This document shows positions 1 through 64,000 of a stretch of 64,000 nt of DNA, piece by piece. How positions within the stretch are numbered: the stretch's first letter is position 1; each line of letters opens with the position of its first letter. The position numbers and the translations under genes are program-made. The DNA is from Candidatus Parcubacteria bacterium (lineage in GTDB: Bacteria; Patescibacteriota; Minisyncoccia; Phycocordibacterales; Zambryskibacteraceae): NCBI GenBank assembly GCA_019661865.1, contig JAIFWJ010000001.1, positions 110,809-174,808 on the forward strand, in the 5' to 3' direction. The notes beneath the pieces were generated by a model. It had not been told where the DNA came from, did no database searches, and saw only the letters and a program-made list of their open reading frames with translations.

Positions 1-1097
1 ATCTCTTCTGCGACCAGCTTGGCCGCATCAGGCTTCTGGAGTGCTCTCTGTCCTTCTTTCATTCTCTCCCCTATCTCAGGGTGATCAATGATTCTTTTTA
101 TCTCACTTAATAATATATGTGGAGTTAGATTTTTCTCTTCTATTACTTCTGCTGCTCCAGCTCGAGCTGCGGCGAATGCATTCTTGGTCTGGTCGTGCGA
201 GACCGGTTCAGGAATGGGTATAAGTATCGCTGGTATCTGCCAGGAAGCAATTTCAAATATGGTCGAGCCAGCACGTGATACTACCACGGCTGCAGCACCG
301 GCTCCCATGCGTAATGCTAAGGGATTGAGATACGGGTAGGGTTTATAGCGTTTTTTATATTGGGTACCAGTTAAGACTGCGTCTGCAGTACGTTTAACTT
401 CATCGAAATTCTTCGCTCCAGTCTGATGAATTATTTGTACATCCTTCACAAATTCTGGTAGAGCCTCGATGATCGCATCATTTATGGTCACTGCTCCTTG
501 TGACCCACCAAGTACTAAGACAATGGGTGTGTCCTCCTCAAGTTCCAGATATTCTCTTGCTCCGCTTGAGACAGCCATGACAATATCTTTACGTACAGGA
601 TTACCGGTCAAAGCCACTTTTCCTTCCGGGAAAAATTGTGCAGCTTCTGGCCAAGAAACAGCAATACGCCGCGCGAACTTCCCTGCCCAGAGACTTACTC
701 TCCCTGGTACAGTATCAGACTCGTGTATAACCACAGGAATAAACAGAAGCCTGGCTGCCATAAGTACTGGAAAGCTAGCATATCCTCCCTTAGAAAAAAC
801 CACATCGGGATAAAGTCGGAAGACGGTAAAAATTGAAACTAGTATTCCCCAAGCCGTCTTAAAGAGATCGAAGAAATTTAAAAGTGAGAAATATCTTCTT
901 ATTTTCCCGGCCCGGATCTTCTTGTACTGAATATTATGCTCGAAGAGCACACCCTCATCGTACGGTGTGGGTGCCATGTAGTAGAGTTCTGGAGGTAAGA
1001 GATGCTTATCTTTAACCACCTGGTCCACAGCTTCTGCCACAGCAATGATTGGATAGAAGTGTCCACCTGTACCGCCTCCGCTAAATAAAATTCTCAT
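1..1097 (-). CDS. murG: UDP-N-acetylglucosamine--N-acetylmuramyl-(pentapeptide) pyrophosphoryl-undecaprenol GlcNAc transferase MurG (partial; C-terminus runs off window start)
   Basis: Not in the ORF track (open-ended). Reverse-complement translation from ATG at 1097 reads MRILFSGGGTGGHFYPIIAVAEAVDQ... with the GGSQGA motif further on (VLVLGGSQGA) and continues to position 1 without a stop. Overlaps the ftsW stop (ATGA). The plus ORFs 88..339 and 469..813 are antisense artifacts. Confidence 0.85.
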   Translation of the reverse strand, partial: MRILFSGGGTGGHFYPIIAVAEAVDQVVKDKHLLPPELYYMAPTPYDEGVLFEHNIQYKKIRAGKIRRYFSLLNFFDLFKTAWGILVSIFTVFRLYPDVVFSKGGYASFPVLMAARLLFIPVVIHESDTVPGRVSLWAGKFARRIAVSWPEAAQFFPEGKVALTGNPVRKDIVMAVSSGAREYLELEEDTPIVLVLGGSQGAVTINDAIIEALPEFVKDVQIIHQTGAKNFDEVKRTADAVLTGTQYKKRYKPYPYLNPLALRMGAGAAAVVVSRAGSTIFEIASWQIPAILIPIPEPVSHDQTKNAFAAARAGAAEVIEEKNLTPHILLSEIKRIIDHPEIGERMKEGQRALQKPDAAKLVAEE

Positions 1098-2203
1098 TTA
1101 ATTGCTCGTGATTTAGAAATTGAGAGGATGATGCCCACCTCGACCAAGGTTATGAAGAGCGAGGTGCCGCCATGGCTAACGAAAGGAAGTGTAATACCCG
1201 AGAGGGGTAAGACACCAAGCATGGCTCCAATATTTACAAACGCCTGGGCAACTATCATTATAACAATCCCTACAGTGAGCAGTCTACCGAAGGTGTCTGA
1301 GGTTTCTGAAGCTATTTTAAGTCCTCTTACGGCGAAGAATACATATAGGAGAATGAGAAGGCTAGCCCCCACGAATCCGAATTCTTCTGCTTCAACAGCA
1401 AAGATTGAGTCTCCGATAGGCTCTGGTAGAAAATTAAATTTCTGAACGCTTTGTCCGAACCCTCTACCGAAGACTCCTCCAGATCCTATGGCTATAAGTG
1501 ATTGCTGAATCTGGTAACTTGATCCTTGGCCATTTGCTTCAGGATGGAAGAAGGTATTTATCCTCTGCATTACATATGGGCGCGACAAGGCTAAGGCCGT
1601 TATTCCAAGTACACCCACAATTGTAAGTAGTACCACGTATCTCCACCTGCCCCCTCCACTCAGATAAATAGCCAGTCCTGCGAATATAATCATGAGAAAG
1701 TTGTCCGTGTCTGGCTGAGCTAGTAGAAGTACCGCCGCAAGTGTAAAGAGTCCGACCAAGGGCACGAAACCTTCTTTAAAATTTTTCATCTTTTCTTTCT
1801 TGGCAGCGGCCCAAGCAGAAAGATATACCACGAAGGCAAGTTTAAGAACTTCACTGGGTTGAAATGAAATTCCGAAGACGACGAACCATCTTCTAGCTCC
1901 CCCATGTTCAAACCCAAGTCCAGGAATAACTACTAAGACATTTAAAATAACCGCAATGATAAGAAACGACAGGGCATATTTCCTTAAATTTTTATAATCT
2001 CGTTTAGCTACGAGATACATGGCAAGAGAGCCAAGACAGAATCCAAGAACGGTTTGTGAAAATGCCACTGAGGAATACTGTGTGCTGTCCTTGGCAAGTA
2101 ATCCAAGTGAAGCAGAACTAAATATAAGCAGTCCTGCCACTATTAGAATTATTACAGACAGGAGAAACTGCTTATCTACTTTGAGTTTAGAAGCCATAAA
2201 CAC
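1094..2203 (-). CDS. ftsW: SEDS-family peptidoglycan glycosyltransferase FtsW/RodA
   Basis: 369-aa polytopic membrane protein with FtsW/RodA-like sequence, positioned between murG and mraY. Confidence 0.85.
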   Translation of the reverse strand: MFMASKLKVDKQFLLSVIILIVAGLLIFSSASLGLLAKDSTQYSSVAFSQTVLGFCLGSLAMYLVAKRDYKNLRKYALSFLIIAVILNVLVVIPGLGFEHGGARRWFVVFGISFQPSEVLKLAFVVYLSAWAAAKKEKMKNFKEGFVPLVGLFTLAAVLLLAQPDTDNFLMIIFAGLAIYLSGGGRWRYVVLLTIVGVLGITALALSRPYVMQRINTFFHPEANGQGSSYQIQQSLIAIGSGGVFGRGFGQSVQKFNFLPEPIGDSIFAVEAEEFGFVGASLLILLYVFFAVRGLKIASETSDTFGRLLTVGIVIMIVAQAFVNIGAMLGVLPLSGITLPFVSHGGTSLFITLVEVGIILSISKSRAIK

Positions 2204-2215
2204 AATTATACACGC

Positions 2216-3301
2216 TTAGATTATCCCCAATACGAGTCCTAAAAGAGCGAAGATCACTCCAATGATCCAATACCGCATCGTCACCTTGTATGGTGGCCAA
2301 CCTAGAGCTTCGAAATGGTGGTGTATGGGAGCGACAAGGAAAACCTTTTTCCCCTTACGAGTTTTTTTCGAGGTCACTTGGATAATGTTAGAAAGTGTAG
2401 TGACCAGAAGCGGGAGAGCAATTACAGGTAAGACCATGATGCCATGACCGTGTCCAAGTGCGTCTGTCATGAAGGCCACAACGGCAAGTGTAATAGTCAG
2501 TCCCATAGTGCCGGTCTCAGACATGTAATAACGCGCCGGTGGAATATTAAACCACAAAAATGCCAAGAGTCCTCCCACTACTACTGCACAGAATGCGGCC
2601 AAGTTTATCTGATTCTGATAGAAGGCGATGCCAGCGTATGCTGCGAACATTGTGGCAAATATTCCACCAGCCAGTCCATCTATGCCATCTATCACTCCAC
2701 CTGAGTAAAGTGCCAAGGTTACAAATATAAAGAATGGTACAAAAGCCCAACCCAAGTAAAGCTCTCCACCACTAAACGTTAACAATCCAAGAGTTCTTAC
2801 TTCAAGCTTTGTATAGAACCACCATGCACATATAAGGGCGATGAAAGTGACTATGAGAAGACGCTTCACTAGTGAGAGTCCCCCGGCTGCATAGTCTCGA
2901 CTACCGCGAGCCTCTAGATAATCATCGATAAGTCCTACTAGGCCACCAGCCACAAGAGTAAAGAGGGGAATCCAGGTTTGATTACGGCTCAGAAGGTCAA
3001 GCTTAGATGTGACATCTCCGGGAAAGTATCTTGCTACCAGGGATCCTACTACTACCGTGACAGCTACGGAGAGCCAGACCACTATACCTCCCATTCGAGG
3101 AGTACCAACTTCTTTATATTTATGAAGCTCGTTAAATATTGGTGTTCCACCGCCGCCCAGGCCGACATCCTTCCCTGCCTTCTTCTTCCACATCTCACGT
3201 TTATATAGGAAGTTAGTAAGTACTGGGGTAATACCTACTCCCAATGCGAAAGCAATGATGGTGGGGATGAAAACTTTAACTACATCAGCGATGATCACCA
3301 T
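2216..3301 (-). CDS. mraY: phospho-N-acetylmuramoyl-pentapeptide transferase MraY
   Basis: 361 aa with 10 TM-like segments and MraY-typical sequence (…PTIIAFALGVGITPVL…, DD loop GLIDDYL). Confidence 0.9.
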   Translation of the reverse strand: MVIIADVVKVFIPTIIAFALGVGITPVLTNFLYKREMWKKKAGKDVGLGGGGTPIFNELHKYKEVGTPRMGGIVVWLSVAVTVVVGSLVARYFPGDVTSKLDLLSRNQTWIPLFTLVAGGLVGLIDDYLEARGSRDYAAGGLSLVKRLLIVTFIALICAWWFYTKLEVRTLGLLTFSGGELYLGWAFVPFFIFVTLALYSGGVIDGIDGLAGGIFATMFAAYAGIAFYQNQINLAAFCAVVVGGLLAFLWFNIPPARYYMSETGTMGLTITLAVVAFMTDALGHGHGIMVLPVIALPLLVTTLSNIIQVTSKKTRKGKKVFLVAPIHHHFEALGWPPYKVTMRYWIIGVIFALLGLVLGII

Positions 3302-3310
3302 ATGAGTATA

Positions 3311-4282
3311 CTAGTTTTGGACTTGAGTAGTTGTTGATATAGAACTACTCTGGATAGTTTCTAGGGCAGCTTTCACAAGCTTCTGTACATCTTGGAAGCG
3401 AGCTTCATCGGTAGAACCTAAAACTGATATAACGATTGGCCGGCCTATTTCTGGATCGAAGGCAATTACTAGGTTACCTCCAGCCAGATCTGTAGAACCA
3501 GTCTTCGAGGCCCGAAGACCTGGGATCTCATTTACTATCACATCAGTATTCTTAGCCGTATGGACTGTATGGTCTAGCGTAGGAGTGGTGATATAAGGCA
3601 GTCTTGTAGCCTCGAACAAATCAGGGTGAGTCCTAAGCACATATGCAAAGAGTACTGACATGTCTCTGGCTGTGCCGTAAGCTCCGCTGCGATGGAAAGA
3701 TTCGTCGAGCCCAGTTTCGTTAAAATAATATGTGTTATCAAGGTTTAACTCCTCGGCTTTCTTATTCATAAGCCTAATGAATTCCTGGCGGGCTGCTTCG
3801 GGCTCCGAGGTAGGATTATCGAGAGATCCCAGAGTCAATGCTACAGCTCTCATGCCGTCGTTTGAAGAAGATGTAAGTGAGAAGTCGAGTAAGTCCTTAA
3901 GTGTCCATCTTTCCCCCACGTGGAGACCTGAGTCTCCGTCAGCAAGTATTGCATCTTGGGTTATGGTCACAGTGGTCCCACTTGGGGCCAAGTCACGCGC
4001 CACCAGTGCTGTCATCACCTTAGTGATAGAGGCAAGTGGTAGTCTCTCGTTTTCTTCCTTAGCGAAGAGAGTGTTACCAGTACGCACATCATATACATAG
4101 GCTGCCTTGGCCTCTAGGGTTATGTGATCGAAGGCGGAGACCACTTGAGTGGGCACAGACACTGCTTGACGCTTAACTCTGTGGCTCAGGACGAAGGATA
4201 GTGCCAAGAGTCCGATAAGGATCACACCTAAGACGCCAAAAAACTTAACCTCACCTTCGCTTGTCAGAAATGGATTATTCAT
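3311..4282 (-). CDS. D-alanyl-D-alanine carboxypeptidase (S11 penicillin-binding protein, DacA-like)
   Basis: N-terminal TM anchor, then SxxK (SITKVMT), SxN (SSSND) and KTG (SKTGST) motifs. Confidence 0.8.
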   Translation of the reverse strand: MNNPFLTSEGEVKFFGVLGVILIGLLALSFVLSHRVKRQAVSVPTQVVSAFDHITLEAKAAYVYDVRTGNTLFAKEENERLPLASITKVMTALVARDLAPSGTTVTITQDAILADGDSGLHVGERWTLKDLLDFSLTSSSNDGMRAVALTLGSLDNPTSEPEAARQEFIRLMNKKAEELNLDNTYYFNETGLDESFHRSGAYGTARDMSVLFAYVLRTHPDLFEATRLPYITTPTLDHTVHTAKNTDVIVNEIPGLRASKTGSTDLAGGNLVIAFDPEIGRPIVISVLGSTDEARFQDVQKLVKAALETIQSSSISTTTQVQN

Positions 4283-4826
4283 CTTGCTCTTTGCCTTCTG
4301 TTTTGGCGAAAGTATTTAATTTTTCGAATGCAGTTTTAAATTCCGGAAGCTCTTCTATCTTAGTTATGCCTAAGAAGCGCAAGAGTTCCGTCGTGGCTTT
4401 ATAACTAAAACTTCTCTCCCCTGTTGTGGAGTCCACTCTCTCTATAAGTCCTCTTATGAGTAAGTTACGCAGAATAAAGTTTGAATTTACTCCTCGGATA
4501 TAATCAATTTCTCTTCTAGAAATCGGACCCTTATAAAGAATGATAGAGAGTGTCTCGAGCCCTGCCCTACCAATGTCACGAGAGAGTTCTTCCTTCTGAA
4601 TTTCTTCAATTAACGAGCTTAGATTTGGGTGAGTACCGAAGCTTATTTCTTCACCATTTGACACGATGACTATGCCACGACCCTCATGACTTCTTTGTAA
4701 TTTGGAAATAGCGGAATCTATATTTTCGCGTGGTACTCCAAGTATCTTAGAGAGAGCTGTAAGTGAGATAGGCTCGTTTTTGAAAAGAAGTATGGCTTCT
4801 ATTTTCTGCTCGAGAGTAATGGACAT
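4275..4826 (-). CDS. scpB: segregation and condensation protein B
   Basis: 183 aa. ScpB winged-helix sequence, located downstream of scpA. Confidence 0.8.
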   Translation of the reverse strand: MSITLEQKIEAILLFKNEPISLTALSKILGVPRENIDSAISKLQRSHEGRGIVIVSNGEEISFGTHPNLSSLIEEIQKEELSRDIGRAGLETLSIILYKGPISRREIDYIRGVNSNFILRNLLIRGLIERVDSTTGERSFSYKATTELLRFLGITKIEELPEFKTAFEKLNTFAKTEGKEQDE

Positions 4827-4829
4827 GAG

Positions 4830-5582
4830 TTATGCGTAATTAGGAATACCTACAGTTTCTGTTTCCATTTCAATATTCTTGCCTTCTTGAGTGACTTTTA
4901 TGGCTCCGCGCTTCACCAACTCTAGCATGGCAAGGAAGCCCACAATAACTGCCACTTTCTTTTCCTGTGTAAGCTTACCTGTAGCACCCAGGTGCTTAGA
5001 TGCAAAGTCATTGAAGCTCATCTTTATTCCGCGTGCAATTCTTTCTGAAAGTTTCTCTATAGTTTCTTCTAGAGTTATCATTTTCCTCACTATTGCTTTA
5101 GGAAGTACTTCTTTCTTTGGCAAGGCTTCTATGAGTGCAAGTAAAGCTTCGGAAAGATCTGATACAGTTGTTTTCTTATCTGGAGAGAAAACAATAACTT
5201 CTTTCTTGGATGGCAACTTTTCGAAAATGATTTGTTTGCCGAATATCTTTCGTATTTCTTGTGAAAGTTCTTTTACTCGAGCATAGATCTTAAGTCGATG
5301 TTCAAGGTCCTCGATACTCCCCTCTTCTTCATCTGTAAGTTCGAGATTCGGAAGTAATGAACGGGACTTCAAGAGCATGAGAGTTGAAGCCACTACGATA
5401 AACTCTGCGCTCTCACTTATGGGAAACTCTTCGTGACTCTCGAGGTACGCTATGAAGTCATCTGTCACTTGGGAGAGTGAGACGTCTGAGACGAAGAGCT
5501 TCCTTTTCTCTATAAGGTCAAGAAGAAGGTCCAGAGGACCTTCGAAGACAGCCGTTTTGACCGAGTATTTAAACGCCTCCAT
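4830..5582 (-). CDS. scpA: segregation and condensation protein A
   Basis: 250 aa. Kleisin ScpA-like N-terminus (FEGPLDLLLDLIEKRKL). Confidence 0.8.
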   Translation of the reverse strand: MEAFKYSVKTAVFEGPLDLLLDLIEKRKLFVSDVSLSQVTDDFIAYLESHEEFPISESAEFIVVASTLMLLKSRSLLPNLELTDEEEGSIEDLEHRLKIYARVKELSQEIRKIFGKQIIFEKLPSKKEVIVFSPDKKTTVSDLSEALLALIEALPKKEVLPKAIVRKMITLEETIEKLSERIARGIKMSFNDFASKHLGATGKLTQEKKVAVIVGFLAMLELVKRGAIKVTQEGKNIEMETETVGIPNYA

Positions 5583-5639
5583 TTCTTAAACCTTATCATT
5601 TCTAGCCCCCAATTCCAATAAATGGTTACAACAAAAACC

Positions 5640-5668
5640 GCCCCTTGCGGAGCGATTTTTGTCAGGCC
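5640..5668 (-). terminator. rho-independent terminator after slt-domain gene
   Basis: On the minus strand: CCGC-AAGGG-GCGG hairpin followed by TTTTTGTTG. Confidence 0.5.
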
Positions 5669-5677
5669 AGTCATCCG

Positions 5678-6481
5678 TTAGGATCCTGCCTGTCTGAAGA
5701 GAGTTGCAGTGGCTACGACCTTGTACGGGTAGCCAGCAGAGTCGTCATGAAGACGTTTGGTGAACTTCTCTACAGATGCATCAGAGAGCAGTTTGTGAAT
5801 AGTCACATTGTGTGATTCCACATATGCTCTAAGTGTAGCTGAGTCGGAGACACCAGGAAGTGTGATTCCGTCATTTGCCTTGGCGTAAATCTGAAGCGCC
5901 TTTGTAACGTTACCCTCACCGGCATGGTATGCCCATGTGGCAAGACCCCAGTCGCCGAAGCGTTCGTAGTTCTCGGCAAGGTATGTAATACCGGCCGTGA
6001 TACTTTTCTCTGGGTCCTTGCGATCATCCTGCTTTTTATTCACAGTTAGACCAAGGTTACGAGCAGTACCTGGCATGAGCTGGTAGACACCAAGTGCTCC
6101 TGCACTAGACTTGGCCGTCTCAGATCCACCATTCTCGAGGAAAGCCACACCTATGGCCACGTCTTCTGGTACACCCTTCTTGGCAGCGACAGCCTTAATG
6201 GTATCGGCATGACGCTCGATCACATCTAGAGAAGCTGCATATGCTGGACGAGTACTCACGAAGTCCATTTGCTTGCCTATGATTGCGTCGCTCACATCTA
6301 CTGAGACATTACCGAAGAATGAGTCGACTATGGCTACTTCTGCCTTAACTACAGAGTTTGTAACATCTGTAAGAGGAGTAGTAACGGGACTTACAGGTAG
6401 TGCTGGGGCGAGTAGAGAGGTGCCCAGTATGGTACCGGACACAATGAGCTTAAAAGCTGCATTAATTTTTGTTGCTAACAT
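5678..6481 (-). CDS. secreted lytic transglycosylase (SLT domain)
   Basis: Signal-peptide-like N-terminus. SLT catalytic region ...GALGVYQLMPGTA.... Confidence 0.75.
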   Translation of the reverse strand: MLATKINAAFKLIVSGTILGTSLLAPALPVSPVTTPLTDVTNSVVKAEVAIVDSFFGNVSVDVSDAIIGKQMDFVSTRPAYAASLDVIERHADTIKAVAAKKGVPEDVAIGVAFLENGGSETAKSSAGALGVYQLMPGTARNLGLTVNKKQDDRKDPEKSITAGITYLAENYERFGDWGLATWAYHAGEGNVTKALQIYAKANDGITLPGVSDSATLRAYVESHNVTIHKLLSDASVEKFTKRLHDDSAGYPYKVVATATLFRQAGS

Positions 6482-6501
6482 AATTTTGGATTAGGACACT
6501 A

Positions 6502-6547
6502 ACGAATGTGCGAACTTCTTACGAACTTGGCCTGGTCGCACATTCGT
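6502..6547. repeat. perfect 12-bp inverted repeat (ACGAATGTGCGA / TCGCACATTCGT) with 22-nt loop, upstream of slt
   Basis: Read directly from the sequence. Loop contains a cgaactt direct repeat. Lies in the 5' region of the slt-domain gene. Confidence 0.6.
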
Positions 6548-6759
6548 CTAAATCCCCAATCTAAGCTCACGAGAAAGTTTGGGCGCAAAAAAACCGCGTT
6601 TCCGTGGTATCTCGTCTACGGTGCCCCTTTCAGTGGCTCTCTATTCAGTTGTACACCACATATTATAGGCTTGGCTTAACCTTGACGTCAACCATATGAC
6701 TTTGTCTAGTTGAGGCTTAAAATAACGATTTATTTCATCAGTACGAAATATATGAGAAA

Positions 6760-6781
6760 GGCCCCAACTTGCGTTGGGGCC
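6760..6781 (-). terminator. rho-independent terminator of the high-GC lipoprotein gene
   Basis: GGCCCCAAC-TTGC-GTTGGGGCC: 9-bp GC stem with 4-nt loop. On the minus strand it is followed by TTTCTCATATATTT. Confidence 0.6.
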
Positions 6782-6805
6782 ATAGTCAAACCTGTACTGT
6801 ACAGC

Positions 6806-7633
6806 CTACTGAACCAGCGTCGCCCAGCCGTTCTTCACCTCGAGGTGAGGCTTAGTGCGACGTGTGAGAGACGTGGAACGGAGGATCTCTGCGCCCAGGG
6901 CCGATTTGGCCGCGGTGACGCTCTCGTAGACGGCGCAATGGACGATCATCCGCCCAGTTTTCATGTCATGGTGGACGATCTCCCTGCGTGTATTGTTGGG
7001 AGTGCTGATGTTGAGGACTACACCCAGGCCAGCGGTGCTAGCGAAGGTCAGACTGTCGGTGCGCGAGCAGCCGAGCTCGTAGAGCTCCACAGGGAAGACG
7101 AAACGCTGGGTCAAGTCTTCGACATGGATCTCCTCGGTGACACTGACACTTCCTGTACGGACCCGACGTTCATGGGAACGCAATGGAAGCATTGTGCCTG
7201 ACCGGTTATCCATACCCCCGTCGCTGAACATAACCCTGGCAGTGTCGTAGGACATTACACCACGGTGATGCTGCGGATCCATCGGCTGCCAGTCAGAGAG
7301 AAACGAGATACTCGTCCTTTCCTGGCTGGTTGGGTAGATCCACCTCGCGCCGTTGACGCCCATGCCGATCGTGGCCCTGGGTCCGTCTTGCTCGAGTATC
7401 GTGGAAAACTTGTTCTCTCCTGTGGATACCCAGTGAAGACCGAAGGATACTTCCTCGAGGTTGAGACTCGACACAACACCGAAGAACGGCATCGTGTTCG
7501 GATCGGCGGACGAGTCCATCGAGATCGAAATGATCGAGACGGAGTTCGGGGCGATCGCGCGAGGAGACGTTGCACCGTCGCTGCACGCGGCCATTAAGGC
7601 TACGAGGCAAAGACCGAGAACGGATCGAGACAT
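6806..7633 (-). CDS. lipoprotein of unknown function (compositionally foreign, likely horizontally acquired)
   Basis: Lipobox MSRSVLGLCLVALMAAC. GC content visibly much higher than flanking DNA. The many overlapping ORFs on both strands in 7255..7650 are typical high-GC artifacts. AGGAG SD 6 nt before the ATG. Confidence 0.65.
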   Translation of the reverse strand: MSRSVLGLCLVALMAACSDGATSPRAIAPNSVSIISISMDSSADPNTMPFFGVVSSLNLEEVSFGLHWVSTGENKFSTILEQDGPRATIGMGVNGARWIYPTSQERTSISFLSDWQPMDPQHHRGVMSYDTARVMFSDGGMDNRSGTMLPLRSHERRVRTGSVSVTEEIHVEDLTQRFVFPVELYELGCSRTDSLTFASTAGLGVVLNISTPNNTRREIVHHDMKTGRMIVHCAVYESVTAAKSALGAEILRSTSLTRRTKPHLEVKNGWATLVQ

Positions 7634-7678
7634 TGAAGCTCCTGTATAGTTGGTTTGACTTAATGAACTTCTGTAGTC

Positions 7679-7707
7679 AGTATAGCACTTATAGCCTATC
7701 TTGTCAA
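7679..7707 (-). promoter_or_regulatory. sigma70-type promoter for the lipoprotein gene (TTGACA-17-TATACT)
   Basis: Minus strand -35 TTGACA (7702..7707) and -10 TATACT (7679..7684) with 17-nt spacer. Overlaps the last codons of the upstream carboxypeptidase gene. Confidence 0.55.
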
Positions 7708-8562
7708 GCTTGTCTGATCAGTTAGGCTTGCCTGTGCAACCAGGGGGAAACTATGGCTTAGAACATAGTCAATTAACTGTTTTTCATCGTGTATTCTGTC
7801 TTCTGATCCTAGGGCTATGAAGACCACCGGGTGGATTCCATCTACGCTTGGGAGGCCTAACACTGTGAGTATTGTCTGGCGAGCTGCAGTTGTTTGTCCA
7901 TTCTTCCCACCTACAAAGTATGGGTTATCTATAAAGTTATTGAAGTCATGCAGGTCGAGCCAAGTTCCCTGCCCTCCCTTACCTGCTGTAATCTTAAATA
8001 TTTCTGGATGCTTTTCATAAATATATTTAGCAAGTGTGTAGAGATCTTCAGCGGTAGAGATGTTGTCCTGGGATATACCAGAAGGGTCGGCATAGCGTGT
8101 ACTATTCATCCCGAGTGAAAGTGCTTTTAGATACATTAGTTTTAAAAAATTTGTCCAACCGACAGAGTGAGTAAATATATTCGCAGCTTCATTCGAGGAT
8201 TCCATAAGCAGTGGATACAAGAGATTCCTGTATCTTACATCGTCACCTATCTTAAAGCGTGTCTTAGAAGTACTTACAAGATCGTCAGGATATACCACTG
8301 TTATGTCATCTAGGTTCACATTCTCGAGTGCTATCACTGCTGTCATGAGTTTCGTTATTGAAGCGATGGGAACTCTCTTAGTATCATCTTTATTCAAGTA
8401 CATTTCTCCAGTCTTTAGATCCTTAACCAGATATACGGGTGCAGAAAATGTGGAAGAGGTACTTAACTCAGCTTTTAACGGATATTTCGTAGCATGGAGA
8501 AATACACTATATAAGATTGTGAGGGCTATTATTGCGACTATGGCTCCAGTTACTTTACGCAT
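7696..8562 (-). CDS. D-alanyl-D-alanine carboxypeptidase paralog (S11 family)
   Basis: SxxK (SITKLMT) and SxN (SSNEA). The third motif reads KNG (GGKNGQT) instead of KTG. N-terminal TM. Confidence 0.7.
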   Translation of the reverse strand: MRKVTGAIVAIIALTILYSVFLHATKYPLKAELSTSSTFSAPVYLVKDLKTGEMYLNKDDTKRVPIASITKLMTAVIALENVNLDDITVVYPDDLVSTSKTRFKIGDDVRYRNLLYPLLMESSNEAANIFTHSVGWTNFLKLMYLKALSLGMNSTRYADPSGISQDNISTAEDLYTLAKYIYEKHPEIFKITAGKGGQGTWLDLHDFNNFIDNPYFVGGKNGQTTAARQTILTVLGLPSVDGIHPVVFIALGSEDRIHDEKQLIDYVLSHSFPLVAQASLTDQTSLTR

Positions 8563-9857
8563 TATGGGTTCAAACGTTTAACGTCTCGAGGTAGGTATGT
8601 GGCTTCGCGGACATTGGGTAGGTCAAGGATCTTCATAATAAAGCGTCCAGGACCTATGCCTGCACCACCGTGTGGAGGGCAGCCGAAGCGGAAGAAGTTT
8701 AGGTAATCCTTGAGAGGTTCAAGGTCCATACCTTTCTCAAGGGCTTGGCTCTCTAGTATCTCTGGTCTGTGCTCACGCTTTGCGAGAGTTGTCACTTCCA
8801 CTCCGCGGAATATAAGGTCTGCACGTTGGGATCTGTCTGGATCTTCCTTTGTGCGCATATGGTAGAAGGCAGACTTGGACTTATGATAATCAGTTATAAA
8901 TACAAAGTCGTGATTATATTTCTCTTTTACATATTCAGAGATTGCTCGTTCTTCTTCGGGAGATAAATCATGCTCTTCTCCTGACTCGATCCCTCTCTCC
9001 CTCAAGATTTTCTTGGCTTCTACAATCTTCACCCGCGGGAATGGCTGAGTAGGTAGAGTGATATCAAGATCAGGGAAGGCAGCAAGTAGAGACTTGAATC
9101 CAGAAATGATCATCCCTTCTTCCATATCCATAACATCATGATGACTCTCTACGTAAGCCATTTCGAAATCCCAACCAGTAAACTCAGTCAGGTGTCTTGT
9201 AGTAAAGGAAGGTTCAGCGCGGAAAACCGGGCTCACCATAAAAACTCTTTCAAAGCCGGATGCAATACCCATCTGCTTGTAGAACTGTGGTGATTGAGCC
9301 AAGTACGCCTTACGGTCGAAATAGTCCACCGAGAAGACCTCTGCACCAGTCTCTGAAGGAGTGGACATAAATGCAGGTGGGTAAAGCTGTATGAAGCCGT
9401 TTTCATCCCAGAATTTTCTCCACCCTTTCTCGAACTCTGTCCAGACCTTGAAGATGCGAGCCTTCTCAGGTTTACGAAGGTCAAGCCATCGGTAGTCGAA
9501 GCGTAGTGGTGCCTCTGTCTCCTCTCCACCCTTCTTAGTAAACACTGGTATAGGAAGTTCGGGTGCTGCTTCAGAGATGATCTCGAGATTACTTACTTGT
9601 ATCTCTACTCCGCCGGGAGCATTCTTCTCTTCCTTCACCTGACCGGTCACTGAGACTACTGACTCGAGATGAATCTCTTTAGCCTTATCGAACATGCCAC
9701 TTTCGGGTAAGATCACAGTTTGTATAACGCCATGTATATCACGAAGGATTAAGAATATAACCTTGGACTGGATTCGGAGTGCATATACGAAGCCGCGGAC
9801 AGTTACCTCCTTGCCGGCGCACTCACAAACTTCCTTAGTATTAAAAGTTTTTTTCAT
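8562..9857 (-). CDS. aspS: aspartyl-tRNA synthetase, archaeal/eukaryotic type (likely non-discriminating)
   Basis: 431 aa class II aaRS. C-terminus GCPPHGGAGIGPGRFIMKILDLPNVREATYLPRDVKRLNP matches type-2 AspRS tails. FRAEP motif 2 region. Confidence 0.85.
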   Translation of the reverse strand: MKKTFNTKEVCECAGKEVTVRGFVYALRIQSKVIFLILRDIHGVIQTVILPESGMFDKAKEIHLESVVSVTGQVKEEKNAPGGVEIQVSNLEIISEAAPELPIPVFTKKGGEETEAPLRFDYRWLDLRKPEKARIFKVWTEFEKGWRKFWDENGFIQLYPPAFMSTPSETGAEVFSVDYFDRKAYLAQSPQFYKQMGIASGFERVFMVSPVFRAEPSFTTRHLTEFTGWDFEMAYVESHHDVMDMEEGMIISGFKSLLAAFPDLDITLPTQPFPRVKIVEAKKILRERGIESGEEHDLSPEEERAISEYVKEKYNHDFVFITDYHKSKSAFYHMRTKEDPDRSQRADLIFRGVEVTTLAKREHRPEILESQALEKGMDLEPLKDYLNFFRFGCPPHGGAGIGPGRFIMKILDLPNVREATYLPRDVKRLNP

Positions 9858-10811
9858 CTACTCGTGATGTATTAGCCCAGTCCTCTTTCTTACTTCCATC
9901 ATCTTACTATGCACTACCTGGCGCATCTTGTGTCCTGCTTCTACCACAATATCTCGTACCTTATCTCCACTCTCTTCCCATTCCTTCCTTCTCTCGCGCA
10001 TTGGGCCGATAAATGATTTAAGATCCTGAATGAGCGCTTCCTTAAGGTCTTTGTACTTGCCCCTATTCTCCTCGTAGAGTTTATCTAAACTTTCTTTGTC
10101 TCGTATCAGTGAGTGTATGGCGTAGACATTTGTCGGTACTCCCGCACTTGAGTCTGTGACGATACTCATGACAGATTCTTCTATCTCTTTGTCTGTGGCG
10201 AAGAGTGGAATGATGTTCCCGTAACTCTTACTCATCTTCTGTCCATCGGTGCCAGGTACGGTGGCTACATCTTCCAGAATAAGGGGCTCAGGGAGCTTAA
10301 ATGTCTCGCCGAATAATCTATTAAACTTCTCTCCAGTATCTCTGGAAATCTCTAAGTGCTGTTTCTGATCCTTCCCTACTGGTACCACGTCTGCGTCATG
10401 TACCAGTATGTCCGCCGACATAAGAAGTGGGTAATTAAATACTCCTGCGTTTATCTCTTTGTTCTTTGTCTCTGCATCCTTAAAGGCATGGGCGCGTTCA
10501 AGATAAGGTACCGTAGTTATACATTCGAAGATCCATGCCAATTCTGTGACATGCGGCACATCAGACTGAAGGTAAATAGTGGCTCTCTTAGGGTCTAGAC
10601 CGATGCCTAAGTAATCGAGAACTAGATCTTTAGTATTCTTCTCAAGCTCGCTCTTGTCTGTGACAGAAGTAAGAGCGTGGAGGTTCGCTACGAAGATTCT
10701 AGAGTCATATTCATTTTGGAGATCTACGAACTGCTTAAGAGCTCCGAAGTAGTTACCCAAGTGCGGCCTTCCTGTCGGTTTAACCCCAGAAACTAGTATC
10801 TTCTTAGCCAT
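9858..10811 (-). CDS. trpS: tryptophanyl-tRNA synthetase
   Basis: 317 aa. N-terminal PTGRPHLGNYFGA (HIGH-like) and KMSKS motif. Confidence 0.9.
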   Translation of the reverse strand: MAKKILVSGVKPTGRPHLGNYFGALKQFVDLQNEYDSRIFVANLHALTSVTDKSELEKNTKDLVLDYLGIGLDPKRATIYLQSDVPHVTELAWIFECITTVPYLERAHAFKDAETKNKEINAGVFNYPLLMSADILVHDADVVPVGKDQKQHLEISRDTGEKFNRLFGETFKLPEPLILEDVATVPGTDGQKMSKSYGNIIPLFATDKEIEESVMSIVTDSSAGVPTNVYAIHSLIRDKESLDKLYEENRGKYKDLKEALIQDLKSFIGPMRERRKEWEESGDKVRDIVVEAGHKMRQVVHSKMMEVRKRTGLIHHE

Positions 10812-10846
10812 GATATGGGTTTATGGTATCAGGATTGACTCTATCT

Positions 10847-10876
10847 GCCAATTAAAAAGCCGCTTGTTACAGCGGC
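10847..10876 (-). terminator. rho-independent terminator of Nudix gene (stop codon in hairpin loop)
   Basis: AAGCCGCT-TGTTAC-AGCGGCTT, an 8-bp stem. On the minus strand it is followed by TTTTTAATT. Confidence 0.55.
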
Positions 10877-11373
10877 TTGTCATCCGGCACAATTTGATAC
10901 TCGAATGGCCTTTCGAGTGAGGCCTTGCCCTTGGTGTAGTAGACGTCGCCTTTAATTCTCTGTCCTCTAAATAGCGGTGTCATCCACTCCCTATCTGCTG
11001 GCATCATCTCCTCAAATGGCAAAAACGCCCACGAGAACCAAGTGCCTGGCCCCATCTCATCTGTTTCGGCCAGTTCGCCATTCCACATGCCGTGGTTATC
11101 CTTGTAGCCGAAGAAGACGTGACACTTGAAGATACGCTCACCAGCCTCGAAGAAGTTGATTACAGCAACTCGCTTGAGCTGGTCACGCCTAAGCACTGCT
11201 CCTTGGGTTTCAGCTTTGAACTCGCGTATGGCTGTGTCGAGAATTGTTCTATCTCGCTTAATTCTCTTCCCTCCCCATCCGTTCCATAAACCTGCACCAA
11301 CCTTTCTTTTCTTTCTTGCGAGCCAAACCAAATCCCATTGTCGTGGTATGACAATCGTACATTGTACACACAT
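10867..11373 (-). CDS. Nudix hydrolase (MutT-like)
   Basis: GLWNGWGGKRIKRDRTILDTAIREFKAETQG resembles the MutT GLWEFPGGK...RELxEExG Nudix box. Confidence 0.6.
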   Translation of the reverse strand: MCVQCTIVIPRQWDLVWLARKKRKVGAGLWNGWGGKRIKRDRTILDTAIREFKAETQGAVLRRDQLKRVAVINFFEAGERIFKCHVFFGYKDNHGMWNGELAETDEMGPGTWFSWAFLPFEEMMPADREWMTPLFRGQRIKGDVYYTKGKASLERPFEYQIVPDDKPL

Positions 11374-11436
11374 AGAAATACCCTTGTTCTAGGTCTAATT
11401 AATGTTAGCACTAAATGAACCTAAGGGTTATCCACA

Positions 11437-13020
11437 CTAGCTTAATGCTAGTTCTAAGTAGAAAGTTGAGCCTTTTCCCTTCCCTTCTGACTCTGCCCAA
11501 ACCTTACCATTATGTGCTTCTATAACTGCCTTTACGAAAGAGAGCCCGTATCCAGTGCTATTCACATTAACCTTGAGAGAGTCTTTACCTCTTCCACCTT
11601 TAGTAAAGAGTCTTGGTTCATCCTCTGGATCTATACCTACTCCAGTATCTTTGATTGTGAGGAGTGCCTTACCATTATGCTTGTTTAAACTCACCTCCAC
11701 TCTTCCTTCTGGTGTATACGCTATGGAGTTTTCGACCAAGTTCCGCACAACTTCTTTAAGTTGCAGTTTATCTCCTCTAAGCTTGTATCCATCGTCCTCA
11801 GCATTAAATTTAAATTCTAGTCCTTTACTCTTAGCATTCTCACTTTGTGTCTTAATCACATCTTCAACTACGTTTCTAAAGTCTATATCTTCGAAGTTAT
11901 AAATCAGTATGCCACTCTCTGCACTCGATCCCTGAAGTACCTGTCGAACGAAGTCCACACCCTCTGTGAGAGACTTGAGACCTTCCTCAAGCATGGGCTT
12001 AGCTTCAGATTGAACAGCACCATAATCACCACTGAGAAGCTCGCTGAAGATACCTTTAGACTTTGAAAGGTACCCTTTAATCTGATGATTCATTATATGT
12101 ATAAGATTCGTCTGTCCCTCATTAGCAATTTGCAACTGTTCAGTCTGTTGTCTTTCATGAATAAGAGATCTAATTAGTTCAATACTTCCAATAAGAATTA
12201 CAATAAATGCTGTTATGTTTACTGCAACGGCACTAGTAGATTTCGAAAAGATAATATTTGCAAAACTAAAGGTAGTAACAAGAAAAGCGATGAATGTAGC
12301 CGCAGCAAGTTTTAGGTTAAACAGCTTATATTTATAGATAGAATAAGAGGTCAAACCGATAAATGGTAATAAGAATAAAGCTGCAAAAGGTATAAATCCG
12401 GTGTTATTAAATGTAACTGGTAAAACGACATTAAATAAAATAATTAAACACGCAGTTAAAAACATACCAAGGAATACAAATATTGCCTGTTTCTTTAAAA
12501 CACCTACTGCTCTGCTTGCCTTAATAGATAACATGGTTACAGCTGCAAAAAGAAGACCGAAGGCCACTATTCCAAATAAAGCAATTCCCGGTCCCCTTTC
12601 TGGGTTAGTGACCTGGCCGATAGGAGCAACATACATAACGCTGGGGAATACTAATGGGCTTAAAGTTAAAAGTGCAACCAAAATTACAGTTGGAACGATT
12701 ATATATCTATACCATCGTGGAAATTCTAAGTCCTGTTTAGGAAAAACATATGCCAGTTGAAAAAAAAGCAGAGCATGTAAAGAGGAAATAAAAAGATGAA
12801 GTCTTAAGGACCAAAGAATAAGATCGGGCGCGCGAAATTGATATTCAAAATAATTTGAAATACCCCAGATTGCAGTTAGTAATGAAAAAGCGAAAAAGGT
12901 TCTAGTTGTAATACTTTTCCTATCATTTAGGTAGACAATAACTCCTAGTAGGGCAATTGCCGCTGTTGCTATACCAACAGTTAAAAGATCAAAATTTATT
13001 AAAGTTGGATCTAAATTCAT
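11437..13020 (-). CDS. sensor histidine kinase with multi-TM N-terminal sensor domain
   Basis: About 9 hydrophobic helices in the N-terminal 300 aa. DHp His region (IHIMNHQIKGYL). HATPase_c N/G boxes (VVRNLVENSIAYT, DTGVGI, GYGLSFVKAVIEAHNGKVWAES). AT-rich. 4-nt overlap with the upstream nitroreductase gene. Confidence 0.8.
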   Translation of the reverse strand: MNLDPTLINFDLLTVGIATAAIALLGVIVYLNDRKSITTRTFFAFSLLTAIWGISNYFEYQFRAPDLILWSLRLHLFISSLHALLFFQLAYVFPKQDLEFPRWYRYIIVPTVILVALLTLSPLVFPSVMYVAPIGQVTNPERGPGIALFGIVAFGLLFAAVTMLSIKASRAVGVLKKQAIFVFLGMFLTACLIILFNVVLPVTFNNTGFIPFAALFLLPFIGLTSYSIYKYKLFNLKLAAATFIAFLVTTFSFANIIFSKSTSAVAVNITAFIVILIGSIELIRSLIHERQQTEQLQIANEGQTNLIHIMNHQIKGYLSKSKGIFSELLSGDYGAVQSEAKPMLEEGLKSLTEGVDFVRQVLQGSSAESGILIYNFEDIDFRNVVEDVIKTQSENAKSKGLEFKFNAEDDGYKLRGDKLQLKEVVRNLVENSIAYTPEGRVEVSLNKHNGKALLTIKDTGVGIDPEDEPRLFTKGGRGKDSLKVNVNSTGYGLSFVKAVIEAHNGKVWAESEGKGKGSTFYLELALS

Positions 13021-14087
13021 TTAATTTCTGCTACTTCGTTTACATTAAACCTGCTCGAATGGGCGGAGGGAGAATCGGCATGTCCAACCCTGAACATAAA
13101 GGTGATAATTTCCTCGGGCTTAATTTTAAATGCCCTACCTATATTTTCATATGCTTCCTCAATCATTGCAATCTGCTTTGAAGAAAACTTCTCAGTATTT
13201 CCTGCTCTGATTTGATACATAAAAAACAATACTCCAGTTAAAGGCTGCAGACTTAATCCAAGTTTGGTTGAAGTAAGCCATAGTCTTTCTAAAATTCGAC
13301 CAACATTAACGAAGGTTTCTGGTGAGGTACTCTTTATTGTCAAACAACCAAAGGCTCCTGTCTTTGAATTTATCTCACCATTTTGTCTACCTACAGTTTT
13401 GTAGAAACCTATCTTATTTAGAACATTTATTACTGGCCAACTTTTAATTATTTTAAAAAAAATCTTTGCAGGAGAAGGAAGTTCTAAAGTCTCAATGTAA
13501 AATCCAATTTTTTTTCTAGCATCTTCTTCTTTTGTCCAATTTAAGTGGGTAAAAAAGAAATTATGTAAATGCTTATTACTGAACATTACTCTTTCATTTG
13601 TACTCCCAGCATGACCCAAAGTTTTCTTATTATTACTATCTATCGTCATATAAAAACCTATATCCTTGTTATTAAAAATGCCTTTTAGAATATCAATTTC
13701 ATGAGAACTCAGAGGGTCGGTTTTATAAGGTTTTCTATTAGTTGATCTCATACTAATATATTGAAAAAGAGAGTCTTTTTGTGGTGAGGCTGGAGTAAGT
13801 TTAATATGTGCTACATGATTTTTGTTTGTATCAGGAAAAGTATTAACTTCAGGGTTAAATCCAAAATGTTTAGCGGCTATAGTGATATTTTCAATTGCTG
13901 CTCCATTAGCCATATATGAGGCGCACTGTTCCCAGTTGTACAATGATCTGTCTCTATCAGGTAAGTTATATACATCAATCTCATTATCAGACACAATAAA
14001 TCTCCAAGGCTGGGCGTTCTCTCCAGATGGTGCTTTTGTTCCAGCCTCAATTATTTTTTTTATATTCTCATCCATTTTATAATCCAA
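13017..14087 (-). CDS. nitroreductase-family protein with two nitroreductase-like halves (SagB/McbC- or Acg-like FMN oxidoreductase)
   Basis: N-terminal APSGENAQPWRF nitroreductase signature. 356 aa, about twice the single-domain size. AT-rich codon usage. Confidence 0.65.
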   Translation of the reverse strand: MDYKMDENIKKIIEAGTKAPSGENAQPWRFIVSDNEIDVYNLPDRDRSLYNWEQCASYMANGAAIENITIAAKHFGFNPEVNTFPDTNKNHVAHIKLTPASPQKDSLFQYISMRSTNRKPYKTDPLSSHEIDILKGIFNNKDIGFYMTIDSNNKKTLGHAGSTNERVMFSNKHLHNFFFTHLNWTKEEDARKKIGFYIETLELPSPAKIFFKIIKSWPVINVLNKIGFYKTVGRQNGEINSKTGAFGCLTIKSTSPETFVNVGRILERLWLTSTKLGLSLQPLTGVLFFMYQIRAGNTEKFSSKQIAMIEEAYENIGRAFKIKPEEIITFMFRVGHADSPSAHSSRFNVNEVAEIK

Positions 14088-15258
14088 ACATTTTTCTAAA
14101 ATTTTCTGTAATTTCTGCTCTTCTAGAAACTTGATCTGAGTTGTGGTATGTAGGATCGAGCATGCTATCCATATTTACAAGAGATCTGTTCGATTCCAGT
14201 GGCTGATTATTTAGTACTTTTCTTACTCCATACGCTACAGCGGCTCCATTGAGTAGGGCTGCACCTCCTAATTGTGGCCAAGAGACGATTGTTTTTCCCG
14301 TCTCAAGTAAAGAGCCTTGCATTCTTTCAGTAACGTTCTCAGGGCCAACTAGTTGTGTGATAGTCTTTCCAATACCAAATTTGTCCAGATTTTTAAACAT
14401 TTCTAAAGTCACTTCTCCCAATCGGCCATGAAAGAAAGGTGTGTTTGGATCTATGTCATATCTTTCAATATCTACCACTCCATTATCACCATTATCAGCA
14501 GCTTGAAGCAGAGCGATTCCATGCTTTTTACATTGTTCGCGAATTAAATATTTTATTGGAAAGCTATCTAACTCATCGATCATAATGTCCAGACCGTCAA
14601 AAAACTTATCAATGTTATTTTCTTGAAGACCCTCTGGAAAAGTTTCAACTTCAGCATAAGGGTTTATTTGGTAAATTAACCTAGATGCCATATCAACCTT
14701 AAGAATTCCTAAATTTTCAGCTCCAGAAAGTATTCTATTAGTATTGGACAAGGCTAATTTATCCATATCAGCTAGCTTCATCCTTTTTGGCCCGCCCTGA
14801 AGTACTAGAGCGTAAGCAATGTTTGAGCCAACACTTAATCCGCCAATGCCAACTGTTGCGTTATAAAAATTCTTTTGTTCCTCTAAGTTTATGAGATTTC
14901 TATTGCGATTTGTTCGAACAAGCCAAAAGTCTTCTTCCGGGAGGATGTGAACCAGTGTGGAGTTCCAAGGGAAATAAACCCATTTGCCATGTTGCCAAGG
15001 AGGAGCTTCTTTTTTTAAACTTTCGAAGTATTTACTGAATTCCTCTTTATATGTGAGAGTATAAACTTGAGATGGGTTTTTAACTCCAAAAAGCTCAAGA
15101 TGTTGTTCCTCAAAATCATCAGATACATGTTGGATTCGCTTTTCAGATAACAATTTTTCAACCTTGTTCTGATCTGATTTATGTGAAAGATCAAAAATTA
15201 TAGGTTTCGAAATAACCTTATCATTTGAAATCGACTCTAGGGCTTTTTCTAAGCTCAT
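14077..15258 (-). CDS. E1-like ThiF/MoeB/MccB-family adenylyltransferase with ~110-aa N-terminal extension
   Basis: RTNRNRNLINLEEQKNFYNATVGIGGLSVGSNIA matches ThiF-family R..R...G.E.Q...VxGxGGxGS nucleotide-binding motif. 393 aa. 11-nt overlap with the downstream nitroreductase gene. Confidence 0.65.
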   Translation of the reverse strand: MSLEKALESISNDKVISKPIIFDLSHKSDQNKVEKLLSEKRIQHVSDDFEEQHLELFGVKNPSQVYTLTYKEEFSKYFESLKKEAPPWQHGKWVYFPWNSTLVHILPEEDFWLVRTNRNRNLINLEEQKNFYNATVGIGGLSVGSNIAYALVLQGGPKRMKLADMDKLALSNTNRILSGAENLGILKVDMASRLIYQINPYAEVETFPEGLQENNIDKFFDGLDIMIDELDSFPIKYLIREQCKKHGIALLQAADNGDNGVVDIERYDIDPNTPFFHGRLGEVTLEMFKNLDKFGIGKTITQLVGPENVTERMQGSLLETGKTIVSWPQLGGAALLNGAAVAYGVRKVLNNQPLESNRSLVNMDSMLDPTYHNSDQVSRRAEITENFRKMFGL

Positions 15259-15312
15259 TTAAGTATTAAAAGTATAGCAAGGTGATGTTGTATAACAATG
15301 GAGATCTATCTA

Positions 15313-15340
15313 TTGACAATATGCAAATTTGGTGTATTAT
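15313..15340 (+). promoter_or_regulatory. near-consensus sigma70 promoter (TTGACA-16-TATTAT) driving the plus-strand gene at 15376
   Basis: TTGACA at 15313..15318 and TATTAT at 15335..15340. GAGGA SD before the ATG at 15376. Confidence 0.55.
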
Positions 15341-15375
15341 TATGTAAGTAACTGACCTTTCAATCGTGAGGAAAT

Positions 15376-15837
15376 ATGCTCAGAATCAATGCGATCTTCG
15401 TCTGCCCGACATTAGCGCTTCGCAATGCCTTGATAAAGGTTATCAGCGAAACTGGGGGTCCAACGCCTGTGCTAAGGAGCGACACTGTCTCGGCACAACG
15501 GGCACACTATCTACCAGTGGAATCTAGTACCATAATCAATCACCCAGAACCAATGATGGTCTCGGCTCTGGGCCAGCACTGTGCGTGTATTGCAATAGAG
15601 ACCGCTGATCGCTGGGCGGCAGCCGAAAAGGCTGCGGCCATTTTCAGATCAGAAGGTATTGAGGCTAGTGCACGTCATGATATTCAACCTGAATTCCCGA
15701 AAGGATTGCTGAGCTTCGTGGTGGTACCAGCACTCGAGGGAATTACACTGATGTACTGGCCCCGGCCAGAAGATCTAACACCGGATGTCATCGCGGCATT
15801 ACCGAGTCGTATTCCTTGGGAACGGCCTAGCGCTTAA
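15376..15837 (+). CDS. hypothetical protein (GC-richer gene embedded in AT-rich island)
   Basis: 153-aa ORF with strong promoter and SD. Composition differs from surrounding AT-rich genes. No recognisable motif. Confidence 0.5.
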   Translation: MLRINAIFVCPTLALRNALIKVISETGGPTPVLRSDTVSAQRAHYLPVESSTIINHPEPMMVSALGQHCACIAIETADRWAAAEKAAAIFRSEGIEASARHDIQPEFPKGLLSFVVVPALEGITLMYWPRPEDLTPDVIAALPSRIPWERPSA

Positions 15838-17336
15838 TTGCGCTGGGCTGTTTTGTTTCTTACCCACTTCTGTTTAGTGCCGGGTTTAAAGTAAGTGGGA
15901 TGTTCATATGGCCAAAAGACTATTTGGGGGGTGATGCGATCTTTAATTGTTGCTGATAGATAATGATATTCTGTACTCTTCTCCATTAATGCATCAAACA
16001 CTGCGCTTGTGACAAGTTTTTTGATATTCGGATCCTGCTCAACTCCAGGTCTTAATTCTATATTTAGCTCTAAATACTCGTTCTGTTCATTGTTGTGTTC
16101 AGTAAATAGAGTAAATTTACCAGTTATGTAATCCTCTAAAACAGGATGCTCTAGTCCAGCCTTAACATATTCAGGATAAATTATTGCACCATATAACTTA
16201 GTGGAAAGATCAGTTCTCTCGTAGATATACACAAATGGAAGTTCAGTTATGGTTTTTCTTATACCGGCTTTCTGAATTTCTTTCTCGAGATCGTAACCAT
16301 TTTGCTTAAAAATTGCCTTTATATCATCGAATGTATGTACTCCACCATTGTCCCCTATCTCATATCTGACAAGAGGTAATGCGCTCATCCCACTGACTAG
16401 AATTTTTTTGTTCTGTGATTCAAAGTTTGTAAAATCAGGGTTAAATTGAGCCAGAGTTGGAAGTCGGGTCGCATCTATGAAGAGATCTTTGTAAAGTTTT
16501 TTATTTTTAAGTGCAATCCTTCTAATTAAAATAGATAGTGGGGTCTCTTCTGCCATAGTTCCCAAATCTGCGCTACCGTATATATTCATTGTATCCCTAT
16601 AAATATTTTTGATGCCAGTCTTCTTGGCTATGTAATCTCGAAATTTCTCGGAGAAAGCTTCCGCAGCAAACACAACTTTTAAATCAAAATCTTTCCAATT
16701 GACTTCATTATTTTTTCCTTCGTCTATTACATCTTTGAGAAATGGTGGGTAACCACAAAGAATGACTTGATCAAATTTTGGAGCAATATTTCTCATTGCT
16801 TCAAAAATTTCTTTTTTATTTACACCTGGAGTAAGGATAGAGAATGGATAGCCAGCATCAGATAGATATCTAAATGCCTGATATGTGATAACTCCACCAA
16901 TCCAAACACCCATTCCGAAGCCAACAATTACTAATGTAGATTTATCTTTTTTAAGCCCGCTCGATTTAATAAATAATTCATGTAAGACTGCAGATTGAAA
17001 ATCCACGTCCTTGCTTCTTGGGAAATAGAACGGTGCACCAGTAGATCCAGAGGTGCTTGTAAAAACCATTGGTTGAGACAGTGTACCTTTGAGACAAAGA
17101 TCCTGAAGCTGGTTTCCTTTTAAATATTCAGATCGAGTAACAGAAGGAAGGTTTTTGAAATCATCAAAATTTCTGATCTTTTTTGGATCAATTCCTTTTT
17201 TGGTCAGAAAATCTTTATAGGCGGGCACCTGCTTGGAACACAGGTTGAAGAGCTCAAGTAGTTTTTTTTCGCTCTCTTTTTTCCAATAATTGCTTTTCTT
17301 ACTTTTTATCGAATTTATTACCTTTCCAGAGTTCAT
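15834..17336 (-). CDS. adenylate-forming enzyme of the PaaK / coenzyme F390 synthetase / CapK family
   Basis: TSTSGSTGAPFYFPRS P-loop-like motif typical of PaaK-type ANL enzymes. YGSADLGTMAEE (YGxTE-like). 500 aa. AT-rich. Confidence 0.6.
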   Translation of the reverse strand: MNSGKVINSIKSKKSNYWKKESEKKLLELFNLCSKQVPAYKDFLTKKGIDPKKIRNFDDFKNLPSVTRSEYLKGNQLQDLCLKGTLSQPMVFTSTSGSTGAPFYFPRSKDVDFQSAVLHELFIKSSGLKKDKSTLVIVGFGMGVWIGGVITYQAFRYLSDAGYPFSILTPGVNKKEIFEAMRNIAPKFDQVILCGYPPFLKDVIDEGKNNEVNWKDFDLKVVFAAEAFSEKFRDYIAKKTGIKNIYRDTMNIYGSADLGTMAEETPLSILIRRIALKNKKLYKDLFIDATRLPTLAQFNPDFTNFESQNKKILVSGMSALPLVRYEIGDNGGVHTFDDIKAIFKQNGYDLEKEIQKAGIRKTITELPFVYIYERTDLSTKLYGAIIYPEYVKAGLEHPVLEDYITGKFTLFTEHNNEQNEYLELNIELRPGVEQDPNIKKLVTSAVFDALMEKSTEYHYLSATIKDRITPQIVFWPYEHPTYFKPGTKQKWVRNKTAQRN

Positions 17337-17416
17337 GTATCCTGCTAAACCTGTGTTTATTAGACGACAATATTATACCAGAAATGTGGGCAAAGCGCTA
17401 GTGGCTGGGGATAACG

Positions 17417-18283
17417 TTAAAACCCTTGGCTTTTGAGCTCCTCGACCGCTTTTTTAGCCTCTCGGGAGAGTTTTTCTGGGAGTTTTACAGTGATGCGGAC
17501 ATATAAGTCCCCTCTCCTGTCCTTGGCACTGCCAGAGAATGGCACACCCTTATTCTTAACGCGTAAGATGGTGCCAGAGTTCGTGCCCTGGGGGACTCTA
17601 AGGAGTATTTCCCCATCGAGGGTAGCAATGTGCTTCTCTACCCCGAGGAGAGCCTCAGAGAGCTTCAGAGTCATATCCATGATGAGGTTGTATCCCTCTT
17701 TTCTGAAGGTTGGATGGCGGCGAACATGTACCTTTATAAAGAGGTCTCCAGGCATACCACCCTCTATAGTCTCACCCATGCCGCTCATACGGATCATCTG
17801 ACCATCATCTATACCCGGCGGCACTTGAATCTTCACTTCCTTCTGCTTCACAAGGCGACTATTTATAACTACCTTGCGCTCTGTGCCGAATATGGATTCT
17901 TGAAATGAGAGCTCAATGTCTACGGCAATATCTCTACCACGACGCACACGTTTTCCGCCGAATATAGATGAGAGTATGTCGCTCAGATCTCCGGGGTCGA
18001 AGCCCTGGCCCGAGAAGTTTGAGAAGTCGAAGCCGAAGTCCGATGGATTGAACCCGCCTTGGAACCCACTGTTTGCATCTGCTGAGCCGAAGGTGTCATA
18101 CTGCTGCCTCTTCTTTTTGTCTCCTAATACTGAGTAGGCCTCATTGACCTCCTTGAACTTAGCTTCGTTCCCAGTCTTCTTGTCTGGGTGATACTCGTGA
18201 GCAAGCTTTCTGAAAGCTTTTTTTATATCGTCCTCACTTGCCCCTTTAGGAACTCCTAGAATTTTGTAATAATCTTTCGCCAT
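17417..18283 (-). CDS. dnaJ: J-domain co-chaperone DnaJ/CbpA-like (no Zn-finger repeat)
   Basis: N-terminal J domain (DYYKILGV…HPD). G/F-rich linker. C-terminal substrate-binding domains. 288 aa. Confidence 0.85.
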
Positions 18284-18308
18284 GTGATTAGCTTATAGGT
18301 TCTTGGTA

Positions 18309-20231
18309 CTAGCTGCTAGCTCCACTAGTATCATTGTTCTCGTCCTTAAAGTCTGCGTCTTTAACATCTGGATTTGTATTTTGTTGTGAATTGTCAGACG
18401 GTTGCTGTTTATTTAGGTATTCACCGATCTTCTGGATTTCTGCAGATAGAGCTTCTGTAGCACTTTTTATAGACTCAAGTGTGCCACTGTCCTTCTTTTT
18501 CCTTAGAGCTTCAATCTTCTGATTCACACCTGATTTGATGTCATCTGGAATGCTGGGAACGCCTGACTGCGCAGGCAGGTCCTTAAGAGCTTTTTCTGAT
18601 GTATATATGAGTTGTTCTGCATTATTCTTCGCATCGACAAGTGCTTTTTTCTTCTCGTCTTCTCCAGCATTCATTGCAGCTTCCTTCTGCATCTTATCAA
18701 TGTCTTCCTTAGAGAGACCAGAGCTCGCCTCTATGCGTATGGACTGCTCCTTGTTGGTGGTCTTGTCCTTGGCCTTCACGTTCAAGATACCGTTCGAGTC
18801 TACGTCGAATGTTACTTCTACTTGTGGCATGCCACGTGGTGCTGGAGGTATGCCGTCTAAGATAAATCTGCCTAAAGACTTATTATCTCCCGCCATGGCT
18901 CGCTCACCTTGGACAATATGGATCTCTACAGAAGTTTGGTTATCTCCTGCAGTAGAAAATGTTTGTGACTTGGCTGTTGGGATTGTGGAGTTCTTTTCAA
19001 TAAGCTTAGTGGCTACTCCACCAAGAGTTTCAATACCAAGTGAGAGAGGTATAACATCAAGAAGTAGAATGTCCTTCACATCACCAGCCAGCACTCCTCC
19101 CTGTACAGCGGCACCAAGAGCCACCACTTCATCAGGGTTAATGGACTTGTTGGGCTCCTTGCCGAAGAACTTCTTCACTGCATCTGCTATAGCTGGCATA
19201 CGTGTCTGACCTCCTACGAGCACTACTTCCTGAATTTCCCCAACTTGGAATGGTGATGCTTCCATGGCCCGCTTGGTGATAGACATAGCACGCTCGATGA
19301 ACTCACTTGAAAGCTCTTCAAGCTTGGCTCGAGAGAGTTTAAGAAGTAAGTGCCTTGGTCCCGATGCGTCGGAAGTTATATATGGAATATTTATTTCAGT
19401 CTCTGTAGCTGTAGAGAGTTCGATCTTGGCCTTCTCTGCAGCTTCATCGAGACGCTGAAGTGCCAGTGCATCACTACGCACATCTATGCCACTTTCTTTT
19501 TTAAACTCTTCTGCGATCCAACCGATAATCTTCTGATCAATATCTTTACCGCCTAAGTGGGAGTCGCCATCTGTGGAACGCACTTCTATGGACTGCTGAC
19601 CATCTACATCAGCAACTTCAAGTATGGAGATGTCGAAGGTACCTCCTCCGAAGTCAAATACTGCTATCTTCTCGTTCTTCTTTTTATTGAAACCATATGC
19701 AAGAGCTGCTGCTGTGGGCTCGTTTATAATACGCTTCACATCGAGACCTGCTATCTGTCCTGCATCCTTGGTGGCCTTTCTCTGCGCATCGTTAAAGTAT
19801 GCTGGCACAGTGATAACAGCCTCAGTGATCTTCTCACCTAGCTTGGCCTCTGCGTCGGTCTTAAGCTTCTGTAAGATCTGCGCCGAAATCTCTTCTGGTC
19901 TATAGTCTCTGTCCCCCATATGGACTAGTACACCTCCATCTGGTCCTGGCTTTACTTGGTATGGTACTGCAATAGTGTCCTTCTGTACTGCTGGATCGGA
20001 GAAACTATGTCCAATAAAACGCTTGATACCGAAGATTGTGTTCCTCGGGTTGGTCACTGCCTGACGCTTGGCTAGGAGTCCCACTAGGCGCTCACCAGTT
20101 TTAGAGACAGCCACAATAGAGGGAGTTGTGCGTGCTCCTTCTGCATTCTCAATGATGCGAGGACTACCCACTTCCATCACTGCCACTGCCGAGAAAGTTG
20201 TACCTAAATCGATACCAATTATTTTGGCCAT
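18309..20231 (-). CDS. dnaK: molecular chaperone DnaK (Hsp70)
   Basis: IGIDLGTT…, DLGGGTFD, and an acidic C-terminal tail. 640 aa. Confidence 0.97.
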
Positions 20232-20237
20232 ATGAGT

Positions 20238-20789
20238 TTAGTTAGAGTTAATAAATTCCCCAATCCTTACCTTGGCAGGTCGGATTATTTTCCCAGATAG
20301 TATATAACCTTTACTTAGAACTTCAAGAACCTTGTGATCGTCATTCTTATTTTCTGTCGGAGTGGATCCAATTGCTTCATGCCTAGAGGGGTCAAATTTT
20401 TCGCCCTTCGGATCGAACTCTTCTAGTCCATGTTCTCTTAGCACTTTAATAAATTGATTATAAATTGGAAGTATATCTTTATGTCCATGTGTGAGTGCCA
20501 TATCGAAGCTGTCCAAGACTGGTACCAAGTCTTCTACTAAGCCTTCCACAGCATACTTCATGAAGTGGGCTCGGTCAGCCTCGTCGCGCCTACGAGCATT
20601 TATGAAGTCTGCTTGAGCTCGCTCATGTGATTCCCGGACTTCCTTGGCTGCCTTCTCCGCTTCCTTTACTCTCGCCCGGAGCTTCTTTATAGCCTCTAGC
20701 TGGTTCTCTTCTGCCACTACTGAGTCATCGAGATCGGCATGAGAGCTGTCGAATACAATGTCGTCTTCCTCTGCCATAGACCCATACAA
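20238..20789 (-). CDS. grpE: nucleotide exchange factor GrpE
   Basis: 183 aa. GrpE-like coiled-coil plus C-terminal domain. Sits immediately upstream of dnaK. Confidence 0.85.
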   Translation of the reverse strand: MYGSMAEEDDIVFDSSHADLDDSVVAEENQLEAIKKLRARVKEAEKAAKEVRESHERAQADFINARRRDEADRAHFMKYAVEGLVEDLVPVLDSFDMALTHGHKDILPIYNQFIKVLREHGLEEFDPKGEKFDPSRHEAIGSTPTENKNDDHKVLEVLSKGYILSGKIIRPAKVRIGEFINSN

Positions 20790-20874
20790 TAATGAAAATT
20801 AGGGCTTAAATCAAGAGCAGGATAACTTAACGTATTGACTTTATATATAAACCGTGCTAGGGTAGAAGTTAGAT

Positions 20875-21153
20875 ATGTTCACCCCAACCCGAGAGACAAT
20901 GACTTTCGAGGAAATCAAAAAGAAGGATGCGGAGCTACGTACAGAGTGGCACTGCGAGTACCCAGTACCACGAAAGAAGATCGAGGAAGCTCAAACTCTA
21001 GTGGCATTGGCGAAGTCCATGAAGCAGAACCTCACGGACAAGTCCGAGCTCTCTCTGCTCAGCCACATGGTCGCCAGATGGAACGTACGGCTCAAGAATC
21101 TTACGACTTCAGAGAGTTCACCGAGTTCCACCTTCATGCAAGTAGCAGGCTAA
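20875..21153 (+). CDS. hypothetical small protein (plus-strand orphan)
   Basis: 92-aa ORF followed by two tandem hairpin terminators. The alternative-frame ORF 20835..21212 looks less protein-like. Confidence 0.35.
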   Translation: MFTPTRETMTFEEIKKKDAELRTEWHCEYPVPRKKIEEAQTLVALAKSMKQNLTDKSELSLLSHMVARWNVRLKNLTTSESSPSSTFMQVAG

Positions 21154-21174
21154 CAAGCCTTCTACTTCTACACC

Positions 21175-21200
21175 GACCGCGCTACACACCAGTGTGCGCG
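21175..21200 (+). terminator. rho-independent terminator (CCGCGC…GCGCGG + TTTT)
   Basis: Hairpin followed by a T-run, downstream of the plus-strand orphan ORF. Confidence 0.5.
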
Positions 21201-21212
21201 GTTTTAGTTTGA

Positions 21213-21238
21213 AAAATCGGCCTCGGCCGATTTTTTTA
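21213..21238. terminator. bidirectional terminator (AAAAATCGGCC-TC-GGCCGATTTTT)
   Basis: Perfect 11-bp stem flanked by A-runs and T-runs on both sides. Sits just after the rpsI stop on the minus strand. Confidence 0.65.
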
Positions 21239-21634
21239 TCTCTTGCTCCACTGTGGAGCCTTGCGGGCTTTCTTCAGACCGAACTTGCGACGTTCCTTAG
21301 CGCGGGGGTCACGCTTTAAGAGACCCTTAACCTTAAGTTTCCTACGGAGTTCGCTATCATACTCGACGAGTGCACGTGCAATACCGTGACGAACTGCACC
21401 TGCTTGAGATGAGATACCACCTCCCTCTGCTTTAACTGTTACTGAGAACTTCTGAGTAAGTTCGGCTGTATCAAATGCTGAAGTGACTGAACGACGGAGT
21501 TCAGGAGTTGGGAAATAAGTGTCGAAGTCTTTCTCATTTATGGAAATGTGGAGTTTAGAAGCAGGAGTAATACGCACGCGCGCTATGCTGGTCTTTCTTC
21601 TTCCTGTTGCTTCGATGTATTTAGTCTCTGCCAT
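21236..21634 (-). CDS. rpsI: 30S ribosomal protein S9
   Basis: 132 aa. C-terminal …RKFGLKKARKAPQWSKR. Confidence 0.95.
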   Translation of the reverse strand: MAETKYIEATGRRKTSIARVRITPASKLHISINEKDFDTYFPTPELRRSVTSAFDTAELTQKFSVTVKAEGGGISSQAGAVRHGIARALVEYDSELRRKLKVKGLLKRDPRAKERRKFGLKKARKAPQWSKR

Positions 21635-21638
21635 GAAT

Positions 21639-21986
21639 TTAATCTTTAATAGTTAAATTCTTTATCATTCTGGCACGGAGTTTATTCTTCGGAAGCATGC
21701 CCATGACAGCTTTCCTTAGTACTTCCTTGGCTCCCTTCTTCTCGACCACTTGTTCTACCGAAAGGGTCTTAAGAGAGCCTGGGTAGCCTGAGTGACGAGA
21801 GTAGGTCTTACCGGTTCGCTTTTTCTCACTGATAGAAAGCTTGGATGCATTGGTAACCTCGACAGAGATGTCAGGTATATCATTACGTACATAATCAGTG
21901 CGGTTCTTACCCATAAGAAGCACGGCCACCTCTGTGGCGAGGCGTCCTGGTCTCTTATTCGTAGCGTCTAAAGTAACTTTTTGCAT
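21639..21986 (-). CDS. rplM: 50S ribosomal protein L13
   Basis: 115 aa. L13-like sequence immediately upstream of rpsI. Confidence 0.9.
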   Translation of the reverse strand: MQKVTLDATNKRPGRLATEVAVLLMGKNRTDYVRNDIPDISVEVTNASKLSISEKKRTGKTYSRHSGYPGSLKTLSVEQVVEKKGAKEVLRKAVMGMLPKNKLRARMIKNLTIKD

Positions 21987-21990
21987 AATT

Positions 21991-22338
21991 TTATACGAAC
22001 TCTATTACGGCCATAGGAGCGCCGTCTGATGCTCTGCGTACAAGCTTGGTGATGCGTGTGTATCCACCAGCTCTCTCCTTGTAGGTGGGAGCTATATTAA
22101 CATAAGCGCGTTTAGCTGCCATCTTACCCACACGTGCTTCCAGTAAACGGCGAGCTGCTGGCGTCTGCTTCTTGGCAAGGGTAACTAACTTCTCGGTGTA
22201 AGGACGGAGTTCCTTGGCCTTGGCCTCAGTAGTCTTAATCTTACCTTTAGTGATGAGTGAGTGCGCCAAGGACTTCAAGAGAGCTTTTCTCTGGCTTCTT
22301 TCACGACCGAACTTTCTGTTAGCGTTATGATGGCGCAT
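21991..22338 (-). CDS. rplQ: 50S ribosomal protein L17
   Basis: Starts at internal MRHHNANRKFGR. The longer ORF start at 22407 would overlap rpoA. Confidence 0.9.
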   Translation of the reverse strand: MRHHNANRKFGRERSQRKALLKSLAHSLITKGKIKTTEAKAKELRPYTEKLVTLAKKQTPAARRLLEARVGKMAAKRAYVNIAPTYKERAGGYTRITKLVRRASDGAPMAVIEFV

Positions 22339-22342
22339 AAGT

Positions 22343-23302
22343 TTATTTAAGAGTAATGCCGAACTCTCCAAGAGCTTTCTTGATCTCCTGGATACCCTTG
22401 GCACCAAGACCTTCTATAGTGAGAAGATCCTTCTCCTTCTTCCTAGCTAGACCTCCGACAGTGCGGATGTTCGCATTAGCTAAAGCATTTTGAGTTCTAG
22501 CTGAGATATCAAGCGACTCAACACGGGTCTTAAGAACTTCAGGATCAATCTCTGTTCTTGAGTTGTTGGATTCCTCTGTGTGAGACTCTTCTACTACTGG
22601 AGCCTCTTCCTCCTTGAAGCCCACGATTGCCTTAAGCTGGTTAATCATGATCTCTATCGACTGAGTTAAAGCTTCAGTAGGAGTGATGGTGCCGTCGGTC
22701 TCTATAGCAATCTTAAGTTTGTTGAAGTCTGTTCTGTCACCTACGCGCATGTTTTCTACTTCGTAACTTGCACGACGGATAGGGGTGAAGCTTGCATCGA
22801 GTGCATATGTTCCAACTTCTACTCTGTCTTTCTGAAGAGCCTCCTTAGATACAAGACCAATACCTCGCTCAGCCTTTATCTCCATCTCAAGCGTAGTGTT
22901 CTTACCAGTAATAGTAGCAATATGCTGCTCTGGGTTAGCGATGGTAACCTGGCCTGGGATTTCTAAGTCTGAAGCTTTAACCTCTCTTTCTCCTTTAATC
23001 TTGAGAGTTAGTATCTGAGGCTCATCTGTGGTGAAGCGCATACGAATTTTCTTCAAGTTCAAGAGAATAGTGATGACGTCCTCCTTAATACCATCAATGG
23101 TCGAAAACTCGTGAGTAACTCCTGGGATCTTCACAGAAGTAATAGCTACACCAGGAAGTGAGGAAAGAATGATTCGACGAAGAGAGTTACCTAGAGTGTG
23201 TCCGTAACCGGGGTAAAGTCCCTCGATCTCGTAGACACCGCTCGTAGCCTCGTCTGTGACGATCTTTGGCTTCGAAGGAAGGATGATTGTGTAATCTGCC
23301 AT
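22343..23302 (-). CDS. rpoA: DNA-directed RNA polymerase subunit alpha
   Basis: 319 aa. N-terminal dimerisation domain and C-terminal HhH domain. Lies between rpsD and rplQ. Confidence 0.95.
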   Translation of the reverse strand: MADYTIILPSKPKIVTDEATSGVYEIEGLYPGYGHTLGNSLRRIILSSLPGVAITSVKIPGVTHEFSTIDGIKEDVITILLNLKKIRMRFTTDEPQILTLKIKGEREVKASDLEIPGQVTIANPEQHIATITGKNTTLEMEIKAERGIGLVSKEALQKDRVEVGTYALDASFTPIRRASYEVENMRVGDRTDFNKLKIAIETDGTITPTEALTQSIEIMINQLKAIVGFKEEEAPVVEESHTEESNNSRTEIDPEVLKTRVESLDISARTQNALANANIRTVGGLARKKEKDLLTIEGLGAKGIQEIKKALGEFGITLK

Positions 23303-23322
23303 AAAAATTAAATTATTTTTTG

Positions 23323-23925
23323 TTATCTACTATAAAATTCGAGCACTGCTCCCAGATCGAATACGTGCTCTGACTGCACGTAGGCTGGCAATCCCACCAC
23401 ACGTACACGCTTACCGGGCTCTACCTGAAGCCAGGCAGGAACAGTAACTTGGTTCTGTCTCTCCACGACTTCAGCGAACAAAGGACTGGCTTGGCTTCCC
23501 TCTCGCACCGAGACTTCATCTCCAATGCGAAGGTGCATTGAAGGTATGGTCACGCGGCGGCCATTCACCACTCCATGACCGTGGGCGGCCATCTGGCGAG
23601 CAGCAGCACGAGTCTTGGCGAAACCAGAGCGGTAGAGAATGTTATCAAGGCGAAGTTCAAGTGCACGGAAGAGTTTCTGAGTAGGCTCAGGAGAGTTTAC
23701 TGTTGACTTCACATAAGTTTTAAACTGTCTTTCGGCAAGACCGTAAGTGAGACGAGCCTTCTGCTTTTCTATAAGTTGCTTACCGAACTCTGACTTGGGT
23801 CTCTGTGGAACCATGCCGTTCTTTTCCTTGCGAGAATATGAAAGTGCGTATTTCTGAGTTTGAGTTTTCTCAAATATTGGAGCACCGAGTCTGCGAGCAA
23901 TTTTATATTTTGGTCCGATTTTCAT
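23323..23925 (-). CDS. rpsD: 30S ribosomal protein S4
   Basis: 200 aa. S4 N-terminus with S4 RNA-binding domain. Confidence 0.95.
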   Translation of the reverse strand: MKIGPKYKIARRLGAPIFEKTQTQKYALSYSRKEKNGMVPQRPKSEFGKQLIEKQKARLTYGLAERQFKTYVKSTVNSPEPTQKLFRALELRLDNILYRSGFAKTRAAARQMAAHGHGVVNGRRVTIPSMHLRIGDEVSVREGSQASPLFAEVVERQNQVTVPAWLQVEPGKRVRVVGLPAYVQSEHVFDLGAVLEFYSR

Positions 23926-23942
23926 AAGTTATTATATTTAAA

Positions 23943-24377
23943 TTATGCACGACGAGGCTTAGGTGCTTTGGTTCCGTTGTGAGGAACTGGAGTTCTGTCT
24001 TGGATAGAGACAAGGTTAATGCCTTTAGATATAAATCCTCTGATAGCTGATTCTCTACCAGACCCTACGCCCTTCACCACTACCTTCACTTCCTTAACAC
24101 CGAACTGTTGGGCTTTCTCACCTATGACTTCTCCGATCTTGGCAGCTGCAAATGGAGTTCCCTTCTTAGCGCCCTTAAAGCCGAGTGCTCCTGAGGTAGA
24201 CCAGGCCAGTACGCCACCCTTGGAGTCAGCTAAGACAAGCTTAGTATTATTGTATGTGGATTCAACATTTAAAATACCTGACTCAACGCGCTTCTTAGAG
24301 CTTGATCTTGAAGTAGCCTCAGCCGGCTTCTGAGTCTCGTTTTCTCCCTCTGTCTTTACTATGCGTTTCTTACCCAT
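23943..24377 (-). CDS. rpsK: 30S ribosomal protein S11
   Basis: 144 aa. S11 core …AKKGTPFAAA…. Confidence 0.95.
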   Translation of the reverse strand: MGKKRIVKTEGENETQKPAEATSRSSSKKRVESGILNVESTYNNTKLVLADSKGGVLAWSTSGALGFKGAKKGTPFAAAKIGEVIGEKAQQFGVKEVKVVVKGVGSGRESAIRGFISKGINLVSIQDRTPVPHNGTKAPKPRRA

Positions 24378-24406
24378 TGTTTATATTGTTTATATAAGGT
24401 CATGAA

Positions 24407-24787
24407 CTATGTCTTCTCAACTATCTTGCGGCCGGTACCCATGGTCTTACGGACGTTACCGCGACGAGTGCGAGAATTGGTCTTGGTTCTCTGACCTCTG
24501 ACTGGAAGCCCTCTCTGGTGTCTTATCCCTCGGTAGGCCTTAATATCCTTGAGACGTTTAACATTGGCAGCTACCTCACGCTTGAGGTCACCCTCGAGAG
24601 TTAGAGACTCAATAATAGAGCGGATCTTGTTCTCAGACTCTACGCTGATGCTCTTAGGGCGGAGAGAGGGGTCAATCTTGGCTTCCTTAAGGATACTTGT
24701 TGCGCGGGAACGACCAATACCATAAATGACGGTTAGGCCGATATCAATACGCTTCTCCTCTGGGATAGTTATACCTAGTATTCTCAT
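24407..24787 (-). CDS. rpsM: 30S ribosomal protein S13
   Basis: 126 aa. MRILGITIP… start. Confidence 0.95.
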   Translation of the reverse strand: MRILGITIPEEKRIDIGLTVIYGIGRSRATSILKEAKIDPSLRPKSISVESENKIRSIIESLTLEGDLKREVAANVKRLKDIKAYRGIRHQRGLPVRGQRTKTNSRTRRGNVRKTMGTGRKIVEKT

Positions 24788-24789
24788 TA

Positions 24790-24906
24790 TTAACCTTGCC
24801 TCTGTTTATGGCGTGGATTAGCGCTACAGACCACATATACATACCCCTTGCGCCTTACAATTTGGCACTTGGAGCACATCTTTTTTACCGACGCCTTTAC
24901 TTTCAT
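24790..24906 (-). CDS. rpmJ: 50S ribosomal protein L36
   Basis: Not in the ORF track (38 aa). Reverse-complement translation gives [38 protein letters not shown]. Confidence 0.9.
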
Positions 24907-24917
24907 AGAGAGATAAT

Positions 24918-24945
24918 ATTGTAACCGAGCTTCAAATTTTGTCAA
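24918..24945 (-). promoter_or_regulatory. internal sigma70-like promoter (TTGACA-16-TACAAT) immediately upstream of rpmJ
   Basis: Minus strand -35 at 24940..24945 and -10 at 24918..24923. The ATG of rpmJ is only ~11 nt downstream of the -10, giving a very short leader. Confidence 0.45.
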
Positions 24946-24978
24946 CACGAGACTATCCAAGACCCCTTATTCTGGGGC

Positions 24979-25194
24979 CTATAGGCGCTTCACTATTCTG
25001 GCCTTCCCTCCGTAGGGCTCGAGCTCGAGTTGTACTCTATCTCCCACCAGAACTCTTATGCGGTGGAGTCTCATCTTACCAGAAAGGTACGACAAAAGCT
25101 CACCCTCTTCATTGTCGAGTCTTACTTTGAACATAATATTAGGTAGCGCTTCAGTAACTACCCCGGTGCGCTCCAGGTCTTTATTCTGTGGCAT
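24979..25194 (-). CDS. infA: translation initiation factor IF-1
   Basis: 71 aa. S1-like OB fold (…GKMRLHRIRVLVGDRV…). Confidence 0.9.
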   Translation of the reverse strand: MPQNKDLERTGVVTEALPNIMFKVRLDNEEGELLSYLSGKMRLHRIRVLVGDRVQLELEPYGGKARIVKRL

Positions 25195-26596
25195 TCGTCT
25201 CTACAATCTTAATCTTTGTTGGATCACTTGGGAAGGTGTTACGCCAGAAAGGCTTAATACTTGCGCTTCCAGTCACAACGCTAGGATAATTTTTTAGGAT
25301 AGTTACAAAATCAGTTTTAGGCTTGCCAGCCAAGTCAGAAGCAAGTGCCGACTCATCGGTCTTCCACTCTACCTTAGCAGAACCAGAAACTTGGAAACTA
25401 ATATTTTCTGTCGTTTGGAGATTGGCTTGTGATGAACTAGCCAGAGTAAATGTAAGTGAAGTGTAGTCTGGGATCACCACGGTCTGTCCAGCTTGACTGC
25501 CCAGCTTCTTCTCTGTGAGACTTCTGTCCAAGTCAGTTTTCTTAAATGCCACTCCATATAAATCTCCTTTTTCTGTAATTAAGGCCTGTGAACTTGAACC
25601 TGCTTGAGTAGGCACGACTTCGAAACTCATTTTAGCTAGACTCGGGATAAGTACATAGTCCTCTGGCACTTGAGCCTTAGCTTGAGTTGAGAGATCATTC
25701 TTAATCTGAGCTTCTAGAGTAGTTTTAGCACGCTGTACATCTGCTGCACTGGCTTTCTTTATCGTACCGACGAAACCGCCTGTAATCGGAGTCTTCGACC
25801 TGCCATACATAGCAGTGAACCTAGGATCGCCCTTAAGTCCAGGAATAGTAAAGTCTGTCGGAGAAATATTGTATGTATCACCTGGTTGATCTGCTACTAC
25901 GGTTACTTCAAGTGAGCCAGGTTCACTGCCGTTCGGAGTTTGCTTCTTCCCTGGGACAGTTATATCTGATTGAATTCTATAAATCTTACCATCGGTTGTC
26001 TCGAAGCGAGTGTTGGTGATAAGTTTTTGAGGATCAGCACTGAAGTCATTGTAGACAACGAGAATGCCTGAAGCCTTTTGAGATACTTGTTCTTCTCCAG
26101 AAGCTGGAGCAGTAGTATTCTTTTGTGAACTGAGTTTAACGATACTAAATAATAGATTTCCTTGAGTCTTAGAAGCAGAGAATGAGTCGTTCGAGAGTGT
26201 TAACACCGATGTCTTCGGCACGTATGTGAGTGTCGCACCTGAAAGCAGGGTGAAGATAACCCCAAGAGCGATGAAAATAGCTATAACTCCTAAAGAAATC
26301 CAGACACCCCTTCGAGATTTCTTGCGAGACTCTCGAGGTTCTACATATTCTGTCTCACGCGAGGTTGGCACACTCGACCCATAGGCTTGATCTGAGCGAT
26401 ACTCAGGTATAGCTGTGCTTCGAGGTCCTTCATTTACTCTCACAGACTCACGAGGTGGTAGATCCATCCTCTGTGGCGGAGCGATGTCTCGAGGGCCGTT
26501 TAATATATTTATATTTTTTCTTCTGCTTTCTGGTATGGGTATATCTCTTATAGAGCGACGTTCTGGAGGGGTAATATCTTCAATGTTCTTTGCCAT
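25181..26596 (-). CDS. hypothetical single-pass membrane protein with large extracytoplasmic S/T/Q-rich domain
   Basis: About 95-aa basic, proline-rich cytoplasmic N-terminus, one TM (WISLGVIAIFIALGVIFTLL), ~350-aa outside domain. No family motif recognised. Confidence 0.5.
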   Translation of the reverse strand: MAKNIEDITPPERRSIRDIPIPESRRKNINILNGPRDIAPPQRMDLPPRESVRVNEGPRSTAIPEYRSDQAYGSSVPTSRETEYVEPRESRKKSRRGVWISLGVIAIFIALGVIFTLLSGATLTYVPKTSVLTLSNDSFSASKTQGNLLFSIVKLSSQKNTTAPASGEEQVSQKASGILVVYNDFSADPQKLITNTRFETTDGKIYRIQSDITVPGKKQTPNGSEPGSLEVTVVADQPGDTYNISPTDFTIPGLKGDPRFTAMYGRSKTPITGGFVGTIKKASAADVQRAKTTLEAQIKNDLSTQAKAQVPEDYVLIPSLAKMSFEVVPTQAGSSSQALITEKGDLYGVAFKKTDLDRSLTEKKLGSQAGQTVVIPDYTSLTFTLASSSQANLQTTENISFQVSGSAKVEWKTDESALASDLAGKPKTDFVTILKNYPSVVTGSASIKPFWRNTFPSDPTKIKIVETNATE

Positions 26597-26648
26597 TTGA
26601 TAATTTTACTAGACTTTTCCCTTAAGGCAATGTGGAAACTGGGTCTAG

Positions 26649-27818
26649 TTAGAATATTGACTTTAAATAAGCGATTATTATGTTAAGTGCATCGTCTCTC
26701 CTGCCGCCGCTAGCCGTCTTTACCAGCTCATCAGTAAATTTGTTATCCTCACCTATAAGTGTTACTCCTCCAGGTACCACTGACTCAAGAAGCACTTTAC
26801 CAAGCTCTGTGTGGGATCTTCCAGAAACTAGGAATACGTTCTGGGGCAAGTTACCGAGCTTAGTAGCCTTCACTACACTTGCCTCCCACATTTTCTTCCA
26901 CTCATCCTCTCCACTTTGTAATATTTTATTCAGAGCCTCTCTGGTTGCATCATCCAGGCTATTAGATGCAAAGAGGGCTAGGTATGAGTACGCTAGAGTC
27001 AGAGGGATGTTCATCTTATCCTTTATTAGACGGGCCACTGTGGTCGATCCGAATGGCAAGATAAAATTTTCTGCTGGAAAATCTTTATGGATTAAGAACA
27101 CGTCCGTAGTCTCGTGGCTCATGTCTACCAGGAGTGCAGTATGAGTATTCTTGAAGCTCCTGGTCAAGACATTCCAGAACGTAAACATGAATCCTTGAAT
27201 ATGAAAACCACGCCTTATGCCGAAGGATCTTATGACCTCCTCCTCAACTCTCTTTATCAAGTGTCTCTCCGCAGCCGACATATGGATGCTAACTTCTGCA
27301 GATTTAGTGTACTTAGAAATGGGAAGGGATGCCTCGTAGCCATTTAATCTTATGTTGGCTACTTGAGATTCGAACACTTCACACTCGGACTGATATGCGT
27401 TCTTAAGATCTTTCTTAAACTGCTCCTCTTCTTTACTTATGACCTCATCCACCATGCGTTTATCGAGAAGAAATTCTTTATCCTTACTTACAGTTACAGG
27501 TTTAAGTCTCGAGAGTATCCAAGGTGAAGAAAGTATGACACTTACATACTCGAAGTGTGGAGAGAGCTTCCTTCTACTCAGGGTAGTTAAACCATCTTTC
27601 GACACCAGAGAGAAAACGTCTCTTATAGTGCGAAGCATCTTAGCTTCTAAATTTTCAAAGGCGGGTTCTTCTTCTAGAAAGAATGCCAGACGAGCGTTAG
27701 AAATAATTTCTGGAAGGCTCCCGTGCCTGAAGTGGACAATAGCCGCTCCCACACTTCCGGAGGTTAAGTGAAGAACAAGAACAGTTCGATCATTCTGTTT
27801 CGAAGATCCAAACAACAT
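26649..27818 (-). CDS. actin-fold (ASKHA) ATPase-like protein, FtsA/PilM/MreB-type, with degenerate phosphate-2 loop
   Basis: N-terminal phosphate-1-like VLVLHLTSGSVGAAIV. VDMSHETTDVFLI aligns to the DIGGGTTD motif but has lost the glycines. Confidence 0.4.
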   Translation of the reverse strand: MLFGSSKQNDRTVLVLHLTSGSVGAAIVHFRHGSLPEIISNARLAFFLEEEPAFENLEAKMLRTIRDVFSLVSKDGLTTLSRRKLSPHFEYVSVILSSPWILSRLKPVTVSKDKEFLLDKRMVDEVISKEEEQFKKDLKNAYQSECEVFESQVANIRLNGYEASLPISKYTKSAEVSIHMSAAERHLIKRVEEEVIRSFGIRRGFHIQGFMFTFWNVLTRSFKNTHTALLVDMSHETTDVFLIHKDFPAENFILPFGSTTVARLIKDKMNIPLTLAYSYLALFASNSLDDATREALNKILQSGEDEWKKMWEASVVKATKLGNLPQNVFLVSGRSHTELGKVLLESVVPGGVTLIGEDNKFTDELVKTASGGRRDDALNIIIAYLKSIF

Positions 27819-27832
27819 ACATTCATTGTACC

Positions 27833-28315
27833 CTAACTATTGGTTGAGTTAAGTATATACTTCGGGACAATTCCAAGAGCCATGTACTCTTCTTGGAGTT
27901 CTTTGGGCAAGATGAAGAAATTCCTCACTACCTTTCTACAGTTCTTACTTCCACAGTTACATTTCATCTTCCAAATATCATCTTTACCAATTATGGTTGA
28001 GTAATCCATGACCAGTTCTTGGCCAATTTGAATTGGTGTAATTGCAAACAGCTCTAAATTACTCCCCGTCTTCCTTACTCCACAGTTTGGACTGCATGAA
28101 TGATTCAAGAAGTCTCCTATTTCTCCTTCGGGACTTAAGTACATTTCTGGGCCAAATCTAAAAGCATTATCTCCAATTTTTCCACCAATTTTAAATAACT
28201 TAGACCAGTGGTAGACCTTACCTTTAATTATAAAAAGCTTTTGTTTCGACCTAAATTCTCGTAAAGCAAAAATGCCTCTACCACTCCTGGCATCTCTTAC
28301 CTCTAAGCCCCTCAT
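27833..28315 (-). CDS. SET-domain protein (putative lysine methyltransferase)
   Basis: NHSCSPNC, ELVMDY and post-SET Cys cluster CNCGSKNC. 4-nt overlap (ATGA) with the alaS stop. Confidence 0.8.
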   Translation of the reverse strand: MRGLEVRDARSGRGIFALREFRSKQKLFIIKGKVYHWSKLFKIGGKIGDNAFRFGPEMYLSPEGEIGDFLNHSCSPNCGVRKTGSNLELFAITPIQIGQELVMDYSTIIGKDDIWKMKCNCGSKNCRKVVRNFFILPKELQEEYMALGIVPKYILNSTNS

Positions 28316-29934
28316 TCCAAGACTGCTTTAATGCGTCTCACTCCAGCTGACACGGCTTCTTCTTTCTGAATTTTAAATTTCCCAAGCTCGCTTGTATTAG
28401 ATACATGTGGACCACCGCAGAATTCCTTCGAATAAGCATGTTCCATGGAGTCTCCTATATAGTAGACACTGATCTCATCACCATACTTGTCGCCGAAGAA
28501 GTGCAGGGCACCTGTCTTCTCCGCCTCTGCCTTAGGTAGTATTACTCTATTTACTGGCAATGCTTCACTTATTTTCTCGTTTACAATTTCTTCTACTCTT
28601 TTCTTCTCCTCATCTGTCATCTTACGAGGGAAGGCGAAGTCGAAGCGCAGTCTCTCTGGAGTAATATTACTCCCCTTCTGACTCACATCATGCCCCAACA
28701 CATCGCGTAGAGCCTGATGGAGCAAATGTGTAACCGTGTGATACTGAACTTCCTTATCCGAGTGCCCGGCAAGACCACCTTTGAACTTGGCCTCCATGCC
28801 TCTGCGAGACATTTCTTGATGTTTTTTAAATCTTTCTTCGAAATCTTTTTCGTTAATCTCGATCCCCTTTTCTTTAGCAAGTTCCTTGGTGAGCTCAAGA
28901 GGGAATCCGTAAGAAGTGAAAAGTACAAAAGGGTCGCGACCCTTCTCAAACTCTTTAAGTCCCGCGTCCAGTGTCTCCTTAAATTTATTTGTCTCTGTTT
29001 CAAATACAGACCAGACTTCGTTTAAATTAAATTCATAAAAATCTTTATAACTTAAGTGATTTACCACTGCTTCTACAACCGGCTTCAAATCCCTTTGGTA
29101 CACAAATGCGCGTCTTATGAGTCGTCTTAGAACATATCCTCGTTCAGAATTTGACGGTCTGACTCCGTCAGAAATCATAAATACTGCACTTCGTACATGG
29201 TCAGCCACTATTCTAGATTTAGCTACGCTTAAAATTGAGACGAATAAATCTGTATCGAAAACTGTCTGTACTTCTTGTGAGACCATGGCGAGCCTTTCAA
29301 GCCCCATGCCAGTATCTATGCCTTTTATATCAAGTGGACGGAGAGTCTTGTCAGCGCTCTGATAAAATTCGTTGAAGACAATGTTCCAGATCTCGATACC
29401 GTCCACATATATTTCTGTCGTGGGACCACAAGGTCCCTCAGTACCTGTTGGTCCCCAGAAGTTATCTGCACGACCGAAAGCTCGAACACGAATACTTGGG
29501 TCAATAGATTTCCAAATTCTCTCAGACTCTTCATCCTTAGGCACTCCTTCTTCTCCCTCAAATATTGTGACGTAGTCAATCTTAAGACCCATTACTTCTG
29601 TGACGAACTCGTGTGCGTACTCTATAGCCTCCTTCTTCCAATATCCGCCGAAGCTGAAGTTACCGAGCATTTCAAAAAAAGTTAAGTGTCTCTCGTCTCC
29701 TACTTCTTCTATGTCAGAAGTTCGAACTGACTTCTGCACAGATACAGTGTTCTTAGAACCGAAATCTGACATAGGATCCTTCACTCCTAAGTAGTACGGC
29801 TTGAACTGCTGCATGCCGGCCGTGGTGAAGAGTACTGACGGGTCGTCGGTGACAAGCGGAGACGAAGGCACAACCTTGTGTCCCTTACCCTCGAAAAATT
29901 CTAAAAATTTCTGTCGTATTTCTCGTGATTCCAT
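28312..29934 (-). CDS. alaS: alanyl-tRNA synthetase, short form lacking C-Ala domain
   Basis: N-terminal catalytic domain (…FTTAGMQQFKPYY…). Editing-domain HxxxH (HLLHQALRDVLGH) and CGGPHV motifs. Ends after the editing domain at 540 aa. Confidence 0.85.
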   Translation of the reverse strand: MESREIRQKFLEFFEGKGHKVVPSSPLVTDDPSVLFTTAGMQQFKPYYLGVKDPMSDFGSKNTVSVQKSVRTSDIEEVGDERHLTFFEMLGNFSFGGYWKKEAIEYAHEFVTEVMGLKIDYVTIFEGEEGVPKDEESERIWKSIDPSIRVRAFGRADNFWGPTGTEGPCGPTTEIYVDGIEIWNIVFNEFYQSADKTLRPLDIKGIDTGMGLERLAMVSQEVQTVFDTDLFVSILSVAKSRIVADHVRSAVFMISDGVRPSNSERGYVLRRLIRRAFVYQRDLKPVVEAVVNHLSYKDFYEFNLNEVWSVFETETNKFKETLDAGLKEFEKGRDPFVLFTSYGFPLELTKELAKEKGIEINEKDFEERFKKHQEMSRRGMEAKFKGGLAGHSDKEVQYHTVTHLLHQALRDVLGHDVSQKGSNITPERLRFDFAFPRKMTDEEKKRVEEIVNEKISEALPVNRVILPKAEAEKTGALHFFGDKYGDEISVYYIGDSMEHAYSKEFCGGPHVSNTSELGKFKIQKEEAVSAGVRRIKAVLE

Positions 29935-29955
29935 GTGTGAAAATATATCAGAAAG

Positions 29956-29983
29956 TAAACAAAAAAGCCTGCCCCGGCAGGCT
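29956..29983 (-). terminator. rho-independent terminator between hypothetical gene and alaS
   Basis: Minus strand AGCCTGC-CGGG-GCAGGCT followed by TTTTTTGTTT. Confidence 0.6.
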
Positions 29984-29995
29984 GACCAGAATCGT

Positions 29996-30304
29996 TTATG
30001 ATCCTCCTTGAGTCTTAGGCACCTTACGGGGGCTCACAGCAGTCTCTAGAACCTTGAAGGCTTGAAGTGGAGTGTTTTTCAGTAGAACATCGTTCAGGTC
30101 ATTCATGTGTTCTTCATCCATGATCTCCTGAAGACGAGTGCTGGCTCGAGAGATCTGATCAATTCTTTTTTTAGCTCTCTCGGCGATCTCCTTGTCTGGC
30201 CTGACTAACATTATTCTCAAGTTACCCAAGTCTTTTCTTGCCTTTTCAAGTAATTTCCGAGCCTTTCCCACTGTGATAGGTACTTCTGACTTCTTTTGAG
30301 TCAT
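29996..30304 (-). CDS. hypothetical coiled-coil protein
   Basis: Start placed at internal MTQKKSEV… preceded by a GGGGGA SD-like sequence. No motif recognised. Confidence 0.4.
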   Translation of the reverse strand: MTQKKSEVPITVGKARKLLEKARKDLGNLRIMLVRPDKEIAERAKKRIDQISRASTRLQEIMDEEHMNDLNDVLLKNTPLQAFKVLETAVSPRKVPKTQGGS

Positions 30305-30355
30305 ATATCCCCCAGGTTTGTCTAACCTCAAATTAACACAAAAATTGACCTAAGT

Positions 30356-30946
30356 CTATACCAATGTTTTTAAAATTTTGAAATCCTCTTTCAGAAGCTC
30401 CCGAGTACTTCCGTTATAAAGTGCCACAGCTGGGTGGTAGAGGGGAACGACCTTCACACTTTGTCCTTCTACTTCTGTATCGAAAACTGTTCCATGTAGC
30501 TTACTTATAGGTCCAAGTTCGAAGTCGAGTCCGTATCTATTCATAATGTACTGCATGGAGAAGCGACCAAGAGTAGCTATGACCTTCGGCTTTATAATAC
30601 CAATCTGTCTGTCTAAATAAGGTGCGTACTCTGCTATCTCGTCTGGTTGTGGGTCTCTATTCTTGGGCGGCCTGTCCTTCACAATATTAGTTATATACAC
30701 ATCCTCACGCTTGATTCCCACTCCCTCTAGTAACTCATTTAAAAATTGTCCTGCACGGCCCACGAAGGGTCTCCCGGTCTTAGCTTCATTCTCTCCTGGT
30801 GCCTCACCGATAAATATTATTTCTGCATCATGCGACCCTTCTCCAAGTACTGGAAAGTACTTGCCCTCTCGCCTCATATCTGCAAGTCTCCCCTTCATCG
30901 CCACCACTTCATCCTTAATCTTTCTAAGTTCATCAGTCTTAGACAT
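30356..30946 (-). CDS. uracil-DNA glycosylase, family 4
   Basis: GEAPGENEAKTGRPFVGRAGQFL matches the family-4 UDG motif GEAPGxxExxxGxPFVGxAGxLL. Confidence 0.85.
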   Translation of the reverse strand: MSKTDELRKIKDEVVAMKGRLADMRREGKYFPVLGEGSHDAEIIFIGEAPGENEAKTGRPFVGRAGQFLNELLEGVGIKREDVYITNIVKDRPPKNRDPQPDEIAEYAPYLDRQIGIIKPKVIATLGRFSMQYIMNRYGLDFELGPISKLHGTVFDTEVEGQSVKVVPLYHPAVALYNGSTRELLKEDFKILKTLV

Positions 30947-30969
30947 AGACCAATTCTATCAAAATGATG

Positions 30970-31686
30970 CTAGAACGGGAGCGTTTCAGTCTCTGGCACA
31001 CTTTCAAATATCATGCGCTTATATACGGCTCGGACAGTCTCTACGTCTCGTTTGCAGTAATTACAAATATCTTCTAACTTCCCCGCTTTGAAAAATTCAT
31101 TTACCTGGCTACCATCTATCCCTTCCTTTGGTGTCGGTATGCCGAGAGCAAGTGCAATGTGCTCGATGCTTTTATTGTTCCACTTGTCTACCCAGTGTGA
31201 CCATTCCCACATGGTGTCGTAGACTGGACAACTTGTGTACCTGGCAAAGTCTAGAAACTTAACACCCGGTGGAAGCCTAAACTTACTTTCTCCCGGTTCT
31301 ATGGTGATCTTCCATGTGGGCTTCACTCCTAATATAACTGAGCGTTGCATGATGAAAGGAAGATCGAAGTCGCGGATGTTATGTCCCACAAGTAAGTCTG
31401 CCTTCGCTGCAATGTCCCAGAACTGTATTAGCATTTTTCTCTCGTTCTCAGGCCCTGAGATAGCTTCTACCCTATCATCATTCATGGCGAATCCGATGCA
31501 ACAGATTCTTCCGTAGGTACCGTCCGTCCCCGTGCCATCCCAGAATTCTTCAAATGTCTGCGCTTCCACAGCTGGATCTCTCTTCTGTTTCTTTGTCACT
31601 TTCTTCTCGTGTAAAAGACGGAGCGTCTTTTCATGTACCCCATCTGCTGGGAGTGTTTCTATATCAAAATAAAGTTTATTGACCAT
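30970..31686 (-). CDS. DEDD-family 3'-5' exonuclease (RNase H-like fold)
   Basis: Exo I-like YFDIETLP, Exo II-like VGHNIRDFDLPF, and Exo III-like …YCKRDVE. Confidence 0.6.
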   Translation of the reverse strand: MVNKLYFDIETLPADGVHEKTLRLLHEKKVTKKQKRDPAVEAQTFEEFWDGTGTDGTYGRICCIGFAMNDDRVEAISGPENERKMLIQFWDIAAKADLLVGHNIRDFDLPFIMQRSVILGVKPTWKITIEPGESKFRLPPGVKFLDFARYTSCPVYDTMWEWSHWVDKWNNKSIEHIALALGIPTPKEGIDGSQVNEFFKAGKLEDICNYCKRDVETVRAVYKRMIFESVPETETLPF

Positions 31687-31696
31687 TGGTCAGAAT

Positions 31697-32111
31697 CTAG
31701 TCCTGCTTCTTGTACTCCTCAATCTTTATCATCATGTGCTCAATAAGAAGGAGGATGCTAAATACGAAGAGCGTAGCAATTGTAGCAAATATAGCCAGTA
31801 TTGATAAACGTGGTGAGACCAGAGAGCCTGGAGTCCTTGAAGACTATTACTCCACCGCAAAGGAAACCTATGCCCATGATAACTCCCGCTGCAGTACGCA
31901 TAGGGTCAAATGTGTATCCGCCTGTCTCTGGTATGACTATACGGGAAATAAGTATAAAGAGGCAGGATCCCATGGAGACCAGAGCGTAAGTTCTCATGCC
32001 AGCGGTCTTACCTGCAAATGTGCGCTCGATCCCAAGACACGCTCCCAAGATAAGAGCCAGGAGTAAATTTGTAAACGGTACCAAGTTACTGGTTGTATCT
32101 AAAATATTCAT
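31697..32111 (-). pseudogene. MgtC/SapB-family membrane protein, apparently frameshifted near its 3' end
   Basis: MgtC N-domain signature (…LGACLGIERTFAGKTAGMRTYALVSMGSCLF…GLTT). The annotated frame ends at 31758 in …CYNCYALRI. The adjacent frame continues as LAIFATIATLFVFSILLLIEHMMIKIEEYKKQD to a TAG at 31697, a plausible final TM helix. Confidence 0.45.
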
Positions 32112-32116
32112 GAGTC

Positions 32117-32950
32117 TTAAAGTTCACTGATTTCTTGTAAAACTTTCTCCACTCTATCTTTACCCAGAACTGTTTCAAGTATTACTGGATTTTCTACAAG
32201 TGAGGAACAGAGGACTGTACCAGAAGTTAAGATTTCTTTCTTCTCTACTGATGTAAGAGAACTCAAGCATGTGAGTGGATGCAGATGCTCTTCCACAATC
32301 ATATCCTGGAGATTACCCTTCTCCGGATAGTTCCATCCTATCATGGTTAAGTTCATGCAGACTCCGTAATGTATAGCGGTTGAGGAAAACTTGGTGTTAG
32401 TGATGAGCCAACTTTCATTTACCGGTCTGTTCATACCACCGTAGTTATAAACATTTTCTTTAAGGTCATCGAAGCGAGCCTTCACATATAGTGCTACCTT
32501 GAGGTCCGACTTGCTGCCGAGCTCATTGTGGAACTTGGCTTCAGCCATGAGGAGCTTCTTATCGTTCCATGCCACCACATCAATCTCATGAGGCACGCAG
32601 CCGCCAAGTACATTTTGCCGAGTTAAGGTCTGGTAGCCCTTGGCCTTGAGAATTTCTGCTACGAAGTCCTCGAATGGGAAACCAGATGGACCAAGGTCTA
32701 GGAGAGCGCGGCGGATAGAATATCTGTAAGCAACTGGCTTCTCATGCTCATGGAGGAGCCTAAAGGCCTTGGAGTATATCTCCGCCGTAGGCATGTCATT
32801 GTGGAGACTCTCTAAAATGTTCTGCATCACTGATTCCACCGACTCTGTATCAGCACCAGAACGCATGAGTGATGAGCGCAACTTCTCCGGCTCGAAGACC
32901 TCTCTTTTACCTGTAGCCTTGATAACAGTAAACTGCACTCCGTTTGTCAT
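32117..32950 (-). CDS. ATP-cone domain fused to PD-(D/E)xK (Mrr-like restriction endonuclease fold) nuclease
   Basis: N-terminal VIKATGKREVFEPEKLRSSL (ATP-cone). Central …PHEIDVVAWNDKKLLMAEAKF (D…E-x-K nuclease core). Confidence 0.55.
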   Translation of the reverse strand: MTNGVQFTVIKATGKREVFEPEKLRSSLMRSGADTESVESVMQNILESLHNDMPTAEIYSKAFRLLHEHEKPVAYRYSIRRALLDLGPSGFPFEDFVAEILKAKGYQTLTRQNVLGGCVPHEIDVVAWNDKKLLMAEAKFHNELGSKSDLKVALYVKARFDDLKENVYNYGGMNRPVNESWLITNTKFSSTAIHYGVCMNLTMIGWNYPEKGNLQDMIVEEHLHPLTCLSSLTSVEKKEILTSGTVLCSSLVENPVILETVLGKDRVEKVLQEISEL

Positions 32951-33007
32951 CAGACTAGTATAACAGTGTTCATTTATAAAAATATCCCCAACAAACTGTT
33001 GAGGACA

Positions 33008-33961
33008 TTACTTGGCATCTAACTTCCGACGGATATCGAGAACAGCTGTTTCTAGCTTGTTATCAGAGCCAATTTTTTCTGCCTTGGCAATGATCTCGTT
33101 CACGGCACTGGGCCCTTCAATCTGGCCGAGAGCACGGAGTTCGAGCCGTTGTTTGACTAGCTCAAGTGGCACAAGCCTTTCGAAGACTGGTCGTAGAGCT
33201 TCAAGAAGAATACTTCGCGACTCTTCTCTGACCAGATCAACTCGACCTTGGAGCTTACGTAAGCGAGTCTCGTATTCTATGTCGGAAAAATGAGCTTCTG
33301 CCTTCGGGATGAATGTTTCAACCTCCCGAAAGAATCTCAAAGCAGCCTGCTGATCACCTTCAAGCTCAGCGTAGAGCTTCTTATACTTCTCTACCTCAAG
33401 TTGTGCCTCATCTGCTAAACTACGGGCACCTGGGTCATACGTCTGATCAAAACGCTCCTGCCAGTATCTTAGAATCGTGCGTGCTTCATTGAGCTCCAGC
33501 TTGATCTTGTTCATCTGGCGCACCACTTGTGACCTTTCACCTTCGACACTGTCCTTGGCCGCCATAATTACGCTCTTCTGTTTTTCAAGAATGAGCTTTA
33601 GGATAGCGGCTGTGTCAGGTTCTGGTACTGGGTCCTGAACAAAGTTTTGAATTTTCTTCCTGCGGATTTTCATCAAAAGAAAGGCACGCAACGTCCAAGT
33701 TGTAAGGATTCCGGCAACAGTTCCTACTAAAGCCAGCAATAAACTGTTTTTACTGTAATCAACCCCTGGCAAAAGTAGAAAGGTAATACCTATTCCTAGC
33801 AAGCATGATGCAAGAAGGGCTCTAATTGAGTCACCTAACGCTTGAACAAAGCTGAGTGGTTGAGGTTGTATTCTGACAAAGACAGACTTGGGAGTCACGT
33901 CTTTGATTACTTCTTGAATCCGTTTATCGAGTTCTCGATCATCAAGCTCAAATAACCACAT
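33008..33961 (-). CDS. hypothetical membrane protein with two TM helices and long coiled-coil
   Basis: Hydrophobic hairpin around residues 50-100, then a K/E-rich helical region. No motif recognised. Confidence 0.45.
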   Translation of the reverse strand: MWLFELDDRELDKRIQEVIKDVTPKSVFVRIQPQPLSFVQALGDSIRALLASCLLGIGITFLLLPGVDYSKNSLLLALVGTVAGILTTWTLRAFLLMKIRRKKIQNFVQDPVPEPDTAAILKLILEKQKSVIMAAKDSVEGERSQVVRQMNKIKLELNEARTILRYWQERFDQTYDPGARSLADEAQLEVEKYKKLYAELEGDQQAALRFFREVETFIPKAEAHFSDIEYETRLRKLQGRVDLVREESRSILLEALRPVFERLVPLELVKQRLELRALGQIEGPSAVNEIIAKAEKIGSDNKLETAVLDIRRKLDAK

Positions 33962-34028
33962 GTTGTAGCTCCTAGCGAATGTGAACTAATGTGAAGGTTC
34001 GTCTTGACTATTTATATAACTAATTATG

Positions 34029-35117
34029 CTAGTTGTCAATCACACCTCCACCTAGACATTCTTCACCCGCGTAAAATACTAGTGACTGTCCAGGAGCGGC
34101 TGTGTGTGGATCTTTGAAAATTACTTTGTCTCCTTTAACTTGGATCGGAAATCTCTCTTGTCTGTAGCGGATTCTAGCTTCGAGGTCCTTAGTATCAGGT
34201 TCTAGCTTACTTACCCAATTCAACTTCTCTAGTCTCACAGATGTCGGAGATGCTGAATTTATTTCTTCTGGATTATCCGAGACAGTTATAGTGTTTCTCT
34301 CTATGTCCTTAGAAATTATATAATGTGGTTTCCTCTTAGAATTCTTCTCGAATATTTCAAAGCCGTGCCTCTCACCGAGTGTGTAGAGTAATGCGCCATT
34401 GTGCGTTCCTATAACTTCACCAAGTGTATTTAGAACTTGTCCATGTTTAGTACTTATATAGTGAGATAGAAATACTTCAAGATCCACTTGGCCTAAGAAA
34501 CATATTCCCTGACTGTCCTTCTTCTCTGCTACAGGCAGATCGAACTTATGGGCAAGCTTCCTCACCTCGCTCTTCTCATATCCACCAACGGGGAAAAGTG
34601 TATGTGATAAGTCCTCCTGTGTGAGGGTCCATAGGAAGTAACTCTGATCCTTTTCCTTATCATCACTCTCATGAAGCGAGAATTGATCAGAAGTTTTTCT
34701 GACAATTTTCGCGTAATGACCTGTCGCAATATAATCTGCGCCCATCTCGCGGGCCTTCTTCCAGAATGCACCGAACTTAATCTCGCGATTACACATCACA
34801 TCCGGGTTCGGAGTTCTGCCACGCTTGTATTCTTCAATCATATAATCCGCCACACCCTTCTTATACTCCTCTTCGAAATCGAAAAAGAGAAATGGAATCT
34901 TCAAATGTGCTGCCACACGCATGGCGTCTCTTCTCTCTTCTCTCCATGTGCACGGTAAGAAGTCCGGCTGCCAGACCTTTATAAATACTCCTGTGACATC
35001 GTAACCCTGTGTCTTAAGAAGCGCAGCGGAGACTGCACTATCTACTCCACCAGAAAGACCCACAAAGACTTTTTTCGGGCTAGAGATACTTCTGGATATT
35101 TGCGACATGTTCTTCAT
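34029..35117 (-). CDS. mnmA: tRNA-specific 2-thiouridylase MnmA
   Basis: PP-loop VFVGLSGGVDSAV. NPDVMCNREIKFGAFW. Confidence 0.9.
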   Translation of the reverse strand: MKNMSQISRSISSPKKVFVGLSGGVDSAVSAALLKTQGYDVTGVFIKVWQPDFLPCTWREERRDAMRVAAHLKIPFLFFDFEEEYKKGVADYMIEEYKRGRTPNPDVMCNREIKFGAFWKKAREMGADYIATGHYAKIVRKTSDQFSLHESDDKEKDQSYFLWTLTQEDLSHTLFPVGGYEKSEVRKLAHKFDLPVAEKKDSQGICFLGQVDLEVFLSHYISTKHGQVLNTLGEVIGTHNGALLYTLGERHGFEIFEKNSKRKPHYIISKDIERNTITVSDNPEEINSASPTSVRLEKLNWVSKLEPDTKDLEARIRYRQERFPIQVKGDKVIFKDPHTAAPGQSLVFYAGEECLGGGVIDN

Positions 35118-36081
35118 GAGTTTTGGCGTAGTGCATATTACCCTTTTTGTCGCTTAAAAAGTAGAGATACGAGGTGCTAGTTGGATTAATAGCCGCATCG
35201 AGTGCAACTAGGCCTGGGTTTCCTATGGGGGTTGGTGGTAATCCTCTGTATTTATACGTGTTATACGGAGTGTCGAGTTCCAGATCAGACTGAGTAAGTT
35301 CACTACTTGCTTTATAAACAATGTATCCAAGTGTGGCATCAACCTGAAGTGGCATACCCAGGTTAATCCTCTTCCATAAGATCCCTGAAACAATTTTCAT
35401 ATCAGTCTCAGTCTTGGCTTCTGCTTCTAGTATTGATGCCATGGTTACTAAGTCACTCTTGGTGTGTCCCGAGGCAAGAATCTTACTTTCAAGTGGTTTA
35501 ATCTTTTTATCGAATGTTTCTTGGAAGAATTTTGAGGTGGAGGAAGCGGTGGTATTTACTCCGACGAAGTATGTGTCAGGAAATAAGTAACCTTCTGGTG
35601 AGTGTCTCTCGAAGTATGAGTGATCGAAGAAGACAAACTTTTTATCAAAAAGATTTGAGATTTCTTTCACGGTTAGTCCTTCAGGAATTGTAATCTTTAT
35701 CGTCTCAATGTCGTGCTTACCGTTTACCATCCTCCAAGCTAGGTGCCAGACACTCTCTGGACCTCCAAGGTAGTAGTCTCCTGCCTTAATGCTTTTCTCC
35801 CCGCCTAACGCGATAACCACACTTCTAAACCAGACTGCGGAGCGTATGGCATGACTTTCTTTAAGTGTGTTAGAAAGTTCTAGGAGTCCTGCGCCTTCAC
35901 GCAGGGTGACGATAGAATTCTTGGGGAAATTTCTCGGTGCAGTAGCTGTAAATGTATAAACAACAGCTATAACGATTATCAAGATAGAAATATAGAGCCT
36001 CGGATCACGCCTGAACTTCTGCCAAGACGCATGAATATGATCGAGTGCAAGGCTCGCACCGTTAAATATAGGGTTCTGCAT
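35080..36081 (-). CDS. mltG: endolytic murein transglycosylase MltG (YceG family)
   Basis: N-terminal TM. YNTYKYRGLPPTPIGNPG signature. Confidence 0.85.
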   Translation of the reverse strand: MQNPIFNGASLALDHIHASWQKFRRDPRLYISILIIVIAVVYTFTATAPRNFPKNSIVTLREGAGLLELSNTLKESHAIRSAVWFRSVVIALGGEKSIKAGDYYLGGPESVWHLAWRMVNGKHDIETIKITIPEGLTVKEISNLFDKKFVFFDHSYFERHSPEGYLFPDTYFVGVNTTASSTSKFFQETFDKKIKPLESKILASGHTKSDLVTMASILEAEAKTETDMKIVSGILWKRINLGMPLQVDATLGYIVYKASSELTQSDLELDTPYNTYKYRGLPPTPIGNPGLVALDAAINPTSTSYLYFLSDKKGNMHYAKTHEEHVANIQKYL

Positions 36082-37323
36082 TTATATAGGTAAGTTTGAA
36101 GGTGCTTCAGCTTTCTTCGAAGGTATGCGAGAGAGCGTAGGGGTAGCTGCCACCTCGCCTGGGAAGTGGTAGATAGTTGCGAGCTCTTCTACAGACATGA
36201 CGAAAGGTTTACTCTTATAATTTTTAAATGGTCGTTCGAAAAAGGCTCTTCGTTTATAAGCTTCCAAGTATTTAAGCTCTGACTCCTTCCTATCTCTTCC
36301 GAATGGATCTTGCCATGGATATTCAGAAGCGATATTTCCTTGTGGTCTGAAGCCATTTAAGCTTGGGGATCCGAACTGGCTAATGCTTCCAATCAGCCCT
36401 CCAATGTTTGTCGGATTAAATGCTTCCTTCTCAGCGAAGTAAGTAGCCCGGATCATAGTATCAAATGCTGTCTTACCTGCATTTCTTTCTATAGCCACAA
36501 TGACATCTCTTTGTCCTTGACTCAGATGTTTGGTTGAGTCTAAGGTTTTATCCTCGGCAGGTTTAAGAAGTCCTTTCTTTAAAATTTCTTTTATCTCTTT
36601 CTCTACACCTCCTTTCCAGTCCGGCTTTACGAATATTCTGCCGAGTTTGAGCCCCTCCTTAGCATGAGCACGGATAAGTATCTGAATCCAAACTTGCTCC
36701 CCTCTCTTTAAAGAACCCAGAAATTCTAATACAGAAACTATAGGATCAATTTTAAACTCCTCATCAGGATTCTTATCGAGGCCATAATCAATGTAAGTCT
36801 TTATGGGATATGCTTCTGCTTTAGTGGGAATGAAGTTACTAAACCAGCCGAAGGTCAGTTTTTCTGGATTACGCTCTACTCCGAGTGAGTAGTCAGCCAC
36901 TTCATGTACTTCTACATTGGGAAACTGTGCATAGAGCTGGGCCTCAGTCCTGTTTCTCAATCCCTTGTGACACCACAAGAAGAAATGGACATTTCCATCT
37001 ATAGATACAAGTTCGAGCGAGTACCACACACGTACCTGACCCTTGATATAGACGTTTATAAGACTGCCCGCTGCTGAGTTATATAAGTTACTTAAGAAAA
37101 GTTCCATGGCTGCCGGAGACTTGGTCATCTCACGCGGCAGGCGGATCTCCAACAAGACTGAACCTTGAGTCTTGATCCATTCTCTGCGCTTCCAAGTAAG
37201 CCAAACGTCGAAGGCAATCATAACGAAGAGCATTGGAATCCAGAAAGGACTTGAAACCTTGGCCGCATGCAGAACTGTATGTACTGCTCCAGTATTAAAT
37301 GCAGCCAGAAACGCTTCTTTCAT
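36082..37323 (-). CDS. hypothetical membrane-anchored protein
   Basis: 413 aa with an N-terminal TM. No family motif recognised. Confidence 0.45.
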   Translation of the reverse strand: MKEAFLAAFNTGAVHTVLHAAKVSSPFWIPMLFVMIAFDVWLTWKRREWIKTQGSVLLEIRLPREMTKSPAAMELFLSNLYNSAAGSLINVYIKGQVRVWYSLELVSIDGNVHFFLWCHKGLRNRTEAQLYAQFPNVEVHEVADYSLGVERNPEKLTFGWFSNFIPTKAEAYPIKTYIDYGLDKNPDEEFKIDPIVSVLEFLGSLKRGEQVWIQILIRAHAKEGLKLGRIFVKPDWKGGVEKEIKEILKKGLLKPAEDKTLDSTKHLSQGQRDVIVAIERNAGKTAFDTMIRATYFAEKEAFNPTNIGGLIGSISQFGSPSLNGFRPQGNIASEYPWQDPFGRDRKESELKYLEAYKRRAFFERPFKNYKSKPFVMSVEELATIYHFPGEVAATPTLSRIPSKKAEAPSNLPI

Positions 37324-37343
37324 AATTTAATTGTACAGCCTAT

Positions 37344-37886
37344 TTACAGAAACTTGAAGGAGTCGCTCATCTGACTGTCTGAGTCACCAAACGTAGTACC
37401 TTCGCCAAGGTCCCACTCTGCAAGTCTATGTGTAGTAGGAGAATATTTCAAAACTGTACCAGAGCCTACTTCACAAGCTGGACTAGATGCAATCTCCACA
37501 TCGAAGGTGCCCTCCTGAGCTCCGGGCTTCAAGCTGTCGAAACTACAATCCTTGCCAAACTGAGTTTTTATAAATGCGTCTATGCCACCGGTATATACAT
37601 TATCTACTTCTTGAATATTCCAAGATTTGGAAGGGTTATTAGCTGGAGTGATGGTTAAGACGTTCCAGTTTTTACTGACAGTGGCATCCTTTGGAACTTG
37701 AATGCTGAAACCAAGCATGTCGTTACTGTAGGTAGTCCAGTCAAGAGAGTTGAGGACATTCGCAGAATTGGATTTAGAGGTTGGACGAACTCTAGTCATG
37801 TAAAAAGCTCCACCGAGTATCACCACCAGAGCCGCTACCCCGGCTAGGAATTTATAATCTCTAAGATAGTTTAAATATTTTTGCAT
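37344..37886 (-). CDS. hypothetical secreted or membrane-anchored protein
   Basis: N-terminal TM or signal anchor, then a 150-aa S/T/N-rich domain. Confidence 0.45.
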   Translation of the reverse strand: MQKYLNYLRDYKFLAGVAALVVILGGAFYMTRVRPTSKSNSANVLNSLDWTTYSNDMLGFSIQVPKDATVSKNWNVLTITPANNPSKSWNIQEVDNVYTGGIDAFIKTQFGKDCSFDSLKPGAQEGTFDVEIASSPACEVGSGTVLKYSPTTHRLAEWDLGEGTTFGDSDSQMSDSFKFL

Positions 37887-37901
37887 TATTTTAATATTGC
37901 T

Positions 37902-38963
37902 TTATACCGTGTGGTACTTACTCTCTTTGTCCTTCTTGAAGAACTTGGTGTTCTGAAGATTCACCATTATGGTGTTCTCCTTCACATAGCGCTCCTTCAA
38001 GACTTTCTTCACAATCTCCTCACGGGTCAAAGGTCCTTCCTTTTCAATTATTTTCCTAATAACATCCTTCACCACACCGGACATGTAACCCCACTCAGCA
38101 AGTGCATAAAGACCACGACCCACCAGGACGAAGCGTGGATCCTTAATGAGCTCATTATGAGTAGTAGCTACATGAGCCTTCTTGTTGAAATACTGTGAGA
38201 TAGCCTTGGCCACTTCCTTGAAGTGTATAGGCGAGCCGTGCTTACGGATAACGAGGAAGGCATAGTCACGCATGCCCTTGGCATTTACATTCGGAGAATC
38301 AGTCTTACCCCATTCACCGAGAGGGTTCTTACCAATTTTCTGAGAGATTGAGAGCCAGCGGCGAATCACTTCCTCATTCTTGTATTTCTCATTAATATCC
38401 TTAACTTCCTCTAGGAAAGTGTTTATAAGATCACCTTCAACTACGAGCTCATCATCAGAAAGTCTACTATAGAGCTTCCTTAATGCATTCTGGATCTTTT
38501 TAGCCAACTCTGGATCAGCGTGCCAACGATGAGTAAACTCGTCGTCTTCCCTCTCACGTATAAATTCCTCACCGACTACAAGTAAGAAGTTAACCTGGTT
38601 CTGTGTAGCTTGATCTTTAGCAAGGTGCTTCAAGAGATCTTTCTCAGAGACGATGCCTCCAAGACTTACGACAACGGCTTTAAGTTCATCAAATGCACTC
38701 TGAACATCCTTATACTCTTTAGATTTTCTGACGAGAGCCAGAGAGTGGTTCTCAATCTGACGTACACGCTCACGAGTGATGTCATACTTCTTACCTATAG
38801 CATCGAGGGTCATGCGTGTACCCTTGGCACCGAGGCCGTAGCGGTTCTCGATGACGTCTTGACCGCGTTTTGTGAGGACAGAAAGGAGGCGTTTAACTAT
38901 TGTCTTAGGCTTGAAACTTAATTGGATTTTCTCTGCCATAACTTTACCCAGTCTTTTTATCAT
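37902..38963 (-). CDS. sigma-70 region-4 HTH plus HARE-HTH domain protein
   Basis: N-terminal DVIENRYGL…TLDAIGKKYDITRERVRQIENHSLALVRK (sigma region 4.2-like). C-terminal …FVLVGRGLYALAEWGY (HARE-HTH-like). Confidence 0.55.
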   Translation of the reverse strand: MIKRLGKVMAEKIQLSFKPKTIVKRLLSVLTKRGQDVIENRYGLGAKGTRMTLDAIGKKYDITRERVRQIENHSLALVRKSKEYKDVQSAFDELKAVVVSLGGIVSEKDLLKHLAKDQATQNQVNFLLVVGEEFIREREDDEFTHRWHADPELAKKIQNALRKLYSRLSDDELVVEGDLINTFLEEVKDINEKYKNEEVIRRWLSISQKIGKNPLGEWGKTDSPNVNAKGMRDYAFLVIRKHGSPIHFKEVAKAISQYFNKKAHVATTHNELIKDPRFVLVGRGLYALAEWGYMSGVVKDVIRKIIEKEGPLTREEIVKKVLKERYVKENTIMVNLQNTKFFKKDKESKYHTV

Positions 38964-39011
38964 CTGCCAGAGCTAGTGTCAAGCATATGATCATTTTCTT
39001 TTATTATCTTA

Positions 39012-41831
39012 TTATAACACAATATTGACAAGCCTGCCAGGGACTACCACTATGCGCTGTGGAGTGGCTCCGTTAAGCCATTTTTTCACTTCTGGGATAT
39101 CTAATGCAAGGGTCTTGACCTGACTTTCGTCTGTGCTCTTATCCAGAACGATAGTTGCTCGAGTTTTACCATTTACTTGCACAACGATGGTTACATCCTT
39201 CCCCTCGAGCTTCTTTTCATCGAATTCTGGCCAACTCTCAGTATGAATTGAATTTTTCTCCCCGATGCTCGACCAGAGTTCCTCTGTCACATGTGGTGCA
39301 AAGGTCGCTAACAACTTAAGAATAACCTTATACTCCATGGAGGATATAAAACTTTGTTTCTCTACACTATTAACATGAATCATAAGCGTAGAAATTGCCG
39401 TATTGAAGTTCATGGTCTCAATGTCATCCGAGACTTTTTTAATCGTTTGGTTTAGATGAATAATACTCTCCTCCGAGATCCGAACCTTGTCCGTCGAAAC
39501 CTTATCCTTCAATTTCCAAACTCTCTCAATAAACCTATATGGTCCCACAAGTGCATCCTCACTCCAGGCTATAGCTTGATCGAAGGGTCCCATAAACATT
39601 TCATACAGGCGCAATGTATCTGCACCGAAGCGCTTCACTATAGTGTCCGGATTTATGACATTCCCTTTGGACTTACTCATCTTCTCTCCCCCTTCGGCGA
39701 GTATTAGCCCATGAGACGTGCGCTTCTTGTACGGCTCATCTGTGGGTACGAGCTTAAGATCATATAAAAACTTATTCCAGAATCTGGAGTAGAGGAGATG
39801 GAGAGTAGTATGTTCCATGCCACCGTTGTACCAGTCCACAGGCATCCAATACTTGAGAGCCTTTTTCGATGCGAACTCCTTATCATTCTCTGGATCTGCA
39901 TATCTTAAGAAGTACCAAGAAGAGCCCGCCCAGTTCGGCATAACATCTGTCTCTCGCTTGGCGGGACTCTCACACTTGGGACACTTCACATTTACCCAAG
40001 TTTCTACATTAGCAAGTGGTGACTCGCCATCTGGACCTGGTTCGTACTTCTCCACTACTGGAAGCTCCACTGGTAAGTCGCTCTCTGGTACTGGTACAAC
40101 ACCACACTTCTCACAGAGGATGACGGGTATGGGCTCGCCCCAATATCTCTGGCGTGAGAAGACCCAATCGCGGAGTTTAAACTTAGTGACGAGTGTGCCA
40201 CCTGCGAATTTAATAATGTCTTTATAAACTTCTTTAGAAGTTTTACCATCGAACTTTCCAGAATTAGTAAGTATGCCAGTACCAGTGTATGGTTTATTCC
40301 GGATAAATTTCTGAAACAAAAGCGCATGATTCTCATCCACCACCTTCTGTTCTGCTTCATCTTTCGATAACCAGTGAACAGTAAAAAGATTCTTCTCATT
40401 CTCCTCCAACTTCTGATCATCCTTCTCTTCGTCTATAAGCTTAAAGTGGACTCCTGTGACTTCAATATTACGAGCAACATTTTTAGAAAAAGCGAAGTAA
40501 TGATGGTGACTCTTACCAGCAACCTGAACCACTTTCAAATTTTTATATCCTGTCTCTTCTTTAATCTCGCGAATTGCAGCTTCGACTGGATCTTCATCAC
40601 CTTCTAATCCTCCACCGATAAACAGAATTCCTCCATACTTCGGAGTCCAATCAAGTGCAAGAATCTTTCCGGTTTTCGGATTCTCGACTATTGCCACAAT
40701 GCTGTTTCTTAACTGCTCATCAGGTAGCACTTCTCCAGTAACAGGCTCAATAACCTCTCGTATAGGCAGTTTAAATTTAGTGGCAAATTCAAAATCACGC
40801 TCATCGTGTGCAGGTACGGCCATGATGGCACCTGTTCCGTAATTCGGCAGTACATAATCTGCAATCCATACAGGAATCTTTTCCTTAGTGGCAGGATTTA
40901 TGGCTTCGAAACCTTGGATCTCTACACCAGTCTTCTCCTTACCTTCTGACACGCGGTCAATCTCGGCCTTGTTCTTGGTTTTACTTATATAATCTTCAAC
41001 CTCACCATAATTCTTTATGGCAAGGTTACTAAGGATGAGTGGGTGTTCTGGTGCCAGTACAAGGTATGTGGCGCCGAAGATAGTATCTGGTCTGGTGGTG
41101 AAAATTTTCACCGACTTCCCGGTAGTGAGGTCAAATTCAATTTCCGCACCTTCGCTTCTCCCAATCCAGTTCTTCTGGCTTAACTTAATGCGTTCAGAAT
41201 AATCCAATCCTTCGAGATCTTTCTCCAGTCTGTCGGCATACTTAGTTATGGCAAGCATCCATTGCTCCTTCTCGCGCTTCTCCACAGTAGTACCGCAGCG
41301 CTCACACTTACCGTTTATCACTTCTTCGTTAGCAAGACCAATCTTGTCTTTCGGGCACCAATTTATAAATTGTTTATCCTTATATGCTAGACCTTTTTCT
41401 AGAAATTTAAGAAATATCCACTGAGTCCACTTGTAGTACTTCGGATCTGTAGTATTAATCTCCCGCGACCAGTCGAAGGAAAGTCCGAGGGACTTGAACT
41501 GCTCACGGAAGTTATCGGTATTCTCCTTAGTTACTACTCTCGGATCCTTACCAGTCTTAAGAGCGTAGTTTTCTGTTGGGAGTCCGAAGGCGTCCCAGCC
41601 TATAGGAAACATTACATTGAAACCCTGCATCCTACGTTTCCTAGAGATAATATCCATGGCCGTGTAGCCGCGCACATGCCCAGTATGAAGACCATCACCG
41701 GATGGATACGGGAATTCCATAAGTGAGTAGTACTTTTCTCTCTTATCTCCTGTTTTGGATTCGTAGAGTTTTTCTTCCTCCCACTTTTTCTGCCATCTGG
41801 ACTCTATTTCTTGATAGTTATACTCCGACAT
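39012..41831 (-). CDS. leuS: leucyl-tRNA synthetase with inserted Nudix-like domain
   Basis: HTGHVRGY (HIGH), KMSKSKGN, and CP1 editing region (TTRPDTIFGATY…GTGAIMAVPAHDERDFEFA). Residues ~377-505 (nt 40317..40703) contain a canonical Nudix box GGGLEGDEDPVEAAIREIKEETGY. Confidence 0.9.
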   Translation of the reverse strand: MSEYNYQEIESRWQKKWEEEKLYESKTGDKREKYYSLMEFPYPSGDGLHTGHVRGYTAMDIISRKRRMQGFNVMFPIGWDAFGLPTENYALKTGKDPRVVTKENTDNFREQFKSLGLSFDWSREINTTDPKYYKWTQWIFLKFLEKGLAYKDKQFINWCPKDKIGLANEEVINGKCERCGTTVEKREKEQWMLAITKYADRLEKDLEGLDYSERIKLSQKNWIGRSEGAEIEFDLTTGKSVKIFTTRPDTIFGATYLVLAPEHPLILSNLAIKNYGEVEDYISKTKNKAEIDRVSEGKEKTGVEIQGFEAINPATKEKIPVWIADYVLPNYGTGAIMAVPAHDERDFEFATKFKLPIREVIEPVTGEVLPDEQLRNSIVAIVENPKTGKILALDWTPKYGGILFIGGGLEGDEDPVEAAIREIKEETGYKNLKVVQVAGKSHHHYFAFSKNVARNIEVTGVHFKLIDEEKDDQKLEENEKNLFTVHWLSKDEAEQKVVDENHALLFQKFIRNKPYTGTGILTNSGKFDGKTSKEVYKDIIKFAGGTLVTKFKLRDWVFSRQRYWGEPIPVILCEKCGVVPVPESDLPVELPVVEKYEPGPDGESPLANVETWVNVKCPKCESPAKRETDVMPNWAGSSWYFLRYADPENDKEFASKKALKYWMPVDWYNGGMEHTTLHLLYSRFWNKFLYDLKLVPTDEPYKKRTSHGLILAEGGEKMSKSKGNVINPDTIVKRFGADTLRLYEMFMGPFDQAIAWSEDALVGPYRFIERVWKLKDKVSTDKVRISEESIIHLNQTIKKVSDDIETMNFNTAISTLMIHVNSVEKQSFISSMEYKVILKLLATFAPHVTEELWSSIGEKNSIHTESWPEFDEKKLEGKDVTIVVQVNGKTRATIVLDKSTDESQVKTLALDIPEVKKWLNGATPQRIVVVPGRLVNIVL

Positions 41832-42363
41832 TTCTAAACTTTTTCATTGCTACCCAGAAGAGGAGCGCCAGGGCAATGAGAAGAATCACGACGCGGATGA
41901 GATCGTTGGCCGCACTCCAGTAACGCAAAGATGCAATGACAAAGGAGAGCACTCCGGCAAGAGCTAAACCTTGTGATATGACATCATTACCCTTGAAGAA
42001 GTTACCAGCAAACACTATCAGTGCACCGAGAAGTACGAGAATGACGAAGACGTTTCTATTATATGAATTGTTAGAGGTTTCGAACTGTTGTCTGCACGTG
42101 AACTGCAGATCACAGTATCCGGCTGGCTCTGTGAATCCAGCTGGAGTGGGCTTCGTATAGTATGCGTTTTCTGTCCACTGGCCACCCTTGGTAGTACATT
42201 CATTCTGAGTCTTGGGCTGCGTCACTATTTGCTCCGCTGGACAGAAGTTGTTGTACTCGGGTGACTTATAGACAAGTGAGAGTGCGTAATTAAAGAAAAG
42301 ATTAGTAACGATGATAATGCCTAATATAACTGACCACTTGAGGATTCTGGGTTGTGTATTCAT
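41818..42363 (-). CDS. hypothetical membrane protein with Cys-containing extracytoplasmic loop
   Basis: Three TM helices. Loop carries 4 Cys. Confidence 0.45.
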   Translation of the reverse strand: MNTQPRILKWSVILGIIIVTNLFFNYALSLVYKSPEYNNFCPAEQIVTQPKTQNECTTKGGQWTENAYYTKPTPAGFTEPAGYCDLQFTCRQQFETSNNSYNRNVFVILVLLGALIVFAGNFFKGNDVISQGLALAGVLSFVIASLRYWSAANDLIRVVILLIALALLFWVAMKKFRNVGV

Positions 42364-42425
42364 ACATCTAGCTTATAGCCTGGGAGATAAAAAGCAAAGA
42401 GCTTTAACAAAAAGACTAGCTTACG

Positions 42426-42731
42426 CTAGTCTCGAGACTTGAGCTCACGAAACCTCTCCAGAGCTTCCGAAATGACTATTCTCCTTGGCGTTCTGGGCCA
42501 ACGACCAGCCCGTTTCAAAACTAGAAGAAGTAGCTCCAGATCATGACTGACACACGTGCATGAGTTGGGAAGAGGTTCTCTTCCGTCGCCGCGTCCGATC
42601 CACGGACATTCTGCAGATGCCTCTCCATGCTTCATCAGAAGCTTATATAACCTATCGAATGCGGCCTTGATTTCTTTGGGCTTCTTTGCACGCTGAAGAA
42701 TGAAGTCAGGATGATGTCTGTTCCGAGTCAT
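42426..42731 (-). CDS. hypothetical small protein
   Basis: 101-aa ORF, divergent from the plus-strand small gene at 42867. Confidence 0.35.
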   Translation of the reverse strand: MTRNRHHPDFILQRAKKPKEIKAAFDRLYKLLMKHGEASAECPWIGRGDGREPLPNSCTCVSHDLELLLLVLKRAGRWPRTPRRIVISEALERFRELKSRD

Positions 42732-42866
42732 TTATCCCCCATGATGTTCTTCGGACACTATACGCAGTTATATCTTAAACTCTATGACACTACTATCTTC
42801 ACATTACCAAATATTTATGGTAACGTGAAGCTAGTTTTGAACCACTAACAACAGAGGAGATTTACC

Positions 42867-43139
42867 ATGAATGCTCCGGGAGCAATTACGAAATTGATTC
42901 CGTACGCCTATGGTTGGTCACAACCACGATTTGCATTCATCAAGCAGGGTTCAGTTTTCTACGAAACCTGCGCGTCTAGTAATGCGGGCGGAAGCTCACA
43001 CACTATCTCTTTCCCCGTTAATATCGACGGAAAAACCTTGTCTGTTGTGGACCAATGGGAGAACTTGGCAGATGATGCAGTACAAGCTGTGAAGAATAAA
43101 ACAATTCGTTATAGCGAGTTCACCAGCAGCCACTGGTAA
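42867..43139 (+). CDS. hypothetical small protein
   Basis: 90 aa. AGGAG SD 8 nt upstream. Followed by the hairpin terminator at 43157. Confidence 0.45.
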   Translation: MNAPGAITKLIPYAYGWSQPRFAFIKQGSVFYETCASSNAGGSSHTISFPVNIDGKTLSVVDQWENLADDAVQAVKNKTIRYSEFTSSHW

Positions 43140-43156
43140 CACTTCAAACCATTAGA

Positions 43157-43180
43157 TAGACCTCATCTGAGGTCTATTTT
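43157..43180 (+). terminator. rho-independent terminator (TAGACCTCA-TC-TGAGGTCTA + TTTT)
   Basis: Perfect 9-bp stem followed by a T-run. Convergent with the ychF 3' end. Confidence 0.6.
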
Positions 43181-43185
43181 CATGT

Positions 43186-44007
43186 TTAAATTAAGAACTC
43201 AATGACGTCACCATCTTTCACAATGTATTCCTTACCCTCGGTGCGTACCCAGCCCTTGGCACGTGCAGCGGCGTAGGATCCGGCTTCCATGAGCTTGTCG
43301 TAGGATATAACTTCAGCACGGATAAACTTATCTTGAAAGTCAGTGTGGATGGACTTGCCTGCCTCTGGTGCAGTGGCGTTTCTCTTAGTAGTCCAGGCGC
43401 GGCTCTCCTTCTCTCCAGTAGTGAAGAATGTAATGAGATCGAGAAGCTCGTACGATTTCTTAATAAGATTCTCTAAACCAGTTCCGAAGATCGGATCAAC
43501 TTCCACATATGGCCCTGGGAGTTTAGGAATTACCTCTCTTACATTTTTCTCACTTGCTTCTGAAGTATTAAGTACATACAGAGTAGGTTTATTGATACCG
43601 CCTAATTCAAGTTCAAGATTTATAACTTCAATATCAAATAATGGATCAACCTTCCCCGCTACATGGATGATGGCATCATCCTCGAAGATTCTTACTACTT
43701 CTGCCACGGCATCCACCTCGCGTATATGTGAAAGAAATTTATTACCTAGCCCCTCGCCTTGACTCGCTCCCTTCACAAGTCCTGCAATGTCCACGAACTC
43801 CACCACAGCGGGTATCTGCTTTTTCGACTTACTCATCTCGGCCAAATTATCCAGACGCGTATCTGGCACAGGTACGATGCCTACTGATGGGTCTATGGTG
43901 CAGAAAGGGTAGTTCTCTGCCGGTACAGACTTCTTGGTAAGTGCATTAAAAAGTGTGGACTTCCCCACATTCGGCAGACCCACAATTCCTACAGAAAGCT
44001 TCGACAT
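43186..44007 (-). CDS. ychF: ribosome-binding ATPase YchF (Obg-like GTPase family), short form
   Basis: [24 protein letters not shown] (G1), then G4/G5 motifs. C-terminal TGS-like …[14 protein letters not shown]. The start at internal MSKL avoids overlap with the divergent gene at 44069. Confidence 0.8.
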
Positions 44008-44068
44008 TGACAGTATGTAATTAAGCTCGTATTGTAACTGAAGACACCAAACCTCACAAGGAGACCCC

Positions 44069-44476
44069 ATGTGTTCTCGAGACCTCATGAGTCATGCGGA
44101 GATTATGGCTGAACGCGTTAGTGACATCAGGCGCTTCACTCTAGAGACTCGCCCTGCTTACAAGGGAGTCCAGGTTCGCATCGACACTCATCACGGGAGA
44201 AGATACTTTCGTAAAAGAACTTTTCAGACCCTTGCTGGTCCGATAGATACTACTGAGATTACCTTGCCCAGGGGTGCTAAAGTTGCCTTCACTGAACTCC
44301 CTGACAATGTGCGTCGACAGTTCCGCCTTCGGGCTCGAGAACCTGTAGCCAAGGTGATCAAACGTGGACTGGAGACTGGATTTCTCTTCGGAGCTGCGGG
44401 CATGGGATACTTCTTTCCTCTTCGCCAAGATGTGCAGATAGCTTTTGAAGTCAGAACTTTGCCTCGCGGATATTAA
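44069..44476 (+). CDS. hypothetical protein
   Basis: 135 aa. AGGAG SD 7 nt upstream. Stop codon lies in the loop of the terminator hairpin. Confidence 0.45.
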
Positions 44477-44491
44477 TCCGCGTTTTTATTT
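44465..44491 (+). terminator. rho-independent terminator (CGCGGAT-ATTA-ATCCGCG + TTTTTATTT)
   Basis: 7-bp stem followed by a T-run. Confidence 0.6.
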
Positions 44492-44546
44492 GACAATAAT
44501 TCCATCCGGGCTAAGGTTATGTATGGAAGCTCATTCAGGAGGTAAT

Positions 44547-44930
44547 ATGCCAAGGTACAGAGGTCTGTCCATATCAAGCAAACTCACCATTCTGGTAGTT
44601 ATCGGAGTCGTTCTGGTGACGGCCTTCTCAAGACGGGTCCGGCATGAGATAGAGGCCACAGCTGTACCGCAGATGAAGGATCTCCTCGCGCAGATGGTTC
44701 CGCTCGAACAAGATTATGCCCAACAGTACGGAGCATTTACCAAGAACCTTAGGTTCCTTGGTAAGCTTGACTCTATCTCTCGTGCACAAGGCATCACTCT
44801 TGTAGTCGACTCCCTCAACTTCGACGGATGGCGAGGTTACGCGACCAGCACAAACATTAATCTAAGATGTCGCGTGGAGGTAGGTAGTTACGCCGTGAAT
44901 GGTACTCCCACCATACCAGTTTGTTTCTAG
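44547..44930 (+). CDS. hypothetical membrane-anchored small protein
   Basis: Starts at MPRYRGLS… after an AGGAGG SD. One N-terminal TM (LTILVVIGVVLVTAF). Followed by a hairpin (ACCGC…GCGGT) and T-run at ~44938..44965. Confidence 0.5.
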   Translation: MPRYRGLSISSKLTILVVIGVVLVTAFSRRVRHEIEATAVPQMKDLLAQMVPLEQDYAQQYGAFTKNLRFLGKLDSISRAQGITLVVDSLNFDGWRGYATSTNINLRCRVEVGSYAVNGTPTIPVCF

Positions 44931-44965
44931 GTTTTATAACCGCCAGTAACATGTGCGGTTTTTAT

Positions 44966-45667
44966 TTATCCTTTCATGCCTACTGTACCGGGGGGTATAT
45001 CTTTCGAAGTGCCTTTAGAAACTTCTGGCATGGGATGTGACTTTAAGAGCCTAGCAAAATAATTTAAGTTATAACTCATGACTTCAGCCATGTTCTTAAT
45101 AGGCTTGGACTTTTCTAACTGCTCCATAAGTTCTTCCTTATTCTTCGGATAATTACCAAGATAAGAAAGAGAGGGTGCAGGCGGAACAGTCAGCCCATTC
45201 CATGAAAAGAAGCCTGCGATCTGTCCGATAATATGCTCTGCACCATCTTCAGCTCCACTTATGACCATACCTCCAATTTTATTGGCTAACTCTGACTTGC
45301 CTGTCTCTAGAAGCTCATCATTGAGAGCATCCATACGTTCTATCACTCTCTGGATCAAGGAAGAGTATGTCCCCCACCATATAGGAGTAGCGAAGATTAA
45401 AATATCAGCAGCCAAAACTTTCTTTAAAACTTCTGGCCATTCGTCGCCCTCTCCCTCGTCGCTCTCGACCCCAGGTTTTAAATTATATTCAACTAGATCG
45501 ACGATTTCACATTTACAGTCATGTGTTTCAAAATGCTTCTCCAGAAACTCACACATTGTACGAGTATGAGAAAACTGATTACTTCTTTTAAGTGTTCCGC
45601 ACAGCATTATGACCTTGATCTCACCTTCGGCGATCATGAAGCTTAAGACGAGGTTCACTACCTCCAC
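44966..45667 (-). CDS. NADPH-dependent FMN reductase-like flavoprotein
   Basis: Flavodoxin-like fold motifs (…IVDLVEYNL…, ILIFATPIWWGTYSSLIQ). Confidence 0.6.
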   Translation of the reverse strand: MEVVNLVLSFMIAEGEIKVIMLCGTLKRSNQFSHTRTMCEFLEKHFETHDCKCEIVDLVEYNLKPGVESDEGEGDEWPEVLKKVLAADILIFATPIWWGTYSSLIQRVIERMDALNDELLETGKSELANKIGGMVISGAEDGAEHIIGQIAGFFSWNGLTVPPAPSLSYLGNYPKNKEELMEQLEKSKPIKNMAEVMSYNLNYFARLLKSHPMPEVSKGTSKDIPPGTVGMKG

Positions 45668-45673
45668 TTACTC

Positions 45674-46273
45674 TTAGACTGCTCTTCGTCCGTAGTTGTA
45701 GACAATACGTTTGATCCGATTTCTCCACCACATACCCAAGCTTAGCCACCCACTGTGCTTGAAGTATCCAAACTGCTTTTTACTAACCTTAAAACCAGCG
45801 AAGCCCAATATACCCTTGCGCAATTCGTTGGTCGTGTCTCCGAAGATGATTCTCTGAGCTAGAGGGATGGAGTCGGAGGTAATGATGATCCGAGCTGTCT
45901 TACCTTTCAGTAGCTTCTCCCATGTGAAGTCGCCAGTGAAGTGGAATGCGAAGCGCGGCATCCAAGAGCGATCGAAGAGACCCTTGAGTAAGGCAGGCAT
46001 AGTAGACCACCAGGAAGGATAGATAATAACGAAATGATCAGCCCATTTAATATTTTCCTGGAAAGCAAGTATGTCAGGCTCGTACTCTTGTATGACTTTG
46101 TAGCCCTTATGGAGTATGGGATCGAACTTCATATCACCTATATTCATCCTTCGCACCTCGTGACCTGCCTCAGTTGCCCCTCTTTCATACTCTCCTGCCA
46201 AGGTATTATTAAATGAATCAGTGTCTGGATGGCCTAGAAGGATAAAAACTTTTTTCTTCTTTGTACCGAACAT
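45674..46273 (-). CDS. NAD(P)H dehydrogenase (quinone)-like flavodoxin-fold protein (Flavodoxin_2/MdaB-like)
   Basis: KVFILLGHPDTDSFNNTLAGEY N-terminus typical of the NAD(P)H:quinone oxidoreductase family. Confidence 0.6.
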   Translation of the reverse strand: MFGTKKKKVFILLGHPDTDSFNNTLAGEYERGATEAGHEVRRMNIGDMKFDPILHKGYKVIQEYEPDILAFQENIKWADHFVIIYPSWWSTMPALLKGLFDRSWMPRFAFHFTGDFTWEKLLKGKTARIIITSDSIPLAQRIIFGDTTNELRKGILGFAGFKVSKKQFGYFKHSGWLSLGMWWRNRIKRIVYNYGRRAV

Positions 46274-46303
46274 ATACTTATATACTACAACAGGCGGCTG
46301 AAT

Positions 46304-46534
46304 TTATTGCATCAACCTTTGGAACTCACTCTGGTGAGAACGCATCACCTCCATAGCAGCTTCCATTTCCCCCTTGCCTTGCTTCTTCTTGGCCTCGATC
46401 TCCTCCCCAATTTTTTTAAAGAAGTCTGGATTCTTCTCCATCATCTCCATGATCATCTTCTGCTGTGCGGGAGGCATGCCCTTGAGCTTACTCTTGAGCA
46501 TCTGCTTCATGAAGAAATTTTGTATCTTTCCCAT
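46304..46534 (-). CDS. hypothetical small K/E/M-rich protein
   Basis: 76-aa ORF. No motif recognised. Confidence 0.35.
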   Translation of the reverse strand: MGKIQNFFMKQMLKSKLKGMPPAQQKMIMEMMEKNPDFFKKIGEEIEAKKKQGKGEMEAAMEVMRSHQSEFQRLMQ

Positions 46535-46602
46535 ACGAAAAGTATTAGTAGAAGTACTATTATAAGCTGGCTATTGAATTTTTCAAACGCTTAGGCTTGA
46601 GC

Positions 46603-46755
46603 CTTAGGGAGAATTTTGTACATTCCTGTACCGCAGACAGTGCAGATACCCTTAGCAGCTGGACGTCCAGGCTTGATCTCAACCTTCTGAACATCCTTCA
46701 TTTCACGCTTAGTCTTGCACTTAACACAGTAACCTATGATTTTGTTGTCATCCAT
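46603..46755 (-). CDS. small zinc-ribbon protein (CxxC…CxxC)
   Basis: Not in the ORF track (50 aa). Reverse-complement translation gives MDDNKIIGYCVKCKTKREMKDVQKVEIKPGRPAAKGICTVCGTGMVQNSP. The plus ORF 46597..46833 is its antisense. Confidence 0.5.
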
Positions 46756-46895
46756 AATGTTTATATTTTAACCCTTGAAGTATACACAAATAATGGTCTT
46801 GTGGGAATCCACACCATATCCCCTGTGGATTAGTCAAATTTTATCAATTTTTCACTCCTGTGATACTCTAGTCTCAGACCCTTTCCTGGAGCCGT

Positions 46896-47207
46896 ATGTC
46901 TGACAACTTAAATCGCATAAGCATTGGAGATAGGATCAGCGGAGTAGTAGTATCGGTTGCCGAGGTTAGCTGGCTTAACCGGCCGTGGATTGATTACGAC
47001 AAACGCAGGTCTTGTTCGTACTATCTAGACAAAGAGAAGGGGCGACAACTTGTACGTGAGAAAAACTCTGATCACAAGCAACGAGCGTTAATTGCTGATT
47101 GGCTTGCAATCCGTCTCGATTACGGGAGATACCTGCTTCTGGACTATCACCACCGACATATTATTGAAATTTCAGATCTACCTGAGATTAGCGCCATACA
47201 AGACTAG
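46896..47207 (+). CDS. hypothetical protein
   Basis: 103-aa ORF followed by a hairpin and TTTTTTT at ~47203..47228. Confidence 0.4.
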   Translation: MSDNLNRISIGDRISGVVVSVAEVSWLNRPWIDYDKRRSCSYYLDKEKGRQLVREKNSDHKQRALIADWLAIRLDYGRYLLLDYHHRHIIEISDLPEISAIQD

Positions 47208-47226
47208 ACACTGTCTAGTTTTTTTG

Positions 47227-47299
47227 TGGACCCTAGCGGATTCGAACCGCTGACCTCCTCATTGCAAATGAGGCGCTCTACCAACTAAGCTAAGGGCCC
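47227..47299 (-). tRNA. tRNA-Ala (anticodon UGC)
   Basis: Reverse complement is GGGCCCTTAGCTTAGTTGGTAGAGCGCCTCATTTGCAATGAGGAGGTCAGCGGTTCGAATCCGCTAGGGTCCA. G3:U70 pair, anticodon loop TTTGCAA, A73. No encoded CCA. Confidence 0.9.
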
Positions 47300-47357
47300 G
47301 TAGTACACCACATTACTGGACAAATGGCTCAAAATCAAGAAAAATATGGGCCTTAGG

Positions 47358-47428
47358 GGGCCTATAGTATAGCGGTAGAACGGTTCCATGGCATGGAACA
47401 GGTCGGGGTTCAACTCCCCGTAGGTCCA
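47358..47428 (+). tRNA. tRNA-Ala (anticodon GGC), D-stem with one mismatch
   Basis: GGGCCTA acceptor with G3:U70 and A73. Anticodon arm GTTCC-ATGGCAT-GGAAC. T-arm CGGGG-TTCAACT-CCCCG. The D-stem (GTAT/GAAC) has an A·A mismatch and a U·G pair. No CCA. Confidence 0.6.
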
Positions 47429-47439
47429 CAGGGCATATT

Positions 47440-47513
47440 GGGCGATTAGCTCAGCTGGTTAGAGCGTACGATTCACATTCGTAAGGTCACAGGTCCGATT
47501 CCTGTATCGCCCA
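47440..47513 (+). tRNA. tRNA-Val (anticodon CAC)
   Basis: GGGCGAT acceptor. D-arm GCTC-AGCTGGTTA-GAGC. Anticodon arm TACGA-TTCACAT-TCGTA. T-arm ACAGG-TCCGATT-CCTGT. A73. No CCA. Confidence 0.85.
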
Positions 47514-47582
47514 CAAATTGTAATTTTCTACACACTCTTCTGCCAGAAGATATCCTGCTCCTCCTTTCGAATGATCTATTAG

Positions 47583-48485
47583 TTAGTGTGCGAGGGAGAT
47601 AATATGATGTATATAATTCTGCATTGGTACACCGACATGAGCGAGGGAATGCACAAGTGGGGACTCTTCATGGAACTTTGGGGATGAGTTGGTTTCTAAT
47701 ATATAAATATGCCCTCGTGGAGTAACGACAAAGTCTGACTCAGAGTAATGTCTAAGCCCGAGAGCCTTATGTGCTATGCGAGACATGTCCTCAATGCTCT
47801 TATGTATATGTGTGCTGAAAGAGGTTGGGTGTGGCATAAATGCATAAAGCTTTTCTCCTCTGAAGTTCTCAAGGATTCCACAACTCGCATCTTTACCCAT
47901 TACCTTTTCTTCAACTAGAACTTTATTTGAATGAGTTAAAGCATGTTTTATTCCCTCTTTCAGTTCATGAAATGTATGAGCGACCTTCATACCTATTGAA
48001 GATCCAGCTGTTGCAGGTTTTATAATTACTGGATGCAGATAATTTCTAAATATATATATAAGATGATCGTCATTTACATCACCCCTAATAAGTTCGTGCG
48101 AAGGAGTGAGGAGTCCATGACTTTTATAAACTTCTTTAGCCATGTCTTTATTCATAGCTAGTGCTGATGCTACAGCACGAGAACCCGTATACGGAATGTT
48201 AAGAGAGCTAAGAAGTCTTTGCACTTGACCATCTTCACCATAAGCACCATGCAGAGCATTAAAGACCACATCTATCCCATGTAGTGCTCTGTATGGAAGA
48301 GCTTCTGCCCCACGCAGGTGCCACTGACCATCGTGAGAGATAAATATATCTACCGGCTCGTATTTATCTGGCATGTCTCGGAGTATAGAAAGTACATGAC
48401 CACCAGTCTTAAGAGAGACATCGTACTCTGGTGATGGTCCACCACGCAGTACTGCTACACGGAGTTTAGGAGCGAACTCTGACAT
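47583..48485 (-). CDS. ddl: D-alanine--D-alanine ligase
   Basis: 300 aa. ATP-grasp with Ddl-like N-terminus (LRVAVLRGGPSPEYDVSL). Confidence 0.85.
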   Translation of the reverse strand: MSEFAPKLRVAVLRGGPSPEYDVSLKTGGHVLSILRDMPDKYEPVDIFISHDGQWHLRGAEALPYRALHGIDVVFNALHGAYGEDGQVQRLLSSLNIPYTGSRAVASALAMNKDMAKEVYKSHGLLTPSHELIRGDVNDDHLIYIFRNYLHPVIIKPATAGSSIGMKVAHTFHELKEGIKHALTHSNKVLVEEKVMGKDASCGILENFRGEKLYAFMPHPTSFSTHIHKSIEDMSRIAHKALGLRHYSESDFVVTPRGHIYILETNSSPKFHEESPLVHSLAHVGVPMQNYIHHIISLAH

Positions 48486-48497
48486 GCAAAAATTATA

Positions 48498-49757
48498 CTA
48501 TATCCTGAAGCCTTTGCTCCTCAACTTTCTATGATATGTAATGGCGAAGCGGTGTGCCTCAACGTTCGCAAGAAGTATGGATCTGTTCCAAGTCAGAGCA
48601 AGTTCTGGATTACCCAGCACCTCACGAGCCTTATGTGATTTATCTTTCACCACTGCGACTATGGGCACTGTCATATCGAGCTCACGCAATACTTCTTCTG
48701 CGGCATTCTTCTGTGCTATTCCACCATCTATGACTATAAGACTTGGTCCTTGCCATTCTGGGTGAGTGAACCTTCTACGTAGCATTTCTTTAAGATTGTT
48801 TGTGTCATCTACCTTTACTTTGCCGCGAGTACCTCGTATACGAAACTTTCTGTACTGACTCTTATTGAGTTCTCCATCTTCGACCACAGTCATTACACCC
48901 ACAGTTTCATTGCCCGCCAAGTGTGCAATATCATAAGCCTCAATGCGAAAAATCTCATCGTTATTTGTGCGCTCCATGTCTCGCTTTATAAGTGCGATGT
49001 CGTGGATATGCTCTAAAGCATAAAGAGTGCGCTTAAGTCGAGCTGCTTCCTCGAACTTCTCTTCCTTGGCACATTTATGCATGTCACGTTCTATGCTTCT
49101 TAGAAGTTGTTCCTTCTTACCTTCGAAAAACATTTCAATGCGCTTAATGGTCCTCTTGTATTCCTGACTAGGAATCTTCCCGATACATGTACCAGGACAC
49201 AGTCCTATCTGATAGTTCCAACAAGCTCTTGGGTGCATAGGATCCATCTGCTCATCTCGTGGAATACACTTCTCATCTCTGTAAGGGAAAATCCTTCTAA
49301 TAATCTTAAGAGCCTCTCTGAGTTCCCCTCCGTGTGGGAAAGGACCGGCCACGAACCTGGCATTAAGTTCAGGATCAGAACCGTAACTTATCTCACGACC
49401 TCGTACTACCCAAATCGCAGGAAATTCTTCATCAGTTATAACTACATAATTAAAACTTTTATTGTCCTTACCTAGAGTATTGTACGGAGGCTGACGCTTC
49501 TGAATCTCGTGAGCTTCTACCATAAGTGCCTCAAGCACGGAGTCTGTGGTGTGATGCTGAATGGTCAAGGCACGCTCGACCATTTCCACGAACCTCTCAC
49601 CACGAGTTTCCTCTAAATCTGAAGCGAAGTAGCTCTTTACCCGATCTTTGAGCGAGGTGGCCTTACCGACGTAGAGAATTTCCTTCTTTGGACCCACAAA
49701 GAAGTAAACTCCCGGAGAATCGGGTAAATTTAAAGCTAAAAGCTCTTGACTATTCAT
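48498..49757 (-). CDS. uvrC: excinuclease ABC subunit C, short form lacking C-terminal (HhH)2
   Basis: GIY-YIG (GVYFFVGPKKEILYVGKA…). UvrBC-interaction helix (EEKFEEAARLKRTLYAL). Endonuclease domain (…NVEAHRFAITYHR). Ends at 419 aa. Confidence 0.85.
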   Translation of the reverse strand: MNSQELLALNLPDSPGVYFFVGPKKEILYVGKATSLKDRVKSYFASDLEETRGERFVEMVERALTIQHHTTDSVLEALMVEAHEIQKRQPPYNTLGKDNKSFNYVVITDEEFPAIWVVRGREISYGSDPELNARFVAGPFPHGGELREALKIIRRIFPYRDEKCIPRDEQMDPMHPRACWNYQIGLCPGTCIGKIPSQEYKRTIKRIEMFFEGKKEQLLRSIERDMHKCAKEEKFEEAARLKRTLYALEHIHDIALIKRDMERTNNDEIFRIEAYDIAHLAGNETVGVMTVVEDGELNKSQYRKFRIRGTRGKVKVDDTNNLKEMLRRRFTHPEWQGPSLIVIDGGIAQKNAAEEVLRELDMTVPIVAVVKDKSHKAREVLGNPELALTWNRSILLANVEAHRFAITYHRKLRSKGFRI

Positions 49758-49807
49758 GCATACTATTTTACTATATAAGTAGACACACGGACAACCATTG
49801 GAGGCTT

Positions 49808-50089
49808 ATGTCCATAACCGAAAGCGGAAGAACTTCGCTCGAGGACATCAAGACCTCGATTGGAGAAATCCTAAGCGAAGTTGACCCAAGTAACGAACGA
49901 GTGGCTGAGTGGATGGGAACAGTGTTTCTTCCTTTAGTAGAGATAGCTCGAGTAAGACTGCTTGCAGTAGACGAGCACTTAGCTGAAAAGGAGAGAGACT
50001 CTGGTCCTCATCCCAAGCTACAGGATTCAGTGAAAGAAGGTCCGAGCACGTACATTCTACCCAATACTCTCACCGGAGAGAAAACCTGA
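49808..50089 (+). CDS. hypothetical protein
   Basis: Start at internal MSITESGR… preceded by a GGAGG SD. The longer ORF from 49688 would overlap uvrC. Confidence 0.4.
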   Translation: MSITESGRTSLEDIKTSIGEILSEVDPSNERVAEWMGTVFLPLVEIARVRLLAVDEHLAEKERDSGPHPKLQDSVKEGPSTYILPNTLTGEKT

Positions 50090-50281
50090 TGCTTCTCGAC
50101 GGATCTAAACGATCTGAAGGAAGGAAGCAGAGAGGTGCGATCGAGAGAAATCCTTCACCGGAACGAAACATCATCATGTTTCGAGCCGAGAAGATTGATC
50201 TGCCGCTCCCTCGCTTGCCAAGAAAAGGTTCATGCGGATGCCTACATGGTTCCGAAGCCGCTGATTAAATTCAGTGGCTTT

Positions 50282-52903
50282 TTATTTCTTTTTATCTGCC
50301 TGGGCAGCCAGGTCCTTTCTAAGAATTTTCCTTAAGTAGACACCTGTGTGCGAGTCGGTATTCGCAACTTCTTCCGGAGTGCCATGTGCAACTAACTTCC
50401 CTCCTCCTTCTCCACCTTCTGGTCCAATATCTAGGACATAGTCGGCATTTTTTATTAGGTCCAAGTTATGCTCAATAACTACGACAGTGTTACCTTTATC
50501 TACAAGTTTCTGAAGAATTTCAATTAAGAGCTTCACATCAGCATAATGAAGTCCAATTGTAGGCTCATCAAGGATATAAATAGTTTTCTGTAAGTGTGGA
50601 CGATAAAGCTCTGAGGCAATCTTCACACGCTGTGCCTCGCCACCAGAAAGAGTCGTAGCAGACTGACCAAGCTTAAGATAACCAAGTCCCACATCATTTA
50701 AAACTTTTATCCTGTCATAGATAGCTGGAATATCCTCAAAGAAAGTTAGAGCTTCTTCTATAGTCATCTCGAGCACATCAAATATAGACTTCTTCTTGTA
50801 TCTTACCTCCAAGGTCTCCTTCATAAACCTCTTACCCTGACAGACATCGCAAGGTACATAGACAGTGGGAAGGAAGTGCATCTCCACCTCGATCATGCCG
50901 TTTCCTTGGCATGTTTCGCATCTACCTCCCTTCACATTGAATGAGAACCTATTCGACTTCCAACCCCGAGCTCGTGCTTCACTAGTCTCAGCGAAAAGTT
51001 CTCGAATAAATGTGAATGCTCCTGTGTATGTAGCAGGATTCGAACGTGGAGTTCTGCCTATGGCAGATTGATCAATGAGAATAGCGCGACCCAAGTACTC
51101 TGCTCCACTCACGCTCTGTGCATTGTATGTTTCTGCGCTTCTATACTTCTTCTCAAGCCGAGCTTGTAAATTCTTATAAAGAATTTCATATATGAAAGAA
51201 GATTTACCCGAACCGGAGACTCCAGTCACTGCTATAAGCTTACCGAGTGGTATATCTACATTTAAATTTTTAATGTTAAATATTTTCCCGCCTCGTATTT
51301 GTATTTCACCTTTCTCTGACTCTCTGCGCTTTTCTGGTATAGGTACTCTCTCTTCACCACGCAGATATGCGAGTGTAAGTGACTTCGAGTCATTCTTCTT
51401 GGCAGTTAGGAGTGGTTCTAGATAATCTGCTACTACTACCTTACCACCATGTGTGCCTGCACCTGGGCCAATATCCACTATGTAGTCTGAAGAGTATATA
51501 GTATCTTCATCGTGCTCAACTATGAGTATGGTGTTACCAAGATCGCGCAAGTTAATAAGAGTTTGGATCAACCTGTCGTTGTCTCTGGCGTGAAGACCGA
51601 TGGTGGGCTCATCGAGGACATAGAGTGCTCCCACAAGACCAGAGCCGAGCTGACTAGCTAAGCGTATCCGCTGCGCTTCACCGCCGGAGAGAGTGTGAGC
51701 ACGTCTGTCGAGTGAGAGATACTCTATACCTACGTTTAGCATGAAGTCGAGTCTGGACTCGATCTCCTTAGTTACTACTTTAGAAATATTTTTCTCACGC
51801 TGAGTTATTTTTAACTTCTTGAAGAATTCATCACTGTCCTTAATGGACATCTTTGTAAGGTCCACAATATTCTTACCACCCACAAGTACATGTAGAGATT
51901 CTTCACGGAGCCTGGAGCCCTTGCATCTTGGACATGGCTGATTGCCGAAGAAGTACTTAGTACCCAGGCCATTACACTCCGGACATGCACCGTATGGTGA
52001 GTTGAAGGAGAAGAGACGCGGCTCTATCTCAGGGAACGAGAAGCCGTCGTTCGGACATGACCACTTGGCAGACATAAGAAATTCATCTGGCTTCTCACCT
52101 TCCTTGGCTGTGTCACGGAAGCGTATAACAAGAAGTCCATCAGACTCTTCAACTGCTTTCTCTATGGCTTCTGAAAGACGTTCATGGGCAGCTTTCTCAT
52201 CCGTTTTAAATTCGCTCACACTTATGGAATCCACAAGGACTGAAATGTTGTGAGCCTTGGTCTTAGTAAGCTCTATGCGCTCACGGAGTTTCTTCCTATT
52301 ACCATCCACAAGTACTTCCGTGTATCCCTTACCTAGGAGATCATAAAGAAGTTGGTAATACTCGCCCTTCCTACCGCGCACCAGTGGAGCATAGATCTCT
52401 ACATACACTGGCATGGGAATCTTTTTGTCTTTAGGAAGGCTTGCTACCTTCTCATCTACTCTCTCCAGGACAAAGTTCTTTATTTCTTCATTAGAAAGTT
52501 TCTTAATCTCTTCTCCACAGACGAGACAGTGCGGACGACCAATGCGCGCATAGAGAATACGCAAGTAATCGTAAATCTCTGTAATGGTAGCTACGGTGGA
52601 GCGAGGATTGTTCGAGCGTGACTTCTGGTCAATAGATATGGCTGGGGAAAGGCCACTGATTTCATCTACATCTGGCTTCTGCATCTGGCGTAAGAACTGG
52701 CGCGCATAAGAAGAGAGCGATTCTACGTATCGCCTCTGTCCTTCTGCGAAGATGGTGTCGAACGCAAGTGAGGACTTACCAGAGCCCGAGAGTCCGGTAA
52801 ATACAATCATCTTGCCTCTCGGCATTTCCACCGTGATGTTCTTAAGGTTATGAGTGCGAGCACCCTTAACTACAATAAGATCTCCTGGTTTGTCTTTTGC
52901 CAT
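50282..52903 (-). CDS. uvrA: excinuclease ABC subunit A
   Basis: 873 aa. Two ABC ATPase modules ([14 protein letters not shown]…, [10 protein letters not shown]…) and Zn-finger Cys clusters. Confidence 0.95.
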
Positions 52904-53001
52904 AGCATAGTGTCCCAGGGCGTGGCCCTAGGGTTACCCTATGAGTTTATCACATATCCACCATTGACGAAACTTGGAGGAGTTATATCGTTAATGCCAG
53001 A

Positions 53002-53343
53002 ATGTTCTCATCTCTGGAGAGTACAATGTCACACTCACCGGTGACCATAGAATTAGTCGACGTGAAAAATGTGTGTCGCATTGCCCAGATCACTCCACTG
53101 CGTCTTACCGACGCTCTCAGATCATCAGACGGAGCTCCATCTTCGCTTGATATGCTCGACAGGAGGATGCGGGCACGAGCAGATCTGAATCGTATCCGTC
53201 AAAAGCCAGATAAAGTGAAACTCGGAGCTGCCACACTTCTCTTTCAGTACCGCCGAGAATGTGAGCTAGGCAATAAGGAAATCGACTCTGAAGTCGAGAA
53301 CATCTTCATCCGCCGAATTGCTGATGTCACTCACTGGCCCTGA
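53002..53343 (+). CDS. hypothetical protein
   Basis: 113-aa ORF divergent from uvrA, followed by a hairpin (AAGCTG…CAGCTT) and TTTTTT. Confidence 0.35.
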   Translation: MFSSLESTMSHSPVTIELVDVKNVCRIAQITPLRLTDALRSSDGAPSSLDMLDRRMRARADLNRIRQKPDKVKLGAATLLFQYRRECELGNKEIDSEVENIFIRRIADVTHWP

Positions 53344-53365
53344 TCACACCAAGCTGCCTGAGACT

Positions 53366-55411
53366 TTAGACAGCTTTTTTCTTTTTAGATTTATTCACTT
53401 TACCTAACTTTGTCTCTAGTGCTTTTATTTCATCTCGTAATATAGCTGCTGATTCGAAGTCGAGGTCGTGGACGGCTGTTTCCATCTCCTTCTCCTTCTG
53501 CTTAATGAGCTTCTCTGGATTCTTTTCAAAGAGCTTGGCATCTGTCTCAAGCAAGAGATCCACAGCTTGATGATGCTCGCGTTCAAGTGTGTCTGTAATA
53601 TCCTTAATCTTCTTAAGAATTGTTTTCGGGGTTATATTGTGTTCCTTGTTGTACGCCGTCTGTATGGTGCGTCTACGGTTGGTCTCGCCAATGGCTCTCT
53701 CCATGGATCCTGTTACTTTGTCAGCATAGAGGACTACATGTCCTTCCACATTCCTCGCTGCGCGACCAATGATCTGTATAAGAGAAGTTTCCGATCTTAA
53801 AAATCCTTCTTTATCTGCATCAAGTATTCCTATAAACATTACTTCAGGAAGATCTAGTCCTTCTCGAAGGAGGTTCACTCCCACAAGTACATCGAAGTCT
53901 CCTCTTCTAAATTGAGTTAATATTTCAATACGCTCTATGGTTTTAATGTCACTGTGAAGATATTCTGTTTTTATCTTTCTCTCCTTTAGATACTCTGCGA
54001 GATCCTCTGCCATCTTCTTGGTAAGTGTGGTGGCCATGGCACGTCCGCCCTTCTTGATTACTTTCTCTGCTTCGTCTATGAAATCCATGATCTGACCTTT
54101 GTAGGTAGATTTTTCTTGTATAGGTCTTACTTCTACAATAGGGTCAACAAGTCCTGTGGGACGTATGACTTGCTCAACTACTTTCTTGCTATTTTCTTTT
54201 TCGAACTTGCTTGGTGTGGCAGAAGTAAATATCACTTGTCCGACACGCTTCTCGAATTCATCGAACTTGAGAGGTCTATTGTCTCGCGCTGACGGCAGTC
54301 TGAAACCGTGCTCGACCAGTGTGTCCTTCCTCGACTTGTCTCCGGCATACATACCGCCAACTTGAGGTATGGTCACGTGCGACTCATCGATTATAGTTAA
54401 GAAATCCGGAGATCCATCTGCTTTGTGAGGAAAGTACGAGAGCAGAGTATCTGGTGGCTCGCCAGGTTTTTTACCAGAGAAGTGACGAGAATAGTTCTCT
54501 ATACCATTACAGTATCCAACTTCTCGGATGAGTGCCAAGTCATAAGAAGTTCTGCGTTTAAGCCTGTCTGCCTCAAGGATCTTGCCTTCTTTCTTAAATA
54601 ATTCTAGTTGATCCTCTAACTCACTCTTAATACTCTCTAGTGCACGCTTCAACTGGTCATCAGCCGTTATAAAGTGCTTGGCCGGGAAGAGATAGAAAAA
54701 ATCTAGTTCGTTTATGATACTTCTTGTCACTCCGTCTATACGTTTGATAGCCTCAATCATCCCTTCTTCTATTTCTATACGATAAATATTTCTCTCTGAT
54801 GTGGGCATTACCTCGACGGCATTCCCCAATGCTCTGAACTGTCCAGGAGTTAAATCTCCGTTTGTACGTGTGAAGTGAATACGAATAAGTTCACGAATGA
54901 AATCTGCTCGCGAGACTGGACTTCCTTTCACAATCTTCATATTCACCTTCTCGTATTCCTCAGGACTTCCTAGTCCGTATATACATGAGACAGATGCGAC
55001 GATGATTACATCCTTACGAGTCAAGAGTGCCTGAGTAGATGCGTGACGGAGTCTCTCAATCTCTTCATTTATCATTGCTTCTTTCTCTATATACGTATCA
55101 GTAACAGGAAGATATGCCTCTGGCTGATAGTAGTCATAGTAAGAGACAAAGTAATGCACAGCATTGTCTGGGAAGAACTCTCTGTACTCTTGTGCGAGTT
55201 GCGCTGCTAGAGTCTTATTATGAGCTATGACAAGGGTGGGCTTACCGATGTTCGCGATGACGTTCGCTGCTGTAAAGGTCTTACCTGAGCCAGTGACACC
55301 AAGAAGCGTCTGGTAGCGCAGACCATCTTGAACACCTTTTGTGAGCTCGTCTATGGCCTTAGGCTGGTCTCCTGCAGGCTGAAACTCATTGTTAATCTTA
55401 AAAATTGACAT
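53366..55411 (-). CDS. uvrB: excinuclease ABC subunit B
   Basis: Walker A GVTGSGKTFT. Helicase motifs. C-terminal UVR domain. Start placed at MSIFKINN…. The TTG start at 55456 coincides with the -35 hexamer of the predicted promoter. Confidence 0.93.
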   Translation of the reverse strand: MSIFKINNEFQPAGDQPKAIDELTKGVQDGLRYQTLLGVTGSGKTFTAANVIANIGKPTLVIAHNKTLAAQLAQEYREFFPDNAVHYFVSYYDYYQPEAYLPVTDTYIEKEAMINEEIERLRHASTQALLTRKDVIIVASVSCIYGLGSPEEYEKVNMKIVKGSPVSRADFIRELIRIHFTRTNGDLTPGQFRALGNAVEVMPTSERNIYRIEIEEGMIEAIKRIDGVTRSIINELDFFYLFPAKHFITADDQLKRALESIKSELEDQLELFKKEGKILEADRLKRRTSYDLALIREVGYCNGIENYSRHFSGKKPGEPPDTLLSYFPHKADGSPDFLTIIDESHVTIPQVGGMYAGDKSRKDTLVEHGFRLPSARDNRPLKFDEFEKRVGQVIFTSATPSKFEKENSKKVVEQVIRPTGLVDPIVEVRPIQEKSTYKGQIMDFIDEAEKVIKKGGRAMATTLTKKMAEDLAEYLKERKIKTEYLHSDIKTIERIEILTQFRRGDFDVLVGVNLLREGLDLPEVMFIGILDADKEGFLRSETSLIQIIGRAARNVEGHVVLYADKVTGSMERAIGETNRRRTIQTAYNKEHNITPKTILKKIKDITDTLEREHHQAVDLLLETDAKLFEKNPEKLIKQKEKEMETAVHDLDFESAAILRDEIKALETKLGKVNKSKKKKAV

Positions 55412-55427
55412 TATCTGTATTATTGAC

Positions 55428-55456
55428 AGTATAAACTTTTCGATACTTAAAAACAA
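55428..55456 (-). promoter_or_regulatory. putative uvrB promoter (TTGTTT-17-TATACT)
   Basis: Minus strand hexamers with 17-nt spacer. The ATG of uvrB is ~16 nt downstream of the -10. Confidence 0.4.
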
Positions 55457-55460
55457 AAAT

Positions 55461-55480
55461 GCCGGACTTTAGGTCCGGCG
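55461..55480 (-). terminator. rho-independent terminator (GCCGGAC-CTAAA-GTCCGGC + ATTTTTGTTTTT on minus strand)
   Basis: Terminates the tgt / small basic ORF transcript, upstream of the uvrB promoter. Confidence 0.6.
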
Positions 55481-55490
55481 AGATCATCTG

Positions 55491-55655
55491 CTATCTGTTT
55501 CTTTGGAAAACTACGCTTCTCAGTCGGCAGCCAATATGAGGAGAGAGTCTGGGTACAGGGCCTTTGTATCGTCTCATCCGGGGAATTCGGACAAGATAAC
55601 CATGCACCTTGTTCTTGGCAGCGCGAACTTTAACGCGAAGCGCGGATGCAGACAT
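55491..55655 (-). CDS. hypothetical small highly basic protein (54 aa; alternatively part of an ncRNA)
   Basis: MSASALRVKVRAAKNKVHGYLVRIPRMRRYKG… is r-protein-like in composition, but no family recognised. The track ORF starts with TTG at 55682. GC-rich and structured on the minus strand. Confidence 0.3.
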   Translation of the reverse strand: MSASALRVKVRAAKNKVHGYLVRIPRMRRYKGPVPRLSPHIGCRLRSVVFQRNR

Positions 55656-55740
55656 GGATCTCCGGACTGAGGTAACGAACAAAACCCAAATTTAAAACTA
55701 TCAATTTAGGGTTTAAGTGTCAAAGAAGAGGTGGGGATTC

Positions 55741-56946
55741 CTAGTGTAAATACCGAGCGAGAAACTCTTTCTTAAATTTTTCAAAGTTGTCTTCGAGTAT
55801 TGACTGCCTCATCCTCTTAACTAGGTTCACAATGAAATATAAGTTATGTATAGAACCAAGAGTCCCTCCAAGCATCTCATGTGCTCGCATAAGATGACAG
55901 ACATAAGCACGCGAGTAATTCTTGCACACATAACACTGACATTCTGAATCTATAGAAGTTGGATCATCTCTGAACTCGGCATTACGAATATTAATCTTGC
56001 CTTTATGAGTATAGAGTGTGCCACCTCTACCGTTTCTGGTGGGAGCCACACAGTCGAAGAGATCCACTCCATTCTCTACCCCCATGAAGAGATCTTCCGG
56101 CTCTCCTATACCAAGCAAGTGTCTAGGTTTATCCTCTGGTAGTACTTCATTTACCCAACGAACAGCAGTGGACATATCCTCCTTGGCGAATGATCCACCG
56201 ATACCGAAGCCGTCGAAGTCGAGTGAGGAAATATATTTTGCAGACTTCTTGCGTAGACCTTCGTCTCTGCCACCTTGTACAATACCGAAGAGTGCTTGCC
56301 GCTCAGAATTACCTTTCGACTTGTGATACTCCAGACTTCTCTTGGCCCATATGTGAGTTCTTTCTAATGCCTCTTCTTGGTACTTCAGAGTTTCTGTAGG
56401 AGATGTACATTCATCAAATGCGAATATTATATCTGCACCCAAGTCGTGCTGGATCTCTACTGACTTCTCTGGAGTTATGTAATGAAGAGATCCATCATGA
56501 TGTGATCTGAAGGACACTCCATCTTGTCCGATCTTAGCAAGTCTCGGTATTTCATCTTCACTTGACCTTTCGGCTATCATTAAAGAGGGGTCAGTGATTT
56601 GAGTAACTTTCGAAATCCCTTTCCCGTAAGCAGCACCCAAAGAGAAAACTTGGAACCCTCCTGAGTCAGTCATGATGGGCAGAGGCCAGTTCATAAACTT
56701 GTGGAGTCCTCCAAGATTTTTCACCCTACCGGGACCTGGGTCAAGATAAAGATGATATGTATTTGCAAGTACTACTTCCGCTCCAAGATCTCTAACCTCT
56801 TCTGGAGTCAGAGCTTTCACTGCTGCCTTGGTACCGACACTTACGAATGCTGGAGTATGGATAGCTCCGTGTGGTGTTAGAAGTATACCAGCACGACCGA
56901 GTTTCTGCTGTAACTTCTTTTCTATAGAGAATTTTAGAGAAGACAT
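55741..56946 (-). CDS. tgt: queuine tRNA-ribosyltransferase
   Basis: …VLANTYHLYLDPG…, DSGGFQV. C-terminal Zn site CQCYVCKNY…CHLMRAHE. Confidence 0.9.
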   Translation of the reverse strand: MSSLKFSIEKKLQQKLGRAGILLTPHGAIHTPAFVSVGTKAAVKALTPEEVRDLGAEVVLANTYHLYLDPGPGRVKNLGGLHKFMNWPLPIMTDSGGFQVFSLGAAYGKGISKVTQITDPSLMIAERSSEDEIPRLAKIGQDGVSFRSHHDGSLHYITPEKSVEIQHDLGADIIFAFDECTSPTETLKYQEEALERTHIWAKRSLEYHKSKGNSERQALFGIVQGGRDEGLRKKSAKYISSLDFDGFGIGGSFAKEDMSTAVRWVNEVLPEDKPRHLLGIGEPEDLFMGVENGVDLFDCVAPTRNGRGGTLYTHKGKINIRNAEFRDDPTSIDSECQCYVCKNYSRAYVCHLMRAHEMLGGTLGSIHNLYFIVNLVKRMRQSILEDNFEKFKKEFLARYLH

Positions 56947-57043
56947 TACAGTACCATATCAAATTGTGTTCTAATTTGTAATAGAAAGTAAGACTCCCCG
57001 TCTTTCTACGTCGACAGCTCTTTCTCCTTCCCTTAGGTGAGCC

Positions 57044-57241
57044 ATGCTACGTTCCAGCCCAAGTATAGAGGTGAGTCGCTCTCATCTCCTAAACTCTAGG
57101 CCCTGCTTGCCAGACCCGCTACCAGATGACGAAGTTGAGCTTCAGACTCTGTATGATACCTTCCTCGCCTATCATCAGATAGTCCCGAAGTTTACTACAG
57201 AGCTGGATATAATTAACCGCAAGCAACGCAGAGTTGATTGA
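57044..57241 (+). CDS. hypothetical small protein
   Basis: 65-aa ORF followed by terminator ACCGGGA-CACA-TTCCCGGT + TTTTTTG at 57242..57268. Confidence 0.3.
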   Translation: MLRSSPSIEVSRSHLLNSRPCLPDPLPDDEVELQTLYDTFLAYHQIVPKFTTELDIINRKQRRVD

Positions 57242-57341
57242 ACCGGGACACATTCCCGGTTTTTTGTATGGTAGAACTAGATCCTCCAAAGTGGTATAAA
57301 TACCGGCAGACTAGCACCTTAAACTCTCGCCCGGAGAAGAG

Positions 57342-58121
57342 ATGTCCACGTCTCAATGGGTACTCCTGTGCCTGGCATCAGTATTTTTAGGAATTTTTAT
57401 TACCTACAGACTGATGCGAAAGAGATACTGGTTCAAGAAGTCGGTCGAAGAAGTTCTGGAAAGTAGAGATCTCGAATGGTTGGTAGACCACACTGAAAGA
57501 GTACTTCAGCCATGGAGTGTGAGAGACCCGTTCCTACTGCGTATCGCTCGCGCTCACATTTTCTCAATCTGTAAGACAAGCGCTGAGTGCAAGTTCGTTT
57601 TAAAAAATCTGTCTCTACCAGATAGCGGCCGCGACTCGGATATCGTCAAGGACCTCAAACGTAAGTGGCAAGATTTTTCATCTCGAGATTTCGCCAGACC
57701 TCAGAACTTCTCAGGCTTAGTAAGAGCCTGCGAGAACTGTGGGGAAGATCATCCTGAGCGAAGTCCAAACCTCATGAGGCTTGTGCTCTTAGCCGATAAC
57801 TCAGACGAGTGTATGATCGCTGCCCGTCTGGCTCTAAGGGAAAGTGAGGTGAGAATCGAAGCACTTCTCAAGGCTTTGGCGCTCGAGGCTACCTCTCACG
57901 AAAGGAGAGAGATGCTCGACAAGTATATGCGGAGAGTGCCATACGACTCTAAGCTCTGGCGACGCTTCATGAGAACAGAATTCAATGAAGACCGGTTAAT
58001 AGAGGCCATGAAGATGGTCCCCGGAGACTCGTTGGCACGTCGTCTGGCCAAGTCGAGACTAAAGCATCTCAGCCATGTACCACGACAGCGATCACCTAAA
58101 CCAGAGATTGCTATCGTTTAG
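57342..58121 (+). CDS. hypothetical membrane-anchored protein
   Basis: GGAGAAG SD. N-terminal TM (WVLLCLASVFLGIFITY). Followed by terminator GCCTGGG-CACAGA-CCCAGGC + TTTTTATTT at 58122..58150. Confidence 0.45.
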   Translation: MSTSQWVLLCLASVFLGIFITYRLMRKRYWFKKSVEEVLESRDLEWLVDHTERVLQPWSVRDPFLLRIARAHIFSICKTSAECKFVLKNLSLPDSGRDSDIVKDLKRKWQDFSSRDFARPQNFSGLVRACENCGEDHPERSPNLMRLVLLADNSDECMIAARLALRESEVRIEALLKALALEATSHERREMLDKYMRRVPYDSKLWRRFMRTEFNEDRLIEAMKMVPGDSLARRLAKSRLKHLSHVPRQRSPKPEIAIV

Positions 58122-58151
58122 CCTGGGCACAGACCCAGGCTTTTTATTTAA

Positions 58152-59165
58152 TTATCTTTTAGAAATTATCGACTTTTTGTACATGTCGAGGTGTTCCAGT
58201 GCTATACCCGTACCCTTGGCCACACAGAAGTATGCATCCTTAGCAAGCTCAGCCTTCACTCCAGTTCTACGGAAGACAAGTTCAGGAAGATTACGAAGTT
58301 GTGATGATCCTCCAGTCATGATAATCCCTCTGTCGATAATATCTGACGAAAGCTCTGGTGGAGTTTCTTGCAAAACATCTTTTATAGCTTTCACCATTTC
58401 GCGCAGTTCTCGAGCGATAGCCTTCACCACTTCATTTGTCTTTATATCTATAGTACGTGGAAGACCGACTACCGAATCTCTTCCTTTCACAGATAAAGAA
58501 AGTTCTTCCTCCAGGGGTATTGCAGAACCAATTTCAATCTTTATGTCCTCGGCAGTCTTATCTCCAATGGTAAGGTTGTAAGTCTTCTTCATGTAGTCAA
58601 CTATGGCCGCATCAATTTTATTACCCGCTACTTTCACCGAGGTTGAGGCCACAATACCGCCTAGAGAGATCACCGCCACATCTATAGTTCCACCACCAAT
58701 GTCTACTATCATATTGCCTGCCGCTTCATGTATGGGCACCCCAGCTCCAATAGCCGCAAGTATGGGCTCCTTCACCACATAAGCATTCTTCGCACCAGCC
58801 TTGGTAGCAGCTTCCATCACTGCTCTACGCTCTGTAGAGGTCACTCCTGCTGGTACCGAGATGAGCACATCTGGTTTAAAAAGATTCCAACGACCCAGTG
58901 ACTTATTTATATAATGCTTGAGCATGGCCTCAGTCACTCGGTAGTCTGCGATGACTCCATCTTTCATGGGCCTGTAAGCTACGATGTCATCTGGAGTTCG
59001 TCCAACCATGGTCTTAGCCTCTGCTCCTATGGCTAGGATTTTATTATTTTCTGCAATGGCAACAACTGAGGGTTCATTCAGAATAATTCCTTTCCCTGGC
59101 ACGAAGACAAGAATATTTGTAGTACCAAGATCTATACCGAGCTTCTTAGCGAGTGGCATGGGCAA
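58152..59165 (-). CDS. mreB: rod shape-determining protein MreB
   Basis: LGIDLGTTNILV. Actin-fold motifs (…VDIGGGTIDVAVISLGG…). Confidence 0.93.
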   Translation of the reverse strand: MPMPLAKKLGIDLGTTNILVFVPGKGIILNEPSVVAIAENNKILAIGAEAKTMVGRTPDDIVAYRPMKDGVIADYRVTEAMLKHYINKSLGRWNLFKPDVLISVPAGVTSTERRAVMEAATKAGAKNAYVVKEPILAAIGAGVPIHEAAGNMIVDIGGGTIDVAVISLGGIVASTSVKVAGNKIDAAIVDYMKKTYNLTIGDKTAEDIKIEIGSAIPLEEELSLSVKGRDSVVGLPRTIDIKTNEVVKAIARELREMVKAIKDVLQETPPELSSDIIDRGIIMTGGSSQLRNLPELVFRRTGVKAELAKDAYFCVAKGTGIALEHLDMYKKSIISKR

Positions 59166-59177
59166 TATGATACTCCT

Positions 59178-61094
59178 GTGTCATATAATGTGGCAATGCG
59201 AGTTGTAGAAGTAGTGCCATTTGCCCGGGGTATAACACGGGATAAACTTTCTTACTTTACTAAGGAAGATTTACCGTTAGGCACTCTAGTGCGCATACCT
59301 ATCAGGAAAAGCTCGTATTTAGGCCTTATCATAGGATCTAGAGAGGTCGAGGAAGCTAAACTTGAGCTTAGGTCAGCTGACTTTACCCTAAGAAAGCTTG
59401 AAGAAATAGAACGAGTAGGCAGTGTTCCTGAAAGTCTAGTAAAAGCTTCTCTCAGGACTGGTGTCTATTTCGCCGCCACCACGGGGTCGGTTTTGGGCGC
59501 AATTCTACCGAAGATCTTTCTCGATATTCCCTCTCTTATGGGAGAAGGCCCAGAGATTCAAAAAGTGGGCAAGAAGGAAGCTCTACTCATCCAACTTCCG
59601 ACCAATGAACGGATGCAAGAGTATAACTCCATAGTGAGATCAAGCTTCGCCCGCAAGGAATCAGTACTCTTGATAGTTCCCACTCGCGAGGATGCGCTCA
59701 GACTTGAATTCCTACTTTCTAAAGGTATAGAGAAATTTACCTTCACCCTCTCAGGTAAGAGCGTCAATATTCAAAAAGAAATTCTGGCTAAAGCTCGTGA
59801 TGAAAAGCATCCAATCTTATTTATAACTACACCTGGATTTCTTTCTTTCACCAGGCGAGATTTATGCACCATCATAATCGAAAGAGAAAATTCTAGATCT
59901 TATAAGACTCTCAAGCGTCCATATCTAAATTATAAAATTTTCATCCAGTATCTCGCAGAAGAAACTGGAGCCACGCTTATACTCGGGGACACGGTACTCT
60001 CTCTCGAGTCGCTTAAAAAGGCCAAGGAAGATGTCTATAGTGAGTACACACCTTTGAGTTGGAATGTTAAAAGTAACTCTCAGATTAGGGTAATGAACAT
60101 GCGTGAGTCTCGTACCGAACGTGAGAGTCCGAGGGACTTCGAAATATTTTCTAAAAAAGCTACTAACCTTATCTCTAAAGCCCTAGAGGAAAAAAAGAAA
60201 ATTTTCCTCTTCGGTGCACGTAAAGGACTTGCTCACACCACTGTCTGTGGTCACTGTGGTGCACTCCTACTTTGTAAAAATTGTGGAGCTCCTGTGGTCC
60301 TACATAAGTTGAAGGACTCTAAAGAGCCCACTCAAGATCGGATTTATATCTGTCATCATTGCGGTGCAAGGCGCGATGCACTAACTACATGTGACAAATG
60401 TGGTAGTTGGAAGTTAATACCACTTGGTATCGGTACCGACAGGATTATAGAAGAACTTAAGTTGCAGTTTCCTAAAGCACCTATATTTATTTTGGATAAA
60501 GAACATACACCCACAGGAGCTAAGGCGAGTAAGGTTGCCAAGGAGTTCGCTTCTACTCGCGGTGGTATCCTGGTTGGCACAGAACTTGCTCTTCTCTATC
60601 TTGAGAAAGTTCCTTACTCCATAGTTGTCTCTCTGGACTCTCTCTTCTCCATACCGGACTTTACTATTAACGAACGCATCTTTTATTTATTGACTCATCT
60701 TAAGGAAGTTACAGAAGTCGATATGCTCATTCAGACACGTAACCGGGGAGAAGTTATACTCGACTACGCTACAGAGGGCACTATTTTAGAATTTTATAGG
60801 TTCGAGATGAAGGAGCGTGAGGAACTGTATTACCCACCTCTCTCACTCTTTATAAAAGTCTCTATTGAAGATGAAAGATCTTCTCTTAAAACTCATGCCT
60901 CTCTTCTGGAAAATCTTTTCAGACCATGGAACCCTGAGTTTATAGAAGAACGAGGCTTGGGAAGCCATAGAAGTATCCTGTCCATGATCATGCGCGTCGG
61001 TAGAAGTAACTGGCCTGTTAAGGAACTCTCCGAGAAACTTCTTTTGCTTCCGCCATCATTTTCCATTAAAGTGGATCCTGAGAGTATTCTATAA
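59178..61094 (+). CDS. priA: primosomal protein N' (PriA) homolog with degenerate Walker A/B motifs
   Basis: N-terminal 3'-DNA-binding domain (MRVVEVVPFARGITRDKLSYFTKEDLPLGTLVRIPI). Cys-rich Zn-binding region (CGHCGALLLCKNCGAP…CHHCGARR…CDKCGS). Helicase C-terminal region. The Walker A position reads LLIQLPTNERMQEY and Walker B reads IIIERENSRSYK. Confidence 0.8.
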   Translation: MSYNVAMRVVEVVPFARGITRDKLSYFTKEDLPLGTLVRIPIRKSSYLGLIIGSREVEEAKLELRSADFTLRKLEEIERVGSVPESLVKASLRTGVYFAATTGSVLGAILPKIFLDIPSLMGEGPEIQKVGKKEALLIQLPTNERMQEYNSIVRSSFARKESVLLIVPTREDALRLEFLLSKGIEKFTFTLSGKSVNIQKEILAKARDEKHPILFITTPGFLSFTRRDLCTIIIERENSRSYKTLKRPYLNYKIFIQYLAEETGATLILGDTVLSLESLKKAKEDVYSEYTPLSWNVKSNSQIRVMNMRESRTERESPRDFEIFSKKATNLISKALEEKKKIFLFGARKGLAHTTVCGHCGALLLCKNCGAPVVLHKLKDSKEPTQDRIYICHHCGARRDALTTCDKCGSWKLIPLGIGTDRIIEELKLQFPKAPIFILDKEHTPTGAKASKVAKEFASTRGGILVGTELALLYLEKVPYSIVVSLDSLFSIPDFTINERIFYLLTHLKEVTEVDMLIQTRNRGEVILDYATEGTILEFYRFEMKEREELYYPPLSLFIKVSIEDERSSLKTHASLLENLFRPWNPEFIEERGLGSHRSILSMIMRVGRSNWPVKELSEKLLLLPPSFSIKVDPESIL

Positions 61095-61095
61095 A

Positions 61096-61650
61096 ATGCC
61101 CAACCCAGAAATAGTCCAGAAAGACGCGGCAGTCTTACGTGAGATGGCACACCCTGTCGAGGTTAAAGAAATAACTTCTAAGAAAATTCAGAGTGTCCTC
61201 TCACGGATGAAGAAGGCCCTGAAGTCCCAAGATGATGGGGTAGCTATTGCTGCACCACAGATAAGCGAGAGTTTACGCATTTTTATAGTTAGCGGTAGAA
61301 CTCTTCTTCTTATGCGGAAGGACGAGTCCACTCCGAAAGAATTGGAAAATGCTCCGGAAGATTTAGTATTTATAAATCCCACCATAACTAAACTCTCCAA
61401 GAAGAAACTTATGATGGAGGAAGGATGCCTCTCTATCCGTTGGCTGTACGGACATGTTGAGAGAAGTGAGAAGGCCACCATTACAGCCTATGATGAGAAT
61501 GGTAAGAAGTTCCAGAAAGGAGCTTCGGGCCTTATGGCTCAGATCTTCCAACATGAGGTAGATCACTTAAATGGTATTCTATTTATAGATAAGGCAGAAG
61601 GCTTACACGAACTTCCTCCAGAAGAAACCCATAATAAGATTAGTGAATAA
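61096..61650 (+). CDS. def: peptide deformylase
   Basis: EGCLS and QHEVDHLNG motifs. Confidence 0.9.
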   Translation: MPNPEIVQKDAAVLREMAHPVEVKEITSKKIQSVLSRMKKALKSQDDGVAIAAPQISESLRIFIVSGRTLLLMRKDESTPKELENAPEDLVFINPTITKLSKKKLMMEEGCLSIRWLYGHVERSEKATITAYDENGKKFQKGASGLMAQIFQHEVDHLNGILFIDKAEGLHELPPEETHNKISE

Positions 61651-61652
61651 CA

Positions 61653-62390
61653 GTGTCGATCAAATTTGTATATTTCGGTTCCTCACAATTCTCTAAATAT
61701 GTTTTAGAGGAGTTAGAGAAGGAAGGACTTACCCCTGTTCTTAATATTACTTCAGCTCAGGAACCATTAGATATAAAGAAGCTGCAAGAAGCAAAAGCAG
61801 ATGTATTTATCGTGGCATCATTCGGGAAAATTTTACCCAAAGAAGTAATTTATATGCCGCCTTATAAGACTCTCAATGTCCATCCGTCACGACTGCCCAG
61901 ACTTCGAGGTCCTTCCCCCATACAATCTTCCATAATTAGTGAACCAGAACCGCATTTAACCATTATGAGAATGGACGAAGAGATGGATACAGGTCCTGTG
62001 GTAGTCACAACCACTCAATTCATTACCCCCTGGCCAGATTATTATTCGATAATTGAAGAGAAGCTTGGACATAGTGGAGGACAAGTCCTAGCTCAGATTC
62101 TTCCCCTATGGATAGATGGAAAGATAGATGAAGTTCCCCAAGATAATTCAAAAGCCACTTATACAAAGAAAATAAAAAAAGAGGATGCGGATATTACAAA
62201 CGACTCGCCAGAGCTAGCATTACGAAAGATCATGGCCTATGAGACTTGGCCCAGAGCACGTAAGGGAGATTTGATAATAACCAAAGCACATTTAGAGAGT
62301 GGAGAACTCGTTTTAGACAAAGTCATCCCTCCCGGTAAGAAAGAGATGAGTTACAAGGACTACGAAAACGGTTTGAAAGGAAAAAGATAA
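61653..62390 (+). CDS. fmt: methionyl-tRNA formyltransferase, short form
   Basis: N-terminal formyltransferase domain with HPSRLPRLRGPSPIQ. 245 aa. Immediately downstream of def. Confidence 0.85.
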   Translation: MSIKFVYFGSSQFSKYVLEELEKEGLTPVLNITSAQEPLDIKKLQEAKADVFIVASFGKILPKEVIYMPPYKTLNVHPSRLPRLRGPSPIQSSIISEPEPHLTIMRMDEEMDTGPVVVTTTQFITPWPDYYSIIEEKLGHSGGQVLAQILPLWIDGKIDEVPQDNSKATYTKKIKKEDADITNDSPELALRKIMAYETWPRARKGDLIITKAHLESGELVLDKVIPPGKKEMSYKDYENGLKGKR

Positions 62391-62408
62391 ACAAATAGAA
62401 ATAAAGAG

Positions 62409-62440
62409 AAAGCGCCCAACCGAAGTTGAGCGCTTATTTA
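62409..62440 (+). terminator. hairpin terminator after fmt (AGCGC…GCGCT, inner CAAC-CGAA-GTTG)
   Basis: Compound hairpin followed by the T-rich TATTTATGG. Confidence 0.45.
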
Positions 62441-62745
62441 TGGATACAGTGACCGAAGTCACGGAAAGAACTTCTTCAGCCGGACAGAGCCCGCTTGGGA
62501 TGTCCGGCCGCGCCTTTTAAGTCGCTTCCAAGACCGGCGAACCAAGGAAGTCTATCCTCCTTTATATTGCTGTCACCGAATGCTAGGCGGAGGCCTCTTT
62601 ATACCATTGCAATCGGGCCGATTTAACAGATACGGGCCCGTACCTGTTAGAGCGGAAAACGGCATTTCAAACAAACCACTCTATGTATATTATACACCCC
62701 CATCTGCTTTTGTCAAGCAGAGATTGATATTAAAGCTTAGGCTGG
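62441..62745. other. GC-rich, highly structured convergent intergenic region: candidate unassigned ncRNA
   Basis: Multiple strong hairpins, including GTGAC-CGAA-GTCAC, GCCGGACA…TGTCCGGC with inner CCC-GCTT-GGG, a 24-nt palindrome AACAGATACGGGCCCGTACCTGTT, and TCTGCTT…AGCAGA. No credible ORF. Lies between the 3' ends of fmt (+) and a small minus-strand gene. Confidence 0.35.
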
Positions 62746-62749
62746 AGAA

Positions 62750-62932
62750 TTATGGCTTAGTATAGCGCTGAACTTGAGAAACTGTGGGAGCGAAGTCCAC
62801 AAATGCATCCAGCTTGCTCTCGATGCGCACAAGCATAAAGAGGATAAGTCCGCTTACCAATCCACCCATAAGCACCGCACCTGATACAAAGGGATTAGCT
62901 GTCTGTCTCCAATAATTTTGCCAATAATTCAT
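62750..62932 (-). CDS. hypothetical small membrane protein
   Basis: 60 aa with one TM. Downstream of hpf. Confidence 0.4.
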   Translation of the reverse strand: MNYWQNYWRQTANPFVSGAVLMGGLVSGLILFMLVRIESKLDAFVDFAPTVSQVQRYTKP

Positions 62933-62944
62933 GTCTTATGTTAT

Positions 62945-63358
62945 TTATATTGTATCAATGTCTTCACCGCGGCGAAATCTCTTGGGCAATCTCACCCACG
63001 GGAAACCCCGCACAATATCCTTCACCATCCTTCCGCCCTTACGCATCATGTGGAGACGTTTGGACTTGTCTCTGGTGATCTCTTGTACTACTTCATCGCG
63101 CACCATGTCTATGGCAGCATACAAGTCCTCTGCTTCACATACAGCATAGACATCTTTACCAAGACCGACTATCTTCACTTCCGCTCTAAAGAAAGGTCCT
63201 TCCTTATGATGCTTAGTGTTCTTCCCCACCTCCATCTGCACAACTGGAGATTTACCCTTTTCAATGTACTTTTCTATGGAAGAAATTTTCTTTTCTGCAT
63301 ATGAAGAAATAGCGGGTGTCATCTCGATACCCGTGGCTTTAATATTTATATTCATCAT
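62945..63358 (-). CDS. hpf: ribosome hibernation promoting factor / ribosome-associated inhibitor (HPF/RaiA family)
   Basis: MNINIKATGIEMTPAISSYAEKKI… S30AE-family N-domain with a basic C-terminal tail. Confidence 0.85.
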   Translation of the reverse strand: MMNINIKATGIEMTPAISSYAEKKISSIEKYIEKGKSPVVQMEVGKNTKHHKEGPFFRAEVKIVGLGKDVYAVCEAEDLYAAIDMVRDEVVQEITRDKSKRLHMMRKGGRMVKDIVRGFPWVRLPKRFRRGEDIDTI

Positions 63359-63376
63359 GGAATTTATTATATCAAC

Positions 63377-63547
63377 TTAGCTTTCAGCATGCTCCCTCTT
63401 CTGATCTGCCTCCTTCTGCGAAGCATCTGCGGCATCACGCTCGGCATCCGCCTTCCTTTGAGCAGCGTCGGCTTGCGCTTTCTCGGCTTCAGACTCATCA
63501 TCCTCAGCCTCCTTGGCTCTGTTCTCTGCATCTTCTTTTTCTCCCAT
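63377..63547 (-). CDS. hypothetical acidic low-complexity protein
   Basis: MGEKEDAENRAKEAEDDESEAEKAQADAAQRKADAERDAADASQKEADQKREHAES. The Arg-rich track ORF 63367..63609 is the same DNA in another frame. No SD. Confidence 0.25.
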   Translation of the reverse strand: MGEKEDAENRAKEAEDDESEAEKAQADAAQRKADAERDAADASQKEADQKREHAES

Positions 63548-63609
63548 AATAGTAAATTAGCTACTAACACAATGTTAGACGTAGATAGAAGAACAATGAT
63601 TACAAGCAA

Positions 63610-63774
63610 CTAAGCGGAAAGTTTAAATCCGAGCCATATACCAAGGATGGAGAAAACAGCTTGTGAGACTACACCAGAAAATGAGAAATAGTCCGCACCC
63701 CAGAGGTTCGGGACCAATCCGCCAATGAAAGATCCGATGAAGAGCCCTCCCCAGATGGCAGACTTACGACTCAT
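63610..63774 (-). CDS. hypothetical small membrane protein
   Basis: Not in the track (~54 aa). Reverse complement reads MSRKSAIWGGLFIGSFIGGLVPNLWGADYFSFSGVVSQAVFSILGIWLGFKLSA. Confidence 0.35.
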   Translation of the reverse strand: MSRKSAIWGGLFIGSFIGGLVPNLWGADYFSFSGVVSQAVFSILGIWLGFKLSA

Positions 63775-63786
63775 TAAATTAGAAAA

Positions 63787-63975
63787 TTATTTCTTCTTGA
63801 GAAGAGCTGTATAGGCGAGATACCCTGCGACGATAACTGCTGCCCAACTGAGCCAAGTAGGTACCATATATGTACCGAACTTCACAGTAAGACCATTGAT
63901 CAGTCTCCAGAGATGAAGAACTGCAACTAATAAGAAAATAAAACCAGAAACCTTGTAGTAATTGTGTGTGTTCAT
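63787..63975 (-). CDS. hypothetical small membrane protein
   Basis: 62 aa with two TM-like segments. Confidence 0.35.
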   Translation of the reverse strand: MNTHNYYKVSGFIFLLVAVLHLWRLINGLTVKFGTYMVPTWLSWAAVIVAGYLAYTALLKKK

Positions 63976-64000
63976 TTAAATTTTAAAAGCTAGTACATAT

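Follow-up and report, generated by a model that had tools for sequence, protein, structure and literature searches.

A GC-rich predicted lipoprotein gene in a Parcubacteria genome belongs to an unnamed family probably exchanged within its clade

The stretch of DNA analysed here, a 64,000-nucleotide segment of a Candidatus Parcubacteria bacterium (assembly GCA_019661865.1, contig JAIFWJ010000001.1; hereafter the window), carries on its minus strand at 6806..7633 a gene of 275 codons with an ATG start. On balance, and with moderate confidence, we regard it as a functional accessory lipoprotein gene that was likely transferred from a GC-richer member of the same clade, and whose family has repeatedly been exchanged into a few chromosomal slots. 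The product, of ∼26 kDa and mainly beta in structure, would lie outside the cytoplasm on a lipid anchor; it is a member of a small unnamed family that has so far turned up only in Zambryskibacteria-like Parcubacteria. Its gene would form its own transcription unit, with a near-consensus sigma-70 promoter bearing an extended −10, a Shine-Dalgarno sequence, a Sec/SPase-II signal and an intrinsic terminator. Entry into this 44%-GC genome would most likely have been by horizontal transfer from a clade member of ∼51–57% GC, the type of host in which family genes are near native composition, and the family would be repeatedly swapped between lineages, landing past AspRS or in a RecG/tRNA-Ile(UAU) slot.

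The gene is compositionally foreign to its genome. The sequence-only reading had called the ORF strikingly GC-rich, and windowed values bear this out: GC content reaches 0.581 in 6806..7633, while 828-nt windows over the whole stretch average 0.438 (sd 0.030). This gives a z of 4.7, the top value anywhere in the 64 kb, so that GC is not uniform across the locus. GC at the three codon positions is 0.54, 0.49 and 0.71, respectively. The codon-usage comparison that the same reading had called for agrees, as GC3 is 0.714 versus 0.430±0.065 for the 68 other ORFs of the window, 4.4 sd above their mean, and none of these is a high outlier of such size. Both C/(C+T) (0.70) and G/(G+A) (0.74) are raised at third positions, while the ribosomal-protein genes, rpoA, infA and dnaK in the window have values of 0.42–0.53 and 0.37–0.54, with an ordinary GC3 of 0.40–0.53; expression-driven codon bias is thereby excluded as the cause of the high GC3. 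Relative synonymous codon usage (RSCU) is anti-correlated with that of the gene's own genome (r=−0.24), and correlates with that of genes from two GC-richer Parcubacteria relatives (r=0.65 for L081 and 0.61 for L091) and of other family members (r=0.82). The GC step, at about 6790–7620, matches the coding sequence, the promoter and the DNA past the terminator being AT-rich. The overlapping ORFs that had been dismissed as spurious amount to three of 105–110 aa and one of 163 aa in other frames.

Read from the DNA, the locus is supported as a genuine lipoprotein-type gene and a putative independent transcription unit, and all the features that had been described were found where they had been placed. 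The signal peptide and lipobox occupy 7583..7633 (minus strand); codons 1–16 read MSRSVLGLCLVALMAA and are followed by Cys17 (codon 7585..7583). A charged n-region (MSRS, with the positive charge on R3) and a hydrophobic h-region (VLGLCLVALMA) lead to the lipobox L-M-A-A-C17, in the manner of lipoproteins processed by Lgt and LspA. The Met at −3, in place of Leu, Val or Ile, falls outside the narrow consensus [LVI][ASTVI][GAS]-C (Cys within ∼15–35), although the PROSITE pattern PS51257 admits this unusual residue. Cys17 is kept in at least 90% of the family, the N-termini of which align from Met1 with MR or MK starts, and most homologs have canonical lipoboxes such as LLAAC, LVSAC, IIAC and LAGC. 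The NCBI record begins 13 codons later, at Met14 (262 aa), a start that has no Shine-Dalgarno sequence and loses the signal peptide; the deposited gene model thus seems to lack its first 13 codons, which hides the signal peptide. We infer that the protein is lipidated. Neither Lgt nor LspA was seen in a Pfam scan of 25 of the 69 window ORFs.

The predicted regulatory elements are those that had been proposed for the gene, and matches to consensus well above chance together with a stable hairpin suggest that it has its own promoter and terminator. The −35 hexamer TTGACA (7707..7702, minus strand) and the extended −10 TGcTATACT (7679..7687; TATACT at 7684..7679) are separated by a 17-nt spacer and match the consensus at 11 of 12 positions, plus the TG; six sites as good occur in the 64 kb against 1.5 expected. 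The transcript is predicted to start near 7672. The Shine-Dalgarno sequence AGGAG (7643..7639, minus strand) lies 5 nt before the ATG, and ACAGGAG or ACAGGAA precedes the start codon in several family members. Downstream, the putative intrinsic terminator (6750..6781, minus strand) comprises a 9-bp GC-rich stem, a 4-nt loop and a T-rich tail (GGCCCCAAC-GCAA-GTTGGGGCC at 6781..6760, then TTTCTCATAT), with a folding energy of −24.7 kcal/mol (z=−4.3; 0 of 200 shuffles were as stable). A scan of the unit with Rfam returned no regulatory RNA, only a sub-threshold match on the terminator hairpin. Promoter-like, Shine-Dalgarno-like and hairpin elements also appear, by inspection, up- or downstream of the family members examined. 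As had been reported, the −35 overlaps the 3′ end of the upstream S11 peptidase gene, which ends ..TTG ACA AGA TAG (stop at 7698..7696). Since that gene has native composition, the unit does not resemble a clean cassette that brought its own promoter to this junction, a point that sits poorly with transfer.

The window protein belongs to a small undescribed family. An exhaustive phmmer search of 1.84 billion representatives returned 16 distant full-length homologs at 20–30% identity, although this size and range come from one single-sequence search, which AT-shifted, ameliorated members could escape. Nearly all 16 have a lipobox and two co-conserved cysteines, hence their assignment to one family. 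The window copy has no homolog above 30% identity (the best are at 24–30%), and JGI metagenomes contained no close relatives of it or of the adjacent S11 paralog. Searches of Pfam, NCBIfam, PHROG, PADLOC and the PDB gave zero matches for the window protein and for all 17 aligned family members, the best PDB profile match (E=0.16) being confined to the signal peptide; no lipoprotein family named in Pfam, NCBIfam or the PDB matches the mature domain. Three residues are invariant in the family alignment, D114 and W115 (codons 7289..7294, minus strand, within an SDW motif) and G202. Cys189 and Cys233 (codons 7069..7067 and 6937..6935, spanning 6935..7069 on the minus strand) are each conserved in at least 90% of members, and the sole member to lack one (P0015) lacks both; they probably form a disulfide. 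The closest pair of homologs, L081 and L083, has a dN/dS of 0.18, indicating purifying selection. An AlphaFold2 model built with the family alignment is confident and mainly beta (pLDDT 81.7, pTM 0.79), whereas the single-sequence model was useless (pLDDT 30). Foldseek searches of the PDB and BFVD found no structural neighbour, all matches having a TM of 0.32 or below.

The gene lies in a slot of general variability between AspRS and ScpA. In 45 related loci the order is TrpRS-AspRS-[0 to 3.7 kb of variable cargo]-ScpA-ScpB-S11-MraY, and in many of them AspRS abuts ScpA. The cargo of relatives is unrelated to the window family and includes HAD-like, ABC, GNAT, reverse transcriptase plus toxin-antitoxin, SLT or other lipoprotein genes. 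In the window, the slot (5583..8561) is flanked on the minus strand by an archaeal-type AspRS (8562..9857), the conserved upstream anchor, and by ScpA (4830..5582), the conserved downstream anchor. It holds the S11 D,D-carboxypeptidase paralog (7696..8562, minus strand; GC3 0.37, native; start overlapping the AspRS stop), the lipoprotein gene, and an SLT lytic transglycosylase gene (5678..6481, minus strand) of native composition with its own 11/12 promoter-like match at 6691..6662. The neighbours had been identified correctly: both flanking PBP genes match Peptidase_S11 (E=1e-26 and 3e-32), the first with KTG and the second with KNG in its place. Identity between the two S11 proteins is only 26%, which marks them as old paralogs and not as products of a recent duplication. 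Within L001 the same slot contains an SLT ortholog (63% identical) and a different lipoprotein of 146 aa; the shorter slot lipoproteins of L001 and L008 are related to each other, and only their signal peptides align with the window family. ORFs resembling a reverse transcriptase and a toxin-antitoxin system can be read in the slot of L031.

The comparison of orthologous loci proposed beforehand found the family missing from the AspRS-ScpA gap, and from within ∼10 kb of AspRS, in 45 of 45 related species-level genomes. Presence here and absence at the syntenic site in these relatives give the gene the distribution of an islet. No att-like repeats other than short ones at chance level, and no attC-like sites, flank the unit, and no integrase or other mobility gene was found among its neighbours, which counts against transfer. 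As in recombination hot spots at conserved genes and tRNAs, the AspRS-ScpA cargo varies from 0 to 3.7 kb and the second slot of the family adjoins tRNA-Ile(UAU); unlike them, integrases and the repeats mentioned above are lacking, and the family returns to the same slot even where the upstream anchor is non-orthologous.

Family members recur in these two places. The gene follows AspRS in five cases (the window, L081, P0002, P0009/L088 and L083) and lies between RecG and tRNA-Ile(UAU) in five others (L084, L089, L090, L091 and L093); the 64-kb window itself contains no RecG. The gene upstream of the member in L095 is Mur-ligase-like, to judge from its C-terminus. Every homolog with a placeable host is from Zambryskibacteria-like Parcubacteria, several short contigs not being placeable, and the donor is accordingly placed inside the same clade. 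A donor from another phylum found no support, as no homolog among the 1.84 billion representatives had an identifiable non-Parcubacteria context, and the donor is not taken to be an outside lineage. This agrees with PMC12455944, in which other Patescibacteria are the source of most transfers detected into Patescibacteria.

Exchange is most evident for L081 and L083, the lipoproteins of which are 78% identical (dS 0.66), L083 being a 1.5-kb Logan contig in which a chimeric join is formally possible. Homology between the two DNAs begins at the promoter, directly past the AspRS stop, while the hosts have an archaeal-type and a GAD-less bacterial-type AspRS, respectively, and flanks of 51% and 38% GC; hosts sharing an AspRS type carry lipoproteins that are merely 23–24% identical. 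Such similar genes in hosts that differ in AspRS type and GC indicate horizontal exchange into the same slot. The conflict between gene phylogeny and host is seen for the family, the window copy having no homolog above the 30% identity noted earlier. Of the recent horizontal acquisition that had been proposed, acquisition is upheld by composition, by the absence of the gene from 45 relatives and by the movement of the family, whereas "recent" is not datable, as the copy has no close homolog from which donor or date could be named. The route may have been natural transformation with one-sided homology, which is a guess.

Several observations fit the transfer reading less well and favour a gene that is instead an ancestral resident of TrpRS-AspRS-x-ScpA, inherited vertically, mostly lost and fast-diverging, with a high GC content that is intrinsic (through biased gene conversion or through selection, for instance on the stability or structure of the mRNA). 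The sharing of one slot by five genomes, and of the RecG/tRNA-Ile slot by five assemblies, can also be read as ancient residence. All 11 members for which DNA is available have 57–65% GC and a GC3 of 0.71–0.86, in hosts of 38–57% GC; GC3 averages 0.76 where the host is GC-poor and 0.79 where it is GC-rich, and none of the six copies in low-GC hosts is ameliorated, which one-off transfers do not predict. Divergence within the RecG-slot pair L090/L091 is also in step (RecG 70%, lipoprotein 45%). We nevertheless consider ancestral residence doubtful. It does not account for the 78% identity of L081 and L083, hosts with non-orthologous AspRS types that are 13 GC points apart, or for the wide divergence between hosts of one AspRS type. 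Synonymous sites are saturated at 23% identity, and only strong selection, which has no precedent here, could then keep GC3 high; native genes with high expression lack such a bias. In hosts of 51–57% GC, by contrast, the GC3 of the family gene is within or just above the native range, and this near-native composition points to a simple source. The lack of amelioration across the family may itself reflect turnover or selection rather than recency. A bolder proposal, which we think unlikely, is that the family serves Parcubacteria as a dedicated module of surface lipoproteins which circulates horizontally and enters the same slots again and again (directly 3′ of AspRS of any type, and next to tRNA-Ile(UAU)), its GC-rich coding sequence being actively maintained instead of merely awaiting decay. 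If true, this would imply an unrecognised mechanism of targeting or replacement, and selection on the nucleotide composition of one gene in organisms that probably depend on surface contact with partners; such selection might serve mRNA stability, expression or evasion of an AT-directed nuclease.

The position of the gene directly between those for an S11 peptidase and an SLT transglycosylase invites the view that its product is a functional partner of one of these enzymes (a regulator, activator or inhibitor), in the manner of LpoA/LpoB or MliC/PliC, within a three-gene peptidoglycan-remodelling module. The SLT and 146-aa lipoprotein genes of L001 and the Mur-ligase-like neighbour in L095 lend this some colour. 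It is, however, quite improbable, since no PBP or SLT gene adjoins the homologs in L081, P0002 and P0009 and the RecG-slot members adjoin RecG and a tRNA, the three window genes differ in composition and history, both downstream genes are preceded by predicted promoters of their own, and the protein resembles known PBP activators and inhibitors of lysozyme or lytic transglycosylases in neither sequence nor fold, as far as the searches showed. Across genomes, the family was not seen to occur together with PBPb or SLT orthologs. The cell-wall neighbours are incidental, and the claimed insertion into a cell-wall-remodelling neighbourhood is not upheld as such: the slot is general, and homologs adjoin AspRS, RecG/tRNA-Ile or the Mur-ligase-like gene, not PBP or SLT genes. 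A moron-like or defence gene that a phage or other mobile element left behind or carried between genomes, for example a superinfection-exclusion lipoprotein that stops phage DNA from entering, is very improbable. The classic moron of Hendrix and colleagues reportedly consists of one gene that brings a promoter and a terminator along and differs in composition from its flanks, and the window gene resembles it in these respects, as it does single-gene islets in being present or absent among close relatives. Its patchy distribution, the hot-spot character of the site, the tRNA gene beside one recurrent slot and the reverse transcriptase-like and toxin-antitoxin-like ORFs read in L031 are in keeping with such an origin. 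Unlike morons, however, the gene sits among chromosomal housekeeping genes with no prophage, shares its −35 with the upstream gene and exceeds its host in GC content; mobile DNA is reportedly, after Rocha and Danchin in 2002, usually the AT-richer of the two. None of the members examined has phage genes beside it, and no family match was found in PHROGs, PADLOC, INPHARED phages, PLSDB plasmids, IMG/VR (queried with four family members) or, above a TM of 0.33, BFVD; phage, plasmid and defence origins were rejected on these grounds. Least credible of all is an assembly artefact, in which a fragment of a GC-richer organism was mis-joined into the contig. Although the contig comes from a metagenome-assembled genome and its GC content changes abruptly here, the change falls exactly at a coding sequence whose regulatory flanks are AT-rich like the host, the −35 runs into the end of the native gene upstream, and the same architecture occurs in at least 10 independent assemblies (NCBI, JGI, ENA and Logan).

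As to function, we tentatively suggest a module for binding or adhesion that is exposed at the surface and owes its fast evolution to contact with partner cells or phages. The model is predicted to be mainly antiparallel beta, like beta-sandwich binding modules, and CBM4, PA14 adhesin domains, leukocidin rim/cap and phage tail-fibre tips are the top Foldseek matches (TM 0.32 or below). In common with the mycoplasma Vsp/Vlp proteins, the window protein is predicted to be a lipid-anchored surface protein of a small-genome, probably host-dependent bacterium, and its family is extremely divergent between strains (20–30% identity). In contrast to Vsp/Vlp, the family is single-copy, without tandem repeats or a phase-variation switch, and its diversity arises between genomes by exchange rather than within a genome.

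Parcubacteria are uncultured, ultra-small and probably dependent on partners, and surface proteins are thus the likeliest mediators of attachment and of contact with phages. The locus defines an unnamed lipoprotein family that has a confident predicted structure but no detectable structural relative, and that appears to be swapped between lineages into fixed chromosomal slots. The GC anomaly of the lipoprotein gene should not be taken as a sign of a donor from another phylum, and the locus illustrates gene exchange neatly without amounting to a new kind of system. Studies of host specificity gain a concrete candidate in this family, which also offers a small natural test of how genes move in a group without obvious mobile elements.

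The lipoprotein gene (6806..7633, minus strand; 275 aa, ATG start) has a GC content of 0.581, compared with 0.438 elsewhere in the window. The sequence-only reading had described the ORF as strikingly GC-rich relative to its surroundings, and windowed GC indeed peaks here across the 64 kb (z=4.7, 828-nt windows). GC at the three codon positions is 0.54/0.49/0.71, making the gene the only strong high outlier against a mean third-position GC (GC3) of 0.430±0.065 for 69 non-overlapping ORFs in the window. The GC step matches the extent of the coding sequence, which has AT-rich DNA on either side, and the forest of overlapping spurious ORFs that had been described was also seen, with several of 105-163 aa in other frames. 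The codon usage of the gene has a correlation of −0.24 with that of its own genome, against 0.65 and 0.61 for genes from two other loci carrying homologs (L081 and L091, respectively) and 0.82 for the other members of its family. Expression-linked codon bias is ruled out as the origin of this composition because codon choice in the native ribosomal-protein genes and in rpoA, infA and dnaK is not shifted to C or G endings.

The expression signals previously reported for the gene are present on the minus strand. The promoter upstream of the ORF (TTGACA-17-TATACT with a TG extension) matches 11 of 12 consensus positions, and its −35 element lies, as described, within the final codons of the upstream carboxypeptidase gene. 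The window contains six sites of this quality against 1.5 expected, two of which flank the lipoprotein gene. An AGGAG Shine-Dalgarno sequence stands 5 nt before the ATG, and the GGCCCCAAC/GTTGGGGCC terminator hairpin has a folding energy of −24.7 kcal/mol (z=−4.3). The public record, KW790_00750 (hypothetical protein, Candidatus Parcubacteria MAG), begins at Met14 (window 7594-7633, minus strand) and comprises 262 aa, stripping the protein of its export signal. The deposited start appears to be 13 codons short; Met1 is favoured, since the family alignment, the Shine-Dalgarno sequence and signal-peptide logic all support it.

The lipoprotein displayed no match in Pfam, NCBIfam, PHROGs, PADLOC or PDB sequences, and a word-indexed search of 5.8 billion proteins recovered its own record alone. 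Exhaustive searching with phmmer against 1.84 billion representatives added 16 proteins of 243-279 aa (E 4e-16 to 3e-5), which align end to end at 20-30% identity. In almost all family members, MR or MK at the start is followed by hydrophobic residues and the cysteine of a lipobox. Asp114, Trp115 and Gly202 are invariant, while Cys17, Cys189 and Cys233 are at least 90% conserved; the single member lacking Cys189 also lacks Cys233, consistent with a putative disulfide between these two residues. In the closest pair dN/dS is 0.18. The ORF is thus a genuine coding gene of an unnamed family. AlphaFold, supplied with the family alignment, predicted mainly antiparallel β-strands and a C-terminal helix (pLDDT 81.7, pTM 0.79).

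The gene lies in the gap between AspRS and ScpA (5583..8561). Forty-five related species-level genomes, in which AspRS is 69-77% identical, preserve the order TrpRS-AspRS...ScpA-ScpB-S11-MraY, but their AspRS-ScpA gap varies from 0 to 3.7 kb. Cargo in this slot differs and is unrelated between genomes, and some slots are empty. Translated ORFs were read as a HAD-like gene, ABC transporters, a GNAT gene with a 152-aa lipoprotein (locus L008) and an SLT gene with a 146-aa lipoprotein (locus L001). The slot of a further locus, L031 (11530-14961), holds a 296-aa gene with 63% GC and a GC3 of 0.81 in a 48% GC locus, together with two ORFs resembling a split reverse transcriptase and a toxin-antitoxin-like pair, again judged by reading the sequences. 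Comparison of orthologous loci for presence or absence of the insert, which had been proposed earlier, revealed no member by family HMM in any of the 45. In the two nearest relatives, L001 and L008, the slot contains another lipoprotein gene, directly upstream of ScpA (12437-12877 and 12550-13008, respectively). These shorter proteins are related to each other (29% identity, E 2e-8) and show no detectable kinship to the 275-aa family past the signal peptide; the L008 gene is itself GC-rich (GC3 0.80 in a 54% GC locus).

The neighbours were correctly named: an SLT lytic transglycosylase and two Peptidase_S11 D,D-carboxypeptidases, of which the second has KNG instead of KTG. The three genes that fill the window slot each have their own history, and the lipoprotein gene is the compositionally foreign one. 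The second S11 gene (7696-8562, minus strand), which retains SITK and SSN and is just 26% identical to the other S11 protein at the protein level, has native GC and no close relative in JGI metagenomes; it looks translationally coupled to AspRS, whose stop codon at 8562 overlaps the S11 start. The SLT gene (5678..6481, minus strand), also of native GC, has a 63%-identical ortholog in the L001 slot. Its promoter (6691..6662, minus strand; TTGACG-18-TATAAT, 11/12) precedes a leader of ∼175 nt (within 6482-6691, minus strand) that folds at −55 kcal/mol (z=−3.5), contains a perfect 12-bp hairpin (6502-6513/6536-6547), is partly conserved upstream of the L001 ortholog and has no Rfam match; it could be a regulatory leader. 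As the slot genes differ in history and homologs elsewhere lack PBP or SLT neighbours, the neighbourhood is incidental to the lipoprotein. There is no evidence for a functional tie between the lipoprotein and the cell-wall genes, and the proposed insertion into a cell-wall-remodelling locus gives way to a general variable slot reused by the family.

Elsewhere in the window, a low-GC stretch between the DnaJ and NUDIX/TrpRS genes (11437-17336; 33-37% GC, GC3 0.25-0.30) contains genes for a 7TM histidine kinase and for members of the nitroreductase and ThiF families, as well as for a 500-aa protein without a match in Pfam. The combination of ThiF and nitroreductase calls to mind peptide-modification clusters. 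Within the stretch, a 153-aa ORF of 52% GC (15376-15837, plus strand) lies behind an 11/12 promoter. Only one promoter in the window, TTGACA-16-TATAAT (62716..62689, minus strand), matches all 12 consensus positions. It drives ∼270 nt without an annotated ORF (62400-62716, minus strand), comprising in order a GC-rich, structured-looking part, AAAGGAGG, a tiny TTG-initiated basic ORF and a terminator hairpin, with no Rfam match.

Among family members on contigs of sufficient length, five are directly 3′ of AspRS in a window-like TrpRS-AspRS backbone: the window, L081 (from a Parcubacteria group bacterium), P0002, P0009/L088 and L083. A second recurrent site, RecG/tRNA-Ile(UAU), houses five more (L084, L089, L090, L091 and L093), with the tRNA at 938-1012 in L084, 5556-5630 in L089, 7278-7352 in L091 and 2510-2584 in L093; this anticodon is an uncommon means of reading AUA in bacteria. 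One member (L095) follows a Mur-ligase-like gene, so judged from that gene's C-terminus. The L091 RecG shares 70-75% identity with proteins bearing the name Parcubacteria or Zambryskibacteria, and searches of phage, plasmid and viral collections yielded no family member.

The L081 and L083 lipoproteins are 78% identical (dS 0.66). DNA homology starts at the promoter, directly after the AspRS stop codon, is absent across the 5′ UTR and signal peptide, and returns at the lipobox cysteine to continue to the stop. The L081 host has an archaeal-type AspRS (77% identical to that of the window) and 51% GC flanks; the L083 host has a bacterial-type AspRS lacking the GAD insertion (28% identity over 86 residues) and 38% GC flanks. 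As this pair spans AspRS types, whereas lipoproteins from hosts of the same type are only 23-24% identical (window versus L081; L083 versus L088), the gene tree contradicts the host backbone, showing horizontal exchange within the family. The GAD-less AspRS itself (467 aa; L083 1-696, L088 1-148 and the P0009 contig) occupies the backbone position held in other Parcubacteria, including the window, by the archaeal type (∼431 aa), suggesting that an essential gene was replaced in situ. A GCTAT(T) motif, duplicated in L081, immediately follows the upstream-gene stop in L081 (9899-9925), L083 (690-720) and the window (7691-7698), in the forms TAA-GCTATTTTAGCTATTGACA, TAG-GCTATTGACA and TAG-GCTAT, respectively; it is too short to be called a target site.

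All 11 members with available DNA are 57-65% GC (GC3 0.71-0.86), in host flanks of 38-57% GC. In the GC-richer hosts L081, L085, L091 and L093 the GC3 of the gene fits the native range or slightly exceeds it, and the gene is strongly anomalous in low-GC hosts only. The simplest reading is that the window gene was imported from a GC-richer relative, in agreement with a published survey reporting that most transfers into Patescibacteria come from other Patescibacteria (PMC12455944). The interpretation originally proposed is partly supported: horizontal acquisition, recent or not, holds, but the donor probably lies in the same clade rather than in an outside lineage. The six copies in low-GC hosts all lack any decay towards host composition, which could reflect short residence or selection on composition; ameliorated members may also have escaped detection.

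Foldseek searches of PDB and BFVD returned weak, generic β-sandwich matches (leukocidins, CBM4, PA14 domains and tail fibres), none exceeding a TM of 0.32. The lipoprotein is predicted to be exported by the Sec pathway and lipid-anchored at Cys17 on the outer face of the membrane. It would be stabilised by one disulfide and may serve as a module for binding or adhesion that faces partners or phages. This horizontally acquired lipoprotein gene belongs to an undescribed family, and slot reuse and persistent GC-richness are the only unusual aspects. The rapid divergence and exchange of the family fit the putative binding or adhesion role.

Follow-up and report, generated by a model that had tools for sequence, protein, structure and literature searches.

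A ThiF-flavoprotein gene cassette conserved across many Parcubacteria: a candidate variant of oxazolone biosynthesis clusters

Four minus-strand genes fill positions 11437-17336 of a 64-kb stretch of Parcubacteria DNA, which is referred to here as the window. From upstream to downstream, they encode a PaaK-like ligase (15834-17336, 500 aa), a ThiF-like enzyme (14077-15258, 393 aa), a tandem nitroreductase-fold flavin-dependent oxidase (FDO; 13017-14087, 356 aa), and a 7TM sensor histidine kinase (HK; 11437-13020, 527 aa). A small plus-strand gene (ORF153; 15376-15837, GC 0.52) lies between the ligase and ThiF genes. These open reading frames were placed identically by a first-pass annotation of the sequence; the motifs it quoted are present, and its family calls for HK, ThiF, and the nitroreductase-fold FDO agree with our profile searches. 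The AT-rich block that it described is likewise real and not marginal. GC of the four genes is 0.335-0.371, versus 0.447 in the remaining window, and GC3 is 0.256-0.302, versus 0.438±0.066 for the other window genes. None of the 45 other genes of ≥150 aa has a GC3 as low as these four (minimum 0.303), and both GC and GC3 are the lowest among the window genes compared.

The PaaK-like ligase has no match in Pfam, and its NCBIfam matches are weak (PaaK, 45 bits against a cut-off of 646; FlxY; F390 synthetase). An AF2 model (pLDDT 84.8) has the ANL/PaaK fold, with BT_0428, PaaK1/2, HCL, ClxA, McbA, and GH3 as the best Foldseek matches (14-17% identity), so that the PaaK-like call, faint in sequence searches, was confirmed at the level of fold. 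In 20 homologs, neither the P-loop (T95-S-G-S-T-G100) nor the C-terminal G486-x-K488-Q-K490-W varies. Judged from the model, the protein is a very divergent adenylate-forming (ANL) enzyme of the PaaK clade. The structural neighbors ClxA, McbA, and GH3 are CoA-independent amide or ester formers, and, together with JAR1, ClxA (closoxazole), McbA, and GH3 illustrate that this two-domain fold can join an acyl-adenylate straight to an amine or hydroxyl without CoA, although the CPR ligase is only 10-17% identical to these enzymes. We infer an amide-forming activity for the CPR ligase, although the acceptor (amine versus CoA) is not readable from sequence. It probably performs the first step of the pathway, activating a carboxylic acid to form an N-acyl amino acid.

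The ThiF-like enzyme and the FDO cover complementary halves of one NCBIfam model, that of the Rv1355c family. The former scores 321.8 bits against this family and 43 bits against TcdA, which is nonetheless the best PDB sequence match of its core (E=7e-16). The FDO scores 188 bits against PRK07877 (profile positions 374-720 of 722), 215.5 bits against PRK14851 (positions 327-662 of 679), and 135 bits against the Acg family, and its PDB sequence match is Acg (2ymv). For the whole protein, PRK07877 has a cut-off of 476 bits, which neither half reaches alone and only their sum (510 bits) passes. A fused Mycolicibacterium protein shares 36% identity with the ThiF-like enzyme, and the catalytic Asp residues of the two align (D231 to D202); nucleotide-binding and FMN-type motifs are invariant among homologs. 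The approximately 110-aa N-terminal extension noted earlier is real, as the Pfam ThiF domain spans residues 119-262. No Cys is conserved in the ThiF-like homologs, which makes a mechanism by E1 thioester or sulfur transfer unlikely. Residues kept in 52 CPR orthologs of the FDO comprise APSGxNxQPW, R114-x-T-N117-R118, H175, H181, W184, W270, Q/H281-P282, R333, and R346, whereas the residue opposite TrzS R540, which is R166 in the window if an inferred numbering offset of +15 is applied, varies among CPR FDOs. By these profile matches, the ThiF-like enzyme is the counterpart of the cyclase (N-terminal) half of Rv1355c/TrzS proteins and the FDO that of the desaturase (C-terminal) half, and the two genes are the split equivalent of fused TrzS/Rv1355c. 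The block had been said to fit no described class, which no longer holds given this family of oxazolone synthetases. We propose that the ThiF-like enzyme uses ATP to cyclodehydrate an N-acyl amino acid, giving an oxazolone.

The kinase carries HisKA_7TM (E=3.6e-12) and HATPase_c (E=1.8e-24) domains, and its 60 full-length orthologs conserve H312, the N, G1, and G2 boxes, and several TM residues. It is a conserved fourth member of the cassette and an orphan within the 64-kb window, which yielded no response regulator, no second kinase, and no YcaO-like partner. As previously reported, ThiS/MoaD and a precursor peptide are also absent, and a second adenylating enzyme is present. The window itself contains neither a deaminating enzyme nor an N-acyl amino acid synthase.

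Whether the four genes form a single operon, as first proposed, is doubtful in this genome. The HK start and FDO stop overlap firmly as ATGA, but the reported 11-nt overlap between ThiF and FDO depends on a TTG start (14087), as the alternative ATG (14075) lies 1 nt past the ThiF stop. ORF153 is convergent with the ligase gene, and their shared 3' ends hold a hairpin (15819-15854; 15 pairs, 8 G-C), identified in a terminator-like scan as a consensus match only, the number of such sites in the region not exceeding that in shuffles. This hairpin may act as a bidirectional terminator, in which case the cassette would be transcribed as two units in this genome; the hairpin and ORF153 part the ligase from ThiF-FDO-HK. 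Consensus matches to promoters occur in both directions in the divergent intergenic region (15259-15375): the TTGACA-16-TATTAT site previously noted for ORF153 (plus strand, 15313-15340, 11/12), whose ATG is preceded at 4 nt by GAGGA, and minus-strand sites for ThiF-FDO-HK at 15363-15336 (10/12) and 15298-15271 (9/12, with TG). ORF153 has no match in Pfam, NCBIfam, or PADLOC; its family includes 42 representatives at E≤1e-3 and 4 at E≤1e-30. Among 81 relatives, a single one (L005) carries it at this site, in reversed orientation, and other homologs occur in unrelated contexts. ORF153 thus lies physically inside the cluster as a real gene, but it is a sporadic, unrelated passenger between ligase and ThiF and not a constant member.

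Approximately 80 species of Patescibacteria share the order PaaK-like ligase, ThiF, FDO, and kinase, which is often flanked, as here, by dnaKJ and trpS/aspS. In a ThiF-seeded survey (one genome per species; 81 loci once duplicates were removed), the gene immediately preceding ThiF encoded the ligase in 60 of 73 genome loci, and the FDO adjoined ThiF in 45 of 71 loci and lay elsewhere in the locus in 16 more. Of 63 relatives, 53 had HK on the downstream side of ThiF, and in 33 it came immediately after FDO. In a metagenome survey seeded with the ligase, ThiF was the next gene downstream in 48 of 54 loci and occurred at any position in 53. The scan of species representatives detected the cassette in only 123 of them, and it is therefore accessory. 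In about half of the relatives, an enzyme resembling tyrosine ammonia-lyase, Trp dehydrogenase, or HisC precedes the ligase: the gene directly beside it encoded an ELFV dehydrogenase (17), an aromatic-amino-acid lyase (10), a class I/II aminotransferase (8), or an SDR (1) in 36 of 69 loci. The best NCBIfam models of these enzymes were ScyB Trp dehydrogenase, FlxA tyrosine ammonia-lyase, and HisC, although no score reached its cut-off. In 10 of 10 cases, the lyase is paired with a separate ligase subfamily (30%-36% identity), which suggests matched specificity. No acyltransferase gene recurred across 160 loci.

An acquired foreign island had been suggested from the composition of the block. However, the block is a cassette conserved across many ultra-small Parcubacteria and not a recent mobile island: the gene order and its site, with dnaK-dnaJ upstream and trpS-aspS downstream, recur in dozens of species, and no tRNA, border repeats, or mobility genes were found at the cassette borders. 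The first-pass annotation had held that conserved order would speak against its reading if joined by sulfur carriers or primary-metabolism partners; the order is conserved, and such partners are absent. Moreover, 45 of 62 loci of relatives show a higher AT content in the cassette than in its flanks (p=5e-4), and hence the bias may be intrinsic, a general cassette property arising from weak codon bias or exchange among relatives rather than from arrival on a mobile island. Regarding origin only, we consider it unlikely, yet worth keeping in view, that the allele was recently replaced in situ by homologous recombination at this conserved locus, with an AT-richer Parcubacteria relative as its source. 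The GC3 deviation here (-0.14 to -0.18) exceeds that in most relatives, which makes such a replacement possible, as does the position of all four GC3 values below those of the other window genes. In addition, the closest ThiF relatives (L005, 76%; L001, 72%) have equally AT-rich cassettes (0.355 and 0.363) and are closer in ThiF than their DnaK identity (71%-72%) predicts from other loci. Nonetheless, the same bias is seen in most lineages, the flanking genes are highly expressed housekeeping genes, and ThiF and DnaK identities still correlate (rho=0.62).

Recently characterized relatives indicate what the cassette may produce. TrzS, of the N-acyl tryptazolone pathway TrzAS (Rv1356c-Rv1355c) of mycobacteria and Rhodococcus (PMC12856293), is a ThiF-cyclase/flavin-desaturase making N-acyl oxazolones, as do OxzB and TyzBC (PMC12856293, PMC10404671). 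These homologs start from an N-acyl aromatic amino acid: its carboxylate is adenylated and the oxazolone ring closed by the ThiF part, after which the FMN oxidase uses O2 to desaturate C-alpha/C-beta (PMC12856293, PMC10404671, PMC12596934, bioRxiv 10.1101/2020.06.11.147165). The window proteins match both halves of the Rv1355c model, including the N-terminal extension, in the same ThiF-then-FDO order and with the nucleotide-binding Asp and FMN-type motifs conserved. They differ in being encoded by two genes rather than as one protein of ~710-720 aa, in their identity (~36% for ThiF, ~18%-24% for FDO), in having a PaaK-like ligase where TrzAS has a TrzA-type N-acyltransferase, in the added 7TM kinase, and in their host (CPR versus Actinomycetota). 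Separate adjacent or overlapping ThiF and FDO genes are found, as TyzB/TyzC, among the tyrazolone clusters TyzACB (Rv2336-2338c) and OxzAB and the stieleriacine-type clusters of NAS, ThiF, and nitroreductase, in which ThiF and FDO also act downstream of a supplier of N-acyl aromatic amino acid; however, none is reported with an adenylate-forming ligase, an adjoining amino-acid lyase or dehydrogenase, or a sensor kinase (PMC10404671; bioRxiv 10.1101/2020.06.11.147165; PMC12479983). The FlxA-FlxY pair of flexirubin synthesis (NF053541, NF053551), a tyrosine ammonia-lyase with an acyl-CoA ligase, follows a common logic, in which an aromatic amino acid is deaminated and the resulting acid adenylated. 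A FlxA-like lyase (550-581 bits) directly precedes the ligase in 10 relatives, and the ligase weakly matches FlxY, but these scores are under cut-off (lyase cut-off 700; ligase 24-40 bits versus 520), no polyketide genes accompany the CPR cassette, and the window lacks the lyase.

At about even confidence, we read the block as a vertically maintained Parcubacteria (CPR) variant of an oxazolone (azlactone) biosynthesis cluster. The earlier suggestion of a biosynthetic or modification cassette, with an E1-like adenylating enzyme and a nitroreductase-fold oxidoreductase performing azoline-like heterocycle chemistry, is supported. Several observations count against the oxazolone model. No solved enzyme shares more than 14-17% identity with the ligase, known FDO desaturation requires O2, and many Parcubacteria inhabit low-oxygen settings. 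The variable R540 counterpart, the sub-threshold scores of the single halves, the split by ORF153 and the hairpin, and the absence from the window of a deaminating enzyme, response regulator, and N-acyl amino acid synthase weigh on the same side.

Other readings fit parts of the evidence. The ligase could be an ordinary aryl- or acyl-CoA ligase feeding an N-acyltransferase encoded elsewhere, or belong to a separate pathway that is merely syntenic, as its best sequence and structure matches are the CoA ligases PaaK, BT_0428, and HCL, ORF153 and the hairpin separate it transcriptionally from ThiF here, and a 34%-identical Nonomuraea homolog has no ThiF or FDO close by. We consider this rather improbable, given that ligase-ThiF adjacency is near-universal from both search directions, that no acyltransferase recurs, and that the PaaK model scores so far under its cut-off. 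Much less credible is a housekeeping or stress module, for example one for TcdA-like cyclodehydration of a modified nucleoside or cofactor, or an Acg-like flavoprotein and kinase that serve as a redox sensor. The TcdA match of the ThiF core, the vertically conserved position among dnaKJ and aaRS genes, and the FDO/HK overlap would suit it, and Acg-family FDOs are members of a stress regulon. However, the Rv1355c-family score (322 bits) is far above that of TcdA, the recurring lyase, dehydrogenase, and aminotransferase genes point to amino-acid-derived small molecules, and the restricted distribution indicates an accessory function. The RiPP-like system raised initially, in which a ribosomal peptide or protein would be altered at its C-terminus or along its backbone by the E1-like enzyme and the nitroreductase-fold dehydrogenase, has marginally less still to recommend it. 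Intergenic gaps in the cassette are 63, 117, and 80 nt, and therefore a precursor ORF does not fit there; loci of relatives lack a conserved small ORF, and YcaO is absent. The N-terminal extension is shared with Rv1355c/TrzS, which act on small molecules (PMC12856293), and the neighboring enzymes use free amino acids. In contrast to ThiF, MoeB, MccB, and TcdA systems, that of the window also lacks ThiS/MoaD, a conserved Cys or CxxC, a rhodanese domain, a peptide substrate gene, and an E2/JAB partner.

What is new relative to known oxazolone clusters is the set of partners: a very divergent PaaK-clade ligase in place of the usual N-acyl-amino-acid synthase, the lyase-, dehydrogenase-, or HisC-like neighbor that this ligase has in about half of the relatives, and a 7TM kinase as a constant member. 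Under the oxazolone model, the ligase would adenylate a free carboxylic acid and couple it to an amino acid. This acid may often derive from an aromatic-type amino acid, being made in relatives by the adjoining lyase-, Trp-dehydrogenase-, or HisC-like enzyme and, in this genome, scavenged or produced by a gene outside the window. Cyclization of the N-acyl amino acid by ThiF and desaturation by the FDO would then give a product of the oxazolone type. This product may serve as a signal, and the co-transcribed 7TM kinase perhaps senses it or a related cue. Such a ligase route from free acid would suit organisms thought to lack fatty-acid synthesis.

Four minus-strand genes occupy the segment at 11437-17336, flanked by a Nudix gene (10867-11373) and by dnaJ/dnaK (17417-20231), and their ORF calls match exactly the positions in a first-pass annotation made from the sequence alone. 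From upstream to downstream, they encode a PaaK-like ligase (15834-17336; 500 aa), a ThiF-like E1-type enzyme (14077-15258; 393 aa), a tandem nitroreductase-fold flavin-dependent oxidase (FDO; 13017-14087; 356 aa), and a seven-transmembrane (7TM) histidine kinase (11437-13020; 527 aa). With the addition of ORF153, a plus-strand gene of 153 codons located between the ligase and ThiF genes (15376-15837), all ORFs from Nudix to dnaJ are accounted for. An identical NCBI protein carries the locus tag KW790_00790 (Candidatus Parcubacteria MAG). The FDO and kinase genes overlap as ATGA, whereas the 11-nt overlap described earlier for ThiF and FDO holds only if FDO starts at a TTG; an ATG situated 1 nt past the ThiF stop is an alternative start. 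The AT-richness of the cassette is real: the GC content of its four genes is 0.335-0.371 (around 0.36) versus 0.447 in the remaining window, and their GC3 (0.256-0.302 versus 0.438±0.066) is below that of all 45 other window genes of at least 150 aa. ORF153 follows the opposite trend (GC 0.52).

Since ORF153 is convergent with the ligase gene, with a 15-bp hairpin at their common ends, and promoter-like sites in both directions lie within the 117-nt gap ahead of ThiF, the cassette in this genome probably comprises two transcription units; this reading is only suggestive, as consensus sites are no more numerous here than in shuffles. ORF153 itself is a genuine gene (its homologs comprise 42 cluster representatives, four at E ≤1e-30; no known domain) and a passenger rather than a cassette component. 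Its position inside the cluster stands as first described, but its membership does not, given that it occupies the ligase/ThiF site in only 1 of 81 relatives (locus L005, 9407-9859), in the opposite orientation and at 46% amino acid identity. That homolog is likewise GC-rich (0.54 in a 0.35 background), and other homologs are found in unrelated neighborhoods. Around ORF153, a search for inverted or direct repeats as a sign of a mobile element returned only short matches of chance size, leaving the inversion or insertion unexplained by flanking repeats. A structured RNA was also considered for this segment and rejected, as Rfam gave one chance-level snoRNA match across 10.5-18.5 kb and protein homologs exist.

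The closest functional parallel for the ThiF-like protein and the FDO is found among oxazolone synthetases. In Rv1355c (TrzS), the ThiF domain cyclizes N-acyl-tryptophan in an ATP-dependent reaction, and the FDO domain desaturates the ring with O2 to yield N-acyl tryptazolones (Kleetz et al., PMC12856293). Oxazolones do not survive acid or methanol (PMC12856293). Equivalent chemistry with tyrosine or phenylalanine is carried out by TyzB/TyzC, from separate genes (PMC10404671), by OxzB (bioRxiv 10.1101/2020.06.11.147165; review PMC12596934), and by stieleriacine-type clusters (PMC12479983). Searches against Pfam and NCBIfam profiles upheld the earlier family calls for ThiF, nitroreductase, and kinase. 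The Pfam ThiF domain spans residues 119-262 of the ThiF-like protein, and the FDO has a Nitroreductase/TM1586 match at its N-terminus and an Acg-type tandem fold along its full length (135 bits). Against PRK07877 ("Rv1355c family protein"; 722 positions, cut-off 476 bits), the ThiF-like protein scored 321.8 bits over profile positions 5-349 and the FDO 188.0 bits over positions 374-720; each half falls under the cut-off of a model built for fused proteins, and their sum (509.8) lies above it. Likewise, the FDO matched positions 327-662 of the 679 in PRK14851 (215 bits), and the ThiF-like protein matched positions 22-167, N-terminal to the FDO region. Because the two proteins match complementary regions of the same NCBIfam models, they are predicted to be a split form of one known two-domain enzyme, and the neighboring, co-directional order of ThiF followed by FDO is the layout expected of an oxazolone synthetase. 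The view that these genes fit no described class is thus not borne out, as the pair matches the two halves of the Rv1355c family model, to which the approximately 110-aa N-terminal extension of the ThiF-like protein also belongs.

Residue conservation was examined in homologs from Patescibacteria (CPR bacteria). GIGGLSVGS, S171-N-T-N-R175, and D228/E229/D231 are invariant in the ThiF-like homologs (n=18), and the nucleotide-binding loop and catalytic Asp of the oxazolone synthetase ThiF domain are present in the window protein. A fused, plasmid-borne Mycolicibacterium homolog (L085) is 36% identical to it over 278 residues; window D231, the presumed Mg/ATP Asp, aligns with D202 of this homolog, whose equivalence to D217 of TrzS_Msmeg is deduced from a +15 numbering offset. 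None of the cysteines is invariant across the 18 homologs, which speaks against a mechanism of the E1 thioester or sulfur-relay type. FDOs from CPR bacteria (n=52) have kept APSGxNxQPW, R114-x-T-N-R118, Q/H281-P282, and several His, Trp, and Arg residues. The FMN-site reference residues in TrzS_Msmeg are R540 and Q651; window R166, which aligns with the presumed R540 when numbered via the Mycolicibacterium proxy, varies (E/R/Q/K) among CPR orthologs. Sequence comparison places the pair as homologs of oxazolone synthetases, and it is highly probable that both are enzymes of this type acting on a small molecule. Linear plasmids of Streptomyces and Kitasatospora also encode unfused ThiF-like proteins that include the N-terminal extension and align with 86-90% of the query at 32-35% identity. 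On one of them (L086; Streptomyces sp. NBC_01471 plasmid, 5917-7715), the ThiF-like gene overlaps a downstream GNAT acetyltransferase and an FDO is not annotated nearby; such proteins may represent a further variant within this family.

In oxazolone clusters, the ThiF/FDO enzyme adjoins an N-acyl amino acid synthase (OxzA/TyzA/TrzA), whereas here the ThiF gene stands beside the ligase. The ligase matched no Pfam family, and its NCBIfam PaaK score (TIGR02155) was 45.3 bits versus a cut-off of 646. The earlier PaaK/F390-type call is hence retained for the fold and the P-loop motif, which are all that the protein shares with PaaK, but not for PaaK proper, also because paa catabolic genes are absent from the window. 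An AlphaFold2 model built from 20 homologs (pLDDT 84.8) had AclA (9egb, Tenacibaculum discolor) as its top structural match, and the nearest solved structures further included BT_0428, PaaK1/2, 2-hydroxyisobutyryl-CoA ligase, ClxA, McbA, and GH3/JAR1, at 10-17% identity. The modeled protein is therefore a very divergent member of the PaaK clade within the adenylate-forming (ANL) enzymes. The TSGSTG P-loop and a C-terminal G-x-K-Q-K-W motif are invariant in its homologs (n=20).

All three loci retrieved in look-ups with the ligase were ordered ligase, ThiF, FDO, 7TM kinase, with grpE-dnaK-dnaJ upstream in two and trpS-aspS downstream in one, as in the window. A scan of one genome per species with the ThiF-like query identified relatives in 123 species; the 80 loci that it yielded all belong to Patescibacteria (Kaiser-, Taylor-, Adler-, Nomura-, Lipton-, and Uhrbacteria, and Paceibacteria). 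The ligase gene was immediately upstream of ThiF in 60/73 assessable loci and within 10 kb in 8 more; FDO adjoined ThiF in 45/71 and was elsewhere in the locus in a further 16; and the kinase was downstream of ThiF in 53/63, directly after FDO in 33. In the reverse direction, metagenome ligase homologs had ThiF immediately downstream in 48 of 54 cases and anywhere in the locus in 53. The four genes are thus tightly linked in both search directions, and the co-occurrence of ligase, ThiF, and FDO recurs across Patescibacteria. The kinase (HisKA_7TM and HATPase_c in Pfam) is conserved over its full length in 60 orthologs, which retain the H312 phospho-acceptor, the boxes N, G1, and G2, and a number of residues in the membrane domain. 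Many of the cassette MAGs (e.g., L005, L007, and L008) are "uncultured Candidatus Saccharibacteria bacterium" TPA assemblies, a label that looks generic rather than a real placement.

The first-pass annotation had taken the AT-rich composition as a sign of foreign origin. The anomaly is present, yet the syntenic site is occupied in many species, with the dnaKJ and trpS/aspS flanks recurring in about a dozen, and no tRNA, border repeats, or integrase/transposase ORFs flank the cassette. On account of this recurring order and flanks, and of the lack of mobility features, we conclude that the cassette is ancestral at the dnaKJ...trpS/aspS position in a large clade of Parcubacteria and is not a mobile island. 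Cassettes were AT-richer than their flanks in 45/62 loci (sign test P=5e-4; difference averaging -0.018), the window's own cassette lying at the extreme end (-0.09) of the loci compared. This cassette may have been swapped in situ with an allele from an AT-richer relative: the closest ThiF sequences, in L005 (76%) and L001 (72%), belong to cassettes that are just as AT-rich, and their similarity exceeds what DnaK identity predicts. Such a swap concerns origin only.

In 36 of the 69 assessable loci, the ligase has a variable fifth gene as its immediate neighbor. This gene encodes an ELFV-type amino acid dehydrogenase in 17 loci (e.g., L029; best NCBIfam match ScyB tryptophan dehydrogenase, 267-294 bits), an aromatic amino acid ammonia-lyase in 10 (e.g., L019; FlxA flexirubin tyrosine ammonia-lyase, 550-581 bits, ahead of HutH), a class I/II aminotransferase in 8 (e.g., L002; HisC, 245-254 bits), and an SDR in 1, with the scores for the first three all below cut-off. 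These three enzymes (35/36 loci) strip the alpha-amino group from what is apparently an aromatic amino acid, giving a carboxylic acid, the natural substrate of an adenylate-forming ligase. In 10/10 cases, the ligase accompanying the lyase belonged to a subfamily of its own (30-36% identity to the window ligase versus 38-63% for others), and the substrate specificities of lyase and ligase therefore look matched. One relative (L074, 6849-16007) carries tandem cassettes, namely lyase, ligase (32% subfamily), and ThiF, then ligase (53% subfamily) and ThiF, an arrangement suggesting that a single genome holds paralogous pathways for different substrates.

Single-domain response regulators are often found just upstream of the cassette (dehydrogenase-ligase genes) or between tandem kinases, and receiver-only proteins of this kind recur across relatives (L030, L033, L046, L059, L060, L066, L067, L076, and L082; L020, L023, L024, L031, L056, and L062). 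Genes for a response regulator, second histidine kinase, ELFV dehydrogenase, aminotransferase, or lyase were sought throughout the 64-kb window and none was found, in agreement with the earlier remark that the sensor kinase has no response regulator nearby; the window thus holds a minimal form of the cassette. Several other proteins occur in or around the cassettes of relatives. A protein of 303-322 aa with no Pfam or NCBIfam match and a VDFGFGG-like motif reminiscent of SAM methyltransferases is present in 13 loci, in most of which it immediately precedes the cassette kinase (L073, 4328-5296; also L006, L007, L008, L012, L014, L016, L021, L035, L040, L055, L061, and L072), though not in the window. 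Four relatives (L006, L015, L039, and L059) encode a radical-SAM/SPASM protein within or next to the cassette; in L006, it lies between ThiF and FDO (11964-13310). A giant SpvB/TcdB/RHS-repeat toxin-like protein (14411-17545; >1988 aa) comes after the cassette kinase in L001, a Patescibacteria contig of 1 Mb.

Beyond the Patescibacteria, the only good ligase homolog in the plasmid collection was in Nonomuraea gerenzanensis (L090; NZ_LT559118.1, 6690-10362; 34% identity over 93% of its length), where it is directly preceded by a HisKA_3 kinase and a LuxR-type response regulator; the ligase clade is thereby tied to two-component systems for a second time, independently.

Other readings of the cassette were weighed. 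The ligase could be a plain CoA ligase that feeds an unlinked acyltransferase, or merely syntenic, as its best matches and the Nonomuraea homolog, which has no ThiF or FDO nearby, would support; this reading is weakened by the near-universal adjacency of ligase and ThiF and by the loci themselves, as no acyltransferase recurred among 81 + 80 relatives. The genes downstream of the plasmid ThiF homologs, checked as TrzA/NAS candidates, encode a TrwB-like hypothetical protein and a generic GNAT and are unrelated.

A peptide-maturation system was the reading raised by the first-pass annotation, which had pointed to RiPP/TOMM-type pairs of E1-like and nitroreductase-fold enzymes. Neither space for a precursor gene nor a YcaO is present, and the N-terminal extension that might have served as a peptide clamp is common to a small-molecule enzyme; the cassette accordingly does not match maturation systems with MccB, PaaA, or McbC/SagB and YcaO, for which a precursor gene, an RRE-type clamp, and, in TOMMs, a YcaO would be expected. 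A housekeeping modification or redox-sensing module is disfavored by a TcdA score far below the Rv1355c score and by the accessory nature of the cassette. As for a sulfur-carrier E1, the ThiF/MoeB models scored 47-69 bits versus cut-offs of 152-633, and no small beta-grasp ORF or invariant Cys was present, bearing out the earlier view that this is not a ThiS/MoaD context. Anti-phage E1/E2 systems (CBASS Cap2, Bil) were rejected because PADLOC gave only generic ThiF/E1-domain matches (≤35 bits); E2, JAB, and Ubl partners were likewise absent.

We consider an oxazolone-type pathway of ligase, ThiF, and FDO with a product-sensing kinase about as probable as all other readings combined. In this pathway, the ligase would replace the N-acyl amino acid synthase by adenylating a free acid and coupling it to an amino acid, possibly without CoA, by analogy with the structurally related ClxA, McbA, and GH3. 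In loci with a deaminating enzyme, the acid would resemble an arylpyruvate, arylacetate, or coumarate; in the window genome, it may be scavenged or supplied by an unlinked gene. Judging from homologs, ThiF would then carry out an ATP-dependent cyclodehydration of the N-acyl aromatic amino acid, and the FDO an FMN/O2-dependent desaturation after cyclization, with the kinase sensing the product or a related signal. The order (regulator)-(deaminase)-ligase-ThiF-FDO-kinase would mirror that of the proposed pathway. To our knowledge, CPR bacteria generally lack fatty-acid biosynthesis and much cofactor biosynthesis, a setting in which a ligase route from free acids would be plausible. A bolder version, that the cassette is a self-contained CPR signaling circuit in which an oxazolone is made from scavenged or deaminated aromatic amino acids without fatty acyl-CoA/ACP, with its own 7TM kinase (plus a single-domain response regulator in many relatives) as the receptor, appears rather unlikely.

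The first-pass observation therefore holds and its interpretation does so in part. The discovery of oxazolone synthetases dates only from 2021-2025, and the descriptions so far, from Pseudomonadota, Actinomycetota, and Planctomycetota, invariably include an N-acyl amino acid synthase; the literature searched contained nothing linking oxazolone or ThiF-nitroreductase systems with CPR bacteria, and the key oxazolone papers mention neither ligase partners nor Patescibacteria. The core chemistry is known, and what is new is the substrate-supplying enzyme, the constant sensor-kinase partner, and the phylum. Database names would be corrected for thousands of CPR proteins now called "molybdopterin/thiamine biosynthesis adenylyltransferase", "phenylacetate-CoA ligase", or "hypothetical protein". 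If the pathway model is true, genome-reduced Parcubacteria, commonly held to be near-devoid of specialized metabolism, would possess a conserved small-molecule pathway in which an ANL ligase, often fed by an aromatic amino acid lyase, dehydrogenase, or transaminase, supplies the substrate, and a wider chemistry could be sought. The physiological role of oxazolone products is unknown according to the authors of PMC12856293, and the constant operonic 7TM kinase would offer a testable handle on their purpose. Should the signaling-circuit reading prove true, it would provide the first receptor and physiological role for oxazolones and a quorum-sensing-like or host-sensing system in ultra-small episymbiotic bacteria.

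Follow-up and report, generated by a model that had tools for sequence, protein, structure and literature searches.

The window, by which we mean the whole stretch of 64,000 nucleotides analyzed here, encodes a small SET-domain methyltransferase (27833..28315; 160 aa plus stop) on its minus strand, like every feature described below. We consider it likely that this protein is a cytoplasmic, standalone, AdoMet-dependent enzyme, accessory to the genome and passively expressed from a housekeeping transcript. It would most likely act as a protein-lysine N-methyltransferase, both the activity and the lysine specificity being predictions. The gene is already correctly annotated in NCBI, where an identical protein is named SET domain-containing protein-lysine N-methyltransferase (Candidatus Parcubacteria bacterium), and its product is an uncharacterized member of a known enzyme superfamily. 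The order of the genes around it carries no functional signal.

A preliminary description of this DNA had reported a 160-aa open reading frame at this position and called its product a bona fide SET-fold protein, on account of the motifs NHSCSPNC and ELVMDY and a post-SET cysteine cluster, CNCGSKNC. The frame is present and intact, all three motifs can be read directly from the DNA, and the start codon is backed by homologs, the N-termini of which align from residues 1-3. The Pfam SET profile (PF00856), the absence of which had been named as a reason to drop the claim, matches the product with an E-value of 1.3e-12 (48.5 bits for a gathering score of 22.4, profile positions 1-104 of 105), which is far outside the range of chance. 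With a complete set of catalytic motifs, a post-SET cysteine cluster, and a predicted fold that agrees, the designation as a SET-fold protein stands.

Conservation of the individual motifs was assessed in a 23-sequence family alignment. The N-terminal GxG motif (G12-R13-G14; 28274..28282) aligns with HGRG of MLL1, has both glycines conserved in at least 90% of the sequences and, to judge from known SET structures, would contribute to AdoMet binding. NHSCSPNC (residues 71-78; 28082..28105), the AdoMet-binding NH(S/C) motif, aligns with NHSCEPNC of MLL1; N71, H72, S73, C74, P76, and N77 are invariant, and C74 is the predicted fourth zinc ligand. ELVMDY (residues 100-105; 28001..28018) aligns with ELTYDY of MLL1, with D104 and Y105 invariant, the latter being the predicted active-site tyrosine. 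The residue at position 103 is F, I, L, M, Y, or W, and M103 falls at what we take to be the F/Y switch position of MLL1 (Y3942). The post-SET CxCx4C zinc cluster CNCGSKNC (residues 119-126; 27938..27961) aligns with CNCGAKKC of MLL1, and C119, C121, G122, C126, and R127 are invariant. The four residues of the predicted zinc site (C74, C119, C121, and C126) are thus all invariant in the family, which on sequence places the protein with post-SET-containing lysine methyltransferases (KMT) of the SUV39/SET1/SET2 type. The cluster is followed by a family-specific C-terminal tail (residues 128-160; 27836..27934) with predicted helices at residues 138-147 and 152-155, the conserved pattern F..LP..L...Y....IVPKYIL, an invariant Y144, and a P137 conserved in at least 90% of the sequences. 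When the C-terminal 57 residues were compared with solved structures, the tail gave no significant match, the best covering only the post-SET cluster (E 0.23), together with a weak stretch of BurB (E 0.5).

The AlphaFold2 model of the protein (pLDDT 93, pTM 0.87) has a predicted SET beta-fold, which begins at residue 4 and extends with high local confidence into the tail (pLDDT 95-96 over residues 131-150). As assessed by Foldseek, the model matches 376 PDB chains with E-values of 0.001 or lower. The best match is the SET domain of MLL1 (E 3e-10), and the probability is 1.00 for MLL1, ASH1L, NSD1, and SETD2, with query-normalized TM-scores of 0.63-0.72. The closest solved relatives by sequence are likewise SET-postSET regions of KMT2A/MLL1, whether a single sequence (4e-11) or the family profile (4e-25) is used as a query. 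Identity to the KMT2/Trithorax enzymes (MLL1-4, SET1) is 27-30% over ∼140 columns, with GxG, NHSCxPNC, ELxxDY, and CxCGxxxC in the same order and with the same spacing. On the other hand, the protein consists of a single Pfam domain that starts 11 residues before GxG, without the N-flanking SET-N/Win region of KMT2 enzymes, and shows no sign of dependence on WRAD-type (WDR5-RbBP5-ASH2L) partners. In addition, it has Met in place of the F/Y-switch Tyr3942, and it continues after the post-SET cluster into a conserved 30-residue tail, whereas KMT2 proteins end there. Since the protein is prokaryotic, histone H3 is not its substrate. It therefore resembles the catalytic core of KMT2 but is not a member of the KMT2 family.

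The protein belongs to a large family of standalone SET proteins of ∼160 aa that share the conserved C-terminal tail. With the family profile, we found 512 clusters (at 50% identity) with E-values of 1e-30 or lower and 8255 with E-values of 1e-10 or lower, most members being single-domain proteins of ∼150-200 aa. The earlier view that such proteins are rare in bacteria is therefore overstated, and reviews had by 2014 already put the number of bacterial genomes carrying a SET gene above 500 (PMC10117894, PMC3980110). Most family members come from CPR bacteria or DPANN archaea, the sequences of which interleave in the SET tree, and also in Leptospira, Flavisolibacter, and other lineages. The homolog loci studied below were found by an alignment-based scan of genome contigs; a scan of the same contigs with the single protein found none. 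The labels 'Methanosarcinales', 'Saccharibacteria', and 'Gammaproteobacteria' that some of these loci carry in TPA records should be treated with caution, because a profile built from the 'Methanosarcinales' loci matched mostly unnamed metagenomic proteins, the most frequent names being Nanoarchaeota and Woesearchaeota. Among its top 120 matches, several were named Nanoarchaeota by NCBI and none was a Methanosarcina mazei protein.

Immediately upstream of the SET gene lies alaS (28312..29934), which encodes a short-form alanine-tRNA ligase of 540 aa (Pfam tRNA-synt_2c, E 2e-105, and tRNA_SAD; NCBIfam PRK01584, 562 bits for a cutoff of 529). The preliminary description had noted an ATGA overlap between the two genes, which we indeed see in the DNA at 28312..28315 (tcat on the plus strand), the TGA of alaS and the ATG of SET having two bases in common. 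A gene for a 389-aa protein (p389; 26649..27818) follows 14 nt downstream; its function is unassigned, with no Pfam match and a weak FtsA-like NCBIfam match (E 6e-4). Next come a conserved gene for a 471-aa protein, also of unassigned function (p471; 25181..26596), and infA (24979..25194), the first gene of the conserved infA-rpmJ-rpsM-rpsK-rpsD-rpoA-rplQ block. The SET gene had been said to head this block. It does lie in the same co-directional run, but the genes for p389 and p471 intervene. As to the suggested co-expression, the packing is compatible with co-transcription and translational coupling. Such overlaps are routine in the window, where ∼40 consecutive minus-strand genes are tightly packed, 11 of 56 same-strand junctions overlap, and a second 4-nt overlap is found at 13017-13020. 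The SET gene has no evident ribosome-binding site and there is no room for a promoter of its own. A terminator-like GC-rich hairpin followed by a T-run, between an upstream 111-aa open reading frame and alaS (29966..29983), may delimit the alaS-SET transcription unit at its 5' end, and the best sigma-70-like promoter match (TTGACA-16-TACAAT, 11/12; 24918..24945), in the 191-nt gap from infA to rpmJ/rpsM, points to a possible separate promoter for the ribosomal-protein genes; both sites are consensus matches and suggestive only, the counts of promoter- and terminator-like sites in the region being no higher than in shuffled sequences. The GC content of the SET gene (0.379) is the lowest of 13 genes in the block and lies below the mean of the genes in the window (0.448, z -1.8), a modest deviation in a small gene that does not by itself prove a foreign origin. 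On either side of the gene, the only direct or inverted repeats were 14-22-mers at the level expected by chance.

Conservation of the alaS-SET linkage had been proposed as a check, with absence of the SET gene next to an intact alaS in close relatives counting against it, and this absence is what we found. In all six of the closest alaS relatives retrieved (L088-L093, 72-75% identity), the SET gene is absent although the UDG-alaS-...-infA-rpsM-rpsK-rpsD-rpoA synteny is intact, and tblastn detected no SET remnant in these loci, where the gap after alaS is no longer than 50 nt. In most relatives, the gene directly after alaS is that of p471. Its homologs (39-45% identity by tblastn) directly precede infA in L002 and L088-L091, and unannotated genes for 451-aa proteins occupy the same slot in L092 and L093. 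The gene for p389 is variably present, with a homolog after alaS in L088 (35% identity), a partial one in L002, and none in L089-L093. Conversely, among 87 other loci with a SET homolog, only L002 has alaS within ∼6 kb, and a tblastn search of these 87 loci for alaS, infA, p389, p471, UDG, and rpsM was positive for L002 alone. The SET protein of L002 is the sister of that in the window in a neighbor-joining tree, L002 is the only locus to share the alaS-SET arrangement, and by infA and p471 identity it is about as close to the window as L088-L093 are. The adjacency is thus conserved neither across related genomes nor across the family. The SET gene is an accessory insertion between alaS and p471 in the housekeeping block UDG-alaS-p471-infA-rpmJ-rpsM-rpsK-rpsD-rpoA-rplQ, shared with a single related lineage, although an ancestral SET gene with losses in L088-L093 could be an alternative to a gain. 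Considering that the gene is optional in the closest relatives, its position behind alaS says little about the methylation target.

Elsewhere in the family, the gene order is equally variable. Homologs of the same SET subclade are found after an FAD oxidase gene, after a sigma-70-like gene, or between CofD-family and redoxin genes, and members of this clade occupy at least four unrelated contexts, and all-against-all clustering of the neighbors over the homolog loci revealed no family-wide partner. These results bear on the proposal that the SET protein is tied to translation, its co-expression with alaS and the infA/ribosomal-protein genes reflecting that it methylates AlaRS, a translation factor, or a ribosomal protein. 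The ATGA overlap and the co-directional block shared with infA-rpmJ-rpsM are in line with it, as is the proximity of some homologs to genes for L25 (four loci), S8e (three loci), and cysS (four loci), and homologs with the same tail adjoin the gene for deoxyhypusine synthase, which modifies a lysine of aIF5A, directly in seven loci. There is also a eukaryotic precedent for SET enzymes that methylate ribosomal proteins, e.g. Rkm1 acting on uL14 (PMC11248248). However, occasional adjacency of this kind is to be expected in genomes this small, in which a large fraction of the genes serves translation, the slot is empty in six of six relatives, alaS is near a SET homolog in just one of 87 loci, and no neighbor is common across the family. 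In the window itself, SET is not adjacent to infA, two genes lying in between, and the best promoter-like match falls in the infA-rpmJ gap. Moreover, neither EF-P, sought with an approximate E. coli sequence, nor the hypusine-loop pattern of aIF5A was found in the homolog loci or in the window. Gene order thus gives no support to the translation-related substrate that had been read from the position of the gene, and we consider such a role unlikely.

Alternatively, the substrate may not be protein lysine at all but a small molecule, either a free amino acid or a primary amine (a polyamine, for instance). The SET fold is not always that of a lysine methyltransferase, since BurB of Burkholderia thailandensis, a standalone bacterial SET protein of ∼160 aa, converts free methionine into S-methylmethionine, an established chemistry (PMC12542666). 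In sequence, BurB (PDB 9l4t/9l4v) matches the window protein with an E-value of 7e-8, and the alignment, at residues 12-145, covers more of it than those with histone enzymes do and reaches the C-terminal tail region. Foldseek also finds BurB (E 4e-9); in addition, some family members lie inside polyamine/hypusine clusters. Nevertheless, the family profile matches KMT2 lysine methyltransferases far better (4e-25) than it does BurB (1e-14), the complete CxCx4C post-SET zinc cluster, a typical feature of protein KMTs, is invariant, and the superposition with BurB is poor (rmsd 6.5 Å, as against 2.6-3.7 Å for most ASH1L, MLL, and SETD2 chains). A family member from Roseibium, when compared with the PDB, also favored KMT2A, and BurB was not among its matches. 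BurB works in a DMSP/malleicyprol context (PMC12542666), whereas no DMSP-pathway, polyamine, or deoxyhypusine synthase gene is near the SET gene of the window, and a search of the entire window for deoxyhypusine synthase found none. A small-molecule substrate therefore seems quite unlikely.

Attachment to host cells is the presumed lifestyle of CPR bacteria and DPANN archaea, and the SET protein might instead be an effector by which an episymbiont methylates proteins of its host. The concentration of the family in CPR and DPANN lineages, the interleaving of which in the tree suggests transfer between them, and the accessory, somewhat AT-rich nature of the gene would fit this idea, and secreted bacterial SET enzymes are known (PMC10117894). 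These include the nucleomodulins RomA/LegAS4 of Legionella, BtSET of Burkholderia, NUE of Chlamydia, and BaSET of Bacillus anthracis, SET-domain lysine methyltransferases that are delivered into eukaryotic host cells and methylate host histones (PMC10117894). In contrast, the window protein is a minimal domain, with no signal peptide or other N-terminal extension before a fold that starts at residue 4, it is encoded in a housekeeping operon within a housekeeping transcript, and no infection of eukaryotes is known for the bacterium that carries it. CPR bacteria live on prokaryotic hosts, which have no eukaryote-type histones, and the family extends to Leptospira, Flavisolibacter, and further lineages for which an episymbiotic lifestyle is not known. 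The gene also has no link to conflict systems; there was no match in PADLOC or PHROG, and tblastn found no phage homolog in 50,697 phage records. A host-directed role is therefore very unlikely. The same searches gave no support to an anti-phage defense function or a phage-borne origin of the gene.

The favored reading, an endogenous protein-lysine methyltransferase, can be outlined from what is known of the SET fold. G12-x-G14 and N71-H72-S73, together with the post-SET segment, would form the AdoMet pocket, the segment being fixed by a zinc ion on C74, C119, C121, and C126. The substrate lysine would enter through a narrow channel from the opposite face, and its ε-amine would attack the methyl group of AdoMet beside the invariant Y105. 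The presence of Met rather than Tyr at the F/Y-switch position, where the family mostly has Phe, Ile, or Leu, predicts the addition of more than one methyl group. The 30-residue helical tail, as modeled, probably completes the substrate groove or mediates contact with a partner. Considering that there is no room for a promoter and no evident ribosome-binding site, transcription probably reads through from alaS, with translation probably restarting at the ATGA overlap by termination-reinitiation; constitutive expression would follow, without implying a functional tie to AlaRS or the ribosome. As for the substrate, our best guess is that the enzyme methylates abundant basic proteins of its own cell (one or several), e.g. 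a nucleoid-associated protein. This guess rests on an analogy with two small prokaryotic SET proteins that serve as the favored functional model, Chlamydia cpnSET and Methanosarcina mazei Go1-SET, each of which methylates a resident DNA-binding protein in vitro (Hc1 and MC1-α, respectively), and which set precedents for endogenous chromatin-protein substrates (PMC3980110, PMC10117894). The likeness of these two enzymes to the window protein is one of description rather than of sequence comparison and does not by itself imply shared subfamily membership.

Taken together, these findings illustrate how readily operon position can be over-read in a very compact genome. They also show how unexpectedly frequent standalone SET proteins are among CPR bacteria and DPANN archaea, organisms without eukaryote-type chromatin. 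A first SET substrate from either group would reveal the purpose of lysine methylation in the smallest cells and would bear on a prokaryotic origin of the SET fold. That the ∼160-aa SET family, the window copy included, might methylate a lysine in a ribosomal protein, in a factor of the EF-P/aIF5A type, or in another universally conserved part of the translation machinery is a long shot. If true, the hypusine/polyamine clusters and the alaS-SET pair would reflect the same biology, an unrecognized system for methylation of translation factors in ultra-small prokaryotes. The most promising handle that we found lies outside the window, in the recurrent adjacency of SET genes to deoxyhypusine synthase and polyamine genes. 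It is seen repeatedly in more distant family members, from DPANN archaea and some CPR bacteria, and the members directly next to deoxyhypusine synthase in the seven loci mentioned above have the same type of C-terminal tail. In one locus (L015), the order is speH-agmatinase-SET-deoxyhypusine synthase, and agmatinase adjoins the SET gene in two others (L030 and L036).

The 160-aa SET ORF of the preliminary description is present at 27833..28315, with its strand corrected to minus, and its three quoted motifs were all recovered by reading the window DNA on that strand: NHSCSPNC (residues 71-78, 28082..28105), ELVMDY (residues 100-105, 28001..28018), and CNCGSKNC (residues 119-126, 27938..27961). 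The claim that this is a bona fide SET protein was borne out by an HMM search, in which PF00856 matched end to end (E 1.3e-12, 48.5 bits versus a gathering score of 22.4). Among solved structures, the nearest relatives are the SET and post-SET domains of KMT2A/MLL1 (E 4e-11 with the single sequence), followed by KMT2B-D, SET1, NSD1-3, SETD2, and ASH1L, and the KMT2A match rises to 4e-25 with a 23-sequence family profile. In the 23-sequence alignment, 17 residues are invariant (G32, N71, H72, S73, C74, P76, N77, D104, Y105, W115, M117, C119, C121, G122, C126, R127, and Y144) and two at least 90% conserved (G12 and G14), so that the AdoMet-binding, catalytic, and zinc-ligand positions are all under constraint. 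As assessed by Foldseek, an AlphaFold2 model computed with the family alignment as input (pLDDT 93, pTM 0.87) matches 376 PDB chains at E≤0.001, headed by MLL1 (3e-10), ASH1L (TM 0.70), NSD1, and SETD2. The domain assignment is correct; it is also already public and so not new, an identical protein in NCBI, encoded on a 188.5-kb contig, being named 'SET domain-containing protein-lysine N-methyltransferase [Candidatus Parcubacteria bacterium]'.

Outside the core, the model displays no N-terminal extension (strand 1 starts at residue 4) and a short SET-I insert (helices 37-43 and 45-49). Unlike KMT2 enzymes, the protein carries a tail of ~30 residues after the post-SET cluster, modeled as helices 138-147 and 152-155 (pLDDT 95-96), for which no significant match was found among solved structures. 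The tail pattern, F..LP..L...Y....IVPKYIL, which includes the invariant Y144, is kept across the family, and more distant members have a second tail type (G.DWK...LQ.KY.G.FS.YLQ). In an alignment with the PDB sequence, M103 corresponds to MLL1 Y3942 (numbered by counting from the C terminus of the PDB construct, in agreement with mutant names among the Foldseek matches), which we take to be the F/Y switch for product multiplicity. Across the family, this position is occupied by F, I, L, M, Y, or W. With Met at the switch position, di- or tri-methylation by the window's SET would be possible.

Immediately 5' of SET lies alaS (28312..29934, minus strand), which encodes a short-form alanine--tRNA ligase of 540 aa (Pfam tRNA-synt_2c, E 2e-105, and tRNA_SAD; NCBIfam PRK01584, 562 bits versus a cutoff of 529). 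The short form is found in the lineage of the window (511-590 aa among the 120 relatives listed, P0177-P0295); alaS ends with the tRNA_SAD editing-domain motif, without the C-terminal region of the 847-position TIGR00344 alaS model. The reported overlap of the SET start with the alaS stop was confirmed, ATG and TGA forming ATGA ('tcat' on the plus strand, 28312-28315). On the 3' side, SET is followed after 14 nt by p389 (26649..27818), a 389-aa gene with a weak FtsA/actin-like NCBIfam match and no Pfam match, and then by the 471-aa gene p471 (25181..26596), infA, rpmJ, rpsM, rpsK, rpsD, rpoA, and rplQ, all on the same strand. SET had been placed at the head of a block leading into infA-rpmJ-rpsM; the lead-in is not direct, with two non-translation genes (p389 and p471) intervening.

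The ATGA overlap makes co-transcription and translational coupling of SET with alaS likely. It is no evidence of a shared function; it is normal housekeeping packing, because overlaps are common in the window (11 of 56 same-strand junctions, with another 4-nt overlap at 13017-13020) and SET homologs elsewhere are at most 20 nt from the same-strand upstream gene, whatever its identity, in 43 of 82 loci. The window contains one long run of ~40 minus-strand genes (1094..42731), the functions of which are unrelated. The best sigma-70-like promoter match of the region (TTGACA-16-TACAAT, 11/12; 24918-24945, minus strand) falls in the 191-nt infA-rpmJ gap, and a terminator-like GC-rich hairpin with a T-run (29966-29983, minus strand) is found just 5' of alaS. 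Consensus matches only, they hint at one possible transcription unit for alaS-SET-p389-p471-infA and another for rpmJ-rpsM....

Conservation of the alaS-SET linkage was assessed by tblastn in 87 other SET-homolog loci (7 from exact-protein look-ups and 80 from a genome scan), using the window's alaS, infA, p389, p471, UDG, and rpsM as queries. A single locus (1/87) was positive, L002, a metagenomic contig harboring the closest SET (55% identity) in the order UDG-M29 peptidase-alaS-SET-293 aa-441 aa-infA. We also analyzed the loci of the six closest alaS proteins (72-75% identity) on contigs of at least 20 kb (L088-L093). All six retain YceG-MnmA-...-UDG-alaS, then a p471 homolog-infA-rpsM-rpsK-rpsD-rpoA, but SET is missing from every one while alaS is intact, with 4-50 nt between alaS and the next gene; a tblastn search for a SET remnant in L088-L091 gave a best E of only 0.16. 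Loss of SET beside an intact alaS is the very observation that the preliminary description had named as refuting its reading. p389 is variable too: L088 has a homolog (35% identity), L002 a partial one, and L089-L093 none. The slot between alaS and p471 thus holds SET and p389 in the window, SET and a 293-aa gene in L002, a 384-aa gene in L088, and nothing in five loci. Since p389 and SET are both variable occupants, the alaS/p471 junction resembles a small accessory-gene hotspot.

In a rough neighbor-joining tree, the SET proteins of the window and L002 are sisters within a 13-member Paceibacteria clade. In the other members of this clade, SET is 3' of a GlcD-like FAD oxidase gene (before L25 or IMPDH-purA-guaA), 3' of a sigma-70-like gene and before MscL, or flanked by CofD-family and redoxin genes. 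Functional inference from the position of SET is refuted by comparative genomics. What survives of the suggested co-expression with translation genes is the likely coupling to alaS; gene position supports neither a shared function nor a translation link, the packing being routine and the linkage not conserved.

A family profile search of 1.84 billion representatives returned 512 clusters at E≤1e-30, 8255 at ≤1e-10, and 24,771 at ≤1e-3, and most top matches are single-domain proteins of 150-200 aa whose alignments span the whole profile, tail included. A single stringent peptide pattern, run against one genome for each species, identified 159 relatives. Among the best 80 of these, two groups dominate, CPR bacteria (Paceibacteria, Nomura-, Kaiser-, Taylor-, Zambryski-, and Levybacteria) and DPANN archaea (Woese-, Pace-, Aenigm-, Micr-, and Nanoarchaeota), the remainder being Spirochaetes including Leptospira, Flavisolibacter and Chitinophagaceae, Chloroflexota, and a few proteobacteria. 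SET genes had been called rare in bacteria, which is overstated because reviews listed >500 SET-bearing bacterial genomes by 2014 (PMC10117894, PMC3980110), although they are uncommon per genome. Several TPA taxon labels among the relatives are doubtful. Those of the 'uncultured Methanosarcinales archaeon' TPA contigs (L041, L043, L044, L054, L058, and L065) look unreliable; their SET proteins, where named by NCBI, are called Nanoarchaeota, and SET is flanked there by PAP2 phosphatase-like and HTH_3 (MBF1-like) genes. Four of the top profile matches, P0027 (1449 aa), P0029 (1479 aa), P0034 (1415 aa), and P0156 (960 aa), have 5-8 separate matches each to the ~160-aa SET unit, apparent tandem arrays that are either true fusions or assembly/gene-calling artefacts. 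A second SET paralog near the first in L018, L052, L070, and L078, directly adjoining in at least L052 and L070 (5493-5924 and 6001-6429 in the latter), suggests local duplication in some CPR and DPANN lineages.

SET is most likely an accessory, cytoplasmic, AdoMet-dependent protein-lysine methyltransferase. Its expression would be passive, from the alaS transcript, and its targets would be one or more endogenous proteins. Analogous systems with endogenous substrates are cpnSET/Hc1 and Go1-SET/MC1-alpha (PMC3980110, PMC10117894), on which any substrate class for SET would be a guess. A small-molecule methyltransferase resembling BurB (PMC12542666), which matches SET at 7e-8 by sequence and 4e-9 by Foldseek, is distinctly improbable, as KMT2 outranks BurB by ten orders of magnitude with the family profile and the zinc cluster of the post-SET region is retained. 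A role as a host-directed effector is very improbable considering the absence of a secretion signal, the housekeeping gene context, and the occurrence of the family in bacteria not known as episymbionts.

The ribosomal or translation-factor substrate proposed from operon position finds no support in gene order, the linkage failing in 86 of 87 loci and next to all six closest alaS relatives, and we consider a translation-linked substrate unlikely. One pattern alone among those found hints at a link between the family and a substrate: a polyamine or hypusine gene within ~6 kb of SET in 14 of 88 loci, as assessed by neighbor clustering. In six DPANN loci and one Patescibacteria single-cell genome, the direct same-strand neighbor of SET is deoxyhypusine synthase (DHS, PF01916), which precedes SET in some and follows it in others; the order in L015 (4642-7620) is AdoMet decarboxylase-agmatinase-SET-DHS, and agmatinase adjoins SET in two spirochaete loci. 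Besides L015, the loci with such neighbors of SET include L018, L028, L051, L056, L070, and L071 (about 5000-7700), L030 and L036 (about 6500-7370), L043 (6017-6406), L052 (1914-3831), and L076 (2457-3305). Among the SET proteins concerned are Woesearchaeota members that share the tail type of the window's SET and are 37-41% identical to it. No EF-P or aIF5A gene was found near SET in the SET-homolog loci, a literature search found, within the library covered, no paper combining deoxyhypusine synthase, SET domain, and archaea, and the 64-kb window contains no DHS, so this lead does not apply to it. With this adjacency in the family, a translation-factor or polyamine reading retains some, if low, probability.

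The GC content of SET (0.379) is the lowest of 13 block genes (neighbors 0.43-0.49) and the fifth lowest of 65 window genes (z -1.8), and CPR and DPANN sequences are interleaved in the neighbor-joining tree. Both agree with lateral acquisition, with which they are compatible rather than proof. Searches for flanking repeats, phage or PHROG homologs, and a defence-system match of SET found none. Elsewhere in the window, four consecutive minus-strand genes (11437-17336) have a GC content of 0.335-0.371 versus a window gene mean of 0.448 (sd 0.039), and may be a laterally acquired block.
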